Shown here: in pieces, positions 1-64,000 of the stretch
Position numbering within the stretch: the first letter of the stretch is position 1
Layout: the number at the start of each line of letters is the position of its first letter
Source of the DNA: Marsupella aquatica
Lineage: Eukaryota; Plantae; Marchantiophyta
Length of the DNA: 64,000 nt
Assembly: GCA_973895155.1 (NCBI GenBank)
Contig: OZ316893.1
Span: 7,774,963-7,838,962 of the forward strand
Direction: 5' to 3'
The notes under the pieces: model-generated
What the model was told of the DNA's origin: nothing
The model's input: only the letters and a program-made list of their open reading frames with translations
Database searches by the model: none
Position numbers and translations under genes: made by a program

Positions 1-1
1 C

Positions 2-1447
2 CTGTCGGCATCCCATACATAGCTGAGCTGGTTGTCCATCACCCTGTTTGCGTGCATTCGGGCATTCTCTAGCAAAATGGCCAGGTTGACCACAATTATA
101 GCACGCCGCAAATCTTTGCACATTCGGCCTAGGAGGTACTGACGGGTTCTGAATAATCCGAGGATACATCTCTCCTGGATTGTTCCTTAACCCTGACCAC
201 AGAGATGCAGGTCTGTTGGATAGGTCTCGTGCTCCAGTCTCACTGATGCCAAAAACACTATCAGCGGCATCTCCCAAAAAGTACTCTACTTCTCCCTGAC
301 ATGGTCTGATCTCGGCCACATGCCGAACATGATTAGTATTAAGCTTAGGACACGCATCTTTATGGTGTCCGGTTTTATAACATAAGGCACACCATACAGA
401 GCTATCCTCCTGTACTACCTTCTTCTTTGGTTTTACCTCTGCAATGATAGCCTTAAGTTGCTCGGTAAGGGCTACGATGTTATCTGGTGGCTTAGCCTCC
501 ATCTTGACTTTCGTCTTCCCTCTCCTTCTGCCCTTCCTTTTCCTAGTTTTTTCTTCTTCAGAACTAGAAGATGACTCACTCTTGCTACTCCCACTATCCG
601 AGCTTGACTTATCACTTCTAGACTTCTTGGGATGTTTCTTCTTCTTATCTTTTTTCTTATGGGGTGATCCCTCCTTTGATGAGGAACTCTCAGACTTAAG
701 CTGTTTCTTCCGGCTTGTGATATCTGCATTAATGTATAATTGAATATCCTTAATTGCTTCGGCTAAAGTCTCCGGGTTCTCCTTCCTAATTGCAAAACTC
801 ATCTTCTGTGGCAAAGCATTCACCAACCATTGAAGTTGCATACCTTCAGATGCATTGGTCTTTGTACGTCTTACCAGTTTCTGAAAGCGTTGCAAGAACT
901 TCCTGAAGGATTTGTTCTCCTTGAACCGAAGTTGTCCCAACTTCAGCACTGCTAGTTCTGAAGTTCCAATGGGTCGAAACTCCTTAACAAAGAGTGTTTT
1001 GAAGATATCCCAAATGGCTTGATCTTCCACATCTAATGCTCTGTACCAAGGCCTAGCCTCACCCTTGAACAGGCCGGGAAGAATCTGCATCTTGATGGCC
1101 GATTCTCCATTTGCTGCAGCGGTTCCCTCGAAATCATCCAACCATTCGTCCGGATCCTCATCTCCTCTCCCATGAAATGCCTTGTAATGTATGCGCGACC
1201 GCTGGCTCAATCTGGTCCCTGGCCTCTCGTCTGGCCGTGCCTCTGGTTCCCCCATGTCGGTTGGAGACTCACTTCTCCTTACCGACTCTTCTTCTGGTAT
1301 GTCTTCTTCGACGCCACTTCCAGTTTCGGAGCTACTAGCTCTTTCTGCCCCTCTCAGTCGCTGTGTATCATGCCACCCGGCGAGCTGCTGCAGTCGAGCT
1401 CTCTCCTGTTGAATCACTCTTTCTTCCCTCGGTGTAAGGTCAGTCAT
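2..1447 (-). CDS. gag: Gag polyprotein, N-terminal ~480 aa, open to the window edge
   Basis: Manual translation from ATG 1447 gives MTDLTPREE...FHGRGDEDPDEWLDDFE...LFKGEARPWY...WDIFKTLFVKEF (retrotransposon capsid-like), a Ser/Lys-rich linker, and CCHC knuckles CALCYKTGHHKDAC and CYNCGQPGHFAREC. A third knuckle appears to start (CMGCRQ) at the edge. Absent from the ORF track because there is no stop in the window. Confidence 0.92.
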   Translation of the reverse strand, partial: MTDLTPREERVIQQERARLQQLAGWHDTQRLRGAERASSSETGSGVEEDIPEEESVRRSESPTDMGEPEARPDERPGTRLSQRSRIHYKAFHGRGDEDPDEWLDDFEGTAAANGESAIKMQILPGLFKGEARPWYRALDVEDQAIWDIFKTLFVKEFRPIGTSELAVLKLGQLRFKENKSFRKFLQRFQKLVRRTKTNASEGMQLQWLVNALPQKMSFAIRKENPETLAEAIKDIQLYINADITSRKKQLKSESSSSKEGSPHKKKDKKKKHPKKSRSDKSSSDSGSSKSESSSSSEEEKTRKRKGRRRGKTKVKMEAKPPDNIVALTEQLKAIIAEVKPKKKVVQEDSSVWCALCYKTGHHKDACPKLNTNHVRHVAEIRPCQGEVEYFLGDAADSVFGISETGARDLSNRPASLWSGLRNNPGEMYPRIIQNPSVPPRPNVQRFAACYNCGQPGHFARECPNARKQGDGQPAQLCMGCRQ

Positions 1448-1494
1448 TACCTACGCTTCCGTTCTAACTTCATATCTCACGGCTTAAGAAATGC

Positions 1495-1512
1495 CCCCTC
1501 CATCTAGCGCCA
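1495..1512 (-). promoter_or_regulatory. Primer-binding site (TGGCGCTAGATGGAGGGG)
   Basis: Begins with TGG, 4 nt (TTTT) after the LTR-terminal CA, and lies upstream of gag. Cognate primer not identified. Confidence 0.75.
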
Positions 1513-1516
1513 AAAA

Positions 1517-4500
1517 TGTGGTGCGTCCCATGGCTCCCTAAACCCAAGAAACCCCCCAGCTCAAGCCGATTCCCGCAGGTTTCGTGCTTGGCGAGGCCGT
1601 TTCCGCGGCTTAGCGGCATGGGACGCTGCTAACCTTCTACTACTACTATTAACATTTTACACACATATACTGGACAGATCCTTCATCGGGTCATGAGATA
1701 CGTAGTCGGCCTAATCTAGGTCTTCCCCTGTCTTCCCCTCCGTCTTGTTAGGTATGTTTGGATTCCGCCGCCGGAATGATCCCCAATAGGCTTGGTTAAG
1801 CCGCTAAGACCTCTCTCAGCTCGACACATCCAACTCTCACTCCCCTGCTTACTTTCCTTCCTTCTGTTGATGTGGGCACTCTTCACACAAGTTAATGCGA
1901 CACACAAATAGCAAAATGACTCATTCTGACTGAGTCATACCATGCACTTGCCATACAAACAGTACATCTCATACACAAGTTCTGCGAACTAAGCCGTGAG
2001 GCCAACTCTATTCAGCTCTTAGGCATGAGGAAACATGAATATACACAAGGGTCACTGTATGACTAACCGAGAGCTTCTCGTACTACTTGATCCCAGCCCG
2101 GCTGGTGCAAACTAAAAACTTGCTAAAGAAGAGGCCCTGAGCTCCCCGCTGCCCAGGTACTTATCCTGGTAGTGGATCCGCCATTCTTTGCATCGTAAGC
2201 CTAATCTACTTAACAGTAATCTACTTGCCCGAATCTACCTATGTACAGCAAGGCAGGAGCACAAGTGTTGCTCCTACCAGTGGGACCGCAATCCCACTAA
2301 GCTAAGTGTCAGGGCCGCTCCTGGTTCTGATCCTAATCCTAAACGTGGAGATCCGCGCCCGCCCTGCCCACTCACGCCTCCTCCCTCCACGTCCGCCCTC
2401 CCTAAAAGGAACGGCGCCCTTGCACCGTCACGACACCGGTGGTGGATCCTTAATGGACGCCCCCAACGCTTCCTCCTCAGCCACTGCCGTAGGTTCATTC
2501 TCTGACAGATTACCTGCCCTTGACTGAGTCAACTCTCCATCGGCCTGACTGGGTCCACCCCCGGCAATGGCATCGGCTTCAACATCAGCCTCAGCTACAG
2601 CCTCAGCATCGGCCACGGCCTCGGCAATACCCACGGTCCACCTTCGGCTTCAGCCTCGACACCGGCCTCGGCAATACCCACGGCTTCGGCCTTAGCCACT
2701 CCCTCGGCTTCGGCCTCCCCTTCCCCTAGGGTAGTTGGATCCCTAGCCGTGACCCTGTCTGGGGTCGGTGCTGGGTCTACCTCCTTGATCACCACGGCCT
2801 GTGAAGTCGTATTACTCCTTGACCCTGAAGGTTTCCGCTTCTTCTTCGTTGGTGGCTCGGCAGCTGGTCCCTTCCCCTTCCCACTTACTTCCGGCACTGG
2901 TGCAGGTGGCGCGGCTTGTCCTTCGGCAATTACCACCCCTGGTAACTAGTTTGTCCCAACGGGAGATGGACCTGCTGCAGCTAAGCATTTAAATACTGCG
3001 GCTTGTTTCTTCAGCCGCTCTGTTTGGTTGTCGGCCCGCCGCTGTAGGTTCTCCATCTTCCTCGTGATTTCCTCCAACTCCTCTTGGGTTTCATCCAGGT
3101 CCTTACGTGCCCCCTCCAGCTCATTTTTGGCCTCCTCCTGCTCCCTGTGGGCTTCCTCCAATTCCTTCTTCAAGGTAGCCCTCTCCTCCTGGGTTGCTCT
3201 TAGCTCCTTGTCGAGCTCTGCAATGATGACAGACTCCATCTGGTTCATCTTGGCGTAAGTCTGTTCGAGCATCTCGTCCTTCTCCCTTAGGTCGGCCTTG
3301 AAGCTGGCCGTCAGGGACGCAAGCTCCTGCTGCAGTGCCATAATCCCTTGATAGGATTTCCCTAACTCGACCTCCTTCTGCTCAAGGGCTCCGCGGATTT
3401 TCTCGAGCTCCCCTTTCAACGCCCATTCCTTTCTTTGGGTCTCCGCCATGGCCCGGCTGTTGGCTGTTATGTGGGCCTCCTCTGTATTCTTCAGCTCTTG
3501 CTTCCACTTCTCCCTCTCTTTGATCGTGTCGGCCAACTCTCCCTGCGTCTGAGTTAGTTTATCCTTGATATTCTGATTATCAGCCTGCGCGGTGTCCAAC
3601 TGCCCCTGCATGATGTTCAGCTCATGTCATTTAATCCGCAGTTCATCTTGGGCTTTCTTGGCCGCCCCTAGATCTTCAATCTCGGCTTCCATCCTCCTAA
3701 GCCGCCGAATGACCTCGTCCTTCTTGCTTCTCTCTAAAGCCACCGCTTCTTCTAATTGGTGCTTCTCCAACTGCTCCCTATGGAAAAAGGGTCCTACCTC
3801 CAACTCCTCTCCAAAGATGCCGAGCGCAAGTTCCCCACACATCTCACCATACTCCATGGCTCTATTCTTAGCGTAGGTGGAGTAAGTAGAAGTGATCGGC
3901 ATCGCCCATCATGGCCTCTGCTCCCAAGCCGTCCTGCGGATCTCTTCAATCGTGGCTAGAGGTTTGCTTCCTTTTTCGGCTAGCCGCCTGATGTCCTCCG
4001 GCCAATCTCCTCCTGGTAAATCCTTTTCCTTAGCCAGGGCGGCCTTCTCCTCCTGCTTGATTCGCTCCTGAAATTCCTGCACCGTCTGTTTTATGCCGTC
4101 GAAGCTCGGGGGAGCAACATCTGGTGGGGGAGACTCAGGGCTACTCTGCTGGTTGGGGTCCCCTCGCACTACCCTTGGAAGTGTGGGGACAAACCGGCCA
4201 CAGGTCCTTACTCCTGGAACGTGATGGTCCGACCCATAGCCGGAATTATCATGGCTGCAGTCCTCCATTGCCTCCTCTACCTCTTGGACGTCCGGCTTCT
4301 CCCTCTCCTCTTCGTCGGTAGGAGCTTTAGGCAATTCTGCCTCAGATTCGGAGCTTGAGGTTCCCACGTACATTCGAACACCTGGCTTGGATTCCGGCCT
4401 GATTCTCTCCTTGTCTCCAGCAAAGGGGTTTTCTCTTGTGAGCCGGTGTAGGCCTACCTCTGTAGTAGTGTCCTGCATTGTTGCCATTGCCGTTGTTGTT

Positions 4501-6225
4501 GCCGATGCCGATTTCTTTTCTTTCTCCAGTAGTTTCAGCAGACTCTGCATGCCTGGTTGCTGCATCGGCAAGTCTTCCTTCCTGGGCCTAAACACCTGCT
4601 CGATCGTAGGACTAACAGGTGGTTGAGGCTTCTCAGCCAACGGCCTCGGCGTTGGAGCTTCCTCGGGTGCCCTTACCTGCAGGGGAAGTACCGGGGCAAA
4701 AGTCTGACCTCTGGCATACCGGCACAACAGCGGCATGTGATAGCCAAGCCGCGACACGCTCCCCATGCCGATTACCTGCTGCTCCTCCTTTAAGATCTTC
4801 TTCAATTGGTTGAGGAGGTACCCGTTGTAGTCCCGGCTTGGGTCTGGCCTTTCTGCCAGATAGACCTGTGCCTTGCCGATCTCTGCCCTCGGCAAGTTAC
4901 AATGCATGGTCACCCGCAAGAAGTCGATCATCTCTCCTATGTGCGGGTTGGTGCAGGTGTTCCGGAAGAAGCCATTCTTCGTTGATGGCCCGGGGAACGA
5001 CCGGAACTCCTTGTCAGGCAAGGTCTTCCTGGTATCAACTTTGGTCTTATTGCCTATCGGCAAGCCAAACACTTCGGCAATTACCTTGGGAGTAAGATAG
5101 AAATCCTTCCCATATATCCTCGTGCAATTGGTCTCGGGTTCCCATGACCCCACGAATTCTAATAGGTCTGACTCCGGTACCTCCGGCTTCAGCCATGGTA
5201 ATCTTACAAAGGCCTCTAAGCCGGATCCGGCCATGAAGCCTTGGTACTTCTTGGTCTGCATGGCCGTAAAGCATGCATCCTCCTCCCGTGCAAAATGTAG
5301 TTGCACCTCCACCGGTAGGGTTGCCGCCCAGCCCTTCCAGGTGTCATCCCTGGTTGGAATGGCCTTGATGGGATCGACCTCCTCCTCTTCGGCTTCTCCC
5401 TGCCTCCTGCTCTGCTGCTCGGCTGGCCTCTTTGGTGCCGCCGACCTCGTTCTTTTTGCCGGGGTGGCTTCATCGTTGACGGCCCCCTTCCTCTTCATCT
5501 CTGCTGCCGTGGAGGTTTCTCCTAGCACCGTTGCCTGGGTCCACCTTTCCGTGCTACCCTTTAATTCCCAGTGTATGTCGTTGCAATTCTTGATGGCCTC
5601 TCGGATGCCGACAACGCTGTCTTTGCAAAACAGAAGATCGTCGAGTTGATTGGAAGTAGGCGTCCACAGGAACTCGTCCTTGATGAGTTCGCCTCCTAAG
5701 AAAGCCGTCTTCTGCAGCTCCCACAATCGAGCGAGCTCCTGCCGTTCTCGAGCTGCCCTTTCTGACTCCTCGTCCTCGTAAGTCTTGATGTACTCAGTTG
5801 CCCGTTCGAACAGGCATCCCCAGAAATGTGCCGCTTGATTGACGTTGCTCATACCCTCCTTAGGTCGATCGTCGGTATCTATTCTCTCCCCGAGTGCTTG
5901 CCTAAGCAGCTGACAGTAGTTGGCCTCCCGTAGTCGTCTGCCTAGTTCGTGCTCGCAAATGAGCCACCATCTCCTGCAAGCGCTCCTTACCCCTCTCCTC
6001 TGCCGGTCCTTCTTCCCATTGATCCTTCCTAGCCACCGACGCTTAACGCGCCCTAACCCTAATCGGGTTTTCACCCTCAGCCTTACCTCCGGCCTCTGCC
6101 CGGGTTCCATGGTTGCCCCTAATTGTTTATATTTTCCTTGTTTTGTCCCTATACTAAGGTGTTCCTAGGGTGCCTTCCTGCTTTACCCACTTAACCGGCT
6201 GAGTGATTCCTGTCTAGGCATCACA
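1517..6225 (-). repeat. 5' LTR, 4709 bp (family A)
   Basis: TG...CA ends; aligns end to end, in inverted orientation, with 44578-49243; followed by PBS and gag. Confidence 0.93.
2428..6110 (-). pseudogene. LTR-encoded ~1200-aa protein (plant-transposon accessory domain + long coiled coil), disrupted copy
   Basis: ORF pieces 6110-3909, 3902-3627, 3611-2946 and 2936-2595 share one frame, with a frameshift to 2634-2428. The stops correspond to sense codons in the 44693-48322 copy. Confidence 0.88.
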
Positions 6226-8327
6226 CTATAGTTCCCCGCGGGAAGGTCTTTAGGTAGAGTTTGGACTGAACAGCTTGCCAACGGGCTCGAAAATTATGAA
6301 TAAGAAATGTCTTCATTGTACCTAGTACGTGCAGCTTGAAATCAGGAAGAGAAGTTCTTCGATGCACCATCCGCAAGCGCTTTACCTTCTGTTGTGCGCT
6401 TTCAGCAGTCCCTTTTTTCTTTTCTCTCTTGTTCTGTGTCTTCTCATCTAGCTCCACGTATTGAAAGGTTTCCCAATCAATATAAGGTGTCTCTATGATG
6501 TCCATCTCCATTTCACACCATGACAACTTGTGAACTCCACATCTCTCACACTGACCAAAAATACAACTCTTCCGGTGCCATTCCTGACCCTCAAGCTTAG
6601 GACAAACTGCTCCTTCCATCCATTCTCGTACTGAAGTAATGGATGTCTTAGAGGCAATACAACTGCGACCCTCTAAAGAAGCATTGGGTGATCTACATAT
6701 GGAACACTCACAATTACAATCCTTTTGGTGCTGGTGTCTCCTGAACTTGTTGAGTGCCTCTTTCAACAGGTCCATTTCAACATGTTGTTTGCAGCAACAA
6801 ACCATTCTATCCTTCATAGTGCGGATATAGTATGGCTTTAATTGTTGAAAAGATCTGAGACCTATAGAAATGCCATTCCCCTCCACGGTGCACCAATTTT
6901 CGAATTTCATGAAGAGCTCAACCTGCAAGACACGCAATATGAAATCAGGATCCATTCGCCAGGGGGTAAGGTTCAGCTTACTCATAGAAACTTTGTCATG
7001 CACTTCAGAGAATACGAGTTCAACACGATCATACTATTAGCAAAAAATAATTATTTACCTCAGTATCCTCAAGCCAATGCTTGGAATGCTTCTCGTACTG
7101 CTTCAAACCTAGGCGTAGTTTGGCCACATCCTTCTTGCAAGGAGAAATTCGAGTATTGCTCTCCCAGTATTGTTCCACAATCTTTCGCACCTCAATAGAA
7201 ATCTTGTCACTCCTAACCTTTCGGTCACCGGTAGGATATCTCAATGCTGCATCCTGATCAAGCTGTTTCCTCATTGCACCTGCTTTGTGGATGTTTTGAC
7301 GTTTGACACCCAAAGTTGTGGCCAATGAGGTCTGGTATCTACTCCCTACTATGGACTCTCCTACCAGCGATATCAAGAGCGCTCTCTTCATGGCTAGATG
7401 ATCTTTGCGTCTAGCTGATTTCACAATTTTTAGAGATTTAACAAGGTCAATCACGGCAGACCCTACAGATGCATCTAGCCTTGCACACCCAAGCGCTGCA
7501 GGCTGGTATTGTCTCAAAGCACTATGCAACCAAAATCTCTCCATAACTAGCTTTCTAGCAGCCACATTAAGGTCTTTCATTCGACTCATTAAAACCCTAA
7601 TGAAATTGGAAACTAATCTATTGATGCACTGTCACTTCCGGTTTGGGATAGGATCACCGTGGTCACTACATACCCCCGTTCTCTTCATGCGGGTGCAAGA
7701 TTGGTGCTCCTCTTGGTATTGAGCTCGTTTCCTTGCTGCGTCTCTTCTCCGAAATGCTACAGCCTTGTCCAAATCATGAACTTGAAACTCTGGCTCATCA
7801 ATAGACACTGCGAGTTGCGCATTCAATGCTTGGAGACGTGCTTCCCTTCTGCCTATGGTTGCATTCAAAACACAGACTCTTTCCTTGCCTTTAGCAACTT
7901 CCTCTTGCAAGTTTGAAAGCATGGTGTGTAACAACGGAGCAACCTCACTCTGTGCTTGGGCAGCGATTTCTCGTATGTCATCCATAGCAGCCATCTTTAG
8001 CGCCTCGCATTGTTGATTCACACCACGAAGCAATTGCTGCCCTTCTTGCTCTGCCTCAGTGAGCATGTTTTCACATTGTAACTCCGCATCCGCAAGCATA
8101 TCCGAACCTTGTTGCTCCGCATCTGCAAGAATGTCATTACAGTGCTGCTCTGCATCCGCAAGAACCTCGTTCTCCCAATTGCACTGAGTGGTTGCATCTT
8201 TTTTCTTCCTCTCAGACTGATCGTAGTATTTCTGACGCCTTCTTTGGTTACGAGCCTCTCTCTTTATCCTTTCAAGTGCATCTTCTACGTTACTAAGAAT
8301 CACCATCTCTCGTTGATGAATTTGCAA
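6226..8327 (-). pseudogene. Sola2-like DDE transposase gene (N-terminal coiled coil, Cys-rich region), truncated by the LTR insertion
   Basis: Motifs IGLRSFQQLKPYYI...CCCKQH, CIFGQCERCG, W-E-T-F and FLIHNFRARWQ...PRGTIV. These normally precede the DFxENY catalytic motif, which is cut off by the LTR at 6225. GT-AG intron at about 7058-6924 joins EDTE to VELF. Homologous to 55391-56704. Confidence 0.6.
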
Positions 8328-8365
8328 ATAAGCTCTGTATGTGCCCGCCCTCTACGCACTCACCT

Positions 8366-9830
8366 CTACTCTAAATATCTCCGACTTCCGAAATGGAATT
8401 GTTCATGAATAAGGAAGACTCTCAAGTGAAAGGAGGGATCTGAAAATAATGCAACATCAAACCTGACCGTGTGCATTCTTTCAAGCGTTTCTTTAAGAAT
8501 GGGAATATTGAAAGCATTGCGTGTTGTGCCTCGAGCTTTGGATACAGAGTCCGACGCAACATTCAAAATAAGTCACAAAGCTCCAAAGGAGTCGTCGGGC
8601 AACAGTGGTTGCAACAGTCCTTGTTTTGGATTTAGCATAAAGTTTGGGATGTCTTAATTGATATTTTGAAATTTGAACCGTCCTAAAACCGGCGTCTATA
8701 ATCAAACAAAGATCCTTAATCACTAACAACTAGCTTTTGGGGCCACCACTTCGCTTTAGAGGGGTACATTCAATGCATATTTGGACTCAAATTCAAATCT
8801 AACCTTTGGATGGGCACGAAACAGATCTGGGCCCTTCCATGTCACATTTTGGTCATTGGAGAATATTCTGAGAATTAGTTCAAGGACCCAAGTCCTTTTG
8901 GTGGAGAAAGTGGAGATCCTTTTAGTACCCCTCTAGCTTGCTTTTGACCTTTGTAACAAACTGAACTAGATCATCAAACGAACTACAATTCCACTCTTCC
9001 AATCTATTCGCGGGCATGGTTTGCTCAACTTCACGTAGACATGAATGTAACATGCCAGCAGCAATTCCCTCCACACTATTCCAAGTGATCCAAGTGTGGC
9101 ACCACTGTTTGACTGGATCATCGTTAACACTTGCTGGGTGAAAAAACTGTCTCCGCAGCTCAGGATTGCAATGTGCCACAAGTAAAGTGCTTCGTAACTT
9201 TGGGTCTAGAGCAGAAACAGCGGTGAACAATCGTGCGCGGTCCATCGTACATACAACGGTGTCAGGCTTCTTCTCTCTCTTGTTTCTCTTTGTGATAGCA
9301 TACATTTATGCACATGTACTGAGGAAATCTTCAAATTCAGGACTTAATAAGGGCGTAATTTTTGAAGACTTCACTGCCCAATCTTTGGTTGCATCTTTCA
9401 TCATGGCCGCATACCGTTTTGAAATCTCGTCCGCCGACCATGGACTCCCTTGAGCCTCCGCTGCCTCCATGTCGAGTTTGAATTGATGCGAGTACGACTT
9501 TATCTTATTCTCACAAAGAATGTAAACAAGTGCTTCTTGTGGCATCTTCTTCGTATACCATGACCCCTTCCGAGTTTTCAGCCGAATGCTTTCAAACTTC
9601 TTGAAATTACCCAGGTCAATCAGTTTACTGTAATACTCAAGGTCATGCGCCAGAATTTGTTTGATTCTGTCCACATCCAGGATCCAGGAAGGCTCTCCCC
9701 GTCCCCATGGAAGATACGTACAAGCAGGTCCGGGAGAGGTATCTCTGCGGGAGATTTGATTTGAAGATGAATGACATTGAGGCCATTGTTCGAGAGCTTG
9801 AATCCATTGATGATATCGAGGATGCTGCAA
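8366..9830 (-). pseudogene. Uncharacterised degraded coding region, possibly the N-terminal extension of the Sola2-like gene
   Basis: ORFs 9830-9306 and 9305-8922 abut in frame. Removing the MITE 8759-8933 plus one TA joins KSKL to KRSGGPKS*LLVIKDLCLII (ORF 8729-8493). Confidence 0.55.
8759..8933. mobile_element. 175-bp MITE, TIR GAGGGGTAC, TA target duplication
   Basis: TA|GAGGGGTACA...GTACCCCTC|TA; excision restores the surrounding reading frame; related sequence at 54946-55100. Confidence 0.75.
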
Positions 9831-12800
9831 CGTTCAATGTCGATGACGGTGAACGGTTTTGGCATCTCTACGCAGGGATCTCGTACTCGGTTTGTTTAAG
9901 ATAGCATGCAGGACTGTCCAGTTTCCCGCCGGTTCCATGTGATGTGGTTGAGATTTCTTCAAGTGAGGATGGAGATCGTACTCTAAGTCCACCGTCGAAG
10001 AAGAAAAGCCCGCTCCCTGCTGTCGTGAAAGCTGAGACTCCGGGAAGCTCTAAGCAGTTGGAGGTCGTGTACCGGCACAGTGCGATGGATACGTTACTCA
10101 AATCAACTGGTCATAGTGAGTTGTCACGGTTCATATCAGCGGGTGATTTCAGGCATGAACAAGTGTCCTGTCTACCAACGAAGTACAATGGTAATGTCGT
10201 GTTTGAGTTGCCGCCCATTGATAAGATGCTCTCTAAAGGCTCTAGGCTTAGGGACATGGATCGTGCCAAAGATTGTTACATTTGGACATGCATATTTCCA
10301 ACAACTGCAACTGTTCATCCTAAAACCCTTTGGCAGTTTGGGAAGGTTACCTGTACGGGATTCATTGAATGCAGGAACAAGTCCTGCGACTATTTCCAAA
10401 GGAAGAAGAAGGCAAATGCTAAGGCATGGCAGGGTACTCCAAAGCTCAGTGGTCAGTATGCTGTGGGATCTTTCATCGAAGAGGGAGGTGTTGTTTGTCA
10501 TTACTGCAAACAGATTCCTTTTTGTGTGAAGTACTGCCCTGCCCGTTTGTTTTACATGTACCCCCAAGTATTACTTGATGTGGAAACATGTAGTCATATG
10601 TCCCGCCTGGCAATTCATATAGGTGAGCACAACCATCCAGGTAGAAAAACCTTCTGTAGGAGTGCGGAGAAGATAGCTGAGGATCTAATTAAAAAAACAT
10701 GAAGCCAATCCTCTGTCAAAACCGGCAGGGATCTTGAATTTTGCTACAGGGTCCTTAGTGAAATCTCTCTACGAACATGTTGACGACATGGTCGATATCG
10801 AAGAAACTGAAATATGGAAGTCTCTGATGGTCCTTTCCACTCCGCAGAAGTTTGCATCTCTTTGTCGGAGCGTTAGCATAGACCAAAAAGGTCGGGGTGA
10901 ATTAGATTTTCTCTCGCAAATGCAGAGGAGGATTCATGTGTCGTTTCTCCAGAGGTATTTGCTTCCAGGTCAGGGATGTCAGAACGATAGGCCTCACATA
11001 TTTAAAATGACCGTGAAAGGTCACAGTTCCGGTGTGGATCTTTTGAGGCAGATGCAACCGGGTGGAAGACTCGAAGGAGCCTGGGTAAGTTTCAATGTGA
11101 TGTAGCGTGTCACCACGGATTGGTTTACTTTCAGCGCACACGTCTACGACCACAATTTCCGTGCACTGTGTACAATTTTCACATGCGAGTTGAAAGGTGA
11201 AGACACTGAGTCTTTTGAAAAGGCATGGAGAGTGATGATTGAGGTTTGCAAAGAAAATGAACTTTAGGAGGTTGTCATCCAAGGATTTATGGCCGACAAT
11301 GCACAAGCTGGATGGAATGCGGTGCGAAATGTTTTTTTTGGTGGACACCCGGACCCGGAGAGGGAGCGCTCTGATGCATTTCACTTTTATCAATCTTTTC
11401 ATCATCATTCCAAGGAAGGAGTACTGGAAGAATGTCAATCGGAGCATCGGAGACTTTGGGAGAAACTGAGAAATGCTCCATCATTTGTGGCAGCATACCG
11501 GGTGTCCCGAGAGATTGTTGTGTGGTGGCAATCAAGAAACTGTGTCCCCAGAAAGCTGAAGATGCTGCAAAGCTGGATATCTTGGTGGGTTGTTTGCTGG
11601 CGCTAGTGGGGCAATTTTATTCGAGTGGTAAGGCATCCATCTATCTAGACTGTAATGTTCATCAACTTCATATTAGCGCCAGGCGCTGGTTATTTTCTCC
11701 ATACACGTCAAAACAAGTAGTACAAGAAATTGAAGCCAATATGTAGTTAGAATTCAGTGTTAAACATTGAAATTGTATTTCAGGCCTGTTCTACATATTT
11801 ATGTTGCCAACGCTGGGCGCTGGTAATAGAATACTACTTACGGTTGACATTTTCGTATGGCAGAGCAAAAGCGCTGAGGAAGGTGTCTTGATCCCCAACT
11901 GTACAGGGTCAGAATCAAGGCATGCGTCCATGAAAGCCTCGGCTACAAAGAAAAAGGTCGGTCTTTATGAAGCTTGCGAAGTTGACCAAAACCGTGCTCT
12001 GTCTCAAGTTGCCGGATACAATGCATACCGTAAAGGCTTGAACCGGGGGAAGGGGCCAACTATATGGGAATTGGCGTTCCATTCCGCCGATCAAGCAGGT
12101 TCGCCAAGATTGTTTGAAGAAGCGACTAATATGCTTCTATCTAACGCAGCAGAATTTGATTTGGAAAGAAGTACTCCCCTGAATGGAGATATAATGACGA
12201 AGTCAATGAAGAGGAAGGGACATGCAACTGGGACTGTCTCTCCACAAGATTCCCATCGGCATGACACCGTTCTAATAACCACACCAAATACTCGTGGTTT
12301 GAAAAGGAAGAACCTGAACAAAACTGACTTTTCTTCTATTCCCTCAAGTTCTGATCATCCTGTCACAAAGGCGGTGAATCTCTCAGGTATGGTCACATTA
12401 GAGAGTGATACTGATTCACTGGACTATACTCCTCAAACAACCCAAACAACAAGATCCTCAAAACCTTCGCTCAGTGCCCCAGCAGCACTTCAGAATCAAC
12501 TTCCACGCACGATTGTGCTAGAGAAGGATGTCCCTCCGGGGCAGTGGCAGTTGCGACGGACATCGAAGTATGGAGCAGGTCCGCAATGCAATGGTACACT
12601 GATGGAAGTTCGGATCGCAATGAGTGTCGAAATCGTATCAAGAAGGTTGGCTTCCATTCGTCTGAAGGTGTTGTCGGAATTGTCGTGAAGGGCCATCGTC
12701 TCTTCAGGGGCGAACCCATCTCCGAAATGATTTGGTTTTTCCCGAACCAAGCGTGTTACAAGAGTCATCCGCGTCGTGGTGTTCATAAGCTTCCTCCTTT

Positions 12801-13392
12801 TCCTGACATTTTGCCTGTTCTGAAGGGTACGAGCCTGTCTCCTTCTGAAATTACATTCCTGGAAGAGCAAGGACTTGTCTTAGCGCGAACAACAGGATTG
12901 AGTCAATCTGCGCCATCTGCTTTTGACCTCAGGATAAATGTTAACGTGTTCCCAGAAACAATAAGGTTTTTGGAGCCAAATCTCCGACTTGGTAGTCGGA
13001 ATGGGAGGAACTCAAGGCCTCGGTCTAATCTCACTGTGGGTCACACGAAGCGAATGGAGTCTGCACGACAAGAAGTGATGAGTTTGGATGGGGAATGGAA
13101 TGTTCAGACCGGAAATGCTTTTGGAAAGCAATTTTGAATTCGAACCCATGAGAACCATCGATCACCAAGCACATACTTTGTCCAAATCTGTATCTTCACC
13201 GCTTGCTCTTGTGAAGACTTCTTCCTCCGACATTCGCGTGGCAAGTCGTACATGCCTTGCAAACATCTATACTGGGTGTACATAAATGTTTTCAAACTTG
13301 AGATTGAGGAGTTGACTCTTTGTAGCCAACCTATTTTGACTTTAGGCGAAGTCAGGCTTGTGCTGGAGAGGCAGAACTTGAATGGCTTATGA
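9707..13392 (+). pseudogene. Mutator-like (MULE) transposase with GCM-like Zn domain and C-terminal SWIM finger
   Basis: N-terminal CTGFIECRNKSC...CHYC...CPAR...HIGEHNHP (GCM-like). MULE core FSAHVYD...CELKGEDTESF...GFMADNAQAGWNAVRNVF...FHFYQSF. SWIM CSCEDF...PCKHLYWV at about 13205-13280. Several stops and frameshifts; intron at about 11627-11863. Confidence 0.8.
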
Positions 13393-13936
13393 GAGAGATC
13401 GAAACTGCCCAATAGGTCGTCGTTCAATATAACGGTTATTCCCTATTTTGTCTTTTTCCAATGGATATTTTAGTTGTTTTATTGAGACTTTGTTGGTTAG
13501 CGCCGGGCGCTGGTTCTAGGAAACCGGATATTCATTGCTTCATTATGTACGTGCATTGTGGAAGAATGACCTCTTATTTTATTTAAAATGTGTAAGTTGA
13601 TTAAATTGTCTACTATCTTCAAAGCCTCGAGGATGTGATTTGTCATTTGTTTGTGACGTTACAAGGTCCATTTAATCAACTCCTTTAGATTGGGTTGATT
13701 TGGACTCCACGATTGACATGTGCTAAGGTGGGTCCCACTCTAAGGGTCACTATTTGGCGATGAAAATAGATTGATTTGCATGAATGTTTCTTTAGGCACA
13801 CTCCTAATACCATGTTTTTTTATCTTCTACAATAAATTGTTGTGTCAATGGAGGATTGATAGTACACTTCATCCATCGGATGGCACAAAATAATTGTTTG
13901 TTTTAAACTTTATTGCCCCCCAAAAAATTATGCCAT

Positions 13937-13997
13937 TAGAGTGGTGGATATGCACCTTAGAGTGGTGGATATGCACCTTAGAGTGGTGGATATGCAC
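13937..13997 (+). repeat. Tandem repeat, 21 bp x3 (TTAGAGTGGTGGATATGCACC)
   Basis: Directly visible; followed by a cluster of CTGGTAACAGG motifs (14036-14150). Confidence 0.9.
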
Positions 13998-14367
13998 GTT
14001 ATGGTTCAGGCAAAACTGGTAACAGGGACAAGCTTACTGGTAACAGGTACAATTTCCCTGTTAACAAAAATAAACCCCTGGTAACAGGTTTTCTGTTTTC
14101 TGTTTGCTGTCATGGCTATCATACCCAGGAGAGGGACCTATCTCCGGTAACCCCGCTCTCTTGGAGGTCTTTCCTGAGACAGCAGAACCCTGAGGAGAGG
14201 GACCTGAATACGATTGGCATACTTTATGAGCCAGATTGGGACTCATGGAACAATATGCTCTCGGAACAAAAATGGACATGTCCTGCAATATGTACATGCA
14301 CATCAATAGTGACGGTGCATGAGTGCCAGGGAATCTTGCAATATAAATATATTGTAGAAAATTACAT

Positions 14368-16027
14368 TCATTCAACATCTCTACCTCTCAATACATATCG
14401 ACTGGGCAACATGAAAAAACCTGCAGAACCCGAAGAAGCAGATTCATTCCAATGCAATGAACCTAGGGTTGGTAAATGCATATATATATTTATATATGTA
14501 TATGCCACCATACTTACTGGTTTTAAGTGCCCAAACTGTACCATTAGTAGACCCTTTGAAGGTGTCATTAATGGCACCCAGTAAGGCGCCAACAATGACG
14601 AATTACCATCAGACAAGGCCTTCATGAACTTAATCTTCCACCATCTCACTTTCTTAATAACATGGACGCTCTCTGGTATTCCACGACCAACGACCTCTCC
14701 ACGGTACTGCCCCCTATACCTTACAGACTTATCGGCGTCTCTCATTTGCAGTTCTACCAAGGTCACCTTGAATGCATACGCACGAAGTTCCACAAAAATC
14801 TCTGGGTATGATTGTCCATGTCCAATGGCAATCGCTTCATCTGCATCTGGTTCTACCTTCATATCTGCAAAATCAGTCAGCTCCTTTTTTCGGGCCGTAG
14901 GGATGGCACCTGCAATGAAATTCAGTGCAAGTACTTGAGGTTAATTCCAGGGTATTTCCAGGTTATTTCCAAGTTGCAAAAGATAGAACACAGTTCATTG
15001 CCAAAATCAATGGCACTGCGCTAACTAATGAATGAGAATCTGTCAGTACGTACCTTCCTTCATTTTTGCATTTGCTTTCCTCCATTCATGCTTTCTGTTC
15101 TTGACGACCTCAAACAGGAAGCTTTCTGGCCAAGGCATCTCATGTTTAGATCCGGTTTCTGGACACTCAAATTTGAGAGGTGAAAGTTCATGCATTCTAC
15201 TCTGAACATACAATCAACAATTCTCTTTTGTCTTTGTGTCAGACTTGAAATCTGCACTGAGGTATTCGTATATCTCCTTGTCAGCGGCGAAATTCGCAAA
15301 CCAATTCCTCACCGTTCTGTAATTTGCCTTGTGAGCTTGGTGCGCTTCTACATGCTTAGAAGCCAGAATGGACCGTCCTCCAGATTTGTTGGTCACATTG
15401 AAGATGTCCTCTGCCGAAGGATAGAACTGTGCACAGCAGCGTCGAAACACACATCAGCGTGTATTCAATCAAACAAAGAAACTACCATTGTGCACTGCAT
15501 TAGATGCCTTCGCGTGATTATCAGAAGAGGTCCTTGCCGTGGTCGCAATGGATTTCAATAGGCTAATTTAATGTCACGAGAGACAAACAACTTACTTGAT
15601 GATGCTTGGTAGAACCAATCATAGACGTCTCTCTCTCCGGCGCATCAGGAGTGCGGGTATTTTCAGCAGGCCTGATAGACTTGTGCTCTTCTTCACCAGA
15701 GCTCTCCTTTCGATTCGTATCATGTTCAGATAGTGTCTTCATTGGCGGCAATGGTGATGGCTACAACGGTGATGGTTGTAGCTGTGATGGCTGTGTGACT
15801 CCGGTATTGCTGCTCCCGTTGCATTCATTCACCCATCTCCTCAACTTCTTCTTGTGCACCCATGTCTTCATCCCCACACTGTCAAAGAAAAGTTGCCAAT
15901 CATCCCCATCCATACAGAAGAAGCTTTCCCCAGTAAGATCCAACTCCTCAATTTTGGGAGTGTACATTGTCGATTCTAAACATCGATCAATGTTTTCACA
16001 CAATTCCTTAACGTAAGCCTGCTCCAT
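14368..16027 (-). pseudogene. Multi-exon gene: SAM-like N-terminus and a possible CACTA TnpA-like C-terminal beta domain
   Basis: YTPKIEELDLTGESFFCMDGDDWQLFFDSVGMKTWVHKKKLRRW fits the SAM pattern. GT-AG introns at about 15596-15427 and 15053-14910. C-terminal EVVGRGIPESVHVIKKVRWWKIKF...LLAPY. In-frame stops at 15761 and 15214. Confidence 0.5.
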
Positions 16028-16074
16028 TCATGCATTGCAACTCTATTTCAATCAACGTCGATCAAGTGTAGGAA

Positions 16075-16330
16075 ACTCTGAAGATCGACTTCACTCTGAA
16101 GATCGACTTCACTCTGAAGATTGACTTCACTCCAGGCGTACGCGTAGCAGAAATAGTGAAATACAGAGGGGGACTTAAAAGGAAAAGGGAGTATTACACC
16201 AAGCGCACTCACTGCCTCTCTCGTTCATCGTTCGTTTGAATCGCCCGCCCGCGCATGTTGAAGGTAAAGGCTGCAGGTTCATCGTCCATTTGAATCGCCC
16301 GCCCGCGCGTGTTCAAGGTAAAGGTTGCAA
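16075..16330 (+). repeat. Short tandem repeats upstream of the SAM-like gene (18 bp x3 ACTCTGAAGATCGACTTC; ~54 bp x2)
   Basis: Directly visible at 16075-16132 and 16223-16330. Confidence 0.85.
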
Positions 16331-16499
16331 GGCAAGTAGTGCATGCGTTGCCCGCCTCAAAGCTAGTCCTCGTCAGTTTTGAACTGACCGCCCTGGTCCA
16401 AATTAATAATGTCACTCTTCAAAATGCGATATATCCGTAGTCCATTGCGTCAACCGCATCGCTGATTTTGTTTCTATCCAGCCAATTTTGGCCGGGGAT

Positions 16500-17490
16500 T
16501 TAGGAGTTGCGATCATGATTATATAGCTGGGAAATTTTCCCTCACTCTACTATTCTAGGCCTAACTCAAAAGTCCACGCAGTTTGGATTACTATGACAAG
16601 TTAGGACAAGATACAAACTATTCCCATGGAGACTAGCGTAGCCTGCGCTTCGGGAAAGTAAAGCCGCCAGCTGCGATGACCTTCTGATCAATCAGAAGCC
16701 TATGTGGCAAATACCCTACATAGGATACCAAGAAGATAAGGCTGGCCTCAGTTTCCCTCCAGTTTCAGAGGGATCATTTCCGTGGGAATGATTCCAAAGG
16801 TACTAAAGAGTGGAGGTCATTGACCGTAGCTCACACCTCCCACTCTAAGTGTTCGATCCTCCTCTGTGCGAGCTCAGACAACTTCAGAATAAGTTTTACA
16901 CGTTCACGCCCGATAACATCATCCAAAACGTGGAAGTCCACAGGCCACCTGCGGATCTTCGTACTACATGGGAGAATTCTCTGTCAAATCCCATGCCACC
17001 TTGTGCGATATCCTGTAATGTGTTTTGGATTTGGTAGAAATTATTGGCAGCACTCGGAGTCAATTCTTTTGATTGTAATAGTTTTTGCTTATGATTTGAG
17101 TTTGAAATGTGCTCGCAGGTCAAATACAGGGTTCTCGTATACTTCAAAGCGAAAGCAGATCTTACCTAACCCTTTACCACCCACTTCTTCCTTAGCCCGG
17201 GCTTACTAGTAAATATCCTATAGTACCATTTACGCATCCTTGAAACTCGTCATCGATTTCACCAATCCCAAGCCTGGCCAGCCACCCCCTGTACACCGAT
17301 CCTTAGAAACCAACTAAACCATATATCTTCTTTGTGTCCGGTGCGCTCTGATCGATGGAACAGGTATGAATCTGGATGTTCAATGATACAGACTCCGCGA
17401 TCTATTTTCATGCAACATGCATCATTAATTATATATGGTATGTGGAATGTTTTGCAGGCCACGCAGGTCATATGAAACAGGTAGAGCATT
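16500..17490 (-). pseudogene. Heavily degraded coding-like region of unknown family
   Basis: Consecutive minus-strand ORF fragments (17489-17259, 17147-16896) and protein-like PVDFHVLDDVIGRERVKLILKLSELAQRRIEHLEWE in another frame; no motif recognised. Confidence 0.3.
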
Positions 17491-18720
17491 AATATCAGAG
17501 GAAGTGAAGAAGCGGATGTGACATAGTTTGCTTAGCCGGTGCAAGGTATGTGCGAGGTATGTGAGGGGTATGTTTGGGGTATTTGTGGTTATGCTCATTC
17601 CAACACTAATGTTACAAGGTTAGTATGAGAATGAACTCGGATATTTAGAACAGACCACACTTTTTGAGTCTTTGAGATTACAGTTGAAGCAATATACATC
17701 ATGAGCGCCATGCTGACAAAGGTGTTGTGGCATCGTCCGAGGCCGATGCCTGTTTTGTGGCAACCGCCCGGGTTGCCTTGACAGGTAACCGGGTTGCCAG
17801 TATGCTGTCCACCCCCCCCCCCCTTGCCAACCGGTATGCAGTGGTAAGTTGTCGCAAAAGATAATTTTACGACCTATTTTACGCATATGGAAGTTGTCGT
17901 CTATTTTTTCATGATTACTTACTTCTTCATTGAGTTGCAGCGTTGCCCCGGCCTTCAAAGTGCGAACTCCATTATTCATTTACATACATTACCCATCAAT
18001 TCTCCATAAATATAATGAACACCTACTAGAACAAGAACACATCTGCCATAAATGTATTGTTTGGGGTCACGTTGTTTTTACGGTTGTCTGTATGCTTGTG
18101 TTTTTTTTCCCTTCCTGGTCGTTGGGATCGATGGAGCCACGGATCCGCCCAATGAGTTTCAGGTGTTTCGCTATTTTTTTGGTCTGTTGATGTCCGGAGA
18201 TTGGGGAGGGGCCCTTACCCAATTCTCCGTGAACTATGATGACCCACTACATGATGTCGCTGCGATCCGCAAAAGCGCTATAGTGGCTGAGTTCTACTTG
18301 CTGTCCTGTATCAGAGTTTGAAGTTGGAAGTTTTCCTTGAGAAATTGCGCACAAATTGCAAAATGAAAAATTGCCGAGACCCATTCATCGATTAAACACT
18401 AGCCGAAACCCATTCATCGATTAAACACCAGCCAATTAACACCCAATTACTTTCTGGTACGTTTTAACAAACGCATCGTGGACATCACAACCTTCATTTA
18501 ACAGATGCAGGTCCGAGCCCCCCTTTATTGCACATTGAAAATAAGTCGACCATTCACATACATACATTCTGGTCCCACTTGCCCCACAAACCAAGCATAC
18601 ACGTTATGCCATATCAAACCAAAATGGCAGGTCATTGCATGGCCTATAGGAACCTTACAAACTAAAAGACTCCTGCCCAAAATGCCAAACCGTCGTACTT
18701 TGTGCTTGCATCTGGTCACA

Positions 18721-19482
18721 TCAGATATGAGTTGCATCCAAACTAGCAAGCAGGTCCTGCAATCTACATCTAACAGAACTAAGCTGCGACGCCGTGGCCG
18801 GGTCTGAAGCATTAATAGATGATCTTGAAGATTCTGCTATATGCCTCCCTCGTGCAGTATGATAACTTGAAGGTACACTGTCCGTCTTCAACTTTGTCTT
18901 CCGTGGAGTGACAGAAGTAGGCACCACAGAATGCAAGATCTCACAGTCGTCATCGCTTACAGCTGACAAGGAATTAATAATGGCCTCACTGTCTTTGCAG
19001 CGGATCACTACGTCCACACATTCCATCTTTGCTGTAGCTCTATGGACAGTAGCAAACTGGACAAAGTCTTCCTTCTCGCTAAAATCCTGCGGAGGCATCC
19101 CTATGAGATCAGTCGCTGCATCAAAAATCTTAGCTCGCACTGGAGGGAAGTGTGGCCCGATAGTAGAGTCAACCAGGAACACCTCAAAACGATACCTTTC
19201 TGTCCAGGTCCCAGCAGCAACCGAATTATGGGGACATCGACTTGACCCTTCAACAATGCGATTACACATCCACCCAGGTGTCATGAAGCGAGTGCATCCA
19301 TGGTATAGAAACTTCCGCGGAAAATTGATTGGAGCATCAAAATTGACCACAAAAACCCTCATCGATGGGAAGGTCCTCGTTTCTCCAGCATTGCAGCAGC
19401 CAACGACATCTTTAAGTGTGGCCATGTCTCTGAAAAGAGCCGCCCAGCAGAAATCCAAACAATAGTGGCGAAGGGCAGGCAC
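18721..19482 (-). CDS. RPA70 C-terminal-like OB-fold protein (probable start ATG 19425)
   Basis: FLYHGC...MCNR...CPH...ERYRFEVFLVDST...AKIFDAATDLIGM matches the Zn-ribbon OB-fold pattern YxACxxCnKK...RYxLxVxLxDxT...FxxxAexLlG; intronless. Confidence 0.65.
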   Translation of the reverse strand: MPALRHYCLDFCWAALFRDMATLKDVVGCCNAGETRTFPSMRVFVVNFDAPINFPRKFLYHGCTRFMTPGWMCNRIVEGSSRCPHNSVAAGTWTERYRFEVFLVDSTIGPHFPPVRAKIFDAATDLIGMPPQDFSEKEDFVQFATVHRATAKMECVDVVIRCKDSEAIINSLSAVSDDDCEILHSVVPTSVTPRKTKLKTDSVPSSYHTARGRHIAESSRSSINASDPATASQLSSVRCRLQDLLASLDATHI

Positions 19483-20408
19483 TCAGCCGGGCGCAAGCAC
19501 TACTCAGGAAGGGACGAATACCGATCTGCAATGGTTGCAAATCAAATGACAAGCCGGACTGCAGAACACTCGACAAATTGTGCAGAGGGGTCACTAGATA
19601 AGTACATTATCGTGGGGCGCAAAGTGAATGCAAGTAGAGGATCCAGAAGGGAGACCCGGAGTTTAGGGCCGAGTTTTGGGAGACGTTGATTTTACAGGGA
19701 CGTTGACTCTACGGAAGCGGAGCTTTGGGAGACGTTCATTTTAGAGAGATGCGGAGTTTTTCTCTTGGGAGACATGGCGGACACTTTGTGTACTTGGGCA
19801 CGTTTTAATGGAGTAAATATGCGGCAAAATAAATCAAATAAAAAAAGACTTTGTCTCCTTCCGTTCTAAATTTCTCACCCTTCCCCTAACATAAATCTGA
19901 GTTTTCATTTTTTGAAGGCATTGGCTGAACTTGTGGGAGCTTTCCTTACATACATTGAATCTTATAGAGGTTGCTATATGGCTGAACTTGTGATGAGGGG
20001 CCTAAAACAGGGCCCATAATAATGTCTACAATACTTTGTCAGTGCCATGTGCCACATGTTTCAAATGTTGGATCTAGGCCCTTATATTGCCAGTTATATG
20101 GACCATTGGCACACTTTATGTCACATCATGATGACTTACAAGGGGAGAGTTTTTAACACATTTTCCTGCTTTTAAGGTGAAGTTATAAGGGTTTTTGAAG
20201 AGGAGGGACACAAAAGCATTGGGTGAGGCAGGGGTCATTTTGCTTTTTAAAACTCTATTTTCTTTTCTTTAGGGGGGGGGGGGGGTCATCACGCACTTAG
20301 TATATATTATTACATAAATATGAGAAACATAAAAATAAGATTGGAAATGATTATCATTTCCTTGCCAAGTCCTGTGAAACGCGACCAAACATACAGCTAG
20401 GCAGGCGT

Positions 20409-20700
20409 ATTAATTAATTTAAGGATGAAACATGGAGGTAGCTCAGGGTGGGTGGGGGTGGGGGTCACTTCCACCCATTAAATGTTCACATCATGTGCAA
20501 ATGATCGAAGTAAGGGGCCTTTTATTCATTACCCTAACCCTAAACCCTAAACCCTAAGACTTGCGCACATATATGCATGCATGCATATGTGGAAGGTTAA
20601 TTAATTTAAGGATGAAGTATGGAGGTAGCTCAGGGTGGGTGGGGGTGCGGGTCACTTCCACAAATTAAATGTTCACATCATGTGCACCAAAGTATGGGGC
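20409..20700 (+). repeat. ~95-bp direct duplication flanking a short telomere-like tract (CCCTAA/CCCTAAA x4, 20532-20557)
   Basis: TTAATTAATTTAAGGATGAA...GGAGGTAGCTCAGGGTGGGTGGGGG...CATCATGTGCA at about 20410 and 20597. Confidence 0.85.
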
Positions 20701-23168
20701 GTTTCAGTCATTATTAATTTGTAAGGAAGTGCTTAGAAGTAGGGATGAAGTAAGGGGGTAACAATTCAAAAAGTCCCACTTTTCATCACACAATTCATTG
20801 GTTGCCACATGTCAATAAATGATTGGTGGGTTTTGTGACCTTCCTATTCCTTTTTGAGAGAGTGATTAAATCAAACATGCATGTTTGCAGATGCATGTAT
20901 AACAAGTTCAGCGATCCTAAGGTGAACTTGGGAGGTAGCTAGGTAGGTACCAATTGTCTCAGTCCCTTAACAATAGAACTTATAAAGCGCCAACTACAAG
21001 GTAGATCGAGTGAAACCTCTTAATTAAACTGGAACTCCATGGCTCATCATGTGGATGAGAAAACTCATGACCAGTATGTCAAATAATAAGCATGTATGCC
21101 ATTTGTCATGATTTATACGTACTATCCTTTATTCATGTTTGTGCAAAGAACAGGTAATGAAGGCTAGCTAGTATGATATGTCAATGGAAGGGTAATTTAA
21201 GGATTAATAATCCGTAATCTAAGGATTTTGAAGGTTGACCATCATTAACAAGTGTGACACTATATAAGAAGTGATCGAGAGTAAATACATGCCATTCTAT
21301 ATTCAAGTAAGTTAGATTACTTTTGGTGACAAGCAAATAGACTCTAAATTGATGTGTGTAACTTAACATTTTACAACTGAAGCTCAATTACATTTCAAAC
21401 TTTATTAAAGTTTGACGAATTGAAAAGCGGATTATGTACGTATTTATAAAATCAAAGTAGAATCCCTCAGCCCTCCCTCTTTTGCTACATTAAGTGAACC
21501 CCCTGAGAACAAACCCCCCCCCCCCCCATGTATATCGTTTGATGCATTAAAAATGCCTTGTTATGCATGTAAAAACATTACTTATCCTATCACATTAGAT
21601 CCTTTTGTAAATTAGTACTAGAAAATTATTGTTCTTCCTGTGTTAATTTGTCTAAAACTCTGGTAGCTTATAGACTTCATGAAGGTAAACAAACTAGTAC
21701 TAAAATGAATTAACAAAGGGAATATTAGGCTACACTATATCCCTAGAGGAATATTCCATAGTCTACATTACTTATTTAAACTTCAATATATTGCGCCATT
21801 ACTCTATCTTCATTTAAGAAGGGGGTATCAACCAATGACCTATTTTCAAATGGTACATTGGGGGTCCTTAACCCCAAAACAAATTGACATGAGCACGTAA
21901 GATTGAGGCAGCAGGGTATTTCAGGGTCACACAATAATTAGTATGTGTGACACTAATCTTGTGACATTTGAGATGGCTGATGTCGTGGCCAGCCCCTATA
22001 ACCAGCTGGTATGCATTTGGTGAACTGGAATGCCATTAAAAAGCTTGGATGACAATTCTATTTACATAGACCATATTGTAAGAAAGGATGGGTCGGATAC
22101 AAAATAAATAAAGACCTAGACAGGGCCCAACAACAATTTCAATGTCCCAACAATAATAAAAAACATGCACTTTGAACCAAAAATGTCAATAAACTCCCGG
22201 AGTAAGCTGCCCAAGAAAGAAAACCATACACATGAACTTCAAATTTGAATAGCATAAGCATGAATTCAACATGGTGAGTGACTGCCTTAGAGGGATTAGA
22301 GGCAGTGGCCCCAGGCTTGCAGGGTCAACGATAAGGTTTCCCACCTAGCACATTCGCTCACATGCAACAAGGACGTTTGAATGCTTTCCCGGAGTCATGA
22401 ATGCCGTGGGCCCCACCTAATTATGCACAGTATTCAACATAATAATGAACTTCTCCAATCGTCCTTCCGACAATCCCAACGCGCACATCCACCTCCTGAG
22501 GAATTCTGAATCGACTTCGTTGCAATATTTTGTACACAGGAACGGCAGTGTGCACCATGACGCCGGAACCGAAGGAACGATGCACCTGTCAGTACAAATG
22601 TTCGCGCTTACGGGATGGGTATGATTTTGTGAGCCCAAGGAATCGAAGACGACATGCAAACTATGACAAGACAGGCAGGGTCATTCCTGCAAAGTTTTTA
22701 GTGGACCGTGGGCATCCGGATGGCCATGGCCTATCGCATCAACACTAGAAGAAAACAGGGCCCTTTATGACCAATCACCCAATGACGGAGATGAATAAAT
22801 GACCAAAATTTTTAATGACACAAAAAGAATGACAGGGGAATGACTGTCCACAATGACCAATGGACTGAAATGACAAAATGTTAACTTTTGCATCATTTTG
22901 TATAATGTCTGTAATGACTGATGTGACCAAAATGACCCAATTTCCCTAAATGGTCAATTTAGACACATGTCTTAAATGACGCAATTAATAACAACAATGA
23001 TAAATCAATGTTTAACAACATTATAGTCACTCTGGACAATGATTGAAATGACCAAAAATCTATTTGAGTCATTTTGGACAACGGTGATAAATGACAAAAA
23101 ATGTATTACCGTCATTTTAACCAACGGTGTTAAATGACAAAATATAGGGTCAATCTGAAAATGAGAAT

Positions 23169-23575
23169 ATATCAATGTTTACAACAACATATTGTCATTA
23201 TGGACTTCTCCCATAAATGACTAACTCTAGGGTCAATCTTGAAATTAGGACATATCAGTGTTTACAAGAACATACCGTCATTATGGACTTCTCTCATAAA
23301 TGACTAACTCTAGGGTCAATCTTGAAATTAGGACATATCAGTGTTTACAAGAACATACCGTCATTATGGACTTCTCTCATAAATGACTAACTCTAGAGTC
23401 AAACTTGAAATTAGGATATATCGGTGTTTACAACAATATACTGTCATTATGGACTTGTTGCATAAATGACTAAATATATGGTCAATCTAAAAATCATGAT
23501 ATATCAATATTTACAATAACATATAGTCATTATGGACTTATTGCATAAATGACTACTTATAGAGTCATTAAAGAA
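23169..23575 (+). repeat. Tandem repeat, 83 bp x ~5, in the CACTA subterminal region
   Basis: ATATCAGTGTTTACAAGAACATACCGTCATTATGGAC... recurs at 23169, 23252, 23335, 23418 and 23501. Confidence 0.9.
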
Positions 23576-23654
23576 CCCAAGAGATATGAAGATTAAAATA
23601 CTCAATAGTCATTCCAGACACCGGTCATAATTGTAGAGTCATTGATATAGTTGA

Positions 23655-26600
23655 TAACCCTTCCACTAAGTGCGGGACACAATACTCATCATTGTCCTCC
23701 CACTGGTTGGGGCATTAGCAATTTGAACACATGTCTTGCATTTACTTTAGGCATGACGCACCTAGCTTTGGGGAAATCACTCCCAAGTCATACACCTTTG
23801 GAGTGATTTTCCATAAGTGTCACCATATATAGATGCGCGCATACTACCGTATCCAAAGGCAAATGAAACCTTTTTGTCTCTCCAAGAAGTAGGGCAAGAC
23901 CAATGGAAGGTTGTCATCCTTTGTTGTAATTGTGTCATGTTTGTGCCGGTGTTTGGATGGGGAATATTTTAATTTGCAAATAAATAGTGATGGGGCATTC
24001 AAGGAGCTAGTGTAATCTTTATTGGGTCATTTCTAAAAACATTTGCATTACAAATACCAATGACTACAAGTAGGGTCATTAAATTTGTCATATGGACTGT
24101 CATATAAGTCAAGTGACTGGACTTGTGGTTATTTGTGTGGTCCCTCATGCAGTCATTAAACACAAGCACAAATGACCAGTTTGGGGCTGGGGGCTTGAGG
24201 TGGGCCCTAGAGTGCCATGGGGCCCCACATAGAGGTGAGAACCCCTCCACTAGGTGCGGGACACTATACTCATCATTGTCCAACCACTAGTTGCGACATA
24301 AACACTTTGGACACATGTTTTTGCGCTTACTTCAGGCATGATGCACCTTTGGGGAAATCACTCCCAAGTCGTATGACTTCGGAGTGATTTGTCAAAAGTG
24401 TCACCATGTATGCATACCATCACATCCAAAGGCAAATAAAAGTTGTTTTTTGGTTCTCCAAGAGGTAGTGCTACACCAATGGAATGGGCAGGGGAGTCGT
24501 GCTTCTCAGTATGGTGTGGGTGCGGGATTAGGGTATAGGAATATTCCAATCTTGCAAGGAATCTAAAGCTGGCTCTAGTTGGAGGTACTAGGGCCTTTAT
24601 TGGGTCATATGTGAGCAATGGCCCGTCATAAATGCCAATGACTAAAAGTAGGGTCATTAAAACTGTCATATGGAGAGTCATATCAGTCTAATGATTGGAT
24701 TTGTGGTCATTTGAGGGGTCCCTTATGCAGTCATTAAAAGGAAAAGCACAAATGACCAGTTTGGGGCTAGGGGCTTGAGGTGGGCCCTAGAGTGCCATGG
24801 GGCCCCACATAGAGGTGAACCCCTCCACTAGGTGCGGGACACTATACTCATCATTGTCCAATCACTAGTTGTGACATAAACACTTTGGACACATGTTTTT
24901 GCGTTTACTTCAGGCATGATGCACCTTTGGGGAAATCACTCCCAAGTCGTACGACTTTGGAGTGATTTGCCAAAAGTTCAACCATGGATGTATACCATCA
25001 CATCCAAAGGCAAATAAAACATATTTTTGGTTCTCCAAGAGGTAGTGCTGCACCAATGGAATGGGCAGGGGAGTCCTACTTCTCTGCATGGTGTGGGTGC
25101 GGGATTAGGGTATAGGAATATTCCAACCTTGCAAGGAATCTAAAGCTGGCTCTCTTTGGAGGTACTAGGGCCTTTATTGGGTCATATGTGAGCAATGGCC
25201 CGTCATAAATGCCAATGACTAAAAGTAGGGTCATTAAAAATGTCATATGGAGAGTCATATCAGTCAAATGACTGGATATGTGGTCATTTTAGGGGTCCCT
25301 CATGCAGTCATTAAGGAAAAGCACAAATGACCAGTTTGGGGCTAGGGGCTTGAGGTGGGCCCTAGAGTGCCATGGGGCCCCACATAGAGGTGAGAACCCC
25401 TCCACTGGGTGCGGGACACTATATTCATCATTGTCCAACCACTAGTTGCGACATAAACACTTTGGACACATGTTTTTGCGTTTACTTGAGGCATGATGCA
25501 CCTTTGGGGAAATCACTCCCAAGTCGTATGACTTCGGAGTGATTTGCCAAAAGTGCAACCATGGATGTATACCATCACATCCAAAGGCAAATAAAACCTG
25601 TTTTTTGGTTCTCCAAGAGGTAGTGTTGCACCAATGGAATGGGCAGGGGAGTGGTGCTTCTCCGCATGGTGTGGGTGTGGGATTAGGGTATAGGAATATT
25701 CCAACCTTGCAAGGAATCTAAAGTTGGCTCTCTTTGGAGGTACTAGGGCCTTTATTGGTTCATATGTGAGCAATTGCCCGTCATAAATGCCAATTACTAC
25801 AACAAAGGTCATTAAAATGGTCACATTGGATGTCATATAAGCGGAATGACCTGAATTATTGTCATTTGAGGGGTCCCTCATGCAGTCATTAAGGAAAAGC
25901 ACAAATGACCATTTTGGGGCTAGGGGTTGGAGGTGGGCCCTAGAGTGCCATGGGGCCCCACATAGAGGTGAGAACCCCTCCACTAGGTGCGGGACACTAT
26001 ACTCATCATTGTCCAACCACTAGTTGCGACATAAACACTTTGGACACATGTTTTTGTGTTTACTTAAGGCATGATGCACCTTTGGGGTTTAGGGTTGTTT
26101 TGTGGTTCTCCAAGAGGTGGTGCTGCACCAATGGAATGGGCAGGGGAGTCGTGCTTCCCTATATGGTGTGGGTGCGGGTTTAGGAAAGAGGAATATTCCA
26201 ACCTTGCAAGGAATCTATTGGGGGCTCTCTTTGGAGGTACTAGGCGGGGTACTAGGGCCTTCATTGGGTCATTTGTGAACAATGACATGTCATAAATACC
26301 AATGATTACAAATAGGGTTGACCATTGAAACCGTCATATGGAATGTCATATAAGTCAAATGACGGGATTTGTTGTTATTTGAGGGGGTCCTTTGTGGAGT
26401 CATTGAAGACAAACATAAATGACCAGTTTGAGGCTAGGTGCTGGAGGTGGGCTCTAGAGTGCCATGTGGCCCCACATGGGGCTGGAAACCCCTCTACTAG
26501 GTGCGGGATATTATATTTACTATTCTTCAACCATTAGTTGCACCATAATTAATGTTGAATCATATTTTTGCATTTACCTAAGGCATGATGAAACTTTGGG

Positions 26601-28420
26601 GAAATCACTCCCAAGTCATACGGCTTTAGAGTGATTTGCCAAAAGTCTCACCATGTGAAATAATAGTTGTTTTCTTGTTCTCCAAGAGGTAGGGCAAAAC
26701 TAGGGGAAGGTTGTTGTCCTTCTATTTAACTGTGTCATATCTATGCCAGTGTTTGGGTGGGGAATATTCTATTCCATTGCAAAGGAAATGCGAGGGGGCA
26801 CTCCAACAGGTAGTGTAATCTTCACTAGGTCATATTGGAGTAATGGTGTTCATTAAAGCCAATGACAATAGTAAGGGTCATTTTGGCAGTCATATTGCAG
26901 GTCATTTGGACCAAATGACTGCATATGTGGTCATTATAGAGGTCCCTCATAGTGTCATTATGGACCAACATAAATGACCAGTTTGGTGCTAAGGATTGGA
27001 AGTGGGCCCTAGACTGCCATGGGGCCTTGCATGAAGGTGGCAACCTCTCCACTAGGTGCGGGACACTATAATCATCATTGTCCAACCACTAGTTGTGCCA
27101 TGAACACTTTGGAGCCATCTTTTTGCGTTTACTTAAAGCATGATAGAACCTTGGGGAAATCACTCCCAAGTCATACAGATTTGGAGTGATTTGCCAAAAG
27201 TGTCACCGTGGTTGAATACCATCATTATCAATGGCAAATTGAGCCTTTTGTTTTGTCTCTCCAAGAAGTAAAGCAATGTCACCAATCAATGGAAGATTGT
27301 TGTCCTTCTATGTAAGTGTGTGATTTTTGTGTTGATGTTTTGATGGGGATACTCCATTTTGCATATGAATAGTGTCGGGGCATTGTGAGTAGGTGTTGTA
27401 ATCTTCATTGGGTAATTTTGGAGTAATGTTGTGTCATTAGTGCCAATGACTGCACTAAGGGTCATTTTGGGAGTCATTTTGGATGTCATTTGTACAAAAT
27501 GACTGCATATGAGGTCATTAGACAGGTCCCTCATGATGTCATTATGTACCAGTAGAAATGACCCTTTTAGGTCTAGGAACTTTGGGTGGGCCCCAATGTG
27601 CCATGAGGCCCGCCATGGGGCCCTACATGAAGGTGGTAACCCCTCCACTAGGTGCGGGACACTATACTCATCATTGTCCAACCACTAGTTGTTAGTTACA
27701 TGAACATTTTGGACACATGTTTTCACGTTTACTTAAGGCATGATGCAACCTTGGGGAAATCATTCCCAAGTCGTACAACTTTGAGGTGATTTGCCAAAAG
27801 TGTCACCAGGGATTAATACCATCATTTGCAAAGGCAAATCGAGCCATTTTTTTTCTCTCTCCAAGAGGTAGCGCAACACCAATGGAAGGTTGTGGTCCTT
27901 CTATTTAACTATGGCATGTTTGTGATTGTGTTTGGATGGGGGATATGATATTTTGGGGATATTTTGCAAATAAATTGTGACGGGGCACTCTAGGAGGTAG
28001 TGTAATCTTTATTAGGTCATTTTGGAACAAAGTTGTGTCATAAATGCCAATGACTACAAATAGGGTCATTGAAACGGTCATATAGGATGTCATATAGGTC
28101 AAATGACCAGACTTGTGGTCATTACATTGGTCCCTTGTGGAGTCATTTAATTAGAAGAAGCTCAAATGACAAGGTTTGAGCTAGGGGCTGGAGGCGGGCC
28201 CCTAGAGTCATAAATGTGGTACTACATAGAGCTGGGAACCTGCCTCCGGGTGCAGTACACTCTACTGTATACTATTCTCCATCCATTAGTTGTGGCATAA
28301 ACCTGCACTTTGGGATATGGGGGTTCTCTTTTTGGAGGTACTTGTGCTTCATTGGGCCATTTGTGAACAATTCTACGTCAGAAATGTCAAATAATGACCT
28401 CCTATAATGTCATTGTGATT
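23655..28420 (+). repeat. Tandem array of ~510-600-bp units (~8.5 copies) with an internal hairpin
   Basis: Anchor ACCCCTCCACTAGGTGCGGGACACTATACTCATCATTGTCC at about 23657, 24241, 24818, 25396, 25975, 26488, 27044, 27638 and 28238 (last copy degenerate). Confidence 0.92.
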
Positions 28421-31400
28421 ATGATATGGGAGTACCAAATCACCCAAAATGGGGTCATTAGAGGAGTCCCTCATGCTGTCATTGAGGAAATAGGTTAAAA
28501 TGACCCAACTGGCCAGGGCTAGGGGTAGAGGTGTTTAGAGTTTAGAGTGTAAACCTAAACCCTAAACAATGGAAAGGCTCTGTTTGGAGGGATGCAGTTC
28601 CTCATTGGCTCATTTGTGTGTTGTGTCATAAATTCCATACAATGACAGAAAATGGGGTCATTGATGCTGAATACCCAACTATTTCATGCATTAACAATAC
28701 CTAATGGCTATTTTGGTCCCAATTTTGGTCTTCCTTTGGCCCCCTCTTCTCCATGGTCCCATTCACCACAATATGGGTGAAATATGGATTAACTAGGGCG
28801 GTGAATGAGGACAATAGTCAACAATATTAATACTCCAAACAAACAAAGCAAAGGCCACAAAACAACTGCCTTACACCTGGGTTATTGCAAAATGAACATA
28901 GTGTAGGGAGTTTTTATCAAGTTCTTAACATACCAGGACGTACTAATAAATAAGCAAAAACAAAGCAAAAACATCATTAACTTGTTAAGGCAAGCTTAAT
29001 ACTAAATTTGAGAGTGTTAAACTTTAGTGTCTCCTTTGCTAACCTTTGCCACAAAGTTTCAATAATAATGAGGAACAAGAGGGAAATTTAATTGTTTGTG
29101 ACTCAGTTGGTAGATGGACAAAATGTTTCTCTACAAATAAAGCTTTGTTTGGAGATATTCCACTTTACACAACATCTCTACTATCTGAAATGCTTGCACT
29201 TATGTAGAGAACCCATTCCCTGGGCCCCAACAAAGATACTGAAGCCCCCCTGCACGCATGAAGGTAATTTATATTTTATTGGCCTGTAATAATCATAATG
29301 CATTTTTTTGAATGAAGGGATTATATTAACCTTGGATTAGTATATTACAATACAAAAGCCTTATTATATCCATTCAAAATTTTATTTTTATTTCTAAGGA
29401 AAGGTGTGACATAGTCAACAAAAACATGTGTCATTTTTATATTGGTCCACATGTCATTGCATAAAAGTAGGGGTTATGTAACTCAAAATATAAAATTAAA
29501 TATTTTTGTAAGCTATTGAATCTACACTCTGGGCATAGTGGAGGTTCACGGGCCGTCTGGGGTAGATTTCACGGGTGGGGTGGGGCGTGGGCACGTTCTT
29601 GGTGAGAGGGATTTGAATCCTCCCGCGTGACCTCGCTTCCCTCCTGCACATTGTCCCTCATGCCCATCTTTAGCAGCCGCTGACCGCCATAGCTTTCCGT
29701 TGGAGAGTTGTGAGAGCGTGGGGAGGGATTGATGGTGGTTTGCGATGCTCTCGATCTAGATTTGTGGAAGGTCTGAAAAGAACAAGCAGATGTAGCTGTA
29801 CGTGAACATTGCGCACAGTGGATTGGGAGTATTGCTTCAGTGTGACTAGTCTTTGTATAATCCTATTGTTGGTGCTGAGTGGATGGATCGGACAGTTCAG
29901 AAAGTTCAGGCTTGAATGCCTTCGTCACTCATTGTGTTGTAGCGTTTTAACACATCATTCTTGTTTTGGACAAATTGATGGAATGGTAGGGCCCTGGGGG
30001 TAGGGCGCAGGGCAATACACTGTGTTAGTGTTGTTGAGTTCACGGTTTGATTCAAACCTTGCTGATTGAAATTTTCTAATTGATCAGTAGGATTATGAAC
30101 GAGGGTGGTAATCGACTGGTGGACCCACTCAAGGACTACTATTGGACTGGAGAATGTCTGGCCAAGACAAACGATGGCTCCAAGAAGAGTGGCGCACTCA
30201 ACTTCAATACTGTGGCATTGCTGACAACCTGATTGGCACAAACGGTCGGAGCTAAATCACAAGAATGCCTTTGTGATTGCTTTGCTTTCGATGGTAGTTG
30301 TGACTGAGAGCCTTTGAGTGGGGAGGACGGGGCTACAAGGTCGACAAGGCATATACAATTTTGGGCAAGAGCAAGATTTGCAATTGTAGAGACAAAGGAT
30401 GGATGCAACAATTTTAGTCACAGGCCTTTTGGTTTCATTTTAGCAGCCGAGGATGCAGCACTTCCAATCGCAAGCCTTCCAGGCTCACTTTGGCTGCAAA
30501 GGACGTAGCACTTGCAATTATTGCAGGCCTTCCGGGTCTACTTTTTGGCAACAGATCAAGCTAGGACACAGCTTGCAGCGGCACTTCCAGCCCTTTTGTA
30601 GACGGTATGTTAGCTTTTTTCGCTAATTAAAAGAATTTTAGGAAAGAAGAATTGGCACATGAATCATATATTGAAAAGCAATCCGTCATTTTGTATGTCT
30701 TCACAAGAAGCAGTGCCATACACGTCCATCACTAACTAAAATCCAATAGCCCAGTTGAATAGATTTTGTTGCATTTCAGAGGTAGCCGCATTTATGGAGC
30801 AACGTTTCTAACCGTGTATTGATTCCAAGGCTATTCAAGAACTTATAGTGCCTCTCGGATTTTGATTGTTTATTGCTTAATTTGCTAGTTGGCCAGTCAT
30901 ATATCTGAACGTCAGCATTTAGCGTGAGATTGTACAGATCAATTCTATGGTATCTGGAGCTATTCCTCACTAAATCCCATCTAGTCAAGTAATTACGTAC
31001 TATTGGTCTATTGTTCGGCGCCTCACTCAATTCAGCCAACAAGCCAAAAACGGTTCCGACAGATGGCTACGAAAACACATTGGAAACTACTATAAGTTCC
31101 AATTATGAGAGATATGATTGATTTTAATGTCTGAGAATTTGAAGGCAAGAAATCTGGCTTTATACTCTTTTTGGGGTCAGTGTTGGTAGAAACGGATCAT
31201 ATTTCTATGTGAGAGATTAGTTTAGTCAGTGTTTTATGATATTACAAAACCGAGAAGGATCAAAGCTCCGCGTTGTATTCTCAATCTGGATTATTTTCCC
31301 CTCAAGATCTTTGAAACCTTTTTGGCTTCGTACTACTACTGCCGTGGAATTTTTTGGGAATAATGATTCTACATGTAGACTAGCCAGGTTAAGCATGGAA

Positions 31401-34400
31401 AATGCAATTGTCACCGCCCTATACTTGGGAATAATTAAGTTTACCTGACTTAAAAATTGTTCTTTACAAATGTCAGAGTTCGGTCCCACAAATTGCAATA
31501 TATGACCTTTTAATAGAAACCTTTCAGCATTGGAACTTGGAAGCTCTTGGCCTGCTGCTGCTGCTGTGCCTGCATGACATAGTAAGTATTAGCGGACCCA
31601 CTTGGTCTAGCATTTCATTCCTCCTGCATGACATAGTAGGTACTAGCGGACCCACTTGGTCTGGCATGGATTGTGTCGTGGACTTCTACCTAAGTGCTAG
31701 AGGAATCATTCAAGCTATGTGATATGATAGCTATGTGACAAGAATCCTGTGATAATTTTGGTTCCAATATAGTAGATGTTTTTGACTTTTGATTACAGGA
31801 ATGTACAGTACTACTCACATCTTTTAGAAACGCCCTTCTTCGGGATGGGAACATTTTTGTAATCTCAAATAGTTATTCAATCTCAAAAGCTTACATCACT
31901 GCAGCTCTACGTTTGATTATAGAACTATACAATACTCCCATCTTTTAGAAAAGCACTTTTTGATGATGCAAACATTTTTTAATCTGAAAAGCTTACATCG
32001 TTGCAGCTCCGCTCACACTTTTTGGAAAAGTCCTGCGAAGAATAAATCTTGAACAGTTTTCAATCTCAGAAGTTTTATTATATGTTTTGCAGCTCTCACC
32101 CAGGACTTGCAGCCTACGTAAATTTGTGTGGTGACTTCTTCAATAACAATATGTGTGGTAATGATTGAAGCAGTGCCCTATTGGTGCAAGCGGTTGTGCC
32201 TGGAGAATAATTGTAGTAATCTTATTTTGGTTTTATGGTGGAGACCATTGTGCGTGAAGAATAATTGTTTTTCTTGGTAATGTTTGGAAGTGGTTATTTC
32301 AGGCTGTGGAGCTTTAAACAAAGGTGGAGGCCCTGTAGAAAAAATTGACACCCTGTCCCAACACGAGTGGCCAGAAATCCATAACAGGTAGGCCACATAG
32401 TGATGTAGCGCCCGCATATCTCATCTTGAATTGTTTGGTTTGGCTTTCCTCATTTCTTAAATTCTATTTTGTTATTCTCACTATTTTCAAAGGCGACCAA
32501 TACATCACGAGCATAGGTCATTTTCAAAGAAACTGGGCCACTTTTGGTTATCATCAAGAATCTTGTATTTTGAAGAAGTGTTGAGAACGGTCTGCAGCAG
32601 CTGTGTGTATTACTTTATGCTAGGAATCTCCTATCTTGTTTGGCATGCACATGGTGATGATCATCTCTGAATAGTTTTGTGTGCACAATCCCATGCAAAA
32701 CTTGGGCCTATATCATATTTTGTAATTATGTCATAGAAGATACGTCATTCAAACTAAGCCAGCAATGAGATGTGCAAAATATTCAAATTTATTCCAGCTG
32801 AAGTCAGAGAGTTACTACTTAATTTTCTCTTAGCTGGACTTGACAGATTGGTCTTCTAAGGTATGCACTTGTGCTCTATGGATCATTGGGGGTACTACCT
32901 ATCTTTGTCTGAAGTGGAGGGTGGAATTTTGACCATTAACAATCACTTGGCGAGCTTCCATTTTTCACAGTTGCTAAGGAAGGGGACTCGACTGAACAAG
33001 CAAGTTGTAAGAGCTCTACCACCCAGGGCTCTGCCCAACTATGTTGTAAGTTGGTATGTTTTAATCTTAGCAGTAAATGGTTATCACAAAATCAATAGTT
33101 CTACAGTTATCTAATATCATGCTTTCTTATTTGGTTGTTGTCCTTGGAGGTGGCTGTCACTACTTCAATTCAAGATGTAACTGGGTTTTTGAATCACATC
33201 GTAGCTACATCCACCAGCATGAAGTGTCTGACCCCTCTGTAAGTCTCTGATCCCGCTTCCTCATGTGGTATATTTTGTGGCACCTGGTTTTTATGGTTTA
33301 TGGTGACTGCAAAGAAACATTCATGATCAGCTACGAACTTACAAGTTCTGTGTGTGACATATAGGATTGCCTTTGCTTCAATACACATCTTGCTGTGATC
33401 AAATTCTTGTTAGTTTGACAGTGAGAATGTTGTGTTGGCTTGTGAGTCATTTACAGACCCCACATTCAAACGAAGAGATCAGTGCCATTGGGGTTGTGAA
33501 ATTGGATGTTGATGAGTTGAAAGGCACTATGAAGGAGTTGGCAAGCATGATGACAGTTACATGGATGGTCCTTTCTTTCGAGTGTGTGTGATTGAAGTGT
33601 TTGTAGATGTGGCATTGTCATTTGCTAATGCTGGGGAGAACCAGTCTAAGTTATCTCATGTGAAGGGGATGAATGCCCTGTGGAACTCTAGATTGCTCAA
33701 GAAGCAGTAGAAGCAGCCATGGGCCAAGAAACACTAGACATGATAGAAGTAGGTTTTGTAGAATGAGAATGACAACTTTGTTTTTCTACACACATTCAGA
33801 GTTGTTAGGTATTTCAGATTGCAGCACTTGATATACATCTAATAATATTTTGTATGCTTTTTCTCAATGTCTGTTTTCTTCATAAATTTGCATTGAGTTG
33901 AATAACTATTGTGTTCAATAACTATTGTGGGACTTAAGAATGTATCTTGTATGAATATCAATTGGATTTGTTAGGTATAGAATGTCTCTTTAGTGTTTCA
34001 TTCAGCAAATCTATTGAATGACTTTGTAGTGTATGATTCTTGAATGACATGAATTTTTGTCCAATATGACCATTTAAATTTGTATAACTCCAAGTCATTG
34101 AATACATGACTTGAATGACATATAAAATGACTGATCTAATGGTCATCATGAACTTTTGTAATTGCATCCAATATGACCCACCTCAAGTCATTAAAGACAT
34201 AGCCTTAATGACATATAAAATGATTGATCTTATGGTCATTATAGACATATATAAATGTGTCCAATATGACTCTTTTCAAGTCATTCCAGACATGTCATTA
34301 ATGACCAGTGTGTATCTCTACGCGTTTCTTCCCAATTTAACCATGTGTCTATATATGACTTGTCTATAATGTAGTCATTTTGGACACGTCCAAAATGACC

Positions 34401-37204
34401 CAAATTTATTGCCACATGGTTAAAATCCTTTGAGCCACATGTCACTCCTTGATTTGTTACATATTGTGCGTCATTTTGGACAAGTCCAAAATGACAAATG
34501 ATCTTTGTTTTTTAATTGCCACATGGCATTATATAATTGGGTACGGATACAATCGACGGTGAACGGTGATTGACCATTGACGGTGGTTTTTTGGTCATTT
34601 CAGACCGTTCACCATTTATGACCAAATCATAAATTAAGTCATTTCAGACGGTATAAAATGACCACATGTTTTTTGCGTCATTTGTCCGAAAGGACCGTGA
34701 CCAAAATGTCCGTTGTGACGCGTCTGGAAAGACGAGAATGACTGCGTCATTGTTTTGTTGAAAATACCATATAAATAGTCATTATTGCGGTCATAAAGAA
34801 CCTTGTTTTGTACTAGTGCAAGACGGTCATTCTGCCAGCTTCTTAGGTGTTCAAATGTCCCGACAAGAACACAGATATACGGCCCCAACTTTGTTGTACA
34901 GGGCACTTACAGGAGGAGACGAGAATGATGACGTTGGAAGAAACGATTTGTAGGACCTGGATGTTGATGGGATTGGTCAGACGCTTCCCATGCAGTATGG
35001 TATCCACATAATGCCTCGAAGAATACTGACCGTGGACGAAGCAATTTATCGACAGACTTGGAGATTACAATCAATGCTTGACGAGGCTAAAATGCCTCAG
35101 GCATTGCAGGATAGCATTTTGAAAATGCTATTCGGGAAGATTCAGATTCCCCCATCTACAAATTTGACACCTTCACCCGACCCTCCATCCGACATGGCAA
35201 ATGTAGGACTGGGCGCACTCCTGAGGCACGCTGGTGTGACGTGGGATGGAGGACGCCATGGAATTGATGCATTGTCATCATTCAAGGGTTTGTGTGGCAC
35301 GTTTGAGGCATATGGTATGCCAAAAACGCAGCGGTGGAGAATGTGTATTGGACAGAAGCCAAACTGGCATGCTCCCGTAGTCCTACCGCCGTCGCACCAA
35401 GATGACTACAATGTCCGAACTGGATTGAAGTGCAGTTGTTCAATCGCAAGGACAAAGTGGCATCTAGCCAGGGATTGTTTGCGTTGTTCGGAACGTTGCC
35501 CATTGGATGGTTGCGGCACGGCTCGCAAGGAGATGCTCCGGTTTGAATATTTCCCCATTGGTCCCATGTTGCGGAAGTTATGTAGCAGTCGATCTGTTTG
35601 TCATGAATTCCAGGCAATGTGGAGGGACAAAGATAAGTGGTTTAAGAAGGATTCCATGCCCAGACCTGTGTACAAGGAATGGTGGGACGGCTACCGTGCT
35701 TCCGAGCTATCCGGAACTACTTTTGGGACACTGGCACATAGTTTGAGATTCCCGTGTTATGCCGAAACTGTTATGCTTGCTATTCAACAACACCAAATAA
35801 ATGTCCTGAGTTGTTGGATACTGCCAACTGGGATAATGTCAGCAAACAATACGACTTCCAATGCTCAGATTGTGGATCTCGAGTCACGGCCCCGAAACAA
35901 TTTGCAAAGGTTAGTGATTTCTTCTTGCGTTACTGTTGTTGCGCACTTTTGTATGACCAGGGTATGGTATGGGTATTTTTAGGGTATTTATGGGTTATGA
36001 TAGAGTAACTTTTGTCTAACTAGTGTGACCCACCGCATGCAGGGTGATCCCCGAAATATTGCACTCATGGCACACTGGGATGGATTTCAGTCTGCCAAGA
36101 CTGCCCACAAAAGCACCTGGACTGTAGAGGTCCAAGTTTTAAGCGTCGGGTCTCAAACCAAAATTCCACCTATCCCTGTTCTTTTTATCCCGCCATGTGA
36201 TGACGACGACGTAGGAAAAAAAAAGCTGAAATGCTTGGATGCTTTCTTAGAACCATTCATAAGAGAACTGGAGGAGTTGTTTGTGGATGGGATAGAGGTG
36301 GATTACAATTACCCTGTGGAATTATTGGCTGAAGAGGATAATGTACCGAATGACTCCAGGTGTGTGCTACGAGCACTGTTAGCAGTTTTCACTGGAGATC
36401 ATCCCGCACAATGTAAATTTGGGGGCTGGAATGTTACAGGTTATTCCGCTTGTAGGAATTGTAAAATGAGCACTCGATGGATGAAGTGCAAGTTTGATCA
36501 TCCTCGAAAGGAGACTGACCAATCACAACCCCAAGGTTTTCTGGGAAGGGCTGTGTATGACAACAATAGGATGCAGATGAGATATCCACCACCTACACGG
36601 AAAATTGAAGAGGTGAGGGAGGCGGCCAGGAACATGACCAGGGCAGGAACAACTGCAGAGAGGATGAAGATAAGCAGGGAGTGCGGGATTTCAAACATGA
36701 CCAGGGCTTGGCGACTACATGAGCTTACTGCATTTTGTTTGAGCAAGGATCTGGTGTATGATACAATGCATATCCTTGCCTTGTGCCTTTTCAAGAAATA
36801 CTGCGAGCTTCTAGTTTTGAGTGTTCCCCGTCAACATCAAAAATAGTTTGAAGATGCTCTGGAGGAGGTTACTGCTAGGAAACTCGAGAGGTTTTGATGG
36901 AAGATGGCCTAAACAACCTTTTGAAAGATTGGGATACTTCAAGGCTAAAGAGTTCATGCGATTCATATTGTATTGTCTGCCTCATATCCTCCAACAGATG
37001 GACATTAGTGTCCACTCTGACCTTGGGACGCTTGGGATTCTTTTGGTAGAGATTGCACGCCTCTTTTATATCATAAGTAGACAAGAGGGTTGGACTACAG
37101 CCACATTGAAAAAAGGCAGGTCTCTACTGGCTTCTTGGAGAGTTCGCTCAGAAGAGGCTTGGGGCCCAAATGGAGCAATCCTAGAGCATGTTGCTGGTGA
37201 GTCA

Positions 37205-40200
37205 TGTAAGTAATGAGTAATTCCAAAAGTATAAAGAAACTGGGAATTTTAAAATTTTTTGAGGTATTTAAACTATGTTTACTGCTAACCGTAGAGTAAA
37301 CTGCATTCCGACTAAACTCTGACAATTTACAAGTCGCTAAGTAAACTTCTTACGAGTTTACTAGTTTACTAGATTACAGGTTTACGAGTTGAGTCTGATT
37401 ACGGGTTTACGGGTTGACAAGTATCGACAACGAGTGTAATTACTGGATTACGGGCTTACGAGTTGACGACTTACGAGTTAAGGGTTACGAGTTCGCGGTG
37501 TGCGGAGGAGCCTTACGATCGTGACGTCTTACGGCTATCTCAACGGACCTTTCTACGGGTTGGGAGTATGTGACGAGAGCAGCTGAAGCACAATAGAGAA
37601 ACCCGCCTTGTTAAGATCTCTTCTACCTCTATCTTATTCCACGATCTTAGTAGCAACTCGAGCAGCAAGAACATCCGGAGAACCAGCTATGGCAGACCTT
37701 GGAGCTGATGAGCAATACCGCGTTGAATCCCTGGTGTTTCCCAAGGCAATGTTGGTCCAAATCCCATAGGCGCCCAATAGCTACGCCAATTTAAGGATGA
37801 CGCTGCAGCAGCTGGGTTTAGAACTCCTCTTGCATATACCATGGAATGTGGAGTTAGACACATACTTGCAAGATTTTGTCAAAGGCACTACTATTTCCCC
37901 TGAATTCCATCAAACAATCCAAGCTCGACCAAGTCTGTGGACAGTAGAACAGATTTCTTTTGCCTTCGGTTGCTCATCAAAAGGATCGGCATTGTATTCC
38001 AAGAAGAAGGACTTGTCATCTCCTTACTTCTCTGGAATCAGAAACCTCACAAATGGATGGAATCTGACTCAGTGCAATTACCCTGATCTGAGAATTCTTT
38101 TGGAATTTCTAGTACCCATTCTCCATCCGAAAAAGCCAACTATGTGCCCTGTGTCCTTGGCTAACACTATTGTAGCTGCTCACAGTGGAGTTATAAAAGT
38201 AAATTGGGCCCTACTTTTATTTAACGTTATGAAAGATCAAGTAAGGAGCTTGAAAGCAGGGAGGACTACTTACTTACAACATTATCTCTCTCAACTCTAT
38301 TATACCTATGACTGTTTACATTTCGAGGAGAGAACAGAAAGGGGATTACTTCTGATCGAGATGGGCATTGAGGAAGAAATTGATGTGGAAGAACCAGTGG
38401 ATGCCATTTCCCTAAAATCCAATGATGAGGATATTGATATGGATATAGAAAATGTATCTGTAGGAGATCTTGAAGCTTTGCCTGAACACAACTTAGAGTT
38501 AGTCCAACACCCTCTGAATAACCAAGTGTACTCACGAGAAGTCAGCATGGGAGAACAACCTGCAGCAGAAGAAGATAAAGAGGATGAAGACCTCTTTGAG
38601 CAACAAGAGCATATTGCGGAACCAACAATTGTTGTCATCCTAAGGACCAGCTCGCCCACTCCTTCGAAAGCAGAATCAAATCAGCAACTCATTGATAAGT
38701 TGATATCTCTTCTCAGTTGCACTGATGATGGACTCTATGATGCTGTTAATGATTTAAGAATGGAAGCTATCAGCTTGAAGTCACCATTCCCTGACCAGTT
38801 AAGCCCTATCACGATGATCTCCCCCCAGGAGAATCAACACCAATGGAATATGTGACTCTCACCCTTGCTACTCAACAGGTCCCTCTTCTAAAATCAAGTG
38901 ACCTTGTTCCAGTGACAGAAGGTATCAGTTGTGCAGCTATCGTAGATGATCTACTAGAGATACTACAGTGTGAACCTCGACAGATAACATTTGTGGTCAG
39001 CAACTTAGTGCAACAATGTCCAACTGCTACACCTTCTCTTAGTCCAAGTTCCCACCCTTACAGTCCTGATTCCAACTACGAACCCACAGAAGGACCGCTC
39101 TACAATCAGCCACAGTATGAGCATCCTTACGTTCGAGAGGATCTACCTGAAGATTCTGATCCACCCTCTGATTTTAATTCCATTCGATCTTATGATAACT
39201 CCTTAACATCATCACCAAGGCAGGGATTTGAAGATGTTGATATTGCCTTAAGATCCAATCCAAACTTAGTAGCAGTTATCACCTCGTCTACTTAGACCCC
39301 CCGAAATGCTGTTATCGAGAACAGATACCCGAGACCTCCCGAATTCCAAGTACGCAGGTATGTGGAGACCTGTAAGATTATGCAGGCCAACAGACCACCG
39401 GTTGGAGAGTTCTGGAGATATTATTATATCAAGAAGACGGAGGCCAGTTATATCTTCGACCTCAGGTGTTTTGGGACTTCCAGGGTGGAGATGGCAGCAC
39501 AATTTGATGAGTTCTGGACTGACTCTCTCTACTTCCAACCTACTCTTGCTATGATGCTACTTCAAGGTGATGTAGAGGTAGAGGATCCAGATTTGGTTTT
39601 GGCATACTTTGGAAACTTTGCAGCCTATGCCTTGGATTTTGTGGTTTCTTTCCTGATGCAGAGTAAGAAGTCTACTGCTCTACAACATGATTACATTCCT
39701 CAAGAGCCCAAAGTTACCCTTGTTTCAACCAGTTCATTGGCTGAGAAACAGAGGATTTGGAATAATGTCACCACTTAGACCTTGACACACTTCAACCGGT
39801 ACTTCAGAGATGTCAGATGGAGACTTCAACCTTTCTATTCTAGGATGATGAATAGTGATGAGTTCCTGTATCATTATCCCCAAGTATATGCTGCTACTTG
39901 TAACAACTATGATGTGATCAGGATGTACAGAGAAGCTCTTCGTATAGATTCATGTTATTTGATGAAGAGAATGCCTTTGATGTATCCTGAGAGACAACTG
40001 AGGTGCCTACCTTACTCCAGAGGATCCCCACGCCAAGCTGAGCTGATGGAGGTTACCCAGAATCGAACTGTTACTCTTGTGGAGTTGCTAGAACCAGAGG
40101 ACATCCGACAGCAAGCTTGAAGAAGTCTTTAAGTGATTTAGTTAGTTTAGAGTAGTGCATCTCATCTGATTTGTATAAAAGTGTTCTAGAGCTTTAAAAT

Positions 40201-41325
40201 CTGTCATACTTCTTTAGCATATAGTCTATACTTAGGAAAGTCTGCTGGCAAAATCTCAGAGTTTTCTGACTTATAGTTAGGAAGTTAAAAATAGTTGAAT
40301 TCATCAAGTCTTTACTTTACCGCGATTACGAGTTACGACTTAGTTAGACTTTTACGAGTTTAAGAGTTTACTAGTTCACAGCTTTTACTAGTTTACTAGT
40401 TTACGAGTTCATACTTAGCCATTTTTCCGGCTTTTCACTCATTGAATTGCCATTTTAACTTTTTGAGGGGTATGAAGAGGCATGTCTCTTCGAGCCTGTG
40501 GCCTCTCACTCTGTAGATTTTGACTATAAGATAGCTCTACCACTAGTGTAGATGATGGTAAAGTTTAGCAATTTTTGCCTTTCCTTGGTGTTCTGCCAGT
40601 TGATCATGAATGTTAAGAGTTCGAGATCAAGCTTGACACTATGAGAAGACTTTCCTCCTTCTTGTGGTTTAATCCTTTGAATAAATCATGGGAAGTAAAA
40701 TTCCAGTTGTGTAAATCTTATGAGATGTGATGACAGATTCCTCTTTGGTGACTCATTACAATCTCCTGAGTTCTTGAAGTTAACTCACTGAGTTTAAGTC
40801 TTATTTGAAATTGATGGATTTTCTTTCATGTTGCTTAGTACCATCTAAATGTCGAAGTAGCTACCTTTTAGATCTTATCTAAGTACCACTTAGAAAGAAA
40901 GGATAAGACGTGTTGACGGCATTTTAAAAGGTACTCTAGTAAGCAATTTAGATCTGAAAAGCAATATAGATTTGAATCCTTAAGTCTTTTCATTTTGACT
41001 TATGTCTAAGGAGTAACCTTGGAAAATTCCAGACTCCCTTAGCATACTTTGAGATATTTTTCCTTGTGTTTTGTTAATCATTTCCTTTTCATTAATTTAT
41101 GGTTACATGATGCTGAGTTATCATTGAAAACTACTCACCGCTGTGGAGCGATCTTCAAAATACCTTAGTAAAGTAATCAATCCTGATTACTATGTGTTAA
41201 AGAGAGTCCTTAAACTCTCCTTTGTGTTTTTATGTATCAAATCAACCCCATCTTGTTCTTTACGGGAACGAATACCGAGTTTGAAGACCTTTAAGTGTGT
41301 TTTTGGTTCTTCATAACAAACTACA
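37205..41325 (+). mobile_element. Solo LTR, 4121 bp (family B), TSD AGTCA, in an intron of the CACTA transposase
   Basis: AGTCA|TGTAAG...CTACA|AGTCA; no terminal direct repeats, no gag/pol; removing it leaves a ~120-bp GT-AG intron. Confidence 0.85.
37689..40120 (+). pseudogene. LTR-encoded ~800-aa protein (plant-transposon accessory domain, acidic linker, unknown C-terminal domain)
   Basis: ATG 37689 is in frame with 37797-38855 (LGLELLLHIPW...GWNLTQC...LLEFLVPILHPKKPT...VNWALLL...YLSQLY), followed by frameshifted pieces 38843-39295, 39362-39778 and 39782-40120. Confidence 0.75.
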
Positions 41326-44298
41326 AGTCATTTTGTTTACACTTGCTACATGACCATGATGACAGTGGGTATTCATTGTTGGTCGATCCATCATTGCATT
41401 GAGGTGATGTTCTAATCCCAATGTGTTTTGATCCCAATTTTTAGGGAGTGGAGAGATATTTGATGGGATAGAACGACATGGCCCACACTATATTTATTGG
41501 TGCTACCGCTTCAAGAGGATGGTATCAGGCTATGGACGCACTAGAACAAATCAGAAGGACCAAGAAGTCACTTATTCTCTTCATTTTGCACGACGCTTTT
41601 TCACAAAAATATCGTCGTACATTTGGGAAGATGACGATGGACTTTTCCCTCATCAGAGGGCTTTGGAGAAAATTCATGCATCCCTGCGTGTCCCTGCGGA
41701 GCATCGTAAGGAGCACAGGTGCAGAGTCATTGTACCACCATCTGAATGCCCACACTGGCACGGGAATTCGGTGCCAATAGTTTCAAGTCAAATTCTAGCG
41801 ATGGAATTGTGGGATAGTATGATATCCTCTGTGGAGTCATATGGTTGCAAGCACATGTTGTTGAGCAAAGGGGTTGGCATAGGCTCAAACAGGAAGCTGA
41901 CAAAGAAACTGGGGCTGTCCGCCAGGATGTCATTGAAGCAGCATTGGACAGATGTTGGAGTATTCAACATCAGTGAGGACCACGAAATTAGTGAATCTTG
42001 GACTCCATTGCGATCAGCTGTGTGGAGAGCTGAAGTGTACAAGCCTGGCGATCACGTTGTTGTACTGGTAGATGGGAGTACAGATGCTTCACATCCTCAA
42101 AACTGGAAAGCAGTACTCCAAAAGATTTTCATGCACGAATTCGATGGCCACATGGACATATTCTTTGAGGCGGATTGGTATAAACAACAGTATACACAGG
42201 ATCCTCGGCGAAATTTACTGTCTTGGGAACGAGATGAGTATTCCCTGTTTACTCTTTTGGAACCAAAAGTATATCACGCACATGGCAACAACTGTAGGCC
42301 TATGTCAAGAATTCTACACAAGTTCTTCCCAATTCAAAGAGGCGGGAGGGAGGTTGTAGCCTTGGAGATTGGAGATACTTTAGTACGGGAACTCCCTACC
42401 ACAATTGCAAACTGCCCTCCTTTCCCAGAGGCAGGGGACATAATGATTGCAATAGCGGACTCACTTTCCATCCCTGACCTGTGTGTTGTAAGGGAAGTCC
42501 TCCTTCCCAGGCGCGATGCGGCAACGGAAATGCAAGCGGTGGATGTAGGAGTGGACGGTGCTTCTTACGGGGAGGAGGAGGAGGAGGAGGGAGGGGATGA
42601 CATGGCAGAATCGCACAATGCAAATGATAATGAGAAGGACCTCGGGAAGGTTGGTGTGAGTTGGTTGTCTGTACAGGGTTCTCGGTCAAGTTGCCCAATC
42701 TACAAGGCAGCATCACAAATTGATGAACACATCACCTTTCAAAGATTAGTTGCGTTGAGGCTTGATTTTCGTGCAATTGGACTTCACCATGGTATCCCTG
42801 TACGGTGGAATACCGTATAGTAATACCATGGAAAGTCCCAAGTACGACAAAAAGAAAGATACTATGGGATATGACAACACTTGAGAGGCGCCATTTTGTC
42901 AATAACTGAATACTGACCAGGATGCAGACCGTAGGATGTGTGAGATGCAGGTCAGACATGAGCCTGTGATGGTGACGCTATGGTGCTTTGCACGGGGTAT
43001 GATCGGGGACGGCACGGGTCACAAATATCATTGGATTCTGGGTCGGATGTGACATAATGGATGGGTATTACCAGGTTACTTGGGAACGTGATAAAATGTA
43101 CGTTGGGGTAGTGAAAGGGCGGTGCCACCGATCGGAGACAGAATCTTTGTTGTGAGATCTACTACTGAAATTGCAGTGACTAAATGATGCATGCCACTGC
43201 ACACATGAACGCCCTATGAGGAATTCCTTATAAGCTTTGGGCAATGGTGCGAGCTCCTGAGCTCCAGTCTTTGATTGTGTAGGTTTTGTAAATCTTTGTG
43301 GCTGACAAGTCTGCCATTGGATAACACTTGGGGTGTTAGCGACGGAAGCAAGTATCGACGAGCGCGGGGTGACGTTGGAGGATTGGTGAAAGTATGGTTC
43401 GTCAACATGATCGTCCAGCGCCGATCGCATTGTTGATGCAAAGCGACGAGGATATCACAGATCGTATGTACCCCTCTTTCACTCAACTCCTTTGGTTCTT
43501 AATTCCGCATGAAGTATATTGATCGATTGTAAGAATGGCGCAACTAAGGCCTGCTTTGTTTGTACAGTCGTGACGGAGACGATTTGGAAGTCATGCTCAG
43601 GGAGGGTAATACGGCATTATCTAGGGATGGCCCTTGCAGACCATAATTTAGCTAGAAAAGCTGGTTTGGTTCCATGTTTTGAACTCGTCTGGCCCAGAGT
43701 TGCAATTCCTGCTGTAAAGGAGTTCGCAGTAGGGTATGATCAAGGTCGAAACTGTGTGTCATTCCGGGGTGCAACTCACACATTCAACAGAGAGGTATTG
43801 CGAGCTGCATTTGCTTTTTTGTCTGGAGAATGGGCCTGATTTAAACCTGGGTTGGTCCAAGGTCAACTAAATTCCATGTTTTCTGCCAAGATGAAAGGCA
43901 ACCCATACAGTCTAGACAAAATCACTGCGCCATATATGCAGTGGTGTGGGATAATCAGGGCGATTTCTGAATTGCTCTCAGGCAAGAGCAAACCCACTCA
44001 AGTCACCTCAAAAGACATGTGGGTAACTATACTGGGCGTATTGGTGGGATACGATTAGGGTACGTGATCGTTTTAGAGGAGCTGAAACTCCCGTGGTGAA
44101 GCCCAATTGGGCACATTTGGTGTACGATAATCTGACGAGTGAGATCCTCAGGTTAAAGTCACACCTATCAAAGAATGGTGTCGTAGACAAACAACTTCCT
44201 TGCTACTATGGCACTGCTATAACGCAGATTCTTGTACACTACGGGTATTCGCTGGAGGAGCTTATGGTCGAACAACACGAAGATGATCATGAGGACGA

Positions 44299-44478
44299 CG
44301 ACGAGGAAGGGGACAATGGCTCACAAGAGGACGAGGAAGGGGAGGCTGGCTCAGAAGAGGACAAGGACGGGGACAGTGGCTCACAGGAGGACGAGGAAGG
44401 GGATGACGGATCACGAGAGGACGAGGAAGGAGAAGATGGCTCACGAGAGGACGAGGAAGGGGATGGTGCGTCTGACGG
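44299..44478 (+). repeat. Coding tandem repeat, 30 bp x6 (DEEGDxGSxE)
   Basis: GACGAGGAAGGGGA...GGCTCAC..GAG units, visible in both DNA and translation. Confidence 0.9.
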
Positions 44479-44577
44479 TGAGGGGCAGCCATCGGAGGTT
44501 GCGCCCCAATTCTCCAGGGATAAACAGAAATGTCCTCAGGGTGAGCACAAATCGCCGCCCTTTGTGCCAGAGTGCAT

Positions 44578-47500
44578 TGTGATGCCTAGCCAGGAATCAC
44601 TCGGCCAGTTAAGTAGGTAAAGCAGGAGTGCACCCTAGAAACACCTTAGTATAGGGACAAAACAAGGAAAATATAAACAATTAGGGGCGACTATGGAACC
44701 CGGGCCGAGGCCGGAGGTAAGGACGCTGGGGGTGAAAACAAGATTAGGGTTAGGGCGCGCTAAGCATCGGCGGCTAGGAAGGATCAACGGGAGGAAGAAC
44801 CGGAAGAGGAGAGGGGTAAGGAGCGCTTGCAGGGAATGGTGGCTCATTTGCGAGCACGAACTAGGCAGACGACTACGGAAGGCCAACTACTGTCAGCTGC
44901 TTAGGCAAGCACTCAGGGAGAGAGTAGATACCGACGATCGACCTAAGGAGGGTATGAGCAACGTCAATCAAGCGGCACATTTCTGGGGATGCCTGTTCGA
45001 ATGGGCAACTGAGTACATCAAGACTTACGAGGACAAAGAATCAAAAAGGGCAGCTCGAGAACGGCAGGAGCTCGCTCGATTGTGGGAGCTGCAGAAGACG
45101 GCTTTCTTAGGAGGCGAACTCATCAAGGCTGAGTTCTTGTGGACTCCTACTTCCAATCAGCTCGACGATCTTCTGTTTTGCGAAGATAGAGTTGTCGGCA
45201 TCCGAGAAGCCATCAAACGCTGCAACAACATACACTGGGAGTTGAAGGGTAGCACGGAGGGGTGGACAAAGGCAACCGTGCTAGGAGAGACATCCACGGG
45301 AGCCGAAATGAAGAGGAAGGGAGCCGTCAACGATGAAGCCACCCCGGCAAAAAGAACGAGGTCGACGGCACCAAAGAAGCCAGACGAGCAGCAGAGCAGG
45401 AGGCAGGGAGAAGCCGAAGAGGAGGACGATCCCATCAATGCCATTCCAACCAGGGATGACACCTGGAAGGGCTGGGCGGCAACCCTACCAGAGGAGGTGC
45501 AACTACATTTTGCACGGGAGGAGGATGCATGCTTTACGGCCATGCAGACCAAGAAGTACCAAGGCTTCATGGCCGGATCCGGCTTAGAGGCCTTTGTAAG
45601 ATTACCATGGCTGAAGCCGGAGGTGCCGGATTCAGACTTATTGGAATTTGTGGGGTCATGGGAACCCGAGACCAATTCCACGAGGATATATGGGAAGGAT
45701 TTCTATCTTACTCCCAAGGTGATTGCCGAAGTGTTTGGCTTGCCGATAGGCAATAAGACCAAAGTTGATACCAGGAAGACCTTGCCTGACAAGGAGTTCC
45801 GGTCGTTCCCCGGGCCATCAACGAAGAATGGCTTCTTCCGGAACACCTGCACCAACCCGCACATAGGAGAGATGATCGACTTCTTGCGGGTGACCATGCA
45901 TTGTAACTTGCCGAGGGCAGAGATCGGCAAGGCACAGGTCTATCTGGCAGAGAGGCCAGACCCAAGCCGGGACTACAACGGGTACCTCCTCAACCAAGTG
46001 AAGAAGATCTTAAAGGAGGAGCAGTAGGTAATCGGCATGGGGAGCGTGTCGCGGCTTGGCTATCACATGCCGCTGTTGTGCCGGTATGCCAGAGGTCAGA
46101 CCTTTGCCCCAGTACTTCCCCTGCAGGTAAGGACACCCGAGGAAGCTCCAGCACCAAGGCCGGTAGCAGAGAAGCCTCAACCACCTGTTAGCCCTACGAT
46201 TGAGTAGGTGTTTAGGCCAAGGAAGGAAGACTTGCCGATGCAGCAACCAAGCATGCAGAATCTGCTGAAAATGCTGGAGAAGGAAAAGACGGCACTGGCA
46301 CCAGCTTCGGCAGTGGCACCAATACAGGACATTGCCCCAGAGGTCAACCTAAGCAGACTTAGAAGGGAAGACCCCTTTACCGAAAATAAGGAGAGAATCA
46401 GGCCAGAATCCAAGCCGGGTGTTCGAATGTACGTGGGAGTCTCAAGCTTTGAATCTGAGGCAAAATTGCCTGAAGCTCCTACCGGCGAAGACGAGAGGGA
46501 GAAGCCGGAAGTCCAAGGGTTGGAGGAGGCAATGGAGGACTGCAGCCATGATAACTCCGGCTATGGGTTGGACCATCACGTTCCAGGAGTAAGGACTTGT
46601 GGCCGGTTTATCCCCACACTTCCAAGGGTAGTTCGAGGGGACCCCAACCAGCAGAGTAGCCCCGAGTCTCCCCCACCAGATGTTGCTCCCCCGAGCTTTG
46701 ACGGCATAAAGCAGACGGCATAGGAATTCCAGGAGCGACTTAGGGAAGCAGAAAAGGCAGCCCTGGCTAGGGAAAAGGATTTGCCAAGAGGAGATTGGCC
46801 GGAGGACATCAGGCGGCTAGCCGAAAAAGGAAGCAAACCTCTAGCCACGATTGAAGAGATCCGCAAGACGGCTTGGGAGCAGAGGCCGCGATGGGCGATG
46901 CCGATCACTTCTACTTACTCCACCTACGCTAAGAATAGAGCCATGGAGTATGGTGAGATATGTGGGGAACTTGCGCTCGGCATCTTTGGGGAGGAGTTGG
47001 AGGTAGGACCCTTTTTCCATAGGGAGCAGTTGGAGAAGCACCAATTAGAAGAAGCGGTGGCTTTAGAGAGAAGCAAGAAGGACGAGGTCATCTGGCGGCT
47101 TAGGAGGATGGAAGCCGAGATTGAAGATCTAAGGGCGGCCAAGAAAGCCCAAGATGAACTGCGGATTAAGCGGCATGAACTGAACATCATGCAGGGGCAG
47201 TTGGACACCGCGCAGGCTGATAATCAGATTATCAAGGATAAACTGACTCAGACCCAGGAAGAATTGGCCGACGCAATCAAGGACAGGGAGAAATGGAAGA
47301 AGGAGCTGAGAGACGCAGAGGAGGCCCATATAGCAGTCAACAACCGGGTCGCGGCGGAGACTCAGAGAAGGGAGAGGGCGCTGAAGGGAGAGCTCGAGAT
47401 CATCCGCCGAGCCCTTGAGCAGAAGGAGGCCGAGTTAGGGAAATTCTATCAAGGGATTGTTGCGCTACAGCAGGAGCTTGCGTCCCTGACGGCCAGCTTC

Positions 47501-49243
47501 AAGGCTGACCTGCGGGAGAAGGACGCCCAGCTCGACCAGACTTATGCCAAGATGAATAACATGGAGTCTGAGGTCGTAGCGGAGCTCGACAAGGAGCTAA
47601 GAGCAGCCCAGGAGGAGAGGGCTACCACCAAGAAGGAATTGGAGGAAGCCCACAGGGAATTGGAGGAAGCCAAAAACGAGCTGGAGGAGGCACGTAAGGA
47701 CCTGGATGAGACCCAGGAGGAGTTGGAAGAAATCACGAGGAAGATGGAGAACCTACAGCGGCGGGCCGACAACCAAATAGAGCGGCTGAAGAAACAAGCC
47801 GCAATATTTAAATGCTTAGCTGCATCAGGTCCATCTCCAGTTGGGGAAAACCAGTTACCCGGGGTGGTAATTGCCGAAGGACCAGCCGTGACACACGGCC
47901 CGGTGCCGGACGTTGGCGGCAAGGGGAAGGAACCGGCTATGGAGATAGTGAAGAAGAAGAAGCGGAAACCTTCGGGGTCCGGAGGTTATTCGACCCCTCA
48001 AGCCGTACTCAAACCGGTACCAACCTCCGGCATGAACACGGCAATAGATTCCGCTACCACCAAAGGTGGGGATGGCGCGACCCAAGCCGAACTACTCAGT
48101 AATGAGGCCGGTATCCCAGATCCACCTCTTGAGCAAGCCGGGGAGGCCGTGGCCGATGCTGAGGCTGTAGCTGAGGCTGATGTTGAAGCCGATGCCATTG
48201 CCGGGGGTGGACCCAGTCAGGCCGATGGAGAGTTGACTCAGTCAAGGGCAGGTAATCTGTCAGAGAACGAACCTACGGCAATGGCTGAGGTGGAAGCGTT
48301 GGGGGCGTCCACTGAGGAATAGCCACCGCTGCCATGACGGTGGTGGAGGGCCACTCCTTTCAAGGAGGGCGGACGTGGAGGGAGGAGGCGTGAGTGGGCA
48401 GGGCGGGCTCAGATCTCTAAGTTTAGGATTAGGATCAGGACCAGGAGGCGGCCCTGACACTTAGCTTAGTGGGATTGCGGTTCCACTGGTAAGAGCAACA
48501 CTTGTACTCCTGCCTCGCTGTACATAGGTAGATCCAGTTAGGTAGATTAGGCTTACGCTGCAAAGAATTAGGCGGATCCACTACCAGGATAAGTACCTGG
48601 GCAGCAGGGAGCTCAGGGCCTCTTCTTTAGCAAGTTTTTAGTTTGCACCAGCCGGGCTGGGATCAAGTAGTAAGAGAAGCTCTCGGTTAGTCATACAGTG
48701 ACCCTTGTGTATATTCATGTTACCTCATGCCTAAGAGCTGAATAGAGTTGGCCTCACGGCTTAGTTCGCAGAGCTTGTGTATGAGATGTACTGTTTGTAT
48801 GGCAAGTGCATGGTATGACTCAGTCAGAAGGAGTCATTTTGCTATTTGTGTGTCGCATTAACTTGTGTGAAGAGTGCCCACATCAACCAATAGAGGAAGG
48901 AAAGTAAGCAGGGGAGTGAGAGTTGGATGTGTCGAGCTGAGAGAGGTCTTAGCGGCTTAACCAAGCCTATTGGGGATCATTCCGGCGGCGGAATCGAAAC
49001 ATACCTAACAAGACGGAGGGGAAGACAAGGGAAGGCCTAGATTAGGCCGGCTACGTATCTCATGACCCGATGAAGGATCTGTCCAGTATATGTGTGTAAA
49101 ATGTTAATAGTAGTAGTAGAAGGAGGTTAGCAGCGTCCCATGCCGCTAAGCCGCGGAAACGGCCTCACCAAGCGCGAAACCTGTGGGAATCGGCTTGCGC
49201 TGGGGGGGTTTCTTGGGTTTAGGGAGCCATGGGATGCACCACA
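44578..49243 (+). mobile_element. Solo LTR, 4666 bp (family A), TSD TGCAT
   Basis: TGCAT|TGTGATGCC...GCACCACA|TGCAT; homologous to 1517-6225; no PBS follows; excision restores ...PPFVPEC-MRVLSQHIRAL... in frame. Confidence 0.96.
44693..48322 (+). pseudogene. LTR-encoded 1209-codon frame with three TAG stops
   Basis: ORFs 44693-46027, 46208-46723 and 46781-48322 are in one frame; each TAG is CAG in the other LTR copy; ATG lies 115 nt inside the LTR. Confidence 0.92.
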
Positions 49244-52200
49244 TGCATGCGTGTTCTATCACAGCACATACGTGCGCTAGAGGTTGATCTTGCAGAAAAA
49301 TCGGACATGCTACAAGAAGCAGTGGAGGATCATAAAAAATTGGTCCTCGATTTGATGAAAGAAAACGACAGACAGAGAGTCCGCATATTAGAATTGGAAA
49401 GGCAGGTTGGGTTGCATTCAGAACAAGTTGGCAGTGAGACATCGAGTGGAGAAGGTGAGAGCAAAGGTGACGAGAGATGTTGTGAGGTTTTGGTAGGTCT
49501 TGGTGCCAGGGTACATGCAGGTTATGATGCAGAGGCATCACAGCGTAGCCCAATTTCAGAGTTACCGCCAATTTCTGGTGTTCCAACTATAGTAGAGGTA
49601 CCAGCAGCAGCACCAGCAGAAGCAGGTACTTTCCCAATTCATTATCCTACTTCAAAGATACAGCAAGAGGAGTCTATGTCGAGTGGAGGTGACTCACCAG
49701 TTTTGGTAGAGTTACAGGCAGCCGCACCACCAGTACTGGCAAAGGTACCGGCATCAGAAGAAGAGATGTCACTTTTAGAAGGAGAGGCACCAAATGCTGC
49801 ACCAACATCAAAAGTAGAGGTCTCAGCTACAGAGGAGGACAAATTGTCGGGTGCAATTGCATCAGAAGTACCAGGGTCACCTCCGATTTCTGTTCTATTT
49901 CATGTTCCAACTAAGAGTCCGGGATGGGAGGCTAGGACAAGTCACATTTCACGACAACCAAATTTGCCTCGTGCTTCAAAGAGAGGGCGAGAGGACTCTA
50001 TTCCGAGTGGCAGTCACTCACCAACGAAGAGGAGGGCTATCAAAGTGGAGGAAGAGGAAGAGGTAGAGGAAGAAGAAGAAGAAGATGACGAGCATTCAGA
50101 ACAAGACATTCACTGGGAAGAGTGTGCCATAGAGAGTGGAAAGGTTAGCGATTTTTTTTCCTTTGTTGTGTGATTACTGTTTTTTCAGAAACAATGTTCA
50201 AGCATATCTAACTTGGCTGTGAGCGGGATCCGCAGATTGATATCCAAGGGTCTCACTTGATAGAGGAGGCATGCCCTCCACTTGGTACAATGACTACAGC
50301 TCTATATCCACACCAACGGATTGGTCTTGCATGGATGTTGGAACGCGAATCCGGAAAAAGCTCTCCAATTGGTGGGATGTTGGCGGATGACCAGGTACAA
50401 AAGCCCCCAAATTAAGCCGAAGTTGCACTCATTGTTTTCATTCAGCGGGATACTTTGGGGGTATTTTTGGAGTATGTTAGGGGTACGCGCGCACCTTGTC
50501 TGCAAGTGAGTGGGTCCCTGACCGTTTTCTTGGCTTGGATTTTTTTAGGGAATGGGGAAAACCATGCATGTCATAGCGCTATTTCTTGCGAATCGCCCTC
50601 ATAAGTGTGGGCCAACTCTAGTTGTTTGTCCAGCCAGCGTGGTGATTCAATGGGGCCAAGAAATAGCTGCAAGGACCTCCAAGATAGCAAAAGTGAAGGT
50701 CCTCCTCTACCACAACAAGAGGAATAAAGACATCAACTTTATTTCAAGCCATGACGTGGTTGTCACTACGTACTCAATCATGACAGGGGAGTCTCCCATT
50801 GCTCCAAAGACGTCCAGTATGCCAAAAGGGAGTATGAAGAGACCTGTAAAAAAACCTAGACTTGCAGGTCCACTGTTTAAGATTAGTTGGCTTAGAGTAG
50901 TCTTGGATGAGTGTCATGTCATGAAAAATAAAACTAGTCAAAATTTCAAGGCCTCACGTTGTCTCAAGGCAGAGAGGAGGTGGTGCCTAAGCGGTACACC
51001 CATACAGAACGAGGCTTCTGATCTGTTTCCTTACTTCAGTTTTCTGAGGTATTATCCTCTAGGAGAGTGGAAGGAATTCTCGCAGTTAAAGAAGCTGCTG
51101 AAGACAAGGCCAAAGATAGCGAATGGCATCCTCTCGAAACACTTGGTTGCGATTGCGCTCAGGAGAGACAAAAGTAAGCGTGCATGCATATATCATGGTA
51201 GAGTTCACTTTGTTTAATCCCAAGCCTGGTTTCTTTATCAATTGTGCATTTACCCTGCCACTGTGCTTACATGCAGGCATACTCCCACTGCCCCCTAAGA
51301 CGATCGAGGTGCAAATTGTTGAATGGAGAACACAGCAAGAACGAAACGCTTATTTTGATCAGGAGGAAAAGAGTAAGGAGTTATACAAGGTACGTAAGGC
51401 TCTTAATAATCCCCAATGTTGAAGACGTATGAGAGTTCAATTTGATCCCTTGAAGGTGTCTGTTCGGTGGCAATTAATGTGCCTGTAATGTTGTAGGAAT
51501 TTCGTGATGCCAAAAGAGGTGCCTTATCGAATGTGTTGAGCGTTCTGCTCCGGTTGCGACAATTTGCAGTGCACCCAAAACTTCCTTCCTTATGTAAAAT
51601 TCACGAAGAGGAGATCGGGAACTGCAAAGAACGCCCCTTAGTGAGCCTCAACGAGCCCGACTTGTGTCAGAGTTTCAACAATTGAAGATTGGAAGTGCTT
51701 GCGTGGACTGCAAGGTGAGTACAGTCACTCTGTGTATGGGGTATGGTTGGGGTATTATTGGGGTATGATTGAGGTACTTCAGTTAATGTGCTTTGCCTAA
51801 CAATTTTTGCACGCACTCACTTTAACGGTTGGATTGTGCAGGGGGGCTTGATTGGAAGTCCATTTCAGATTTCTGGCTGTGGCCATGTATACTGTGGCAT
51901 TTGTGCAATAGACCGGGAAGCTGGAACCTGCAAATTGGCAAAATGTTCAAAATATGTGACAGCCCAGGTCCTATACAGGCCAGCTGATTAGAGGCTAGTG
52001 AATGGTGGTGCAGAGTCAAAAGGGAAGGCACGAAGAGAATATGATGTCCGACACCCACCTTCTCCAAAATTTGATGCAGTCTTGGAATACCTGAAGTCAA
52101 TTCCGCTGGACACTACAGGACAGGGCAGCAGCGAAAGCTTTGTGCCTAGGCAGAAGGCTCTTGTTTTCTCACAATGGACTTCGTGTCTCGACATGCTTGA

Positions 52201-53319
52201 GCCACACATTCTGAAGGCTGGTCTAAAGTTCACAAGGATTGATGGAGGAATGAATTCCAATGTTAGAGAACAAGCCTTGAATGATTTCAAGATGACCCCA
52301 GAGGTACAACCGTCATTATCCGTGCAGATCGGTGTCTGTATTTGTTCAAAGGGTAAACTCTTTATATTCTAATTAAACTGTTTCTACTCATTTCATGCAG
52401 ATCAGCATTATCCTCTTGTCCTTGATGGCAACGAACACAGGACTCAACATCACTGAGGCTACACATGTTCTTATGGTAGACGGGTGGTGGAATCCCACGG
52501 TAGAGGACCAGGCCGTCGATCGGTCACATCGTATAGGGCAAACAAGGCCGGTGAAAGTCGTCAGGTTTATCGCCGAAGATTCGATTGAGTTGAAGATTTT
52601 GGAGCTGCAGGTAAGATTAGAAGTGCTTGTGTGGACTGCAAGGTGAATAAAGTCACTCTGTGTATGGGGTATTATTGGGGTATTATTGGGGTATTTCAGT
52701 TCGCGTGCTTTGCCTAACAATTCCTGCACGCACTCACTAGTAATGATGAATTACGAATTCCATATATACAGTGGTCTCTAATTGTACGCATGTTGCATGT
52801 TTTGTGCAGAACAAAAAACGAGTGATGATCAGGGACATCATGTATGGCTGTGCAACCGGGAAAAAAGATAACATGGAACAAAATCTGGAGTTCATACTGG
52901 GAGAGAATCGGCAACAGAGGTTCAATGCATCAGAGTAGCTAGATGAGTTTTAGCTAAGGTTCTCTTCGGTGCTTGAGTCAGTTAGGCAGTGACACTCTTA
53001 CTGTTCGTTTACTTGTCAGTGCCACTCTCGTTTCCTCCCGTTGTGATTTTAGTGCAGCGGGACAACGATGAGACTAGGAGGACAGAGCCTGAGTGGGTCT
53101 TTCCTTGCCACATATGTACCTATTCGAGCCTCTTGCGGGAGCATTATGAATTGAACACTTCATCTTTGAATCATGTCCACTGTTTCTCATGTCCACTGTT
53201 TCTTTGGTATTCTTTCTTGTGTTCTTTTGTGTGTGTTTAGGGTTTAGGTTATGCACTTGCAAGACACACCAAATGATTACCCTAGGGACATAGGTAATTT
53301 ACAAGCATAGCAGCCCGTC

Positions 53320-53532
53320 CACTACAAGGAGATTTGGTTCCCTACTAAATATGGGACAAATACCTTACCCTGAATCGCTTTGATAAGAGGGGAATGAATT
53401 CCCAACTCATCTTCTGGAAATTACCCCCAATAGTAAGGGGGCGGGGAGCATGAGGTACGTTGGGGTTAATTTCCCTACTTACCCCTATATTCCCCTCTTT
53501 CAAACTCCTAACCTTGCAGATCTTCCTTGTGG
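53320..53532. mobile_element. Possible small or truncated CACTA end (CACTACAAGGAGAT...GATCTTCCTTGTGG)
   Basis: CACTACAAG start; partial inverted match at the point where the FCP1-like domain is cut; GGGGTA/TACCCC-like motifs inside; no TSD found. Confidence 0.4.
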
Positions 53533-55283
53533 AAACTCATGGAGCCCTGGCCTTTCTGTGTACATGCGACTAATTCCATTTTTTCTATCCCAATGCACTC
53601 CACTTGGGATCACAACATTTCTGGATTTGCCCTTGCTTTGGAATTCAACTGAATCCCAAAGTATTTTGTTAAGATCCAAAATCAGCAATTTGCGCTTGAT
53701 GGAACAAGGTCTTGGTTCTGCAAGTGCAACAAATACCAATCTTAGAGATAAAACCACATTTGAAGTTTGGATAGAGATCATCTCTGTCAATCCAACACAA
53801 GTGGCCAACCACAAAGAAAATATATCTGCATACTGATCAGATTCATTGAGAAACCGTAAAGAGGAGATGGATATTGATACTGATGCTCTAATTGTTAAAC
53901 TTGAAGTATAATTATACAGACTATATTATATCAAATTGATAAGGTCACATCGCTCAATCTAGACCTTGGCTAACAATGCGATCCATATTCATCAATCAAG
54001 ATATCATCACCGAGTTCTTGTTGGATCTCATAATTGACATCGGAGGTACTCTCCTCTACCCAATAAGGTGCAGACCAAACCGGAGTTATCAATCCCAATT
54101 CTCCACTTCTATAAGTTGGATCTTTCTTGTGCTTTTTGTACGAGTCATTGTTCAAAATTGATTGAGCAGCATCCAACGCAACTTCAGTTCCTACATCGGG
54201 TCCACTTTTCCACACGTAACATTGACAATCATATTCAAGTGACTTATATCCAGTTGATCCTACTCTCTTCCCTTTCTTTTTTGAGAGTGGAAGGATAACG
54301 GGACTTCTTGATTGTGATCGAACAAACACCAATTTGTCATCAGAAGCGGAAAAGAGTGTATTGGGACAAATTGAAGCACCTGCCTGGTTGTCAACAGTCA
54401 TGGATGCACTTGCTTCATTCACAGGAATGTCAGCTATTTGGATGGGCTGTGGTCTCAATCCCAATGTATCGAGTTCATTGGACTCACCATGCCTCTCCGC
54501 ACCTTGATTGAGAAGGTTGTTTGAAGAAAGTTTTTCAAAAGTATCAACTTCCATCTCTTGTCCAGGCACTTGTGGATGGAGACCATCTCTATCCAAGTTA
54601 TCATCATATTGGCCCTCGTTGGGGCCCATGGGGGCAGCATCTGTAATTGGTGAACTACAAGGTGCAGATCCAACAATCATATCGTCGTCCACAAGGTCAA
54701 TATTTTCACCCTCGCCAACTCGGTCATCCAAATTCTTCACGTATGCCTCTGATGGCCCATCGTCTTTGACTGATTGGTCAGCTCCATCTTCTTGATCACC
54801 ATCTGATTCATCCTCAATAGCAACAGCGGCAAAAGAGGGTTCCCAATGTCTAGAACTTCCACCGACATAGCGATCATAACGATCTTTGATGGTGGGAACC
54901 TTCTCACAAAGGAACGAAGCGTATGCTTCGGTGGAAAGCATGATTGAGGGGTACATAAAAGGATCTCCAAAGTCTCCACCAAAAGGAGTGAGTCCTCATG
55001 ATTTTTGCAATAAATTGGGGGTGTTACACTCAAGAGCCAAGATGTAGAAGGACCAAATCAAAGGCTGGATTTGAATATCAATCAAAAATGCATTAAGTAT
55101 TCATTTGGACCGGTTGAAGTACAGTCTAGATGCGTAATTCCTATCTTGGACTTTAGCAAGGACGCCGTATAAATGTTCTCCTTGGATCCCGTGACATTGA
55201 ATAGAGCAAGTTGCGGCTTGCAGTGTGTTTGAATACAAGGACTCATAGTCGATGCTTTTGACAACAAGGACTAAAGTGGGCAA
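53533..55283 (-). pseudogene. Gene with a long acidic/disordered region and a truncated FCP1/NIF-like HAD phosphatase domain
   Basis: ORFs 55283-55101 and 54956-53970 are in the same frame. Downstream exon KRKLLILDLNKILWDS...YTERPGLHEF matches the NIF start (KLLVLDLxxxL...RPxLxEFL) and then breaks off. Confidence 0.55.
54946..55100. mobile_element. Diverged copy of the GAGGGGTAC MITE
   Basis: GAGGGGTACATAAAAGGATCTCCA...TCTCCACCAAAAGGA and AAAGGxTxGATTTGAAT...ATGCATT match the reverse complement of 8759-8933; the right TIR is degenerate. Confidence 0.6.
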
Positions 55284-55390
55284 GGACTATGAGTGGGCAA
55301 GGACTCATAGTCGATTTTGTTCTAAGCACAAGTGGCTTGAATTGTCTTGGGACGGGCACGCATCAACAGCGAAGGGCTTAGGGGTTAGGG

Positions 55391-56704
55391 ATGGCTATGG
55401 TGGTCGATTACTCATCGAAGGAGCTTGCGCCATACACATGCAATGTGAGAGCTGAGTTGTTGGGGATGGGGCATAGTTGGATAGTTGAAGCTTTGGATCG
55501 GGAGTTGATGATTCATCGTGGAAGTTTGATTTACAGCAATGCATCTCGGAGATTGCCCATAGGAGGAGCACTGTGATTGAAGCGTTGGTGGACCTCGGGT
55601 GATTGTTGAGCTTTGCCATGGTGCTCGCAGGATCACATGGGTAGGCAAGTTTAGAAGTATTGGCCTAGTATCAGGTAGAATCTGAATGCTCAGATGCTCC
55701 GCATCCCGCTCAATACCTCCCAAGTTCTGTCTAGTACTTGATGCGGTGCTTGACATCGGATGGCCAGTCTTGCTGAAGTCCACGATGCCCTAGCAAGAGA
55801 GAGATCAGAAAGGTGAAACCTTAGCAGATGCAAGTCCTATTGTAATAGGCAGCAACGGATCACCGATGGACAATCGATTGCACATGGTGGTAATAGTAAC
55901 GATGTGGCTGGACAGGGTTTGTTGGAAGATGCGCGAAACAAATGCCAGCAAATGATTTCATCTACTGAGAATGAAGCGAGTAGAATTCGTGCGGAGGCTT
56001 CCCAAGAGGCTGCCGACATCATAGTGAATGCAAGTACACAAGCTACTAGCATCCTACAGTCTACACAATTACAATGTGACAAATTGACACAAAGAAGACA
56101 AACTCTTCGCAATCGCATAGGGCGTCAAGAAGCACGTCTTCGGTCCTTAGATGGGCAACTTCTCGGTGAGAGCATGCATGGCCAAACTTCAGAGCTACAG
56201 CGGGAGAGTTCAGCTTTGAGGCAAGCAAACTATCAATCCTCTGCTTCAACAGAAATTTAGAGCACAAGATGCTCAAAGGAAGCGAGCAGCATACTGGAAG
56301 AAAAAGGGTAATACACGCACAGAGGCTTGGCAATGTGGGTCTGCTGGTGATTTAGAAGACGAATTGAATTCCAATAGGAGAACATGAAGTGTTCAGTCTC
56401 AGGTGTTTGTGGCGGTGACATCCATCCTGAGTAGATTGGACAAATTTAATTTGTCTGCAAGGAAGCTATTTTTCACTAAGTTTATGCTCCATCCTTCCTT
56501 GAAGAAGTACCTCCCTGCAGTTTTTGGGACTCGTCGGAGAGATGTAGCGATACTTGCTGCAGTTGCTGACCTAAAGAATTGCTTGCAAAAAGTGAAGACT
56601 GCAAAGCGGAAAGACCATCTAGTTGCAAAGCAGATCTTGACAGTTGCATTGGCAGGCCAGGCCACAGTAGTGAATAGGTATCAGACTTCAGTGGCTGGGG
56701 CTTT
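55391..56704 (+). pseudogene. Second Sola2-like transposase gene, 5' part, truncated by a CACTA insertion
   Basis: RIGRQEARLRSLDGQL vs TIGRREARLQALNAQL, and ARKLFFTKFMLHPSL...KVKTAKRKDHL...RYQTS vs ARKLVMERFWLHSAL...IVKSARRKDHL...RYQTS at 7029-8327. Confidence 0.7.
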
Positions 56705-59700
56705 CACTAGTAGAAACTGGGGTAATTTAGACCATACCTTATAGGACTAAGCCCACTAAGTCCTTCTTCCATACTTTAAATGACTCGCATCCATTGCCAA
56801 GGTTTTGTTAAAGACTATAAAAGACTTTGAGTGTTTTCCGGTTTAGTTAAAGACTATGAAAAGTAACCTTGCTACTTTGTGAAGGGTGAACACTCTAGGA
56901 CATCATGGGTTTTGTTCTTGGAATCACTCTAAAGGTCCACACAAAGACTAGTATAATACAAAGTCTTACAAGGGTTCATGATAAGAGTATACTTAAGAAG
57001 GACCGGCGACATGCTACTTTTTGGCCTAAGTGCTTAAGGACATGCCTTGTATATATCACCAACCTTAACTAACATTGCACCGTAAATATCCATGTAACGG
57101 GTACTTTTCATAACTTAGGGTACAACTGTACTGGAGGGCTTAGGGTGGTTTCTAACCGGAACCGGAACTAATGCATCACTATAACCCTAGCTAGGTACAA
57201 CTCCCACACCATAATATATTCCGCATTGCCAACTAGTGTCATTTTAATAGGGTCATGGCCACTAATTGGCACAATGAACAATCTAGCCCGTGATTGATTT
57301 TAGTCTAAATGATGGTGCCTTTTGATCCAAGATTAATTCCACAAGGGGGGGGGGGAGGGTTAGGGTGGGGCACAACTAATTAAGTGGCCATGACTTTGTC
57401 ACCAAAGGATTTTATTTAAAGTTATCCTTAACCTGTGTTAGTTTTGTGTCTTTTGTTGCCTAACACTCTGGCGCGGACATACTTATTATGCTCAACGGGT
57501 CACCTCAACGGAAACGAGCTTACATGACTGCTTGCACTAAGTCTTGGGTTAGGGTGAGTGTGCTTTGGTCATCATAGCAAATTAGGAATATTGCATTTTA
57601 GGACTCGATTTAATGTTGGGCAACCTTAATCCTGATTATGGCACAATAGAATGCCACTATGTGCCGACCATGTATGTGCAAATATGACCATTCATTGCCT
57701 TCTTAGGGTAATTTGCCAGGCCATTTTTGCCTTGTTGGAGTCCACTAGTGTTTACAGAACATATGCTTCTGTGCTCAACGGCTCACCCCAACGGTTAGGG
57801 CTTTGTAAATTCCTTCCCCTAATTCTGTTTAAGGGTTTACGCTTAACTTTTGGGCCGGACTAAACTACATGGGCAAGGCGCGGGAGAATTCTTCGTGACT
57901 TAGTGGTCGAAACAAGGTGGTGGGGTCTTGGGTTGGGTGTTCGGGGTTTTGCCAAAGGGTTTTTCATTGACAATGAGCTTTCTCGATCAGTCCAAGCGTC
58001 ATGCTGCTCTAAGTGTATACACTCTTGCCATCCCGAGCACCTCACGCGAGCTGTGAGCAGTTGCATCCTCCTGTTGTAAGTGCATTGATCTGCCAAGCGT
58101 TCAAATGCAAAGCTGCTAGCGTCTACTCCCTGTGCCGGTTGAATGTGTAGCGCTGTCTTGTGACGATTGAAGATTTCCCCTTACCTTTTACCGCCATCGC
58201 TGAATGCAGGATCGACCCGAATATAGCACCTGTGCAGAGGCATTGGGTGAACATAGTGAATGCCGTTTGTGTCTTGTGCAAGGTTGTGGGCCTAACGTTC
58301 GTGAGTCGTGAGCTGCAGACTACATGCGACTCCAAAGGAGGCATTGGGGAGGACACGGTGAAGCAACAAGGAGCGGCGCGGGAGCTTAGAGTGGGCCAAT
58401 GCTAGCTGAATCCAATCCAGGAGATGTTGCGCTAAGGTGAGACTCTGAGTTTAGGGTTGCTTCAGTGTCCAAGTAGGTTTTCTCTTTGCGTCGGCAGCTA
58501 GAAGGTGAGCTCGGGGGCTTCACAAAGGGTTAGTGTTGCGGACTTTCCCTCCTGGACGTTGCGTGTCTTCATTTGCAACTTGTTTGTGGACCTGTGATCC
58601 TAAGACTGTCAAAATTGTTGTGGCTGCACCGACAACTTGACGACGCATTTTGTGGATGCACCGTTAGTAATCGCGACTACAGCTCTCCAATGATTGCACT
58701 TACCATTTTTGACCACCTTGCATGATGTCCATCCGTGGGCTGGACCCCAGGGAGTAGATTTTGGTACATTTCGGTAGATTTTGTCTATGCCCCCGGTCCT
58801 CATTTTGTGCAATGTCCGCCTGGCACTTGGTTCTTGATCCCTACATTGTCGTCTGCCGCTCGGCTGCTTGCGGAAGGGATCGAACAGATTGGAGGTCACT
58901 GTGGACTGACATTCAGGCCTAGGTCAAGCAAGGAGGTTAGAGTTGAAGTCGCCTATGCTTGGCCTTCTCTATTTTCTCTACTTGCCACTGCCTCTATTGT
59001 TGCTTACCATTTGCAGCTGGTGAAGCTGCATGTGGGTTGCATCTATTCTACGGGCGCGCTACGGGTGTTTTATGGATTGTGGACTTTATGTGGTGCGAGA
59101 ATCGATAACAACATGAACCGGACTTTTTTTACAGTCTTGGAATGTGCGTGAGCTGTGAAGGTTGCGCTTCAGAGCTGATATTCCTGTCGCCGCCTACTCC
59201 CATTGTTGTGTGTTCGTAACGTTGTGCATCGTAACGTTGGAACTCGGAGCTGAGCTGCGCACTGTCAACCATCAAGCGCTGTTGCGCGTTGTCAACCAAG
59301 AGGAGATACCGCATCCCACATTGAGTTGAACATTCAGCTAGGGACCTGAGCTGCGCACTTTCAACCATTGAGCAACGACCAAGCTTGGCAGCGCTCTGGG
59401 ATTTATCGGCCACATTGACAAAGCGGAAGACAGAGGTGAGTGTTCGTGCACCGTTAGAGTAACCGCGAGTACTCTATTACATGCCTTGTTGTTCTCTATT
59501 ACATGCCTTGTTCTCCCGTCCACTGTTTCCTGCGATTTTCTTTCTTCCAGAAGATAATGGTGATTTCTTCTTCAATCAAACAAAACCCCACCCAACCACC
59601 ACCCAAGAACGTGGGGTGTGCGCTACTTAATCCTCCTCAAACTGGCCCATTGTTCATTGAAACCCCATATATTACCCCCCGGCACCAAGGGACCAGTCCC

Positions 59701-62700
59701 AACCTGTCTTCCGCTTGCCACCCTCTTCACTCTCTCGCACATCTATCTCCCGATATTTCACGCGTAGCCGAGCCCACCGAAAGCTCTCTCCCTACAATCC
59801 CTCCCAAATCAACTTTCTCGTTTCCTGCTGCTGCTGATGTATGTTTGTTCTCCCCTATTTTTTTTTACTGAATTTGGTCTCTCCACACTTCTTGCTTGAC
59901 ATTACTGTTTTGCTCCTCCCTGGATCCAAACATGCCTTGTGCCCCGTGCTCCGACTTGCATCCTTTTCTTTACTAAGGGGGGGACCACAGCCTCCAGCCA
60001 TACCTTGGATGTCGGGCCTGGTCAAGACGGTGGTCGGTAGCTTGTTTTTGCTTTTTTCTCTTTTGTTTCCCAAGCTTCTGGGCAAGGGCATTACCATTCT
60101 GGATTCTCCGCGAGGCGCCACTAGCTTTTTTTCTCGGTTGCCCGTGTGCCTGCCTTCTTAGTTTTGTTTTTTCCTCAAGTGACCGGGCCATCGCTATATG
60201 CAGATTTTTCTTGTTGTATTCATATACAGTATTTTATTGTTCTATCTAGGCTGTGGCAAGCCAACAAATTGTTGACAACCAACATGGAATAACAACTATG
60301 CAGTGCAATGGCAGAGGACACAGTCCAATACAGGAATGACATGGTTATGTTTTCAATTCCCTGCTTGGATGAGGCGTGGTGTTGCTTGTAATCATGTATT
60401 TCTTCACACTAGAAAAACAGTCTGTCAGATGAGGTTGTCGGGATTGTCTATGGGTCAGTCATCTTACGGACACCTAGCAACGTCAAATGAATGGCGGAAA
60501 CGGGCCATGTTGTCATTTTGAAATTTGTCTTTCCTTTTGCCATGCTACCCAATCATTTTGTTAGTCCATGAGTCATAGATTCATAGATTCTATGTTTTGT
60601 GCTTTGTCTAGAATGCTATGGCGCCCATGCTACAATTTGTGGTTTTTGTCTAAGCACAAATCCTCTCTGTGCCTGGTCTTTGTGTCCCGTCATTTGGATT
60701 GATTGTGCAGACATTTCCTCTTCTCCCAGTCCTTGTCATCCACCAGCCAAAGCACATTGGATTGTTTTCAAAGGAGGGCTGTGTAGTTTGGAGGGTTTGA
60801 TCTATGCAGCGGATTTGAGCAGATTGGCGGTTGTTAGTTTCTTCTTGTAAAACCTGTCTGTCTTTTCTGCTTTTGGCCATGCTCCTTCACTTCTTGCTGC
60901 AAGCTCAATGTGCTTCAGCTATGGCAATATTCACTTACCCTATCCCAACGGCATTGCCGTGAGCTGTAGGACAGCCAACAGAAGCAGATTGTATCGATTG
61001 CATGTAAGTCAGGGTATTTTATGTATTGCGGAACAACTGTCCAAGTATGCTGCAATGGTCGGTCTTGCGCAGCTGAATGAGCCAATTTCATTTTCCCTGT
61101 GCACTTCTATTTCTCAGAGAATTCCCTGGTCATGCTCATTTCCCCCAGAGTTACAAAACAAAGAAGAAGAGCTGACTAATTGTAATTCCAATCCATATCC
61201 TGATCGGTCAAGGATTGTTCACTACATTGGCCTTGTCATTGGCCGAGGTCACCAAATTTTGCTTGGTTTCATTCCTGTGGAGCACTGCTGTGATGGATTT
61301 GTCGTAGCATTCTGCAAACTCTCACGGTTTGCTTATGGCCATTATTTGCAATTTGCTGCTACTAATATGTCTTCTTCTGAGCAGCATACACCAGAAGTAA
61401 GCAATAGTGGAGGTTTAACTGCACATCAACACATCTAGTGAACTACCTCTCTACTGCTCACTGGAGGGTGAGACTTTCACTCTTTCTGGATATTGTAGTT
61501 TGTAAGCAAGTTGATTAGGAGTGTTTCATGCTATGTTTACACTGTGACCCCTAGCTGGAACCAATGGAATGACACAGTGAGTGGGAACTGATAATTTAAG
61601 GTTGGTTGCTGTTGGTGAGGCAAGTACAGCTCCTGCTCACCTTGCTGATCGAAGGTGCTTATCAGAGGACGTGAACACACGACATCTCCACAAAAGCAAC
61701 ACTTATGGTGAGGACCCGCAACGCTGAACATGTGCGGCTTGCACGCAAGGCAGAGATGTTGCGCCTTGAGTATGTCAGACTTGGGATCCTTCCAGCCCAG
61801 TCTGCATGGTACTTTGAGTACCCAGTTGTTGCCAGGAACAACTACAGCCGGCCTGTACCTGCTTCTCCACCCTACCCAACATCCTTGGTATTTTTGTCTC
61901 TCGTACATGACCCGCCACAAATTAGGGCCCAAGGGTGTGTGCACAGTTGCCAATATGACTGTCCTGCCTGTAGGGCTTCTGGCCTAGAGTTGGATGACCG
62001 TTCTCTTGGATGTCGGTTTTTTCACAGAGCACAATGTATCATCTGGAACCACTCGCCATCCTGCAGTGTGCCTGGCGATGTCACTTGTCCTGCCCTCCTA
62101 GACCCCACCACCGGTCACTTTGGTGTCTACACATGTTTGGATCACACGCTCTAGAGGACCACTTGTCACACCGCATGCACAAACCAGAGACCATTGACCT
62201 ATAACTTAACACTTTGACTTGAACAGAGAGGATATTTACTTAAGATTTTGAATTATGACCAATTTTGGGTCCAGGGTTTAGGGTCAACAGTACATAACTT
62301 ATCCTATTATGGCTGCACTAAGTACAATATCCTAATTTAAGAGGCTAGCAAGCTCACTTAAAAGTCTCCTTTCAAAGACTGAAATTAATGGGCCATGTGA
62401 TAACCTGGAAAAAGTGATTTATGCCTAACTTATTTGTCTCATTCACTATCATAGCCTATTTAGGATGTATAAATTACAACCCTGATCACACTGCTTGATA
62501 CCAATCTTGTTCAAAAAATGCCTATTTTACATGTCACGACTGTTATATGTGATTCAAATGCATTAAATCTTGTTGCAGATCTCCTTTGGTGAATCATAGC
62601 CACAAAATTGAGGTGTAGGTGGAGCTATTGTACGAGGGGATCAGTTTTTAGTGTGGGCTCAACAAACCAAAAAGTATGTCTACTCTGCACATGTGTGTGA

Positions 62701-64000
62701 ACATTTCATTGCAGTAGCAATTGCCACTCTAGTCTATATGCTACACTGTACTTTTTGTACACTGCACTAAATTGTATTGTCTGTGCACTATGCTAAATTG
62801 TACTATCTGTCTCATGCGTAGGCATGGCACGCCCTACAATCCGAGCCAAGAAGCGGGGGACAGAGGTGAGCAACACAGGTGTAGTTGGGCCAGATGGTAG
62901 TAACTTCTCCGCAAGTCAGATTTTCCAGAAGGCAGCTCATTGTTGTGCCATTTGTGACGATGGTGGTGGCTTAGCCATATGTGAGGGCCCTTGCATGAGG
63001 CATTTCCACCTCAACCCGGAGTCTGACCTTGCTGCAAAAAACAACTGTCCAGGGGTGGGCCTCCCGTCAGCACACCAGGGAGGCTGGATGTGCACTGATT
63101 GTTTGGAGAAGCAGGCTAAGTGTGCACAGTGTGGGAAGTTGGGGTCTTATGAGGGCTCTGTTGATGCTCCACCACTTGTTAGGAAATGCCCTGACAGATA
63201 TTGTGTGAGGTTCTTTTGTTTTTCATGTTTGCCCGATCTTGCCACAGCTTGCCCACTTCATAAGTGCAAGGCATGTGGTCAGCACGATGAAGATTTCTGG
63301 GTGGACATAGTCCACTATGTTAGGTGTCCCACCATGTGGCACTTTCATTGTTTGAAGGAGCGTCAAGCAGAAGGCTATGCTTGTGACAGACACATCTATG
63401 ATCACTCTGCACATGGTGTTGATTGATGGATCTTCTATTGTCATCGCCATGCCATAGATCCTACTTTGCACACTCCCATGATAGATCACATTTCTTGGCT
63501 TTGAACCTGAATAATGTACATGCATAGTGCACCTGATGTGGATACCTTGGAGATTGCAGACATTCCAATTTTGAGAAGAAAGACCTCTGTAGGAGAGGAT
63601 GCTTAGGCAACAAGTACCCTAAGTTCATTACTTGTTCCTGGGTACATGCCTTCAAAAACTCCCCTTAAGCCTTCTAGGAACTTTTTAAACTCTGCAATCA
63701 TTTTGATCACGACTTACATGACACTGCTTAAATTAAATCAGGACTTCTCATTATGAGCATATAAGTTACAAGGCTATTTAATTTGCGAGAATTCCCTTAA
63801 AGTGTACCAACATTTTGTATTCTCATTGAATGTCTGCCCATTTACAACATCTGTATGTGGCATCACAAAACAATTGCACTTGTCACCTTCAATATTGTGA
63901 AGGCACATATTCAAACTATGAGGTGCATGCTTGCAGGTGTCTAGTACGTTTGTCCCAATATTTCTCCCGTTTGGAATCGGAGCAGAGACTCACCAGACGA
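56705..64000. mobile_element. CACTA element, left end; probably extends beyond the window
   Basis: CACTAGTAGAAACTGGGG begins exactly where homology to the Sola2-like gene stops; AAGACTA/GGACTAA subterminal motifs; the right TIR and the rest of the Sola2-like gene were not found in the window. Confidence 0.7.
62824..63504 (+). pseudogene. EDM2-like tandem PHD-finger protein, intronless, one premature TGA (63424)
   Basis: CAICDDGGGLAICEGPCMRHFH...WMCTDC...CAQCGKLGS...CVRFF...CPLHKCKAC...RCPTMWHFHCL, then in frame after TGA: WIFYCHRHAIDPTLHTPMIDHI. This is collinear with the EDM2 PHD region. Confidence 0.8.

Follow-up and report, generated by a model that had tools for sequence, protein, structure and literature searches.

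A long reading frame, formerly under purifying selection, inside the 4.7-kb LTR of a Ty3/Gypsy retrotransposon of the liverwort Marsupella aquatica

Results

A 4.7-kb LTR present in two copies

We analysed a stretch of 64,000 nucleotides of the Marsupella aquatica genome (henceforth the 64-kb window), which holds the LTR, PBS and gag of one retrotransposon (element A, with LTR copy A) and a solo LTR of the same family (copy B; Table 1). Comparing the window with itself by BLAST, we found one long pair, 1516-6225 against 49244-44578, at 90.3% over 4,729 columns; both copies start with TGTGATGCC and end with CACCACA. The LTR limits proposed earlier from the letters of the window (the sequence-only reading) are borne out by these shared ends, and the window shows features by which an LTR retrotransposon is recognised, namely a TG..CA repeat, a PBS (followed by gag) adjoining the 5' LTR and a 5-bp target-site duplication (TSD), here at copy B. 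A TSD of this length is also expected of the OTA superclade (Athila/Tat), for which non-Met primers (tRNA-Asp, -Asn, -Arg or -Lys) are a further mark, and the ORF interrupted by copy B has both flanks in one frame after discounting one TSD copy.

Element A is Ty3/Gypsy by its Gag type: the gag frame stays open for 482 codons up to the window edge and matches the Pfam families Retrotrans_gag (PF03732; E 5e-10, 40 bits against a cutoff of 24.1) and zf-CCHC (E 7e-9), with Ty3_capsid under its cutoff. The remainder of element A, pol and the 3' LTR included, falls beyond the window. The PBS is not of the tRNA-Met type; we take it to be tRNA-Asn-like, and no tRNA gene for comparison lies within the 64-kb window. 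Inside copy B we found no direct repeats at E ≤ 1 save two chance-level pairs of 18-23 bp, and the 4.7-kb unit is therefore not a small element with short LTRs. Relative to 20 shuffled sequences, the 3' 934 nt of the LTR show somewhat stronger folding (z -2.4). The LTR holds only TTAGGG-type motifs and no exact telobox, for which reason Polycomb recruitment is not relied on as an argument.

Table 1 Features of element A, the solo LTR and the LTR gene. LTR nucleotides (nt) count from the LTR start; codons and residues (aa) count from the ATG at nt 116.
Feature	Position in window	Strand	Remarks
Copy A, 5' LTR	1517..6225	-	4,709 bp, TG..CA, then PBS and gag
Copy B, solo LTR	44578..49243	+	4,666 bp; TSD TGCAT at 44573-44577 and 49244-49248
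CTATA (on +), left target-site half of element A	6226..6230		partner beyond window
PBS	1495..1512	-	TGGCGCTAG-type, 4 nt past end of LTR A
gag, Ty3/Gypsy type, CCHC knuckle	2..1447	-	ATG at 1447, exits window edge
Only TATAAA of LTR, nt 95-100	6126..6131	-	candidate promoter; present in both copies
Codons 1-86, open, unconstrained, ATG at nt 116	5853..6110	-	likely 5' leader, or else basic low-constraint extension
LTR gene copy A from likely start ATG (nt 374)	2428..5852	-	3 stops and frameshift
Conserved N-terminal domain, aa 87-200	5511..5852	-	P0009, P0011, P0013: blastp E 1e-14 to 1e-17
Most conserved domain, aa ~250-475	4686..5363	-	Transposase_32/ATHILA-ORF1-like, by language-model features only
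Coiled-coil-like segment, aa ~800-1045	2976..3713	-	composition and sub-threshold matches
NLS-like KKKRK, aa 1089	2832..2846	-	both copies; acidic tail after; motif only
T-rich region, four TGTA motifs, past stop	1950..2050	-	candidate poly(A) signal region
LTR gene copy B	44954..48322	+	1,122 codons from likely start; TATAAA at 44672

A reading frame once intact and under purifying selection

About three quarters of the LTR is a single sense frame; this ORF lies within the LTR, upstream of the PBS, and is also present in the solo copy. Counted from the ATG at LTR nt 116, copy A has three stops in 1,170 codons (3909-3911, 3627-3629 and 2946-2948; aa 734, 828 and 1055) and a frameshift near the frame end, in a 24-bp repeat array at 2616-2717. 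Copy B has three stops in the 1,209 codons that run from its ATG at 44693 to 48322 (46025-46027, 46205-46207 and 46721-46723; aa 445, 505 and 677). None of the six stops is common to both copies. In each of 200 second-order Markov shuffles, the 1,170-codon stretch with the fewest stops, whatever its frame, still had 21 or more (median 31), compared with the 3 observed. The ancestral ORF was thus intact, as the sequence-only reading had it, and each copy has been broken by private stops. All six stop-causing sites are CG or CHG cytosines, which suggests that the copies were methylated and decayed after insertion. Solo copy B is dead from codon 445, within the most conserved domain of the protein, and no intact copy of the gene was seen, both copies in the window being broken.

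The frame was formerly under purifying selection. Between copies A and B its dN/dS is 0.30 (95% CI 0.23-0.39), which is below all 500 simulations of a context-matched neutral null (mean 0.67, minimum 0.46) and not about 1, the value that the sequence-only reading, in proposing this comparison, had named, for copies with neither an intact member nor a transcript, as speaking against its claim. The other two sense frames give 0.82 and 1.32. The differences between the copies number 79/52/123 by codon position, and the four indels ahead of the repeat array measure 3, 3, 3 and 12 nt. Constraint is strong in aa 87-200 (dN/dS 0.15), aa 256-480 (0.12) and the coiled-coil-like segment (0.25); codons 1-86 stand at 1.39, their changes being 3 synonymous and 13 non-synonymous (p 0.011 by Fisher test for the contrast with aa 87-200).

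Family copies and the second LTR

We found the LTR family to be multi-copy in all four public runs compared across the element. The ratio of median ORF depth to gag depth was 2.4-2.9 in three runs and 7.3 in the fourth, which is of low depth. At two of copy A's three stops, those among the 40 listed of 699 rows, another letter made up 91-100% of summed contig depth (which is not copy number) in each of the 4 runs, and none of the 12 listed of 18 family indels fell within 2502-6225. A single contig, from run X6 (one of the four, and by its look a Hi-C library), spans 5956-6225 and runs on into the complement of a tract of 8 purines that lies 1 nt from the LTR; it is trustworthy for ~16 nt past the LTR and ends short of the nt-374 ATG. 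Such a purine tract abutting the LTR start in a relative fits a matching 3' LTR. Given that the TSD-flanked solo copy carries the ORF, that ORF depth exceeds gag depth and that this join exists, the gene is very likely present in both LTRs of the element, i.e., twice per element as earlier claimed. Neither of the two outcomes that the sequence-only reading had named as refuting its claim was encountered.

Start site and transcription signals

The functional frame probably starts at the following in-frame ATG (nt 374), which gives a protein of ~1,120 aa, because codons 1-86 are without constraint, the TATAAA lies only at nt 95 and constraint is strong after nt 374. The homolog P0011 has its initial Met three residues ahead of its alignment to aa 91. 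Contrary to this choice, neither copy has an in-frame stop between nt 62 and nt 374 (with a single indel, in frame) and the nt-116 ATG is conserved, and this first ATG may be the true start; the N-terminal aa 1-100 are basic, with a net charge of +16. Of the ~1200-aa gene first described, the long frame stands and the length shrinks, some 86 codons probably being 5' leader.

The TATAAA sits in the first 100 nt of the LTR, which are A-rich and CpG-poor. The chance of one such motif in the first 130 nt is ~0.008 (by a test made post hoc, with the site already known), and none occurs in the last 0.9 kb of the LTR. Past the stop, the T-rich region spans nt 4181-4269 in copy A and nt 4131-4219 in copy B, with T at 31-36% vs mostly 7-29% elsewhere in B; plant 3'-end motifs are the basis for reading it, with its TGTA motifs, as a candidate poly(A) signal. 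Two AGGTAAG sites resemble splice donors. No transcript, TSS or poly(A) site was seen; the 14 runs listed with the sequence include no RNA run, a result that does not bear on expression. From candidate promoter through poly(A)-like signals, the LTR looks like a whole transcription unit, and on these motifs we lean towards a gene with its own promoter inside the LTR.

The encoded protein

The LTR protein gave nothing above cutoff against Pfam. Its most conserved domain draws most of 21 protein matches, among them P0017, a 2,214-aa repeat protein that we dropped as spurious; homologs with 35-48% identity span both conserved domains, and short fragments make up most of the close homologs found. 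In Atlas, the neighbours of this domain were Transposase_32 (0.90) and ATHILA (0.88), with 8 of the best 10 named matches in one family or clan; the match is borderline (149/256 shared features vs 170 typical of true members), and PMD and DUF1985 are absent among the Atlas matches listed. Atlas gave no usable match for aa 45-205, and Pfam gave 0 matches to Transposase_32, ATHILA or PMD at E ≤ 1 across 17 alignment members (the query and 16 relatives). A profile built without the window's row found the CACTA-adjacent ORF at 37770 (E 9e-6, 0 in the reversed control); pairwise blastp between that ORF and the LTR protein reached only E 0.045, a weak match. Because the profile also finds this ORF beside a CACTA transposase, the conserved domain, to judge by sequence similarity, serves two transposon classes.

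The coiled-coil-like segment consists, in copy B aa 801-1000, of 67-71% E/K/Q/R/A/L with zero proline, and its ATG16 and HMMR_N matches lie below the Pfam threshold. The highest 19-residue Kyte-Doolittle means are 1.0 and 0.9, meaning no transmembrane helix by hydropathy, on which ground we rejected an Env role. Structure prediction, as suggested by the sequence-only reading, yielded two AlphaFold models, both of poor quality (pLDDT 57 and 50). With the pLDDT-57 model as query, Foldseek searches of PDB and BFVD came back empty at E ≤ 0.001 and the best VIA-align Z was 4.2, both uninformative on the fold. The best hit of a PDB sequence search had E 0.24. Word-index protein searches gave weak negatives for aa 40-480 (0/7,998 candidates), for gag against longer proteins (0/531) and for alignment A1 (which excludes P0017, P0009, P0010, P0011 and P0013) against proteins of 1,303-3,720 aa (0/4,478), and two metagenome scans left 0 confirmed loci among 49 and 103 pattern matches.

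Discussion

We propose, with a probability of about one half, that the LTR bears a likely self-contained gene for a nuclear accessory protein of ~1,120 aa that sustains transcription of its family. In the layout envisaged (TATA box at ~nt 95, start at ~nt 374, stop at ~nt 3745 and poly(A)-like region at ~nt 4130-4300), transcription from the nt-95 TATA would yield an mRNA of ~4.2 kb that ends at the poly(A) site of the LTR itself, and genomic RNA would arise either by read-through, with R then very long, or from another promoter, lacking a TATA box, within the last 0.9 kb. Each LTR would receive the gene through reverse transcription, and solo LTRs would keep it after LTR-LTR recombination. 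The earlier picture of solo LTRs as dispersed gene cassettes is accordant with this layout and with the ORF retained in copy B; as a working cassette, the only solo LTR here fails from codon 445. The conserved domain would bind nucleic acid and the coiled coil would oligomerise the protein, which is predicted to bind to the DNA or chromatin of its own element and to maintain the family's transcription, and which might act like VANC or the plant-mobile-domain (PMD) anti-silencing factors. That it is a nuclear anti-silencing or trans-activating factor is a tentative assignment, and the VANC/PMD link is only an analogy because the Atlas match is borderline, there is no Pfam match and neither PMD nor DUF1985 is listed. 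The TATA position equally allows the ORF to lie in a very long R region instead of U3. It is improbable, in our estimate, that the LTR is a complete gene with a U3 of ~125 nt and an R of ~4.2 kb, from which intact 5', 3' and solo LTRs could each make a VANC-like anti-silencing protein in trans; if true, solo-LTR formation, the host's main route of retrotransposon deletion, would multiply the family's counter-defence gene.

Other arrangements of the gene can be weighed against the same features. With only 115 nt ahead of a conserved first ATG, a frame open in both copies and a decayed solo copy B, the ORF could lie in a long U3 as in MMTV sag, without a promoter of its own, starting at nt 116 and translated only from the 3' LTR copy (via an upstream promoter or via genomic RNA that has been spliced), the 5' LTR and solo copies being silent passengers; retroviral LTR ORFs (sag, nef) do lie in the 5' third of the LTR in the cited part of PMC2664473. 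We consider this arrangement unlikely, given the single TATAAA at nt 95, with none in the last 0.9 kb, and the lack of constraint on codons 1-86. That the 4.7-kb unit is not one LTR at all, and instead combines a short LTR with a 5' extra ORF of the Ogre/Retrosat2 ORF0 type or is a separate mobile unit before the PBS, is very improbable. Elements with an extra ORF placed between LTR and gag have been described (Retrosat2 ORF0, as described in part of PMC3485330; eORF-5'F columns in the cited part of the PMC6317226 supplement), but here the PBS lies past the ORF, directly at the unit end, copy B has the identical two ends and a TSD within an ORF whose flanks are in frame, an internal terminal repeat is absent, and in a relative the purine tract abuts the unit start. 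Largely refuted is a captured gene fragment carried in the LTR as a neutral passenger: both window copies are broken and the close homologs are mostly fragments, but the dN/dS lies below every neutral simulation, the two checked stops are private among many copies, and homologs at 35-48% identity cover both conserved domains.

The gene may also be real and LTR-borne with a product other than an anti-silencing factor, namely a structural or targeting factor of replication (serving in RNA export or as a chaperone, as a scaffold of the particle, or in tethering the integration complex to chromatin). The long coiled-coil-like segment and the basic N-terminus would suit such a role, and SMC-like/Transposase_28 extra ORFs have been suggested, in the cited part of PMC7264820, to aid nuclear steps of retrotransposition. 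Against it stands the occurrence of the domain, by a weak pairwise match, beside a CACTA DNA transposase; because CACTA elements have no RNA particle stage, this favours a function on DNA or chromatin that the two classes share, and we hold the structural role to be doubtful.

A selected gene of >1,100 codons across three quarters of an LTR would be a third position for plant extra ORFs, one that gives each element two copies of the gene and lets solo LTRs retain it. The preferred reading, a self-contained LTR-borne gene, would place gene, candidate promoter and likely target in one 4.7-kb unit, offering a direct test of plant extra-ORF function; it also bears on the possible length of R or U3 in reverse transcription, and such solo LTRs could pass for host genes in annotation.

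In the literature searched, we found no plant precedent for a large gene inside an LTR. Closest are Athila/Tat (OTA) elements, which, in the cited parts of PMC6317226, PMC7264820 and PMC11728184, share a Ty3/Gypsy gag, a non-Met PBS, a 5-bp TSD and a very long LTR, and likewise carry a large extra ORF in which a probably related domain and an NLS-like motif occur. The extra-ORF domains named there are ATHILA ORF1 (PF03078), Transposase_32 (PF20167), Transposase_28 and plant mobile domain (Neumann 2019, PMC6317226; Vicient and Casacuberta 2020, PMC7264820; sunflower Athila 14, PMC11728184), and the PMC6317226 supplement, as far as cited, gives tRNA-Asn primers for 12% of Athila, 15% of TatII and 4% of Retand. 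Their ORFs, in those same parts, are internal (5' of gag, or in the stretch that separates pol from the 3' LTR) and occur once per element, and their long LTRs are treated as non-coding, whereas here the ORF is in the LTR, ahead of the PBS and kept in the solo copy. An aRH domain is otherwise a mark of Tat; the liverwort Tat lineages Z1/Z2 are reported without aRH (PMC10508981, PMC13468544). Retrosat2/FRetro3 ORF0 of rice (PMC3485330) and Ogre (PMC6431247) are alike in having LTRs >3 kb (1.9-6.5 kb in Ogre), many solo LTRs and, ahead of gag-pol, an extra ORF; in the cited parts, Retrosat2 ORF0 lies upstream of gag-pol and Ogre extra ORFs are internal, neither being placed in the LTR. VANC (VANDAL) and the PMD proteins MAIN/MAIL1 are alike in functional model only, as transposon-borne nuclear factors opposing silencing, but are DNA-transposon or host proteins of flowering plants; VANC and the MAIL1 PMD are described as structurally alike and as opposing silencing in the cited parts of bioRxiv 10.1101/2024.04.02.587720 and 10.1101/2024.09.27.615353. 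Cassandra TRIMs are plant elements with gene-derived sequence and promoter in their LTRs, but they are described, in the part of bioRxiv 10.1101/2023.07.14.548913 cited, as 5S RNA-related, non-coding and tiny non-autonomous elements. We found no sequence relation between the LTR protein and the ORFs of MMTV sag, lentiviral nef or HML LTRs, which, in the cited part of PMC2664473, likewise have a coding frame in the LTR, duplicated at both ends. Those are vertebrate retroviruses, with an LTR of 1.3 kb in MMTV, whereas the present case is a plant retrotransposon with a 4.7-kb LTR, an ORF of >1,100 codons and a candidate promoter ahead of it within the LTR.

Structure of the LTR and its solo copy

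Comparing the window with itself, we found a single long repeat pair (1516-6225 against 49244-44578; 90.3% identity over 4,729 columns), comprising copy A, the 5' LTR of a Ty3/Gypsy element (element A), and copy B. A TGGCGCTAG-type primer-binding site (PBS) lies 4 bases past the end of copy A and is accompanied by gag, while copy B sits inside an acidic open frame with both flanks in one frame (insert plus one target-site duplication, TSD: 4,671 bp); no terminal repeat internal to copy B was found. Given the shared ends, the PBS and gag after copy A, the TSD of copy B and the lack of an inner terminal repeat, it is well supported as a structure that the 4.7-kb unit is an LTR and copy B a solo LTR, as a sequence-only reading had proposed from the TG..CA ends, PBS, gag and TSD-flanked copy. 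The split acidic ORF and the SNF2-type helicase frame are possibly one gene; given the CACTA transposase upstream of them, this gene may be carried by a transposon. In the public runs compared, the sequence to the left of element A (6319-7000) was itself repeated, and element A is thus probably nested within another repeat.

Features of the window, with regions of the LTR protein given as residues
Feature	Position	Strand	Remarks
Copy A, 5' LTR	6225 to 1517 (4,709 bp)	-	TG..CA ends
Predicted long hairpin, final ~100 nt of LTR	1517-1620	-	minimum-energy and centroid structures alike
gag frame	begins 1447, open up to window edge	-	Retrotrans_gag and CCHC knuckle
Copy B, solo LTR	44578-49243 (4,666 bp)	+	both ends as in copy A; TGCAT on either side
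Acidic low-complexity ORF split by solo LTR	44027-44577 and 49249-50173	+	flanks share frame
SNF2-type helicase frame	50549-51217	+	downstream of split acidic ORF; E 3e-36
AGGTAAG sites, copy A	6088, 4678	-	splice-donor-like
AGGTAAG sites, copy B	44715, 46125	+	splice-donor-like
Domain-sharing ORF	37770-38852	+	adjoins Transposase_21 (CACTA) frame 36004-36846
Conserved globular region 1	aa 87-200		dN/dS 0.15
Conserved globular region 2	aa ~250-475		dN/dS 0.12
Tandem arrays	23131-28490		83-bp array, then degenerate array, units roughly 580 bp
Integrase C-terminal piece	53970-54995	-	Pfam sub-threshold, E 0.018
NSD-like PHD fingers	62797-63426	+	Pfam sub-threshold, best E 3e-4

A selected gene within the LTR

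Read from the ATG at LTR nt 116 (nt counted from the LTR 5' end; codons and residues from this ATG), the long sense-strand frame of the LTR, or LTR gene, runs for 1,170 codons with 3 stops in copy A, followed by a frameshift within a 24-bp repeat array, and for 1,209 codons with 3 stops in copy B, while Markov shuffles (200 runs) always gave at least 21 stops in a comparable stretch. No stop is common to both copies, in agreement with the earlier observation that their positions differ. Because all six lie at CG or CHG cytosines (five being explained by one difference), we read them as a sign that the copies were methylated and decayed once inserted.

Between the copies, dN was 0.055 and dS 0.181, i.e., a dN/dS of 0.30 (bootstrap 0.23-0.39; 1,073 aligned codons), compared with 0.82 and 1.32 in the two other sense frames and 0.83, 1.29 and 0.40 in the antisense frames, the last presumably from the frame whose codon boundaries coincide with those of the sense codons. 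When the 251 substitutions were re-placed within base and methylation context (500 runs), this neutral null had a mean of 0.67 and a minimum of 0.46. The dN/dS check suggested by the sequence-only reading, run on this pair, therefore gave a value below the neutral minimum and not one near 1: the LTR contains a selected gene, and a solo LTR has retained it. Synonymous divergence was uneven: two segments had 0.03-0.06 and others 0.30 (9/151 vs 37/150, p 5e-6), a pattern suggestive of recombination among subfamilies or of constraint at the nucleotide level.

Besides its two conserved globular regions, the LTR protein has a linker in which 12-13% of residues are proline, a coiled-coil-like segment devoid of proline, and a KKKRK motif as well as an acidic tail; no hydrophobic helix was found in it. 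A phmmer search returned 21 matches at E<=0.001 (one spurious), most of them to the second conserved domain, and no Pfam family was named in the 17 aligned members. The nearest named ESM Atlas clusters were Transposase_32 (0.90, 149 shared features) and then ATHILA (0.88), a borderline affinity of the conserved domain that we take as a lead only; fold prediction and fold searches with the LTR protein gave nothing informative. Searched against 347 frames of the window, a profile built from the relatives alone recovered the two LTR copies and the CACTA-adjacent ORF (E 9e-6; 0 hits for reversed frames), which matches the LTR protein weakly in pairwise comparison (E 0.045). As this ORF has the conserved domain, the data point to a putative exchange of the domain between DNA transposons and retrotransposons.

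Extent of the LTR gene

The sole TATAWA motif of each LTR lies at nt 95, within the A-rich, CpG-poor first 100 nt of both copies (chance expectation ~0.3 per LTR, and 0.008 in the first 130 nt, a test set after the site was seen). With the usual spacing of ~25-35 nt from TATA box to transcription start, the start would fall past the nt-116 ATG; the following in-frame ATG is at nt 374. Codons 1-86 carry 3 synonymous and 13 non-synonymous differences, against 17 and 11 in codons 87-200 (Fisher p 0.011; 0.035 against the entire rest), and P0011, one homolog from the protein search, has its Met start three residues ahead of its match to aa 91. The stretch downstream of the stop is rich in T and contains four TGTA motifs, and in this it resembles plant poly(A) regions. 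On account of the TATA motif, the unconstrained codons 1-86, the P0011 start and the poly(A)-like stretch, we favour, at a probability of roughly 0.55, a self-contained gene of ~1,120 codons. Against this reading, both copies have an open frame from nt 62 onwards, and the nt-116 ATG is conserved. Of the ~1200-aa frame originally proposed, starting 115 nt from the 5' end, the long frame in both copies stands, while its start and length are those we would revise. Both copies retain two AGGTAAG sites, one shortly past the candidate start region and the other at the conserved-domain end, through which spliced gag or short isoforms could arise.

The family in public sequencing runs

The stretch was present, whole or in part, in 12 of 14 listed public runs (9 studies, several organism labels; no run recorded as RNA). 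The family's host is likely a bryophyte; two homologs of the ORF were named, both from the liverwort Calypogeia fissa (25-26% identity). In the four runs whose contigs were compared with positions 1-7000 (X1, X2, X4 and X6), summed contig depth was high over gag and LTR; immediately beyond the LTR start it dropped ~100-fold or more in X1 and X2, and the flanking sequence in X4 and X6 is repetitive in its own right. The ORF/gag median ratios of 2.95, 2.86, 2.44 and 7.33, which reflect summed contig depth and not copy number, fit two LTRs per element plus solos, and the ORF had 0.66-1.49 times the median depth of the non-coding LTR. Two of copy A's stops showed another letter in 91-100% of depth in each run (among the rows listed, 40 of 699), and no indels fell between 2502 and 6225 in the four runs among the 12 of 18 indel rows listed.

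One X6 contig spans 5956-6225 and then runs on as the complement of a purine tract, AAGGGGGAT, that touches the LTR start; this junction, from a single contig in one of four runs that reaches codon 51 only, fits what is expected of a 3' LTR. GATC-GATC junctions suggest that X6 is a Hi-C library, hence only ~16 nt past the LTR are trustworthy. Three X4 contigs at the LTR start have different, mixed flanks.

Proposed mechanism and alternatives

The sequence-only reading also held that the ORF occurs twice per element and survives in solo LTRs. Its retention is seen in copy B; its presence in both LTRs would follow from LTR replication, and the depth ratios and X6 junction fit. Judging by motifs and selection, the gene's own promoter, like its 3' end, would lie within the LTR, in which case R would be 4.2 kb long or there would be two promoters. 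A sag-like ORF, read from the 3' LTR only, is a less probable arrangement. By analogy, the LTR protein may be a nuclear nucleic-acid-binding factor countering silencing of its own family, since a DNA transposon has its domain as well, the portions available on VANC and PMD proteins describe these as structurally alike and anti-silencing (bioRxiv 10.1101/2024.04.02.587720, 10.1101/2024.09.27.615353), and H3K27me3 is reported on 40% of Marchantia transposons (bioRxiv 10.1101/2022.10.21.513199, in part). A structural or targeting role is a less probable option, on a par with the sag-like arrangement; the two are not exclusive and can both hold.

Comparison with known systems

The likeness of VANC and PMD to the LTR protein is proposed as a functional analogy. 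ORFs in LTRs are described, in the part of the source available, for MMTV, lentiviruses and HML elements (PMC2664473). We found no plant precedent for an LTR-encoded accessory gene in the literature searched, most subscription papers being outside its coverage; the accessible parts of PMC13468544, PMC10508981, PMC12885004, PMC7466625 and PMC1560396 mention none, the last describing a maize host gene nested within one element. In plant elements, extra ORFs are placed in the internal region by the accessible text of Neumann 2019 (PMC6317226), PMC11728184, PMC3485330 and PMC6431247, and likewise of Vicient and Casacuberta 2020 (PMC7264820), whereas element A has its ORF inside the LTR.

Follow-up and report, generated by a model that had tools for sequence, protein, structure and literature searches.

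A decayed gene, likely CACTA-borne, predicted to join a putative VANC/PMD-like domain to a CHR27/28-like SNF2-RING helicase in Marsupella aquatica

The transposon nest and the CACTA transposase

The window, meaning the whole stretch of Marsupella aquatica DNA analysed here (64,000 nucleotides), is a eukaryotic, intron-bearing nest of transposons throughout. On its plus strand lie a CACTA transposase gene and, downstream, a gene in which an N-terminal domain precedes a SNF2-RING helicase. This second gene is a decayed copy, likely of gene 2 of a multi-copy CACTA transposon. In its intact form, it would probably encode about 1,250 residues, in which a putative VANC/PMD-like DNA-binding domain is followed by a linker, acidic and of low complexity, and then by a SNF2-RING ATPase of the CHR27/28-like type.

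The transposase gene is of the tnp2 type (22557..42820, plus strand) and is preserved in pieces (22557-22742, 34819-37199 and about 41444-42820), split by two insertions. It matches Pfam Transposase_21 with an E-value of 5.1e-9 (36.1 bits, cut-off 28.6), and a viral scan with the transposase returned no match. Seven sequencing runs match the stretch or part of it, none of them on record as RNA, and the contigs of six were compared. The 5' end of the transposase gene contains a 12-kb CACTA element without a recognised transposase (22743..34818, unstranded), with CACTAG termini and the TSD CAA; contigs of runs X1, X2 and X6 cease matching at 34819. A solo LTR, LTR-B (37205..41325, plus strand), with TG..CA ends and the TSD AGTCA, sits in a transposase intron, and its open reading frame at 37770 holds the domain modelled below. 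The empty-site joint of LTR-B (37199->41326) occurs in three of four runs.

The transposase ends 800 bp upstream of the fusion gene, on the same strand. Per-contig depths of the transposase and the fusion gene are 165-215 versus 198 in X1, 331-443 versus 386 in X2, and 1528-1649 versus 1545 in X3; the shallowest contigs listed for these runs have about a tenth of this depth or less. Moreover, one X1 contig extends from the 3' end of the transposase (42631) across the N-terminal domain to 44570 and carries 30 differences over these 1,940 bases. Because these depths are high and several variant contigs occur at single sites (up to 9 at 44522), a multi-copy family is suggested, contig depth itself not being a copy number. 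An outer TIR pair or TSD around both genes was not found in the window, and the ends may be hidden by nested insertions or lie outside it. The closeness of the transposase, the equal contig depth in three runs and the contig spanning both genes make it likely that the fusion gene is cargo of a CACTA element. The N-terminal domain had been labelled LTR-type when the sequence was first read; with a CACTA DNA transposon as the likely carrier, that label fails as a statement of origin and denotes a distant family only.

A host origin was considered as an alternative. In this scenario, a CHR27/28 paralogue received a TE-derived first exon, stands beside the transposase by chance or through segmental duplication, and would serve host silencing. 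Domesticated PMD genes and a PMD-phosphatase fusion are known precedents (PMC5418596), and the intron-rich structure of the gene and the lack of TIRs in the window agree with such a history. Nevertheless, the depth and contig continuity that the gene shares with the transposase in three runs, the variant contigs, the long branch of the helicase described below, the position within a nest of transposable elements and the dead state of this copy make domestication quite improbable, and cargo of a CACTA element remains the preferred reading.

The fused reading frame and its helicase

The fusion gene starts at the ATG at 43627 or earlier. A candidate extra first exon (43394..43463, plus strand), recognised from sequence only, would be followed by an intron reaching to 43567 and lies in frame with this ATG. 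The N-terminal domain (43627..44290, plus strand), probably a distant VANC/PMD/Transposase_32-like member, is interrupted by a stop (43837-39) and a frameshift (44024). It is followed by an acidic tract derived from 30-bp repeats and then by the left flank of an LTR insertion site (44267..44577, plus strand). Beyond the insertion, the linker (49249..50143, plus strand) comprises a short heptad-like helix recognised by eye, a low-complexity Pro/Ser/Glu segment, a basic patch and an acidic run, and it ends at a phase-0 donor.

The inserted element is a solo gypsy LTR, LTR-A (44578..49243, plus strand), with its own long internal open reading frame; it inactivates the window copy. It has TG..CA ends and the TSD TGCAT, which confirms the solo LTR of the sequence-only reading. 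Over 4729 aligned bases, it shares 90% identity with 1516-6225 on the minus strand, which is the 5' LTR of a gypsy element and is succeeded by a PBS-like motif and then gag. All motifs quoted for the three proteins in the sequence-only reading were located in the window; the LTR-A string bearing TNCTR is that of the 1516-6225 copy, the copy within the gene having TNSTR. An LTR-free version of the LTR-A site was found in two contigs of X3 and one of X6, that is, in two of four runs.

When the solo LTR and one TSD are excised, positions 44030-50143 form 481 stop-free codons, a length that none of 20,000 base shuffles kept free of stops. The intron at 50144-50235 is T-rich, begins with GT, ends with AG and is in phase 0, so that the predicted splice from 50143 to 50236 joins this frame to the helicase exons, in agreement with the link first suggested. 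Use of the alternative acceptor at 50188 would break the frame. In a host-similarity test, the spliced junction scored 22.9 bits versus 20.8-21.1 for unspliced controls, an uninformative difference of about 2 bits. None of the contigs in the compared runs spans the N-terminal part and the helicase together, and the connection between them comes from the window and the empty-site joint.

The helicase is encoded in seven exons on the plus strand. Exon 1 (50236..50394) covers the Q-motif region to motif I, which reads LADDQ, and exon 2 (50549..51173) contains Walker A (GMGKT), Walker B (DECH) and motif III and matches Pfam SNF2-rel_dom with an E-value of 5.8e-37. Exon 3 (51277..51389) is followed by exon 4 (51497..51714), in which the frame shifts near 51622 and whose end falls within the first RING CxxC. 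The remainder of the C3HC4 RING, a stop at 51989-91 and the start of Helicase_C lie in exon 5 (51842..52303). Motifs V and VI, with the arginine fingers, are in exon 6 (52401..52610; Pfam Helicase_C, E 1.8e-9), and the last exon (52810..52938) includes the stop codon. The Pfam order is therefore SNF2-rel_dom, partial RING and Helicase_C, with a RING match that is weak by itself (E 0.005, half-domain exon). Walker A and B, motif III, motif VI and the eight RING ligands are all retained.

Relatives of the helicase are mostly plant CHR27/28-like proteins. Motif I reads DDQ in 100 of the 120 matches listed, 10 others having DEM or DDM and 10 giving no match, and DDQ thus appears, from these 120 matches, to mark the CHR27/28 subfamily. 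The best host match is 37% identical across 646 columns; over the columns used for the tree, the figure is 40%. In a quick tree of 38 of the 120 listed matches together with the window sequence, the end branch has a length of 5.27, and the nearest row is a moss protein, in a position that is unsure. The term remodeller is applied to this part by analogy, from kinship with CHR27/28. A search for intact or fused relatives with the helicase yielded no close or fused relative, a metagenome scan with it gave no match, and an LTR-B-family domain was present at E<=1 in 0 of the 120 listed helicase matches.

Similarity to host proteins starts at the first acceptor (50236) and is not traceable upstream; since nothing host-like can be traced there, this start fits a joining through the intron. 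A methionine near 50290 stands ahead of the Q motif. An alternative explanation assumes two products instead of a functional fusion: a retained intron would end the accessory frame at 50171-73, and the helicase exons would be either passive cargo or translated from their own methionine. It would account for the unspliced frame, which closes 10 codons past the donor, for the methionine and for the lack of host similarity upstream of the intron. What makes it improbable is that the donor is in phase with the acceptor of a T-rich GT-AG intron, that a 1-base deletion in this intron is carried, and tolerated, in X3 contigs, that a separate promoter would have to lie within coding sequence, and that the catalytic motifs have survived a divergence of about 63% from host proteins. 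It is considered probable that intact copies express the N-terminal domain and the helicase as a fusion.

The window copy itself is a pseudogene, broken in both halves. One stop and one frameshift had been anticipated in the N-terminal part, and both are present; two further lesions, the frameshift near 51622 and the stop at 51989-91, lie in the helicase, which brings the number to five with the solo LTR included. The four extra bases at 44024 are missing from all covering depth in X1, X2, X3, X4 and X6. X4 lacks the helicase frameshift in all of its depth (1207 of 1207) and X3 in 1378 of 2424 (57%), the other 43% of X3 depth at 51622 being without the frame-restoring bases. Near-fixed differences in X1-X3 consist mostly of A>G (41-45) and T>C (39-45), compared with G>A (7-12) and C>T (7-15), and this bias indicates that the window copy drifted by C-to-T decay. 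Such decay can account for both of its stops.

Relationships of the N-terminal domain

The sequence-only reading held that the LTR-A protein, the LTR-B protein and the N-terminal part of the fusion gene share one pattern. For the two LTR domains this is firmly upheld. The LTR-B domain has 298 relatives at E<=0.001, and a profile was built from the 126 long-enough domains among the best 150 of 298. Against LTR-A, this profile gives 20-22 bits, with an E-value of 5e-6 among 852 six-frame windows; the best reversed control has an E-value of 2.6. On the basis of this difference, the LTR-A and LTR-B domains are homologous by sequence comparison.

For the fused domain, the signal is much fainter. 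Its score against the family profile is 5.8 bits over two colinear stretches, exceeded by 1 of 1000 shuffles, and in the window-wide six-frame scan its E-value of 3.5-4 is on par with the controls and not significant. When its three pieces were scored separately, pieces one and three did better than their shuffles at the expected profile positions (7 of 300 and 2 of 300 shuffles, respectively), and the middle piece (18 of 300) aligns out of register. Three control pieces from the same locus are at chance against the profile. In pairwise comparisons, 37 of 2000 shuffles reach the score of the fused domain versus LTR-A, and 4 of 2000 versus LTR-B.

These results bear on the possibility that, although the fusion truly exists in a CACTA setting, its N-terminal domain bears no relation to the LTR and VANC-like domains, the shared motifs being due to chance and the captured helicase having an orphan N-terminus. 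The low profile score, a six-frame E-value like that of reversed controls, the number of shuffles that reach the LTR-A score, the misaligned middle piece and the missing Pfam match would all be expected under this explanation. It is less compatible with matched stretches that lie, in the expected order, toward the two ends of the domain, with the rarity of higher-scoring shuffles in the profile and LTR-B comparisons, with control pieces at chance, and with an N-terminal placement in front of acidic and helical stretches that parallels the LTR proteins. An orphan N-terminus is consequently regarded as unlikely, and homology of the fused domain to the LTR-A/LTR-B family as fairly probable from sequence.

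A resemblance of the pattern to Transposase_32 or the plant mobile domain had also been proposed. Searches with LTR-A, with LTR-B and with each of three pieces of the fused domain gave no match to Pfam Transposase_32 or PMD at E<=0.1, and at E<=0.01 none of 30 LTR-B relatives matched them. In the Atlas, the LTR-B domain lies beside Transposase_32 clusters (0.93, 173 shared features). LTR-A is placed there beside unnamed plant clusters, and its leads, at 0.90, are DUF1985 and a 14%-PMD cluster. Database relatives of the fused domain were found neither among longer proteins (409 candidates) nor among those of similar length (7 candidates). The one metagenome locus that matched a piece of the fused domain did so over 9 residues; it gave neither a profile score nor a tblastx match to the window and was dismissed as chance.

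The LTR-B domain was modelled from a 79-row alignment with a pLDDT of 95.8. Among 48,161 PDB chains, the best match of the model is DNA-bound VANC21 (PDB 9LNK), with 184 of 201 residues aligned at an rmsd of 4.4 and a Z-score of 6.5, which is below the 7-8 that is a common best score for this tool and within the range (Z <8) in which a match can reflect a common arrangement. The next match has a Z-score of 4.3 over 60 residues. Foldseek gave no match to the model at E<=0.001 in PDB or BFVD, a PDB sequence search with the LTR-B alignment returned coiled-coil noise only, and the literature search found no paper on the VANC21 structure. Since the match covers the whole domain, is separated by a gap from the next one and is in line with the reported structural homology of VANC and MAIN (PMC13547354), the modelled LTR-B domain is likely to be truly related to VANC21. 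The VANC link of the fused domain itself is weak and takes two steps, one from its sequence to the LTR-B family and the other from the LTR-B model to VANC21.

Comparison with known systems and a proposed role

VANC proteins of VANDAL elements (MuDR) are TE-encoded accessory proteins, and it is VANC21 to which the LTR-B relative has its best structural match. They bind their own elements and remove silent marks (PMC10398659), and they are described as dicot-specific (PMC13547354). The present case differs in that the carrier is likely a CACTA element and the domain is joined to an ATPase; additionally, the fused domain was compared by sequence alone. Arabidopsis CHR27 and CHR28 share with the helicase the order SNF2-RING-Helicase_C, the motif I DDQ and a RING ending in CxxxxC, and the best full-length matches belong to their group. 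The fusion is set apart from them by an identity of at most 37% (40% over tree columns), a very long branch, a replaced host N-terminus and a multi-copy TE setting. CHR27 and CHR28 act with SUVR2 in silencing and nucleosome positioning (PMC4260354).

TE-related domains also serve as fusion modules in MAIN/MAIL proteins, in MAIL3, which is a PMD-phosphatase fusion among domesticated PMD genes (PMC5418596), and in PMD-MULE transposase fusions. In contrast to these, there is no Pfam PMD match here, and the partner is an SNF2 motor. A role of MAIN and MAIL1 in TE silencing had been cited at the outset. Such a silencing role is indeed described (PMC5418596), but PMD proteins also oppose Polycomb silencing: MAIL1 and MAIL2 are reported to do so while associating with chromatin at DNA motifs (bioRxiv 10.1101/2024.09.27.615353). 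The extra open reading frames of plant gypsy elements, Transposase_32 (PF20167) and Athila ORF1 (PMC11728184), are comparable through the Transposase_32 clusters that neighbour LTR-B in the Atlas; they differ in that the proteins studied here have no HMM match and their reading frames lie inside LTRs. DNA transposons with chromatin enzymes are represented by TET/JBP in fungal EnSpm/Plavaka and SET in oomycete Harbinger/MuDR elements (PMC12730594). EnSpm/Plavaka is similar to the present case as a CMCT-clade transposon with a captured chromatin enzyme. SNF2, by contrast, has 0 occurrences in the main text of that article, and the enzyme here is fused to a putative targeting domain.

Hence, transposons with chromatin enzymes, PMD fusions and extra open reading frames are already known (PMC11728184, PMC12730594, PMC5418596). 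SNF2 cargo in plant CACTA elements and a VANC/PMD-SNF2 fusion were not found in full-text searches, which covered few subscription journals and no supplements, or in the reviews PMC13317346 and PMC6431247.

The sequence-only reading had proposed a TE-derived targeting domain coupled to a remodeller motor. The fused frame, the predicted splice, the TE setting and an LTR-B relative that is likely to fold like VANC21 speak for this proposal; it is qualified by the likely CACTA carrier, the weak family link of the fused domain and the pseudogene state of this copy. With regard to anatomy and origin, a TE-borne N-terminal domain joined to a captured CHR27/28-like helicase in a CACTA setting is slightly favoured. 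The most complete interpretation, to which a probability of roughly 0.35 is assigned, is that a plant CACTA family captured a silencing motor of the CHR27/28 type and fused it to its own VANC-like domain, giving a one-chain, sequence-targeted anti-silencing remodeller. On this view, two gypsy families that are very abundant in the same genome likewise encode a VANC-like fold within their LTRs, a location far removed from the dicot MuDR elements that are known to carry VANC.

If this is correct, the helicase exons, introns included, would have passed from a host silencing gene into the element and would have been joined to the element's own accessory gene via the phase-0 intron. The N-terminal domain may bind a motif in the element, as VANC21 does, and thereby tether the ATPase there. 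The tethered ATPase could move nucleosomes or compete for the partners of host CHR27/28, and its action would keep the element open and transcribed. An anti-silencing direction is suggested by analogy with VANC action (PMC10398659) and with PMD proteins opposing Polycomb (bioRxiv 10.1101/2024.09.27.615353); it is somewhat favoured once expression, CACTA cargo and domain homology are granted, and the full anti-silencing reading of the fusion stays tentative.

VANC proteins are not known to have a catalytic domain through which they would remove silent marks. If the interpretation holds, a VANC-like-SNF2 fusion would point to nucleosome remodelling as one route of this removal, and a natural fusion would offer a single-chain system for VANC-type anti-silencing. 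It would further show a host silencing factor put to work by a transposon for its own benefit. Were the first intron retained, translation would stop at 50171-73 and yield a shorter product that lacks the motor.

LTRs with an internal gene

In two LTRs that are not related to each other, both 4.1-4.7 kb in length, a long ORF is part of the LTR sequence: the gypsy-type LTR-A, with copies at 1516-6225 (-) and 44578-49243, and LTR-B, at 37205-41325. Because the ORF lies within the LTR, solo LTRs retain the gene. The predicted structure of the LTR-B ORF domain has its best structural match in VANC21, a DNA-binding anti-silencing protein of VANDAL transposons, and the domain of LTR-A is, judged from its sequence, a homologue of the LTR-B domain. 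In summed contig depth, LTR-A stands at about 100 times the flanking gene, the decayed helicase fusion at 43627-52938 (+).

A CACTA element of 12 kb

A 12-kb CACTA element (22743-34818), with CACTAG ends and a CAA TSD, interrupts the CACTA transposase gene at its 5' end. The element's ends are rich in ATGAC/GTCAT, it holds an 83-bp array as well as a 578-bp tandem array, and no recognised transposase was found within it.

Other ORFs and a duplicated RING exon end

Cys-rich ORF pieces at 6221-8351 (-) and 55817-56744 (+), without an informative Pfam match, are presumably transposase-like and, by eye, apparently related to each other. The 253-codon ORF at 18721-19482 (-), whose sole Pfam match is DUF4640 (E 0.056), may resemble an OB fold of the RPA type that bears a zinc ribbon. 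Three weak matches to NSD-type PHD fingers (Pfam, best E 0.0003) occur in the ORF at 62797-63426 (+), possibly another chromatin-reader cargo gene.

In the helicase gene, the last part of the first RING exon, together with its intron (51685-51821), is copied into the last intron (52613-52738) at 84% identity, and the duplicate brings a second donor-like site into that intron.
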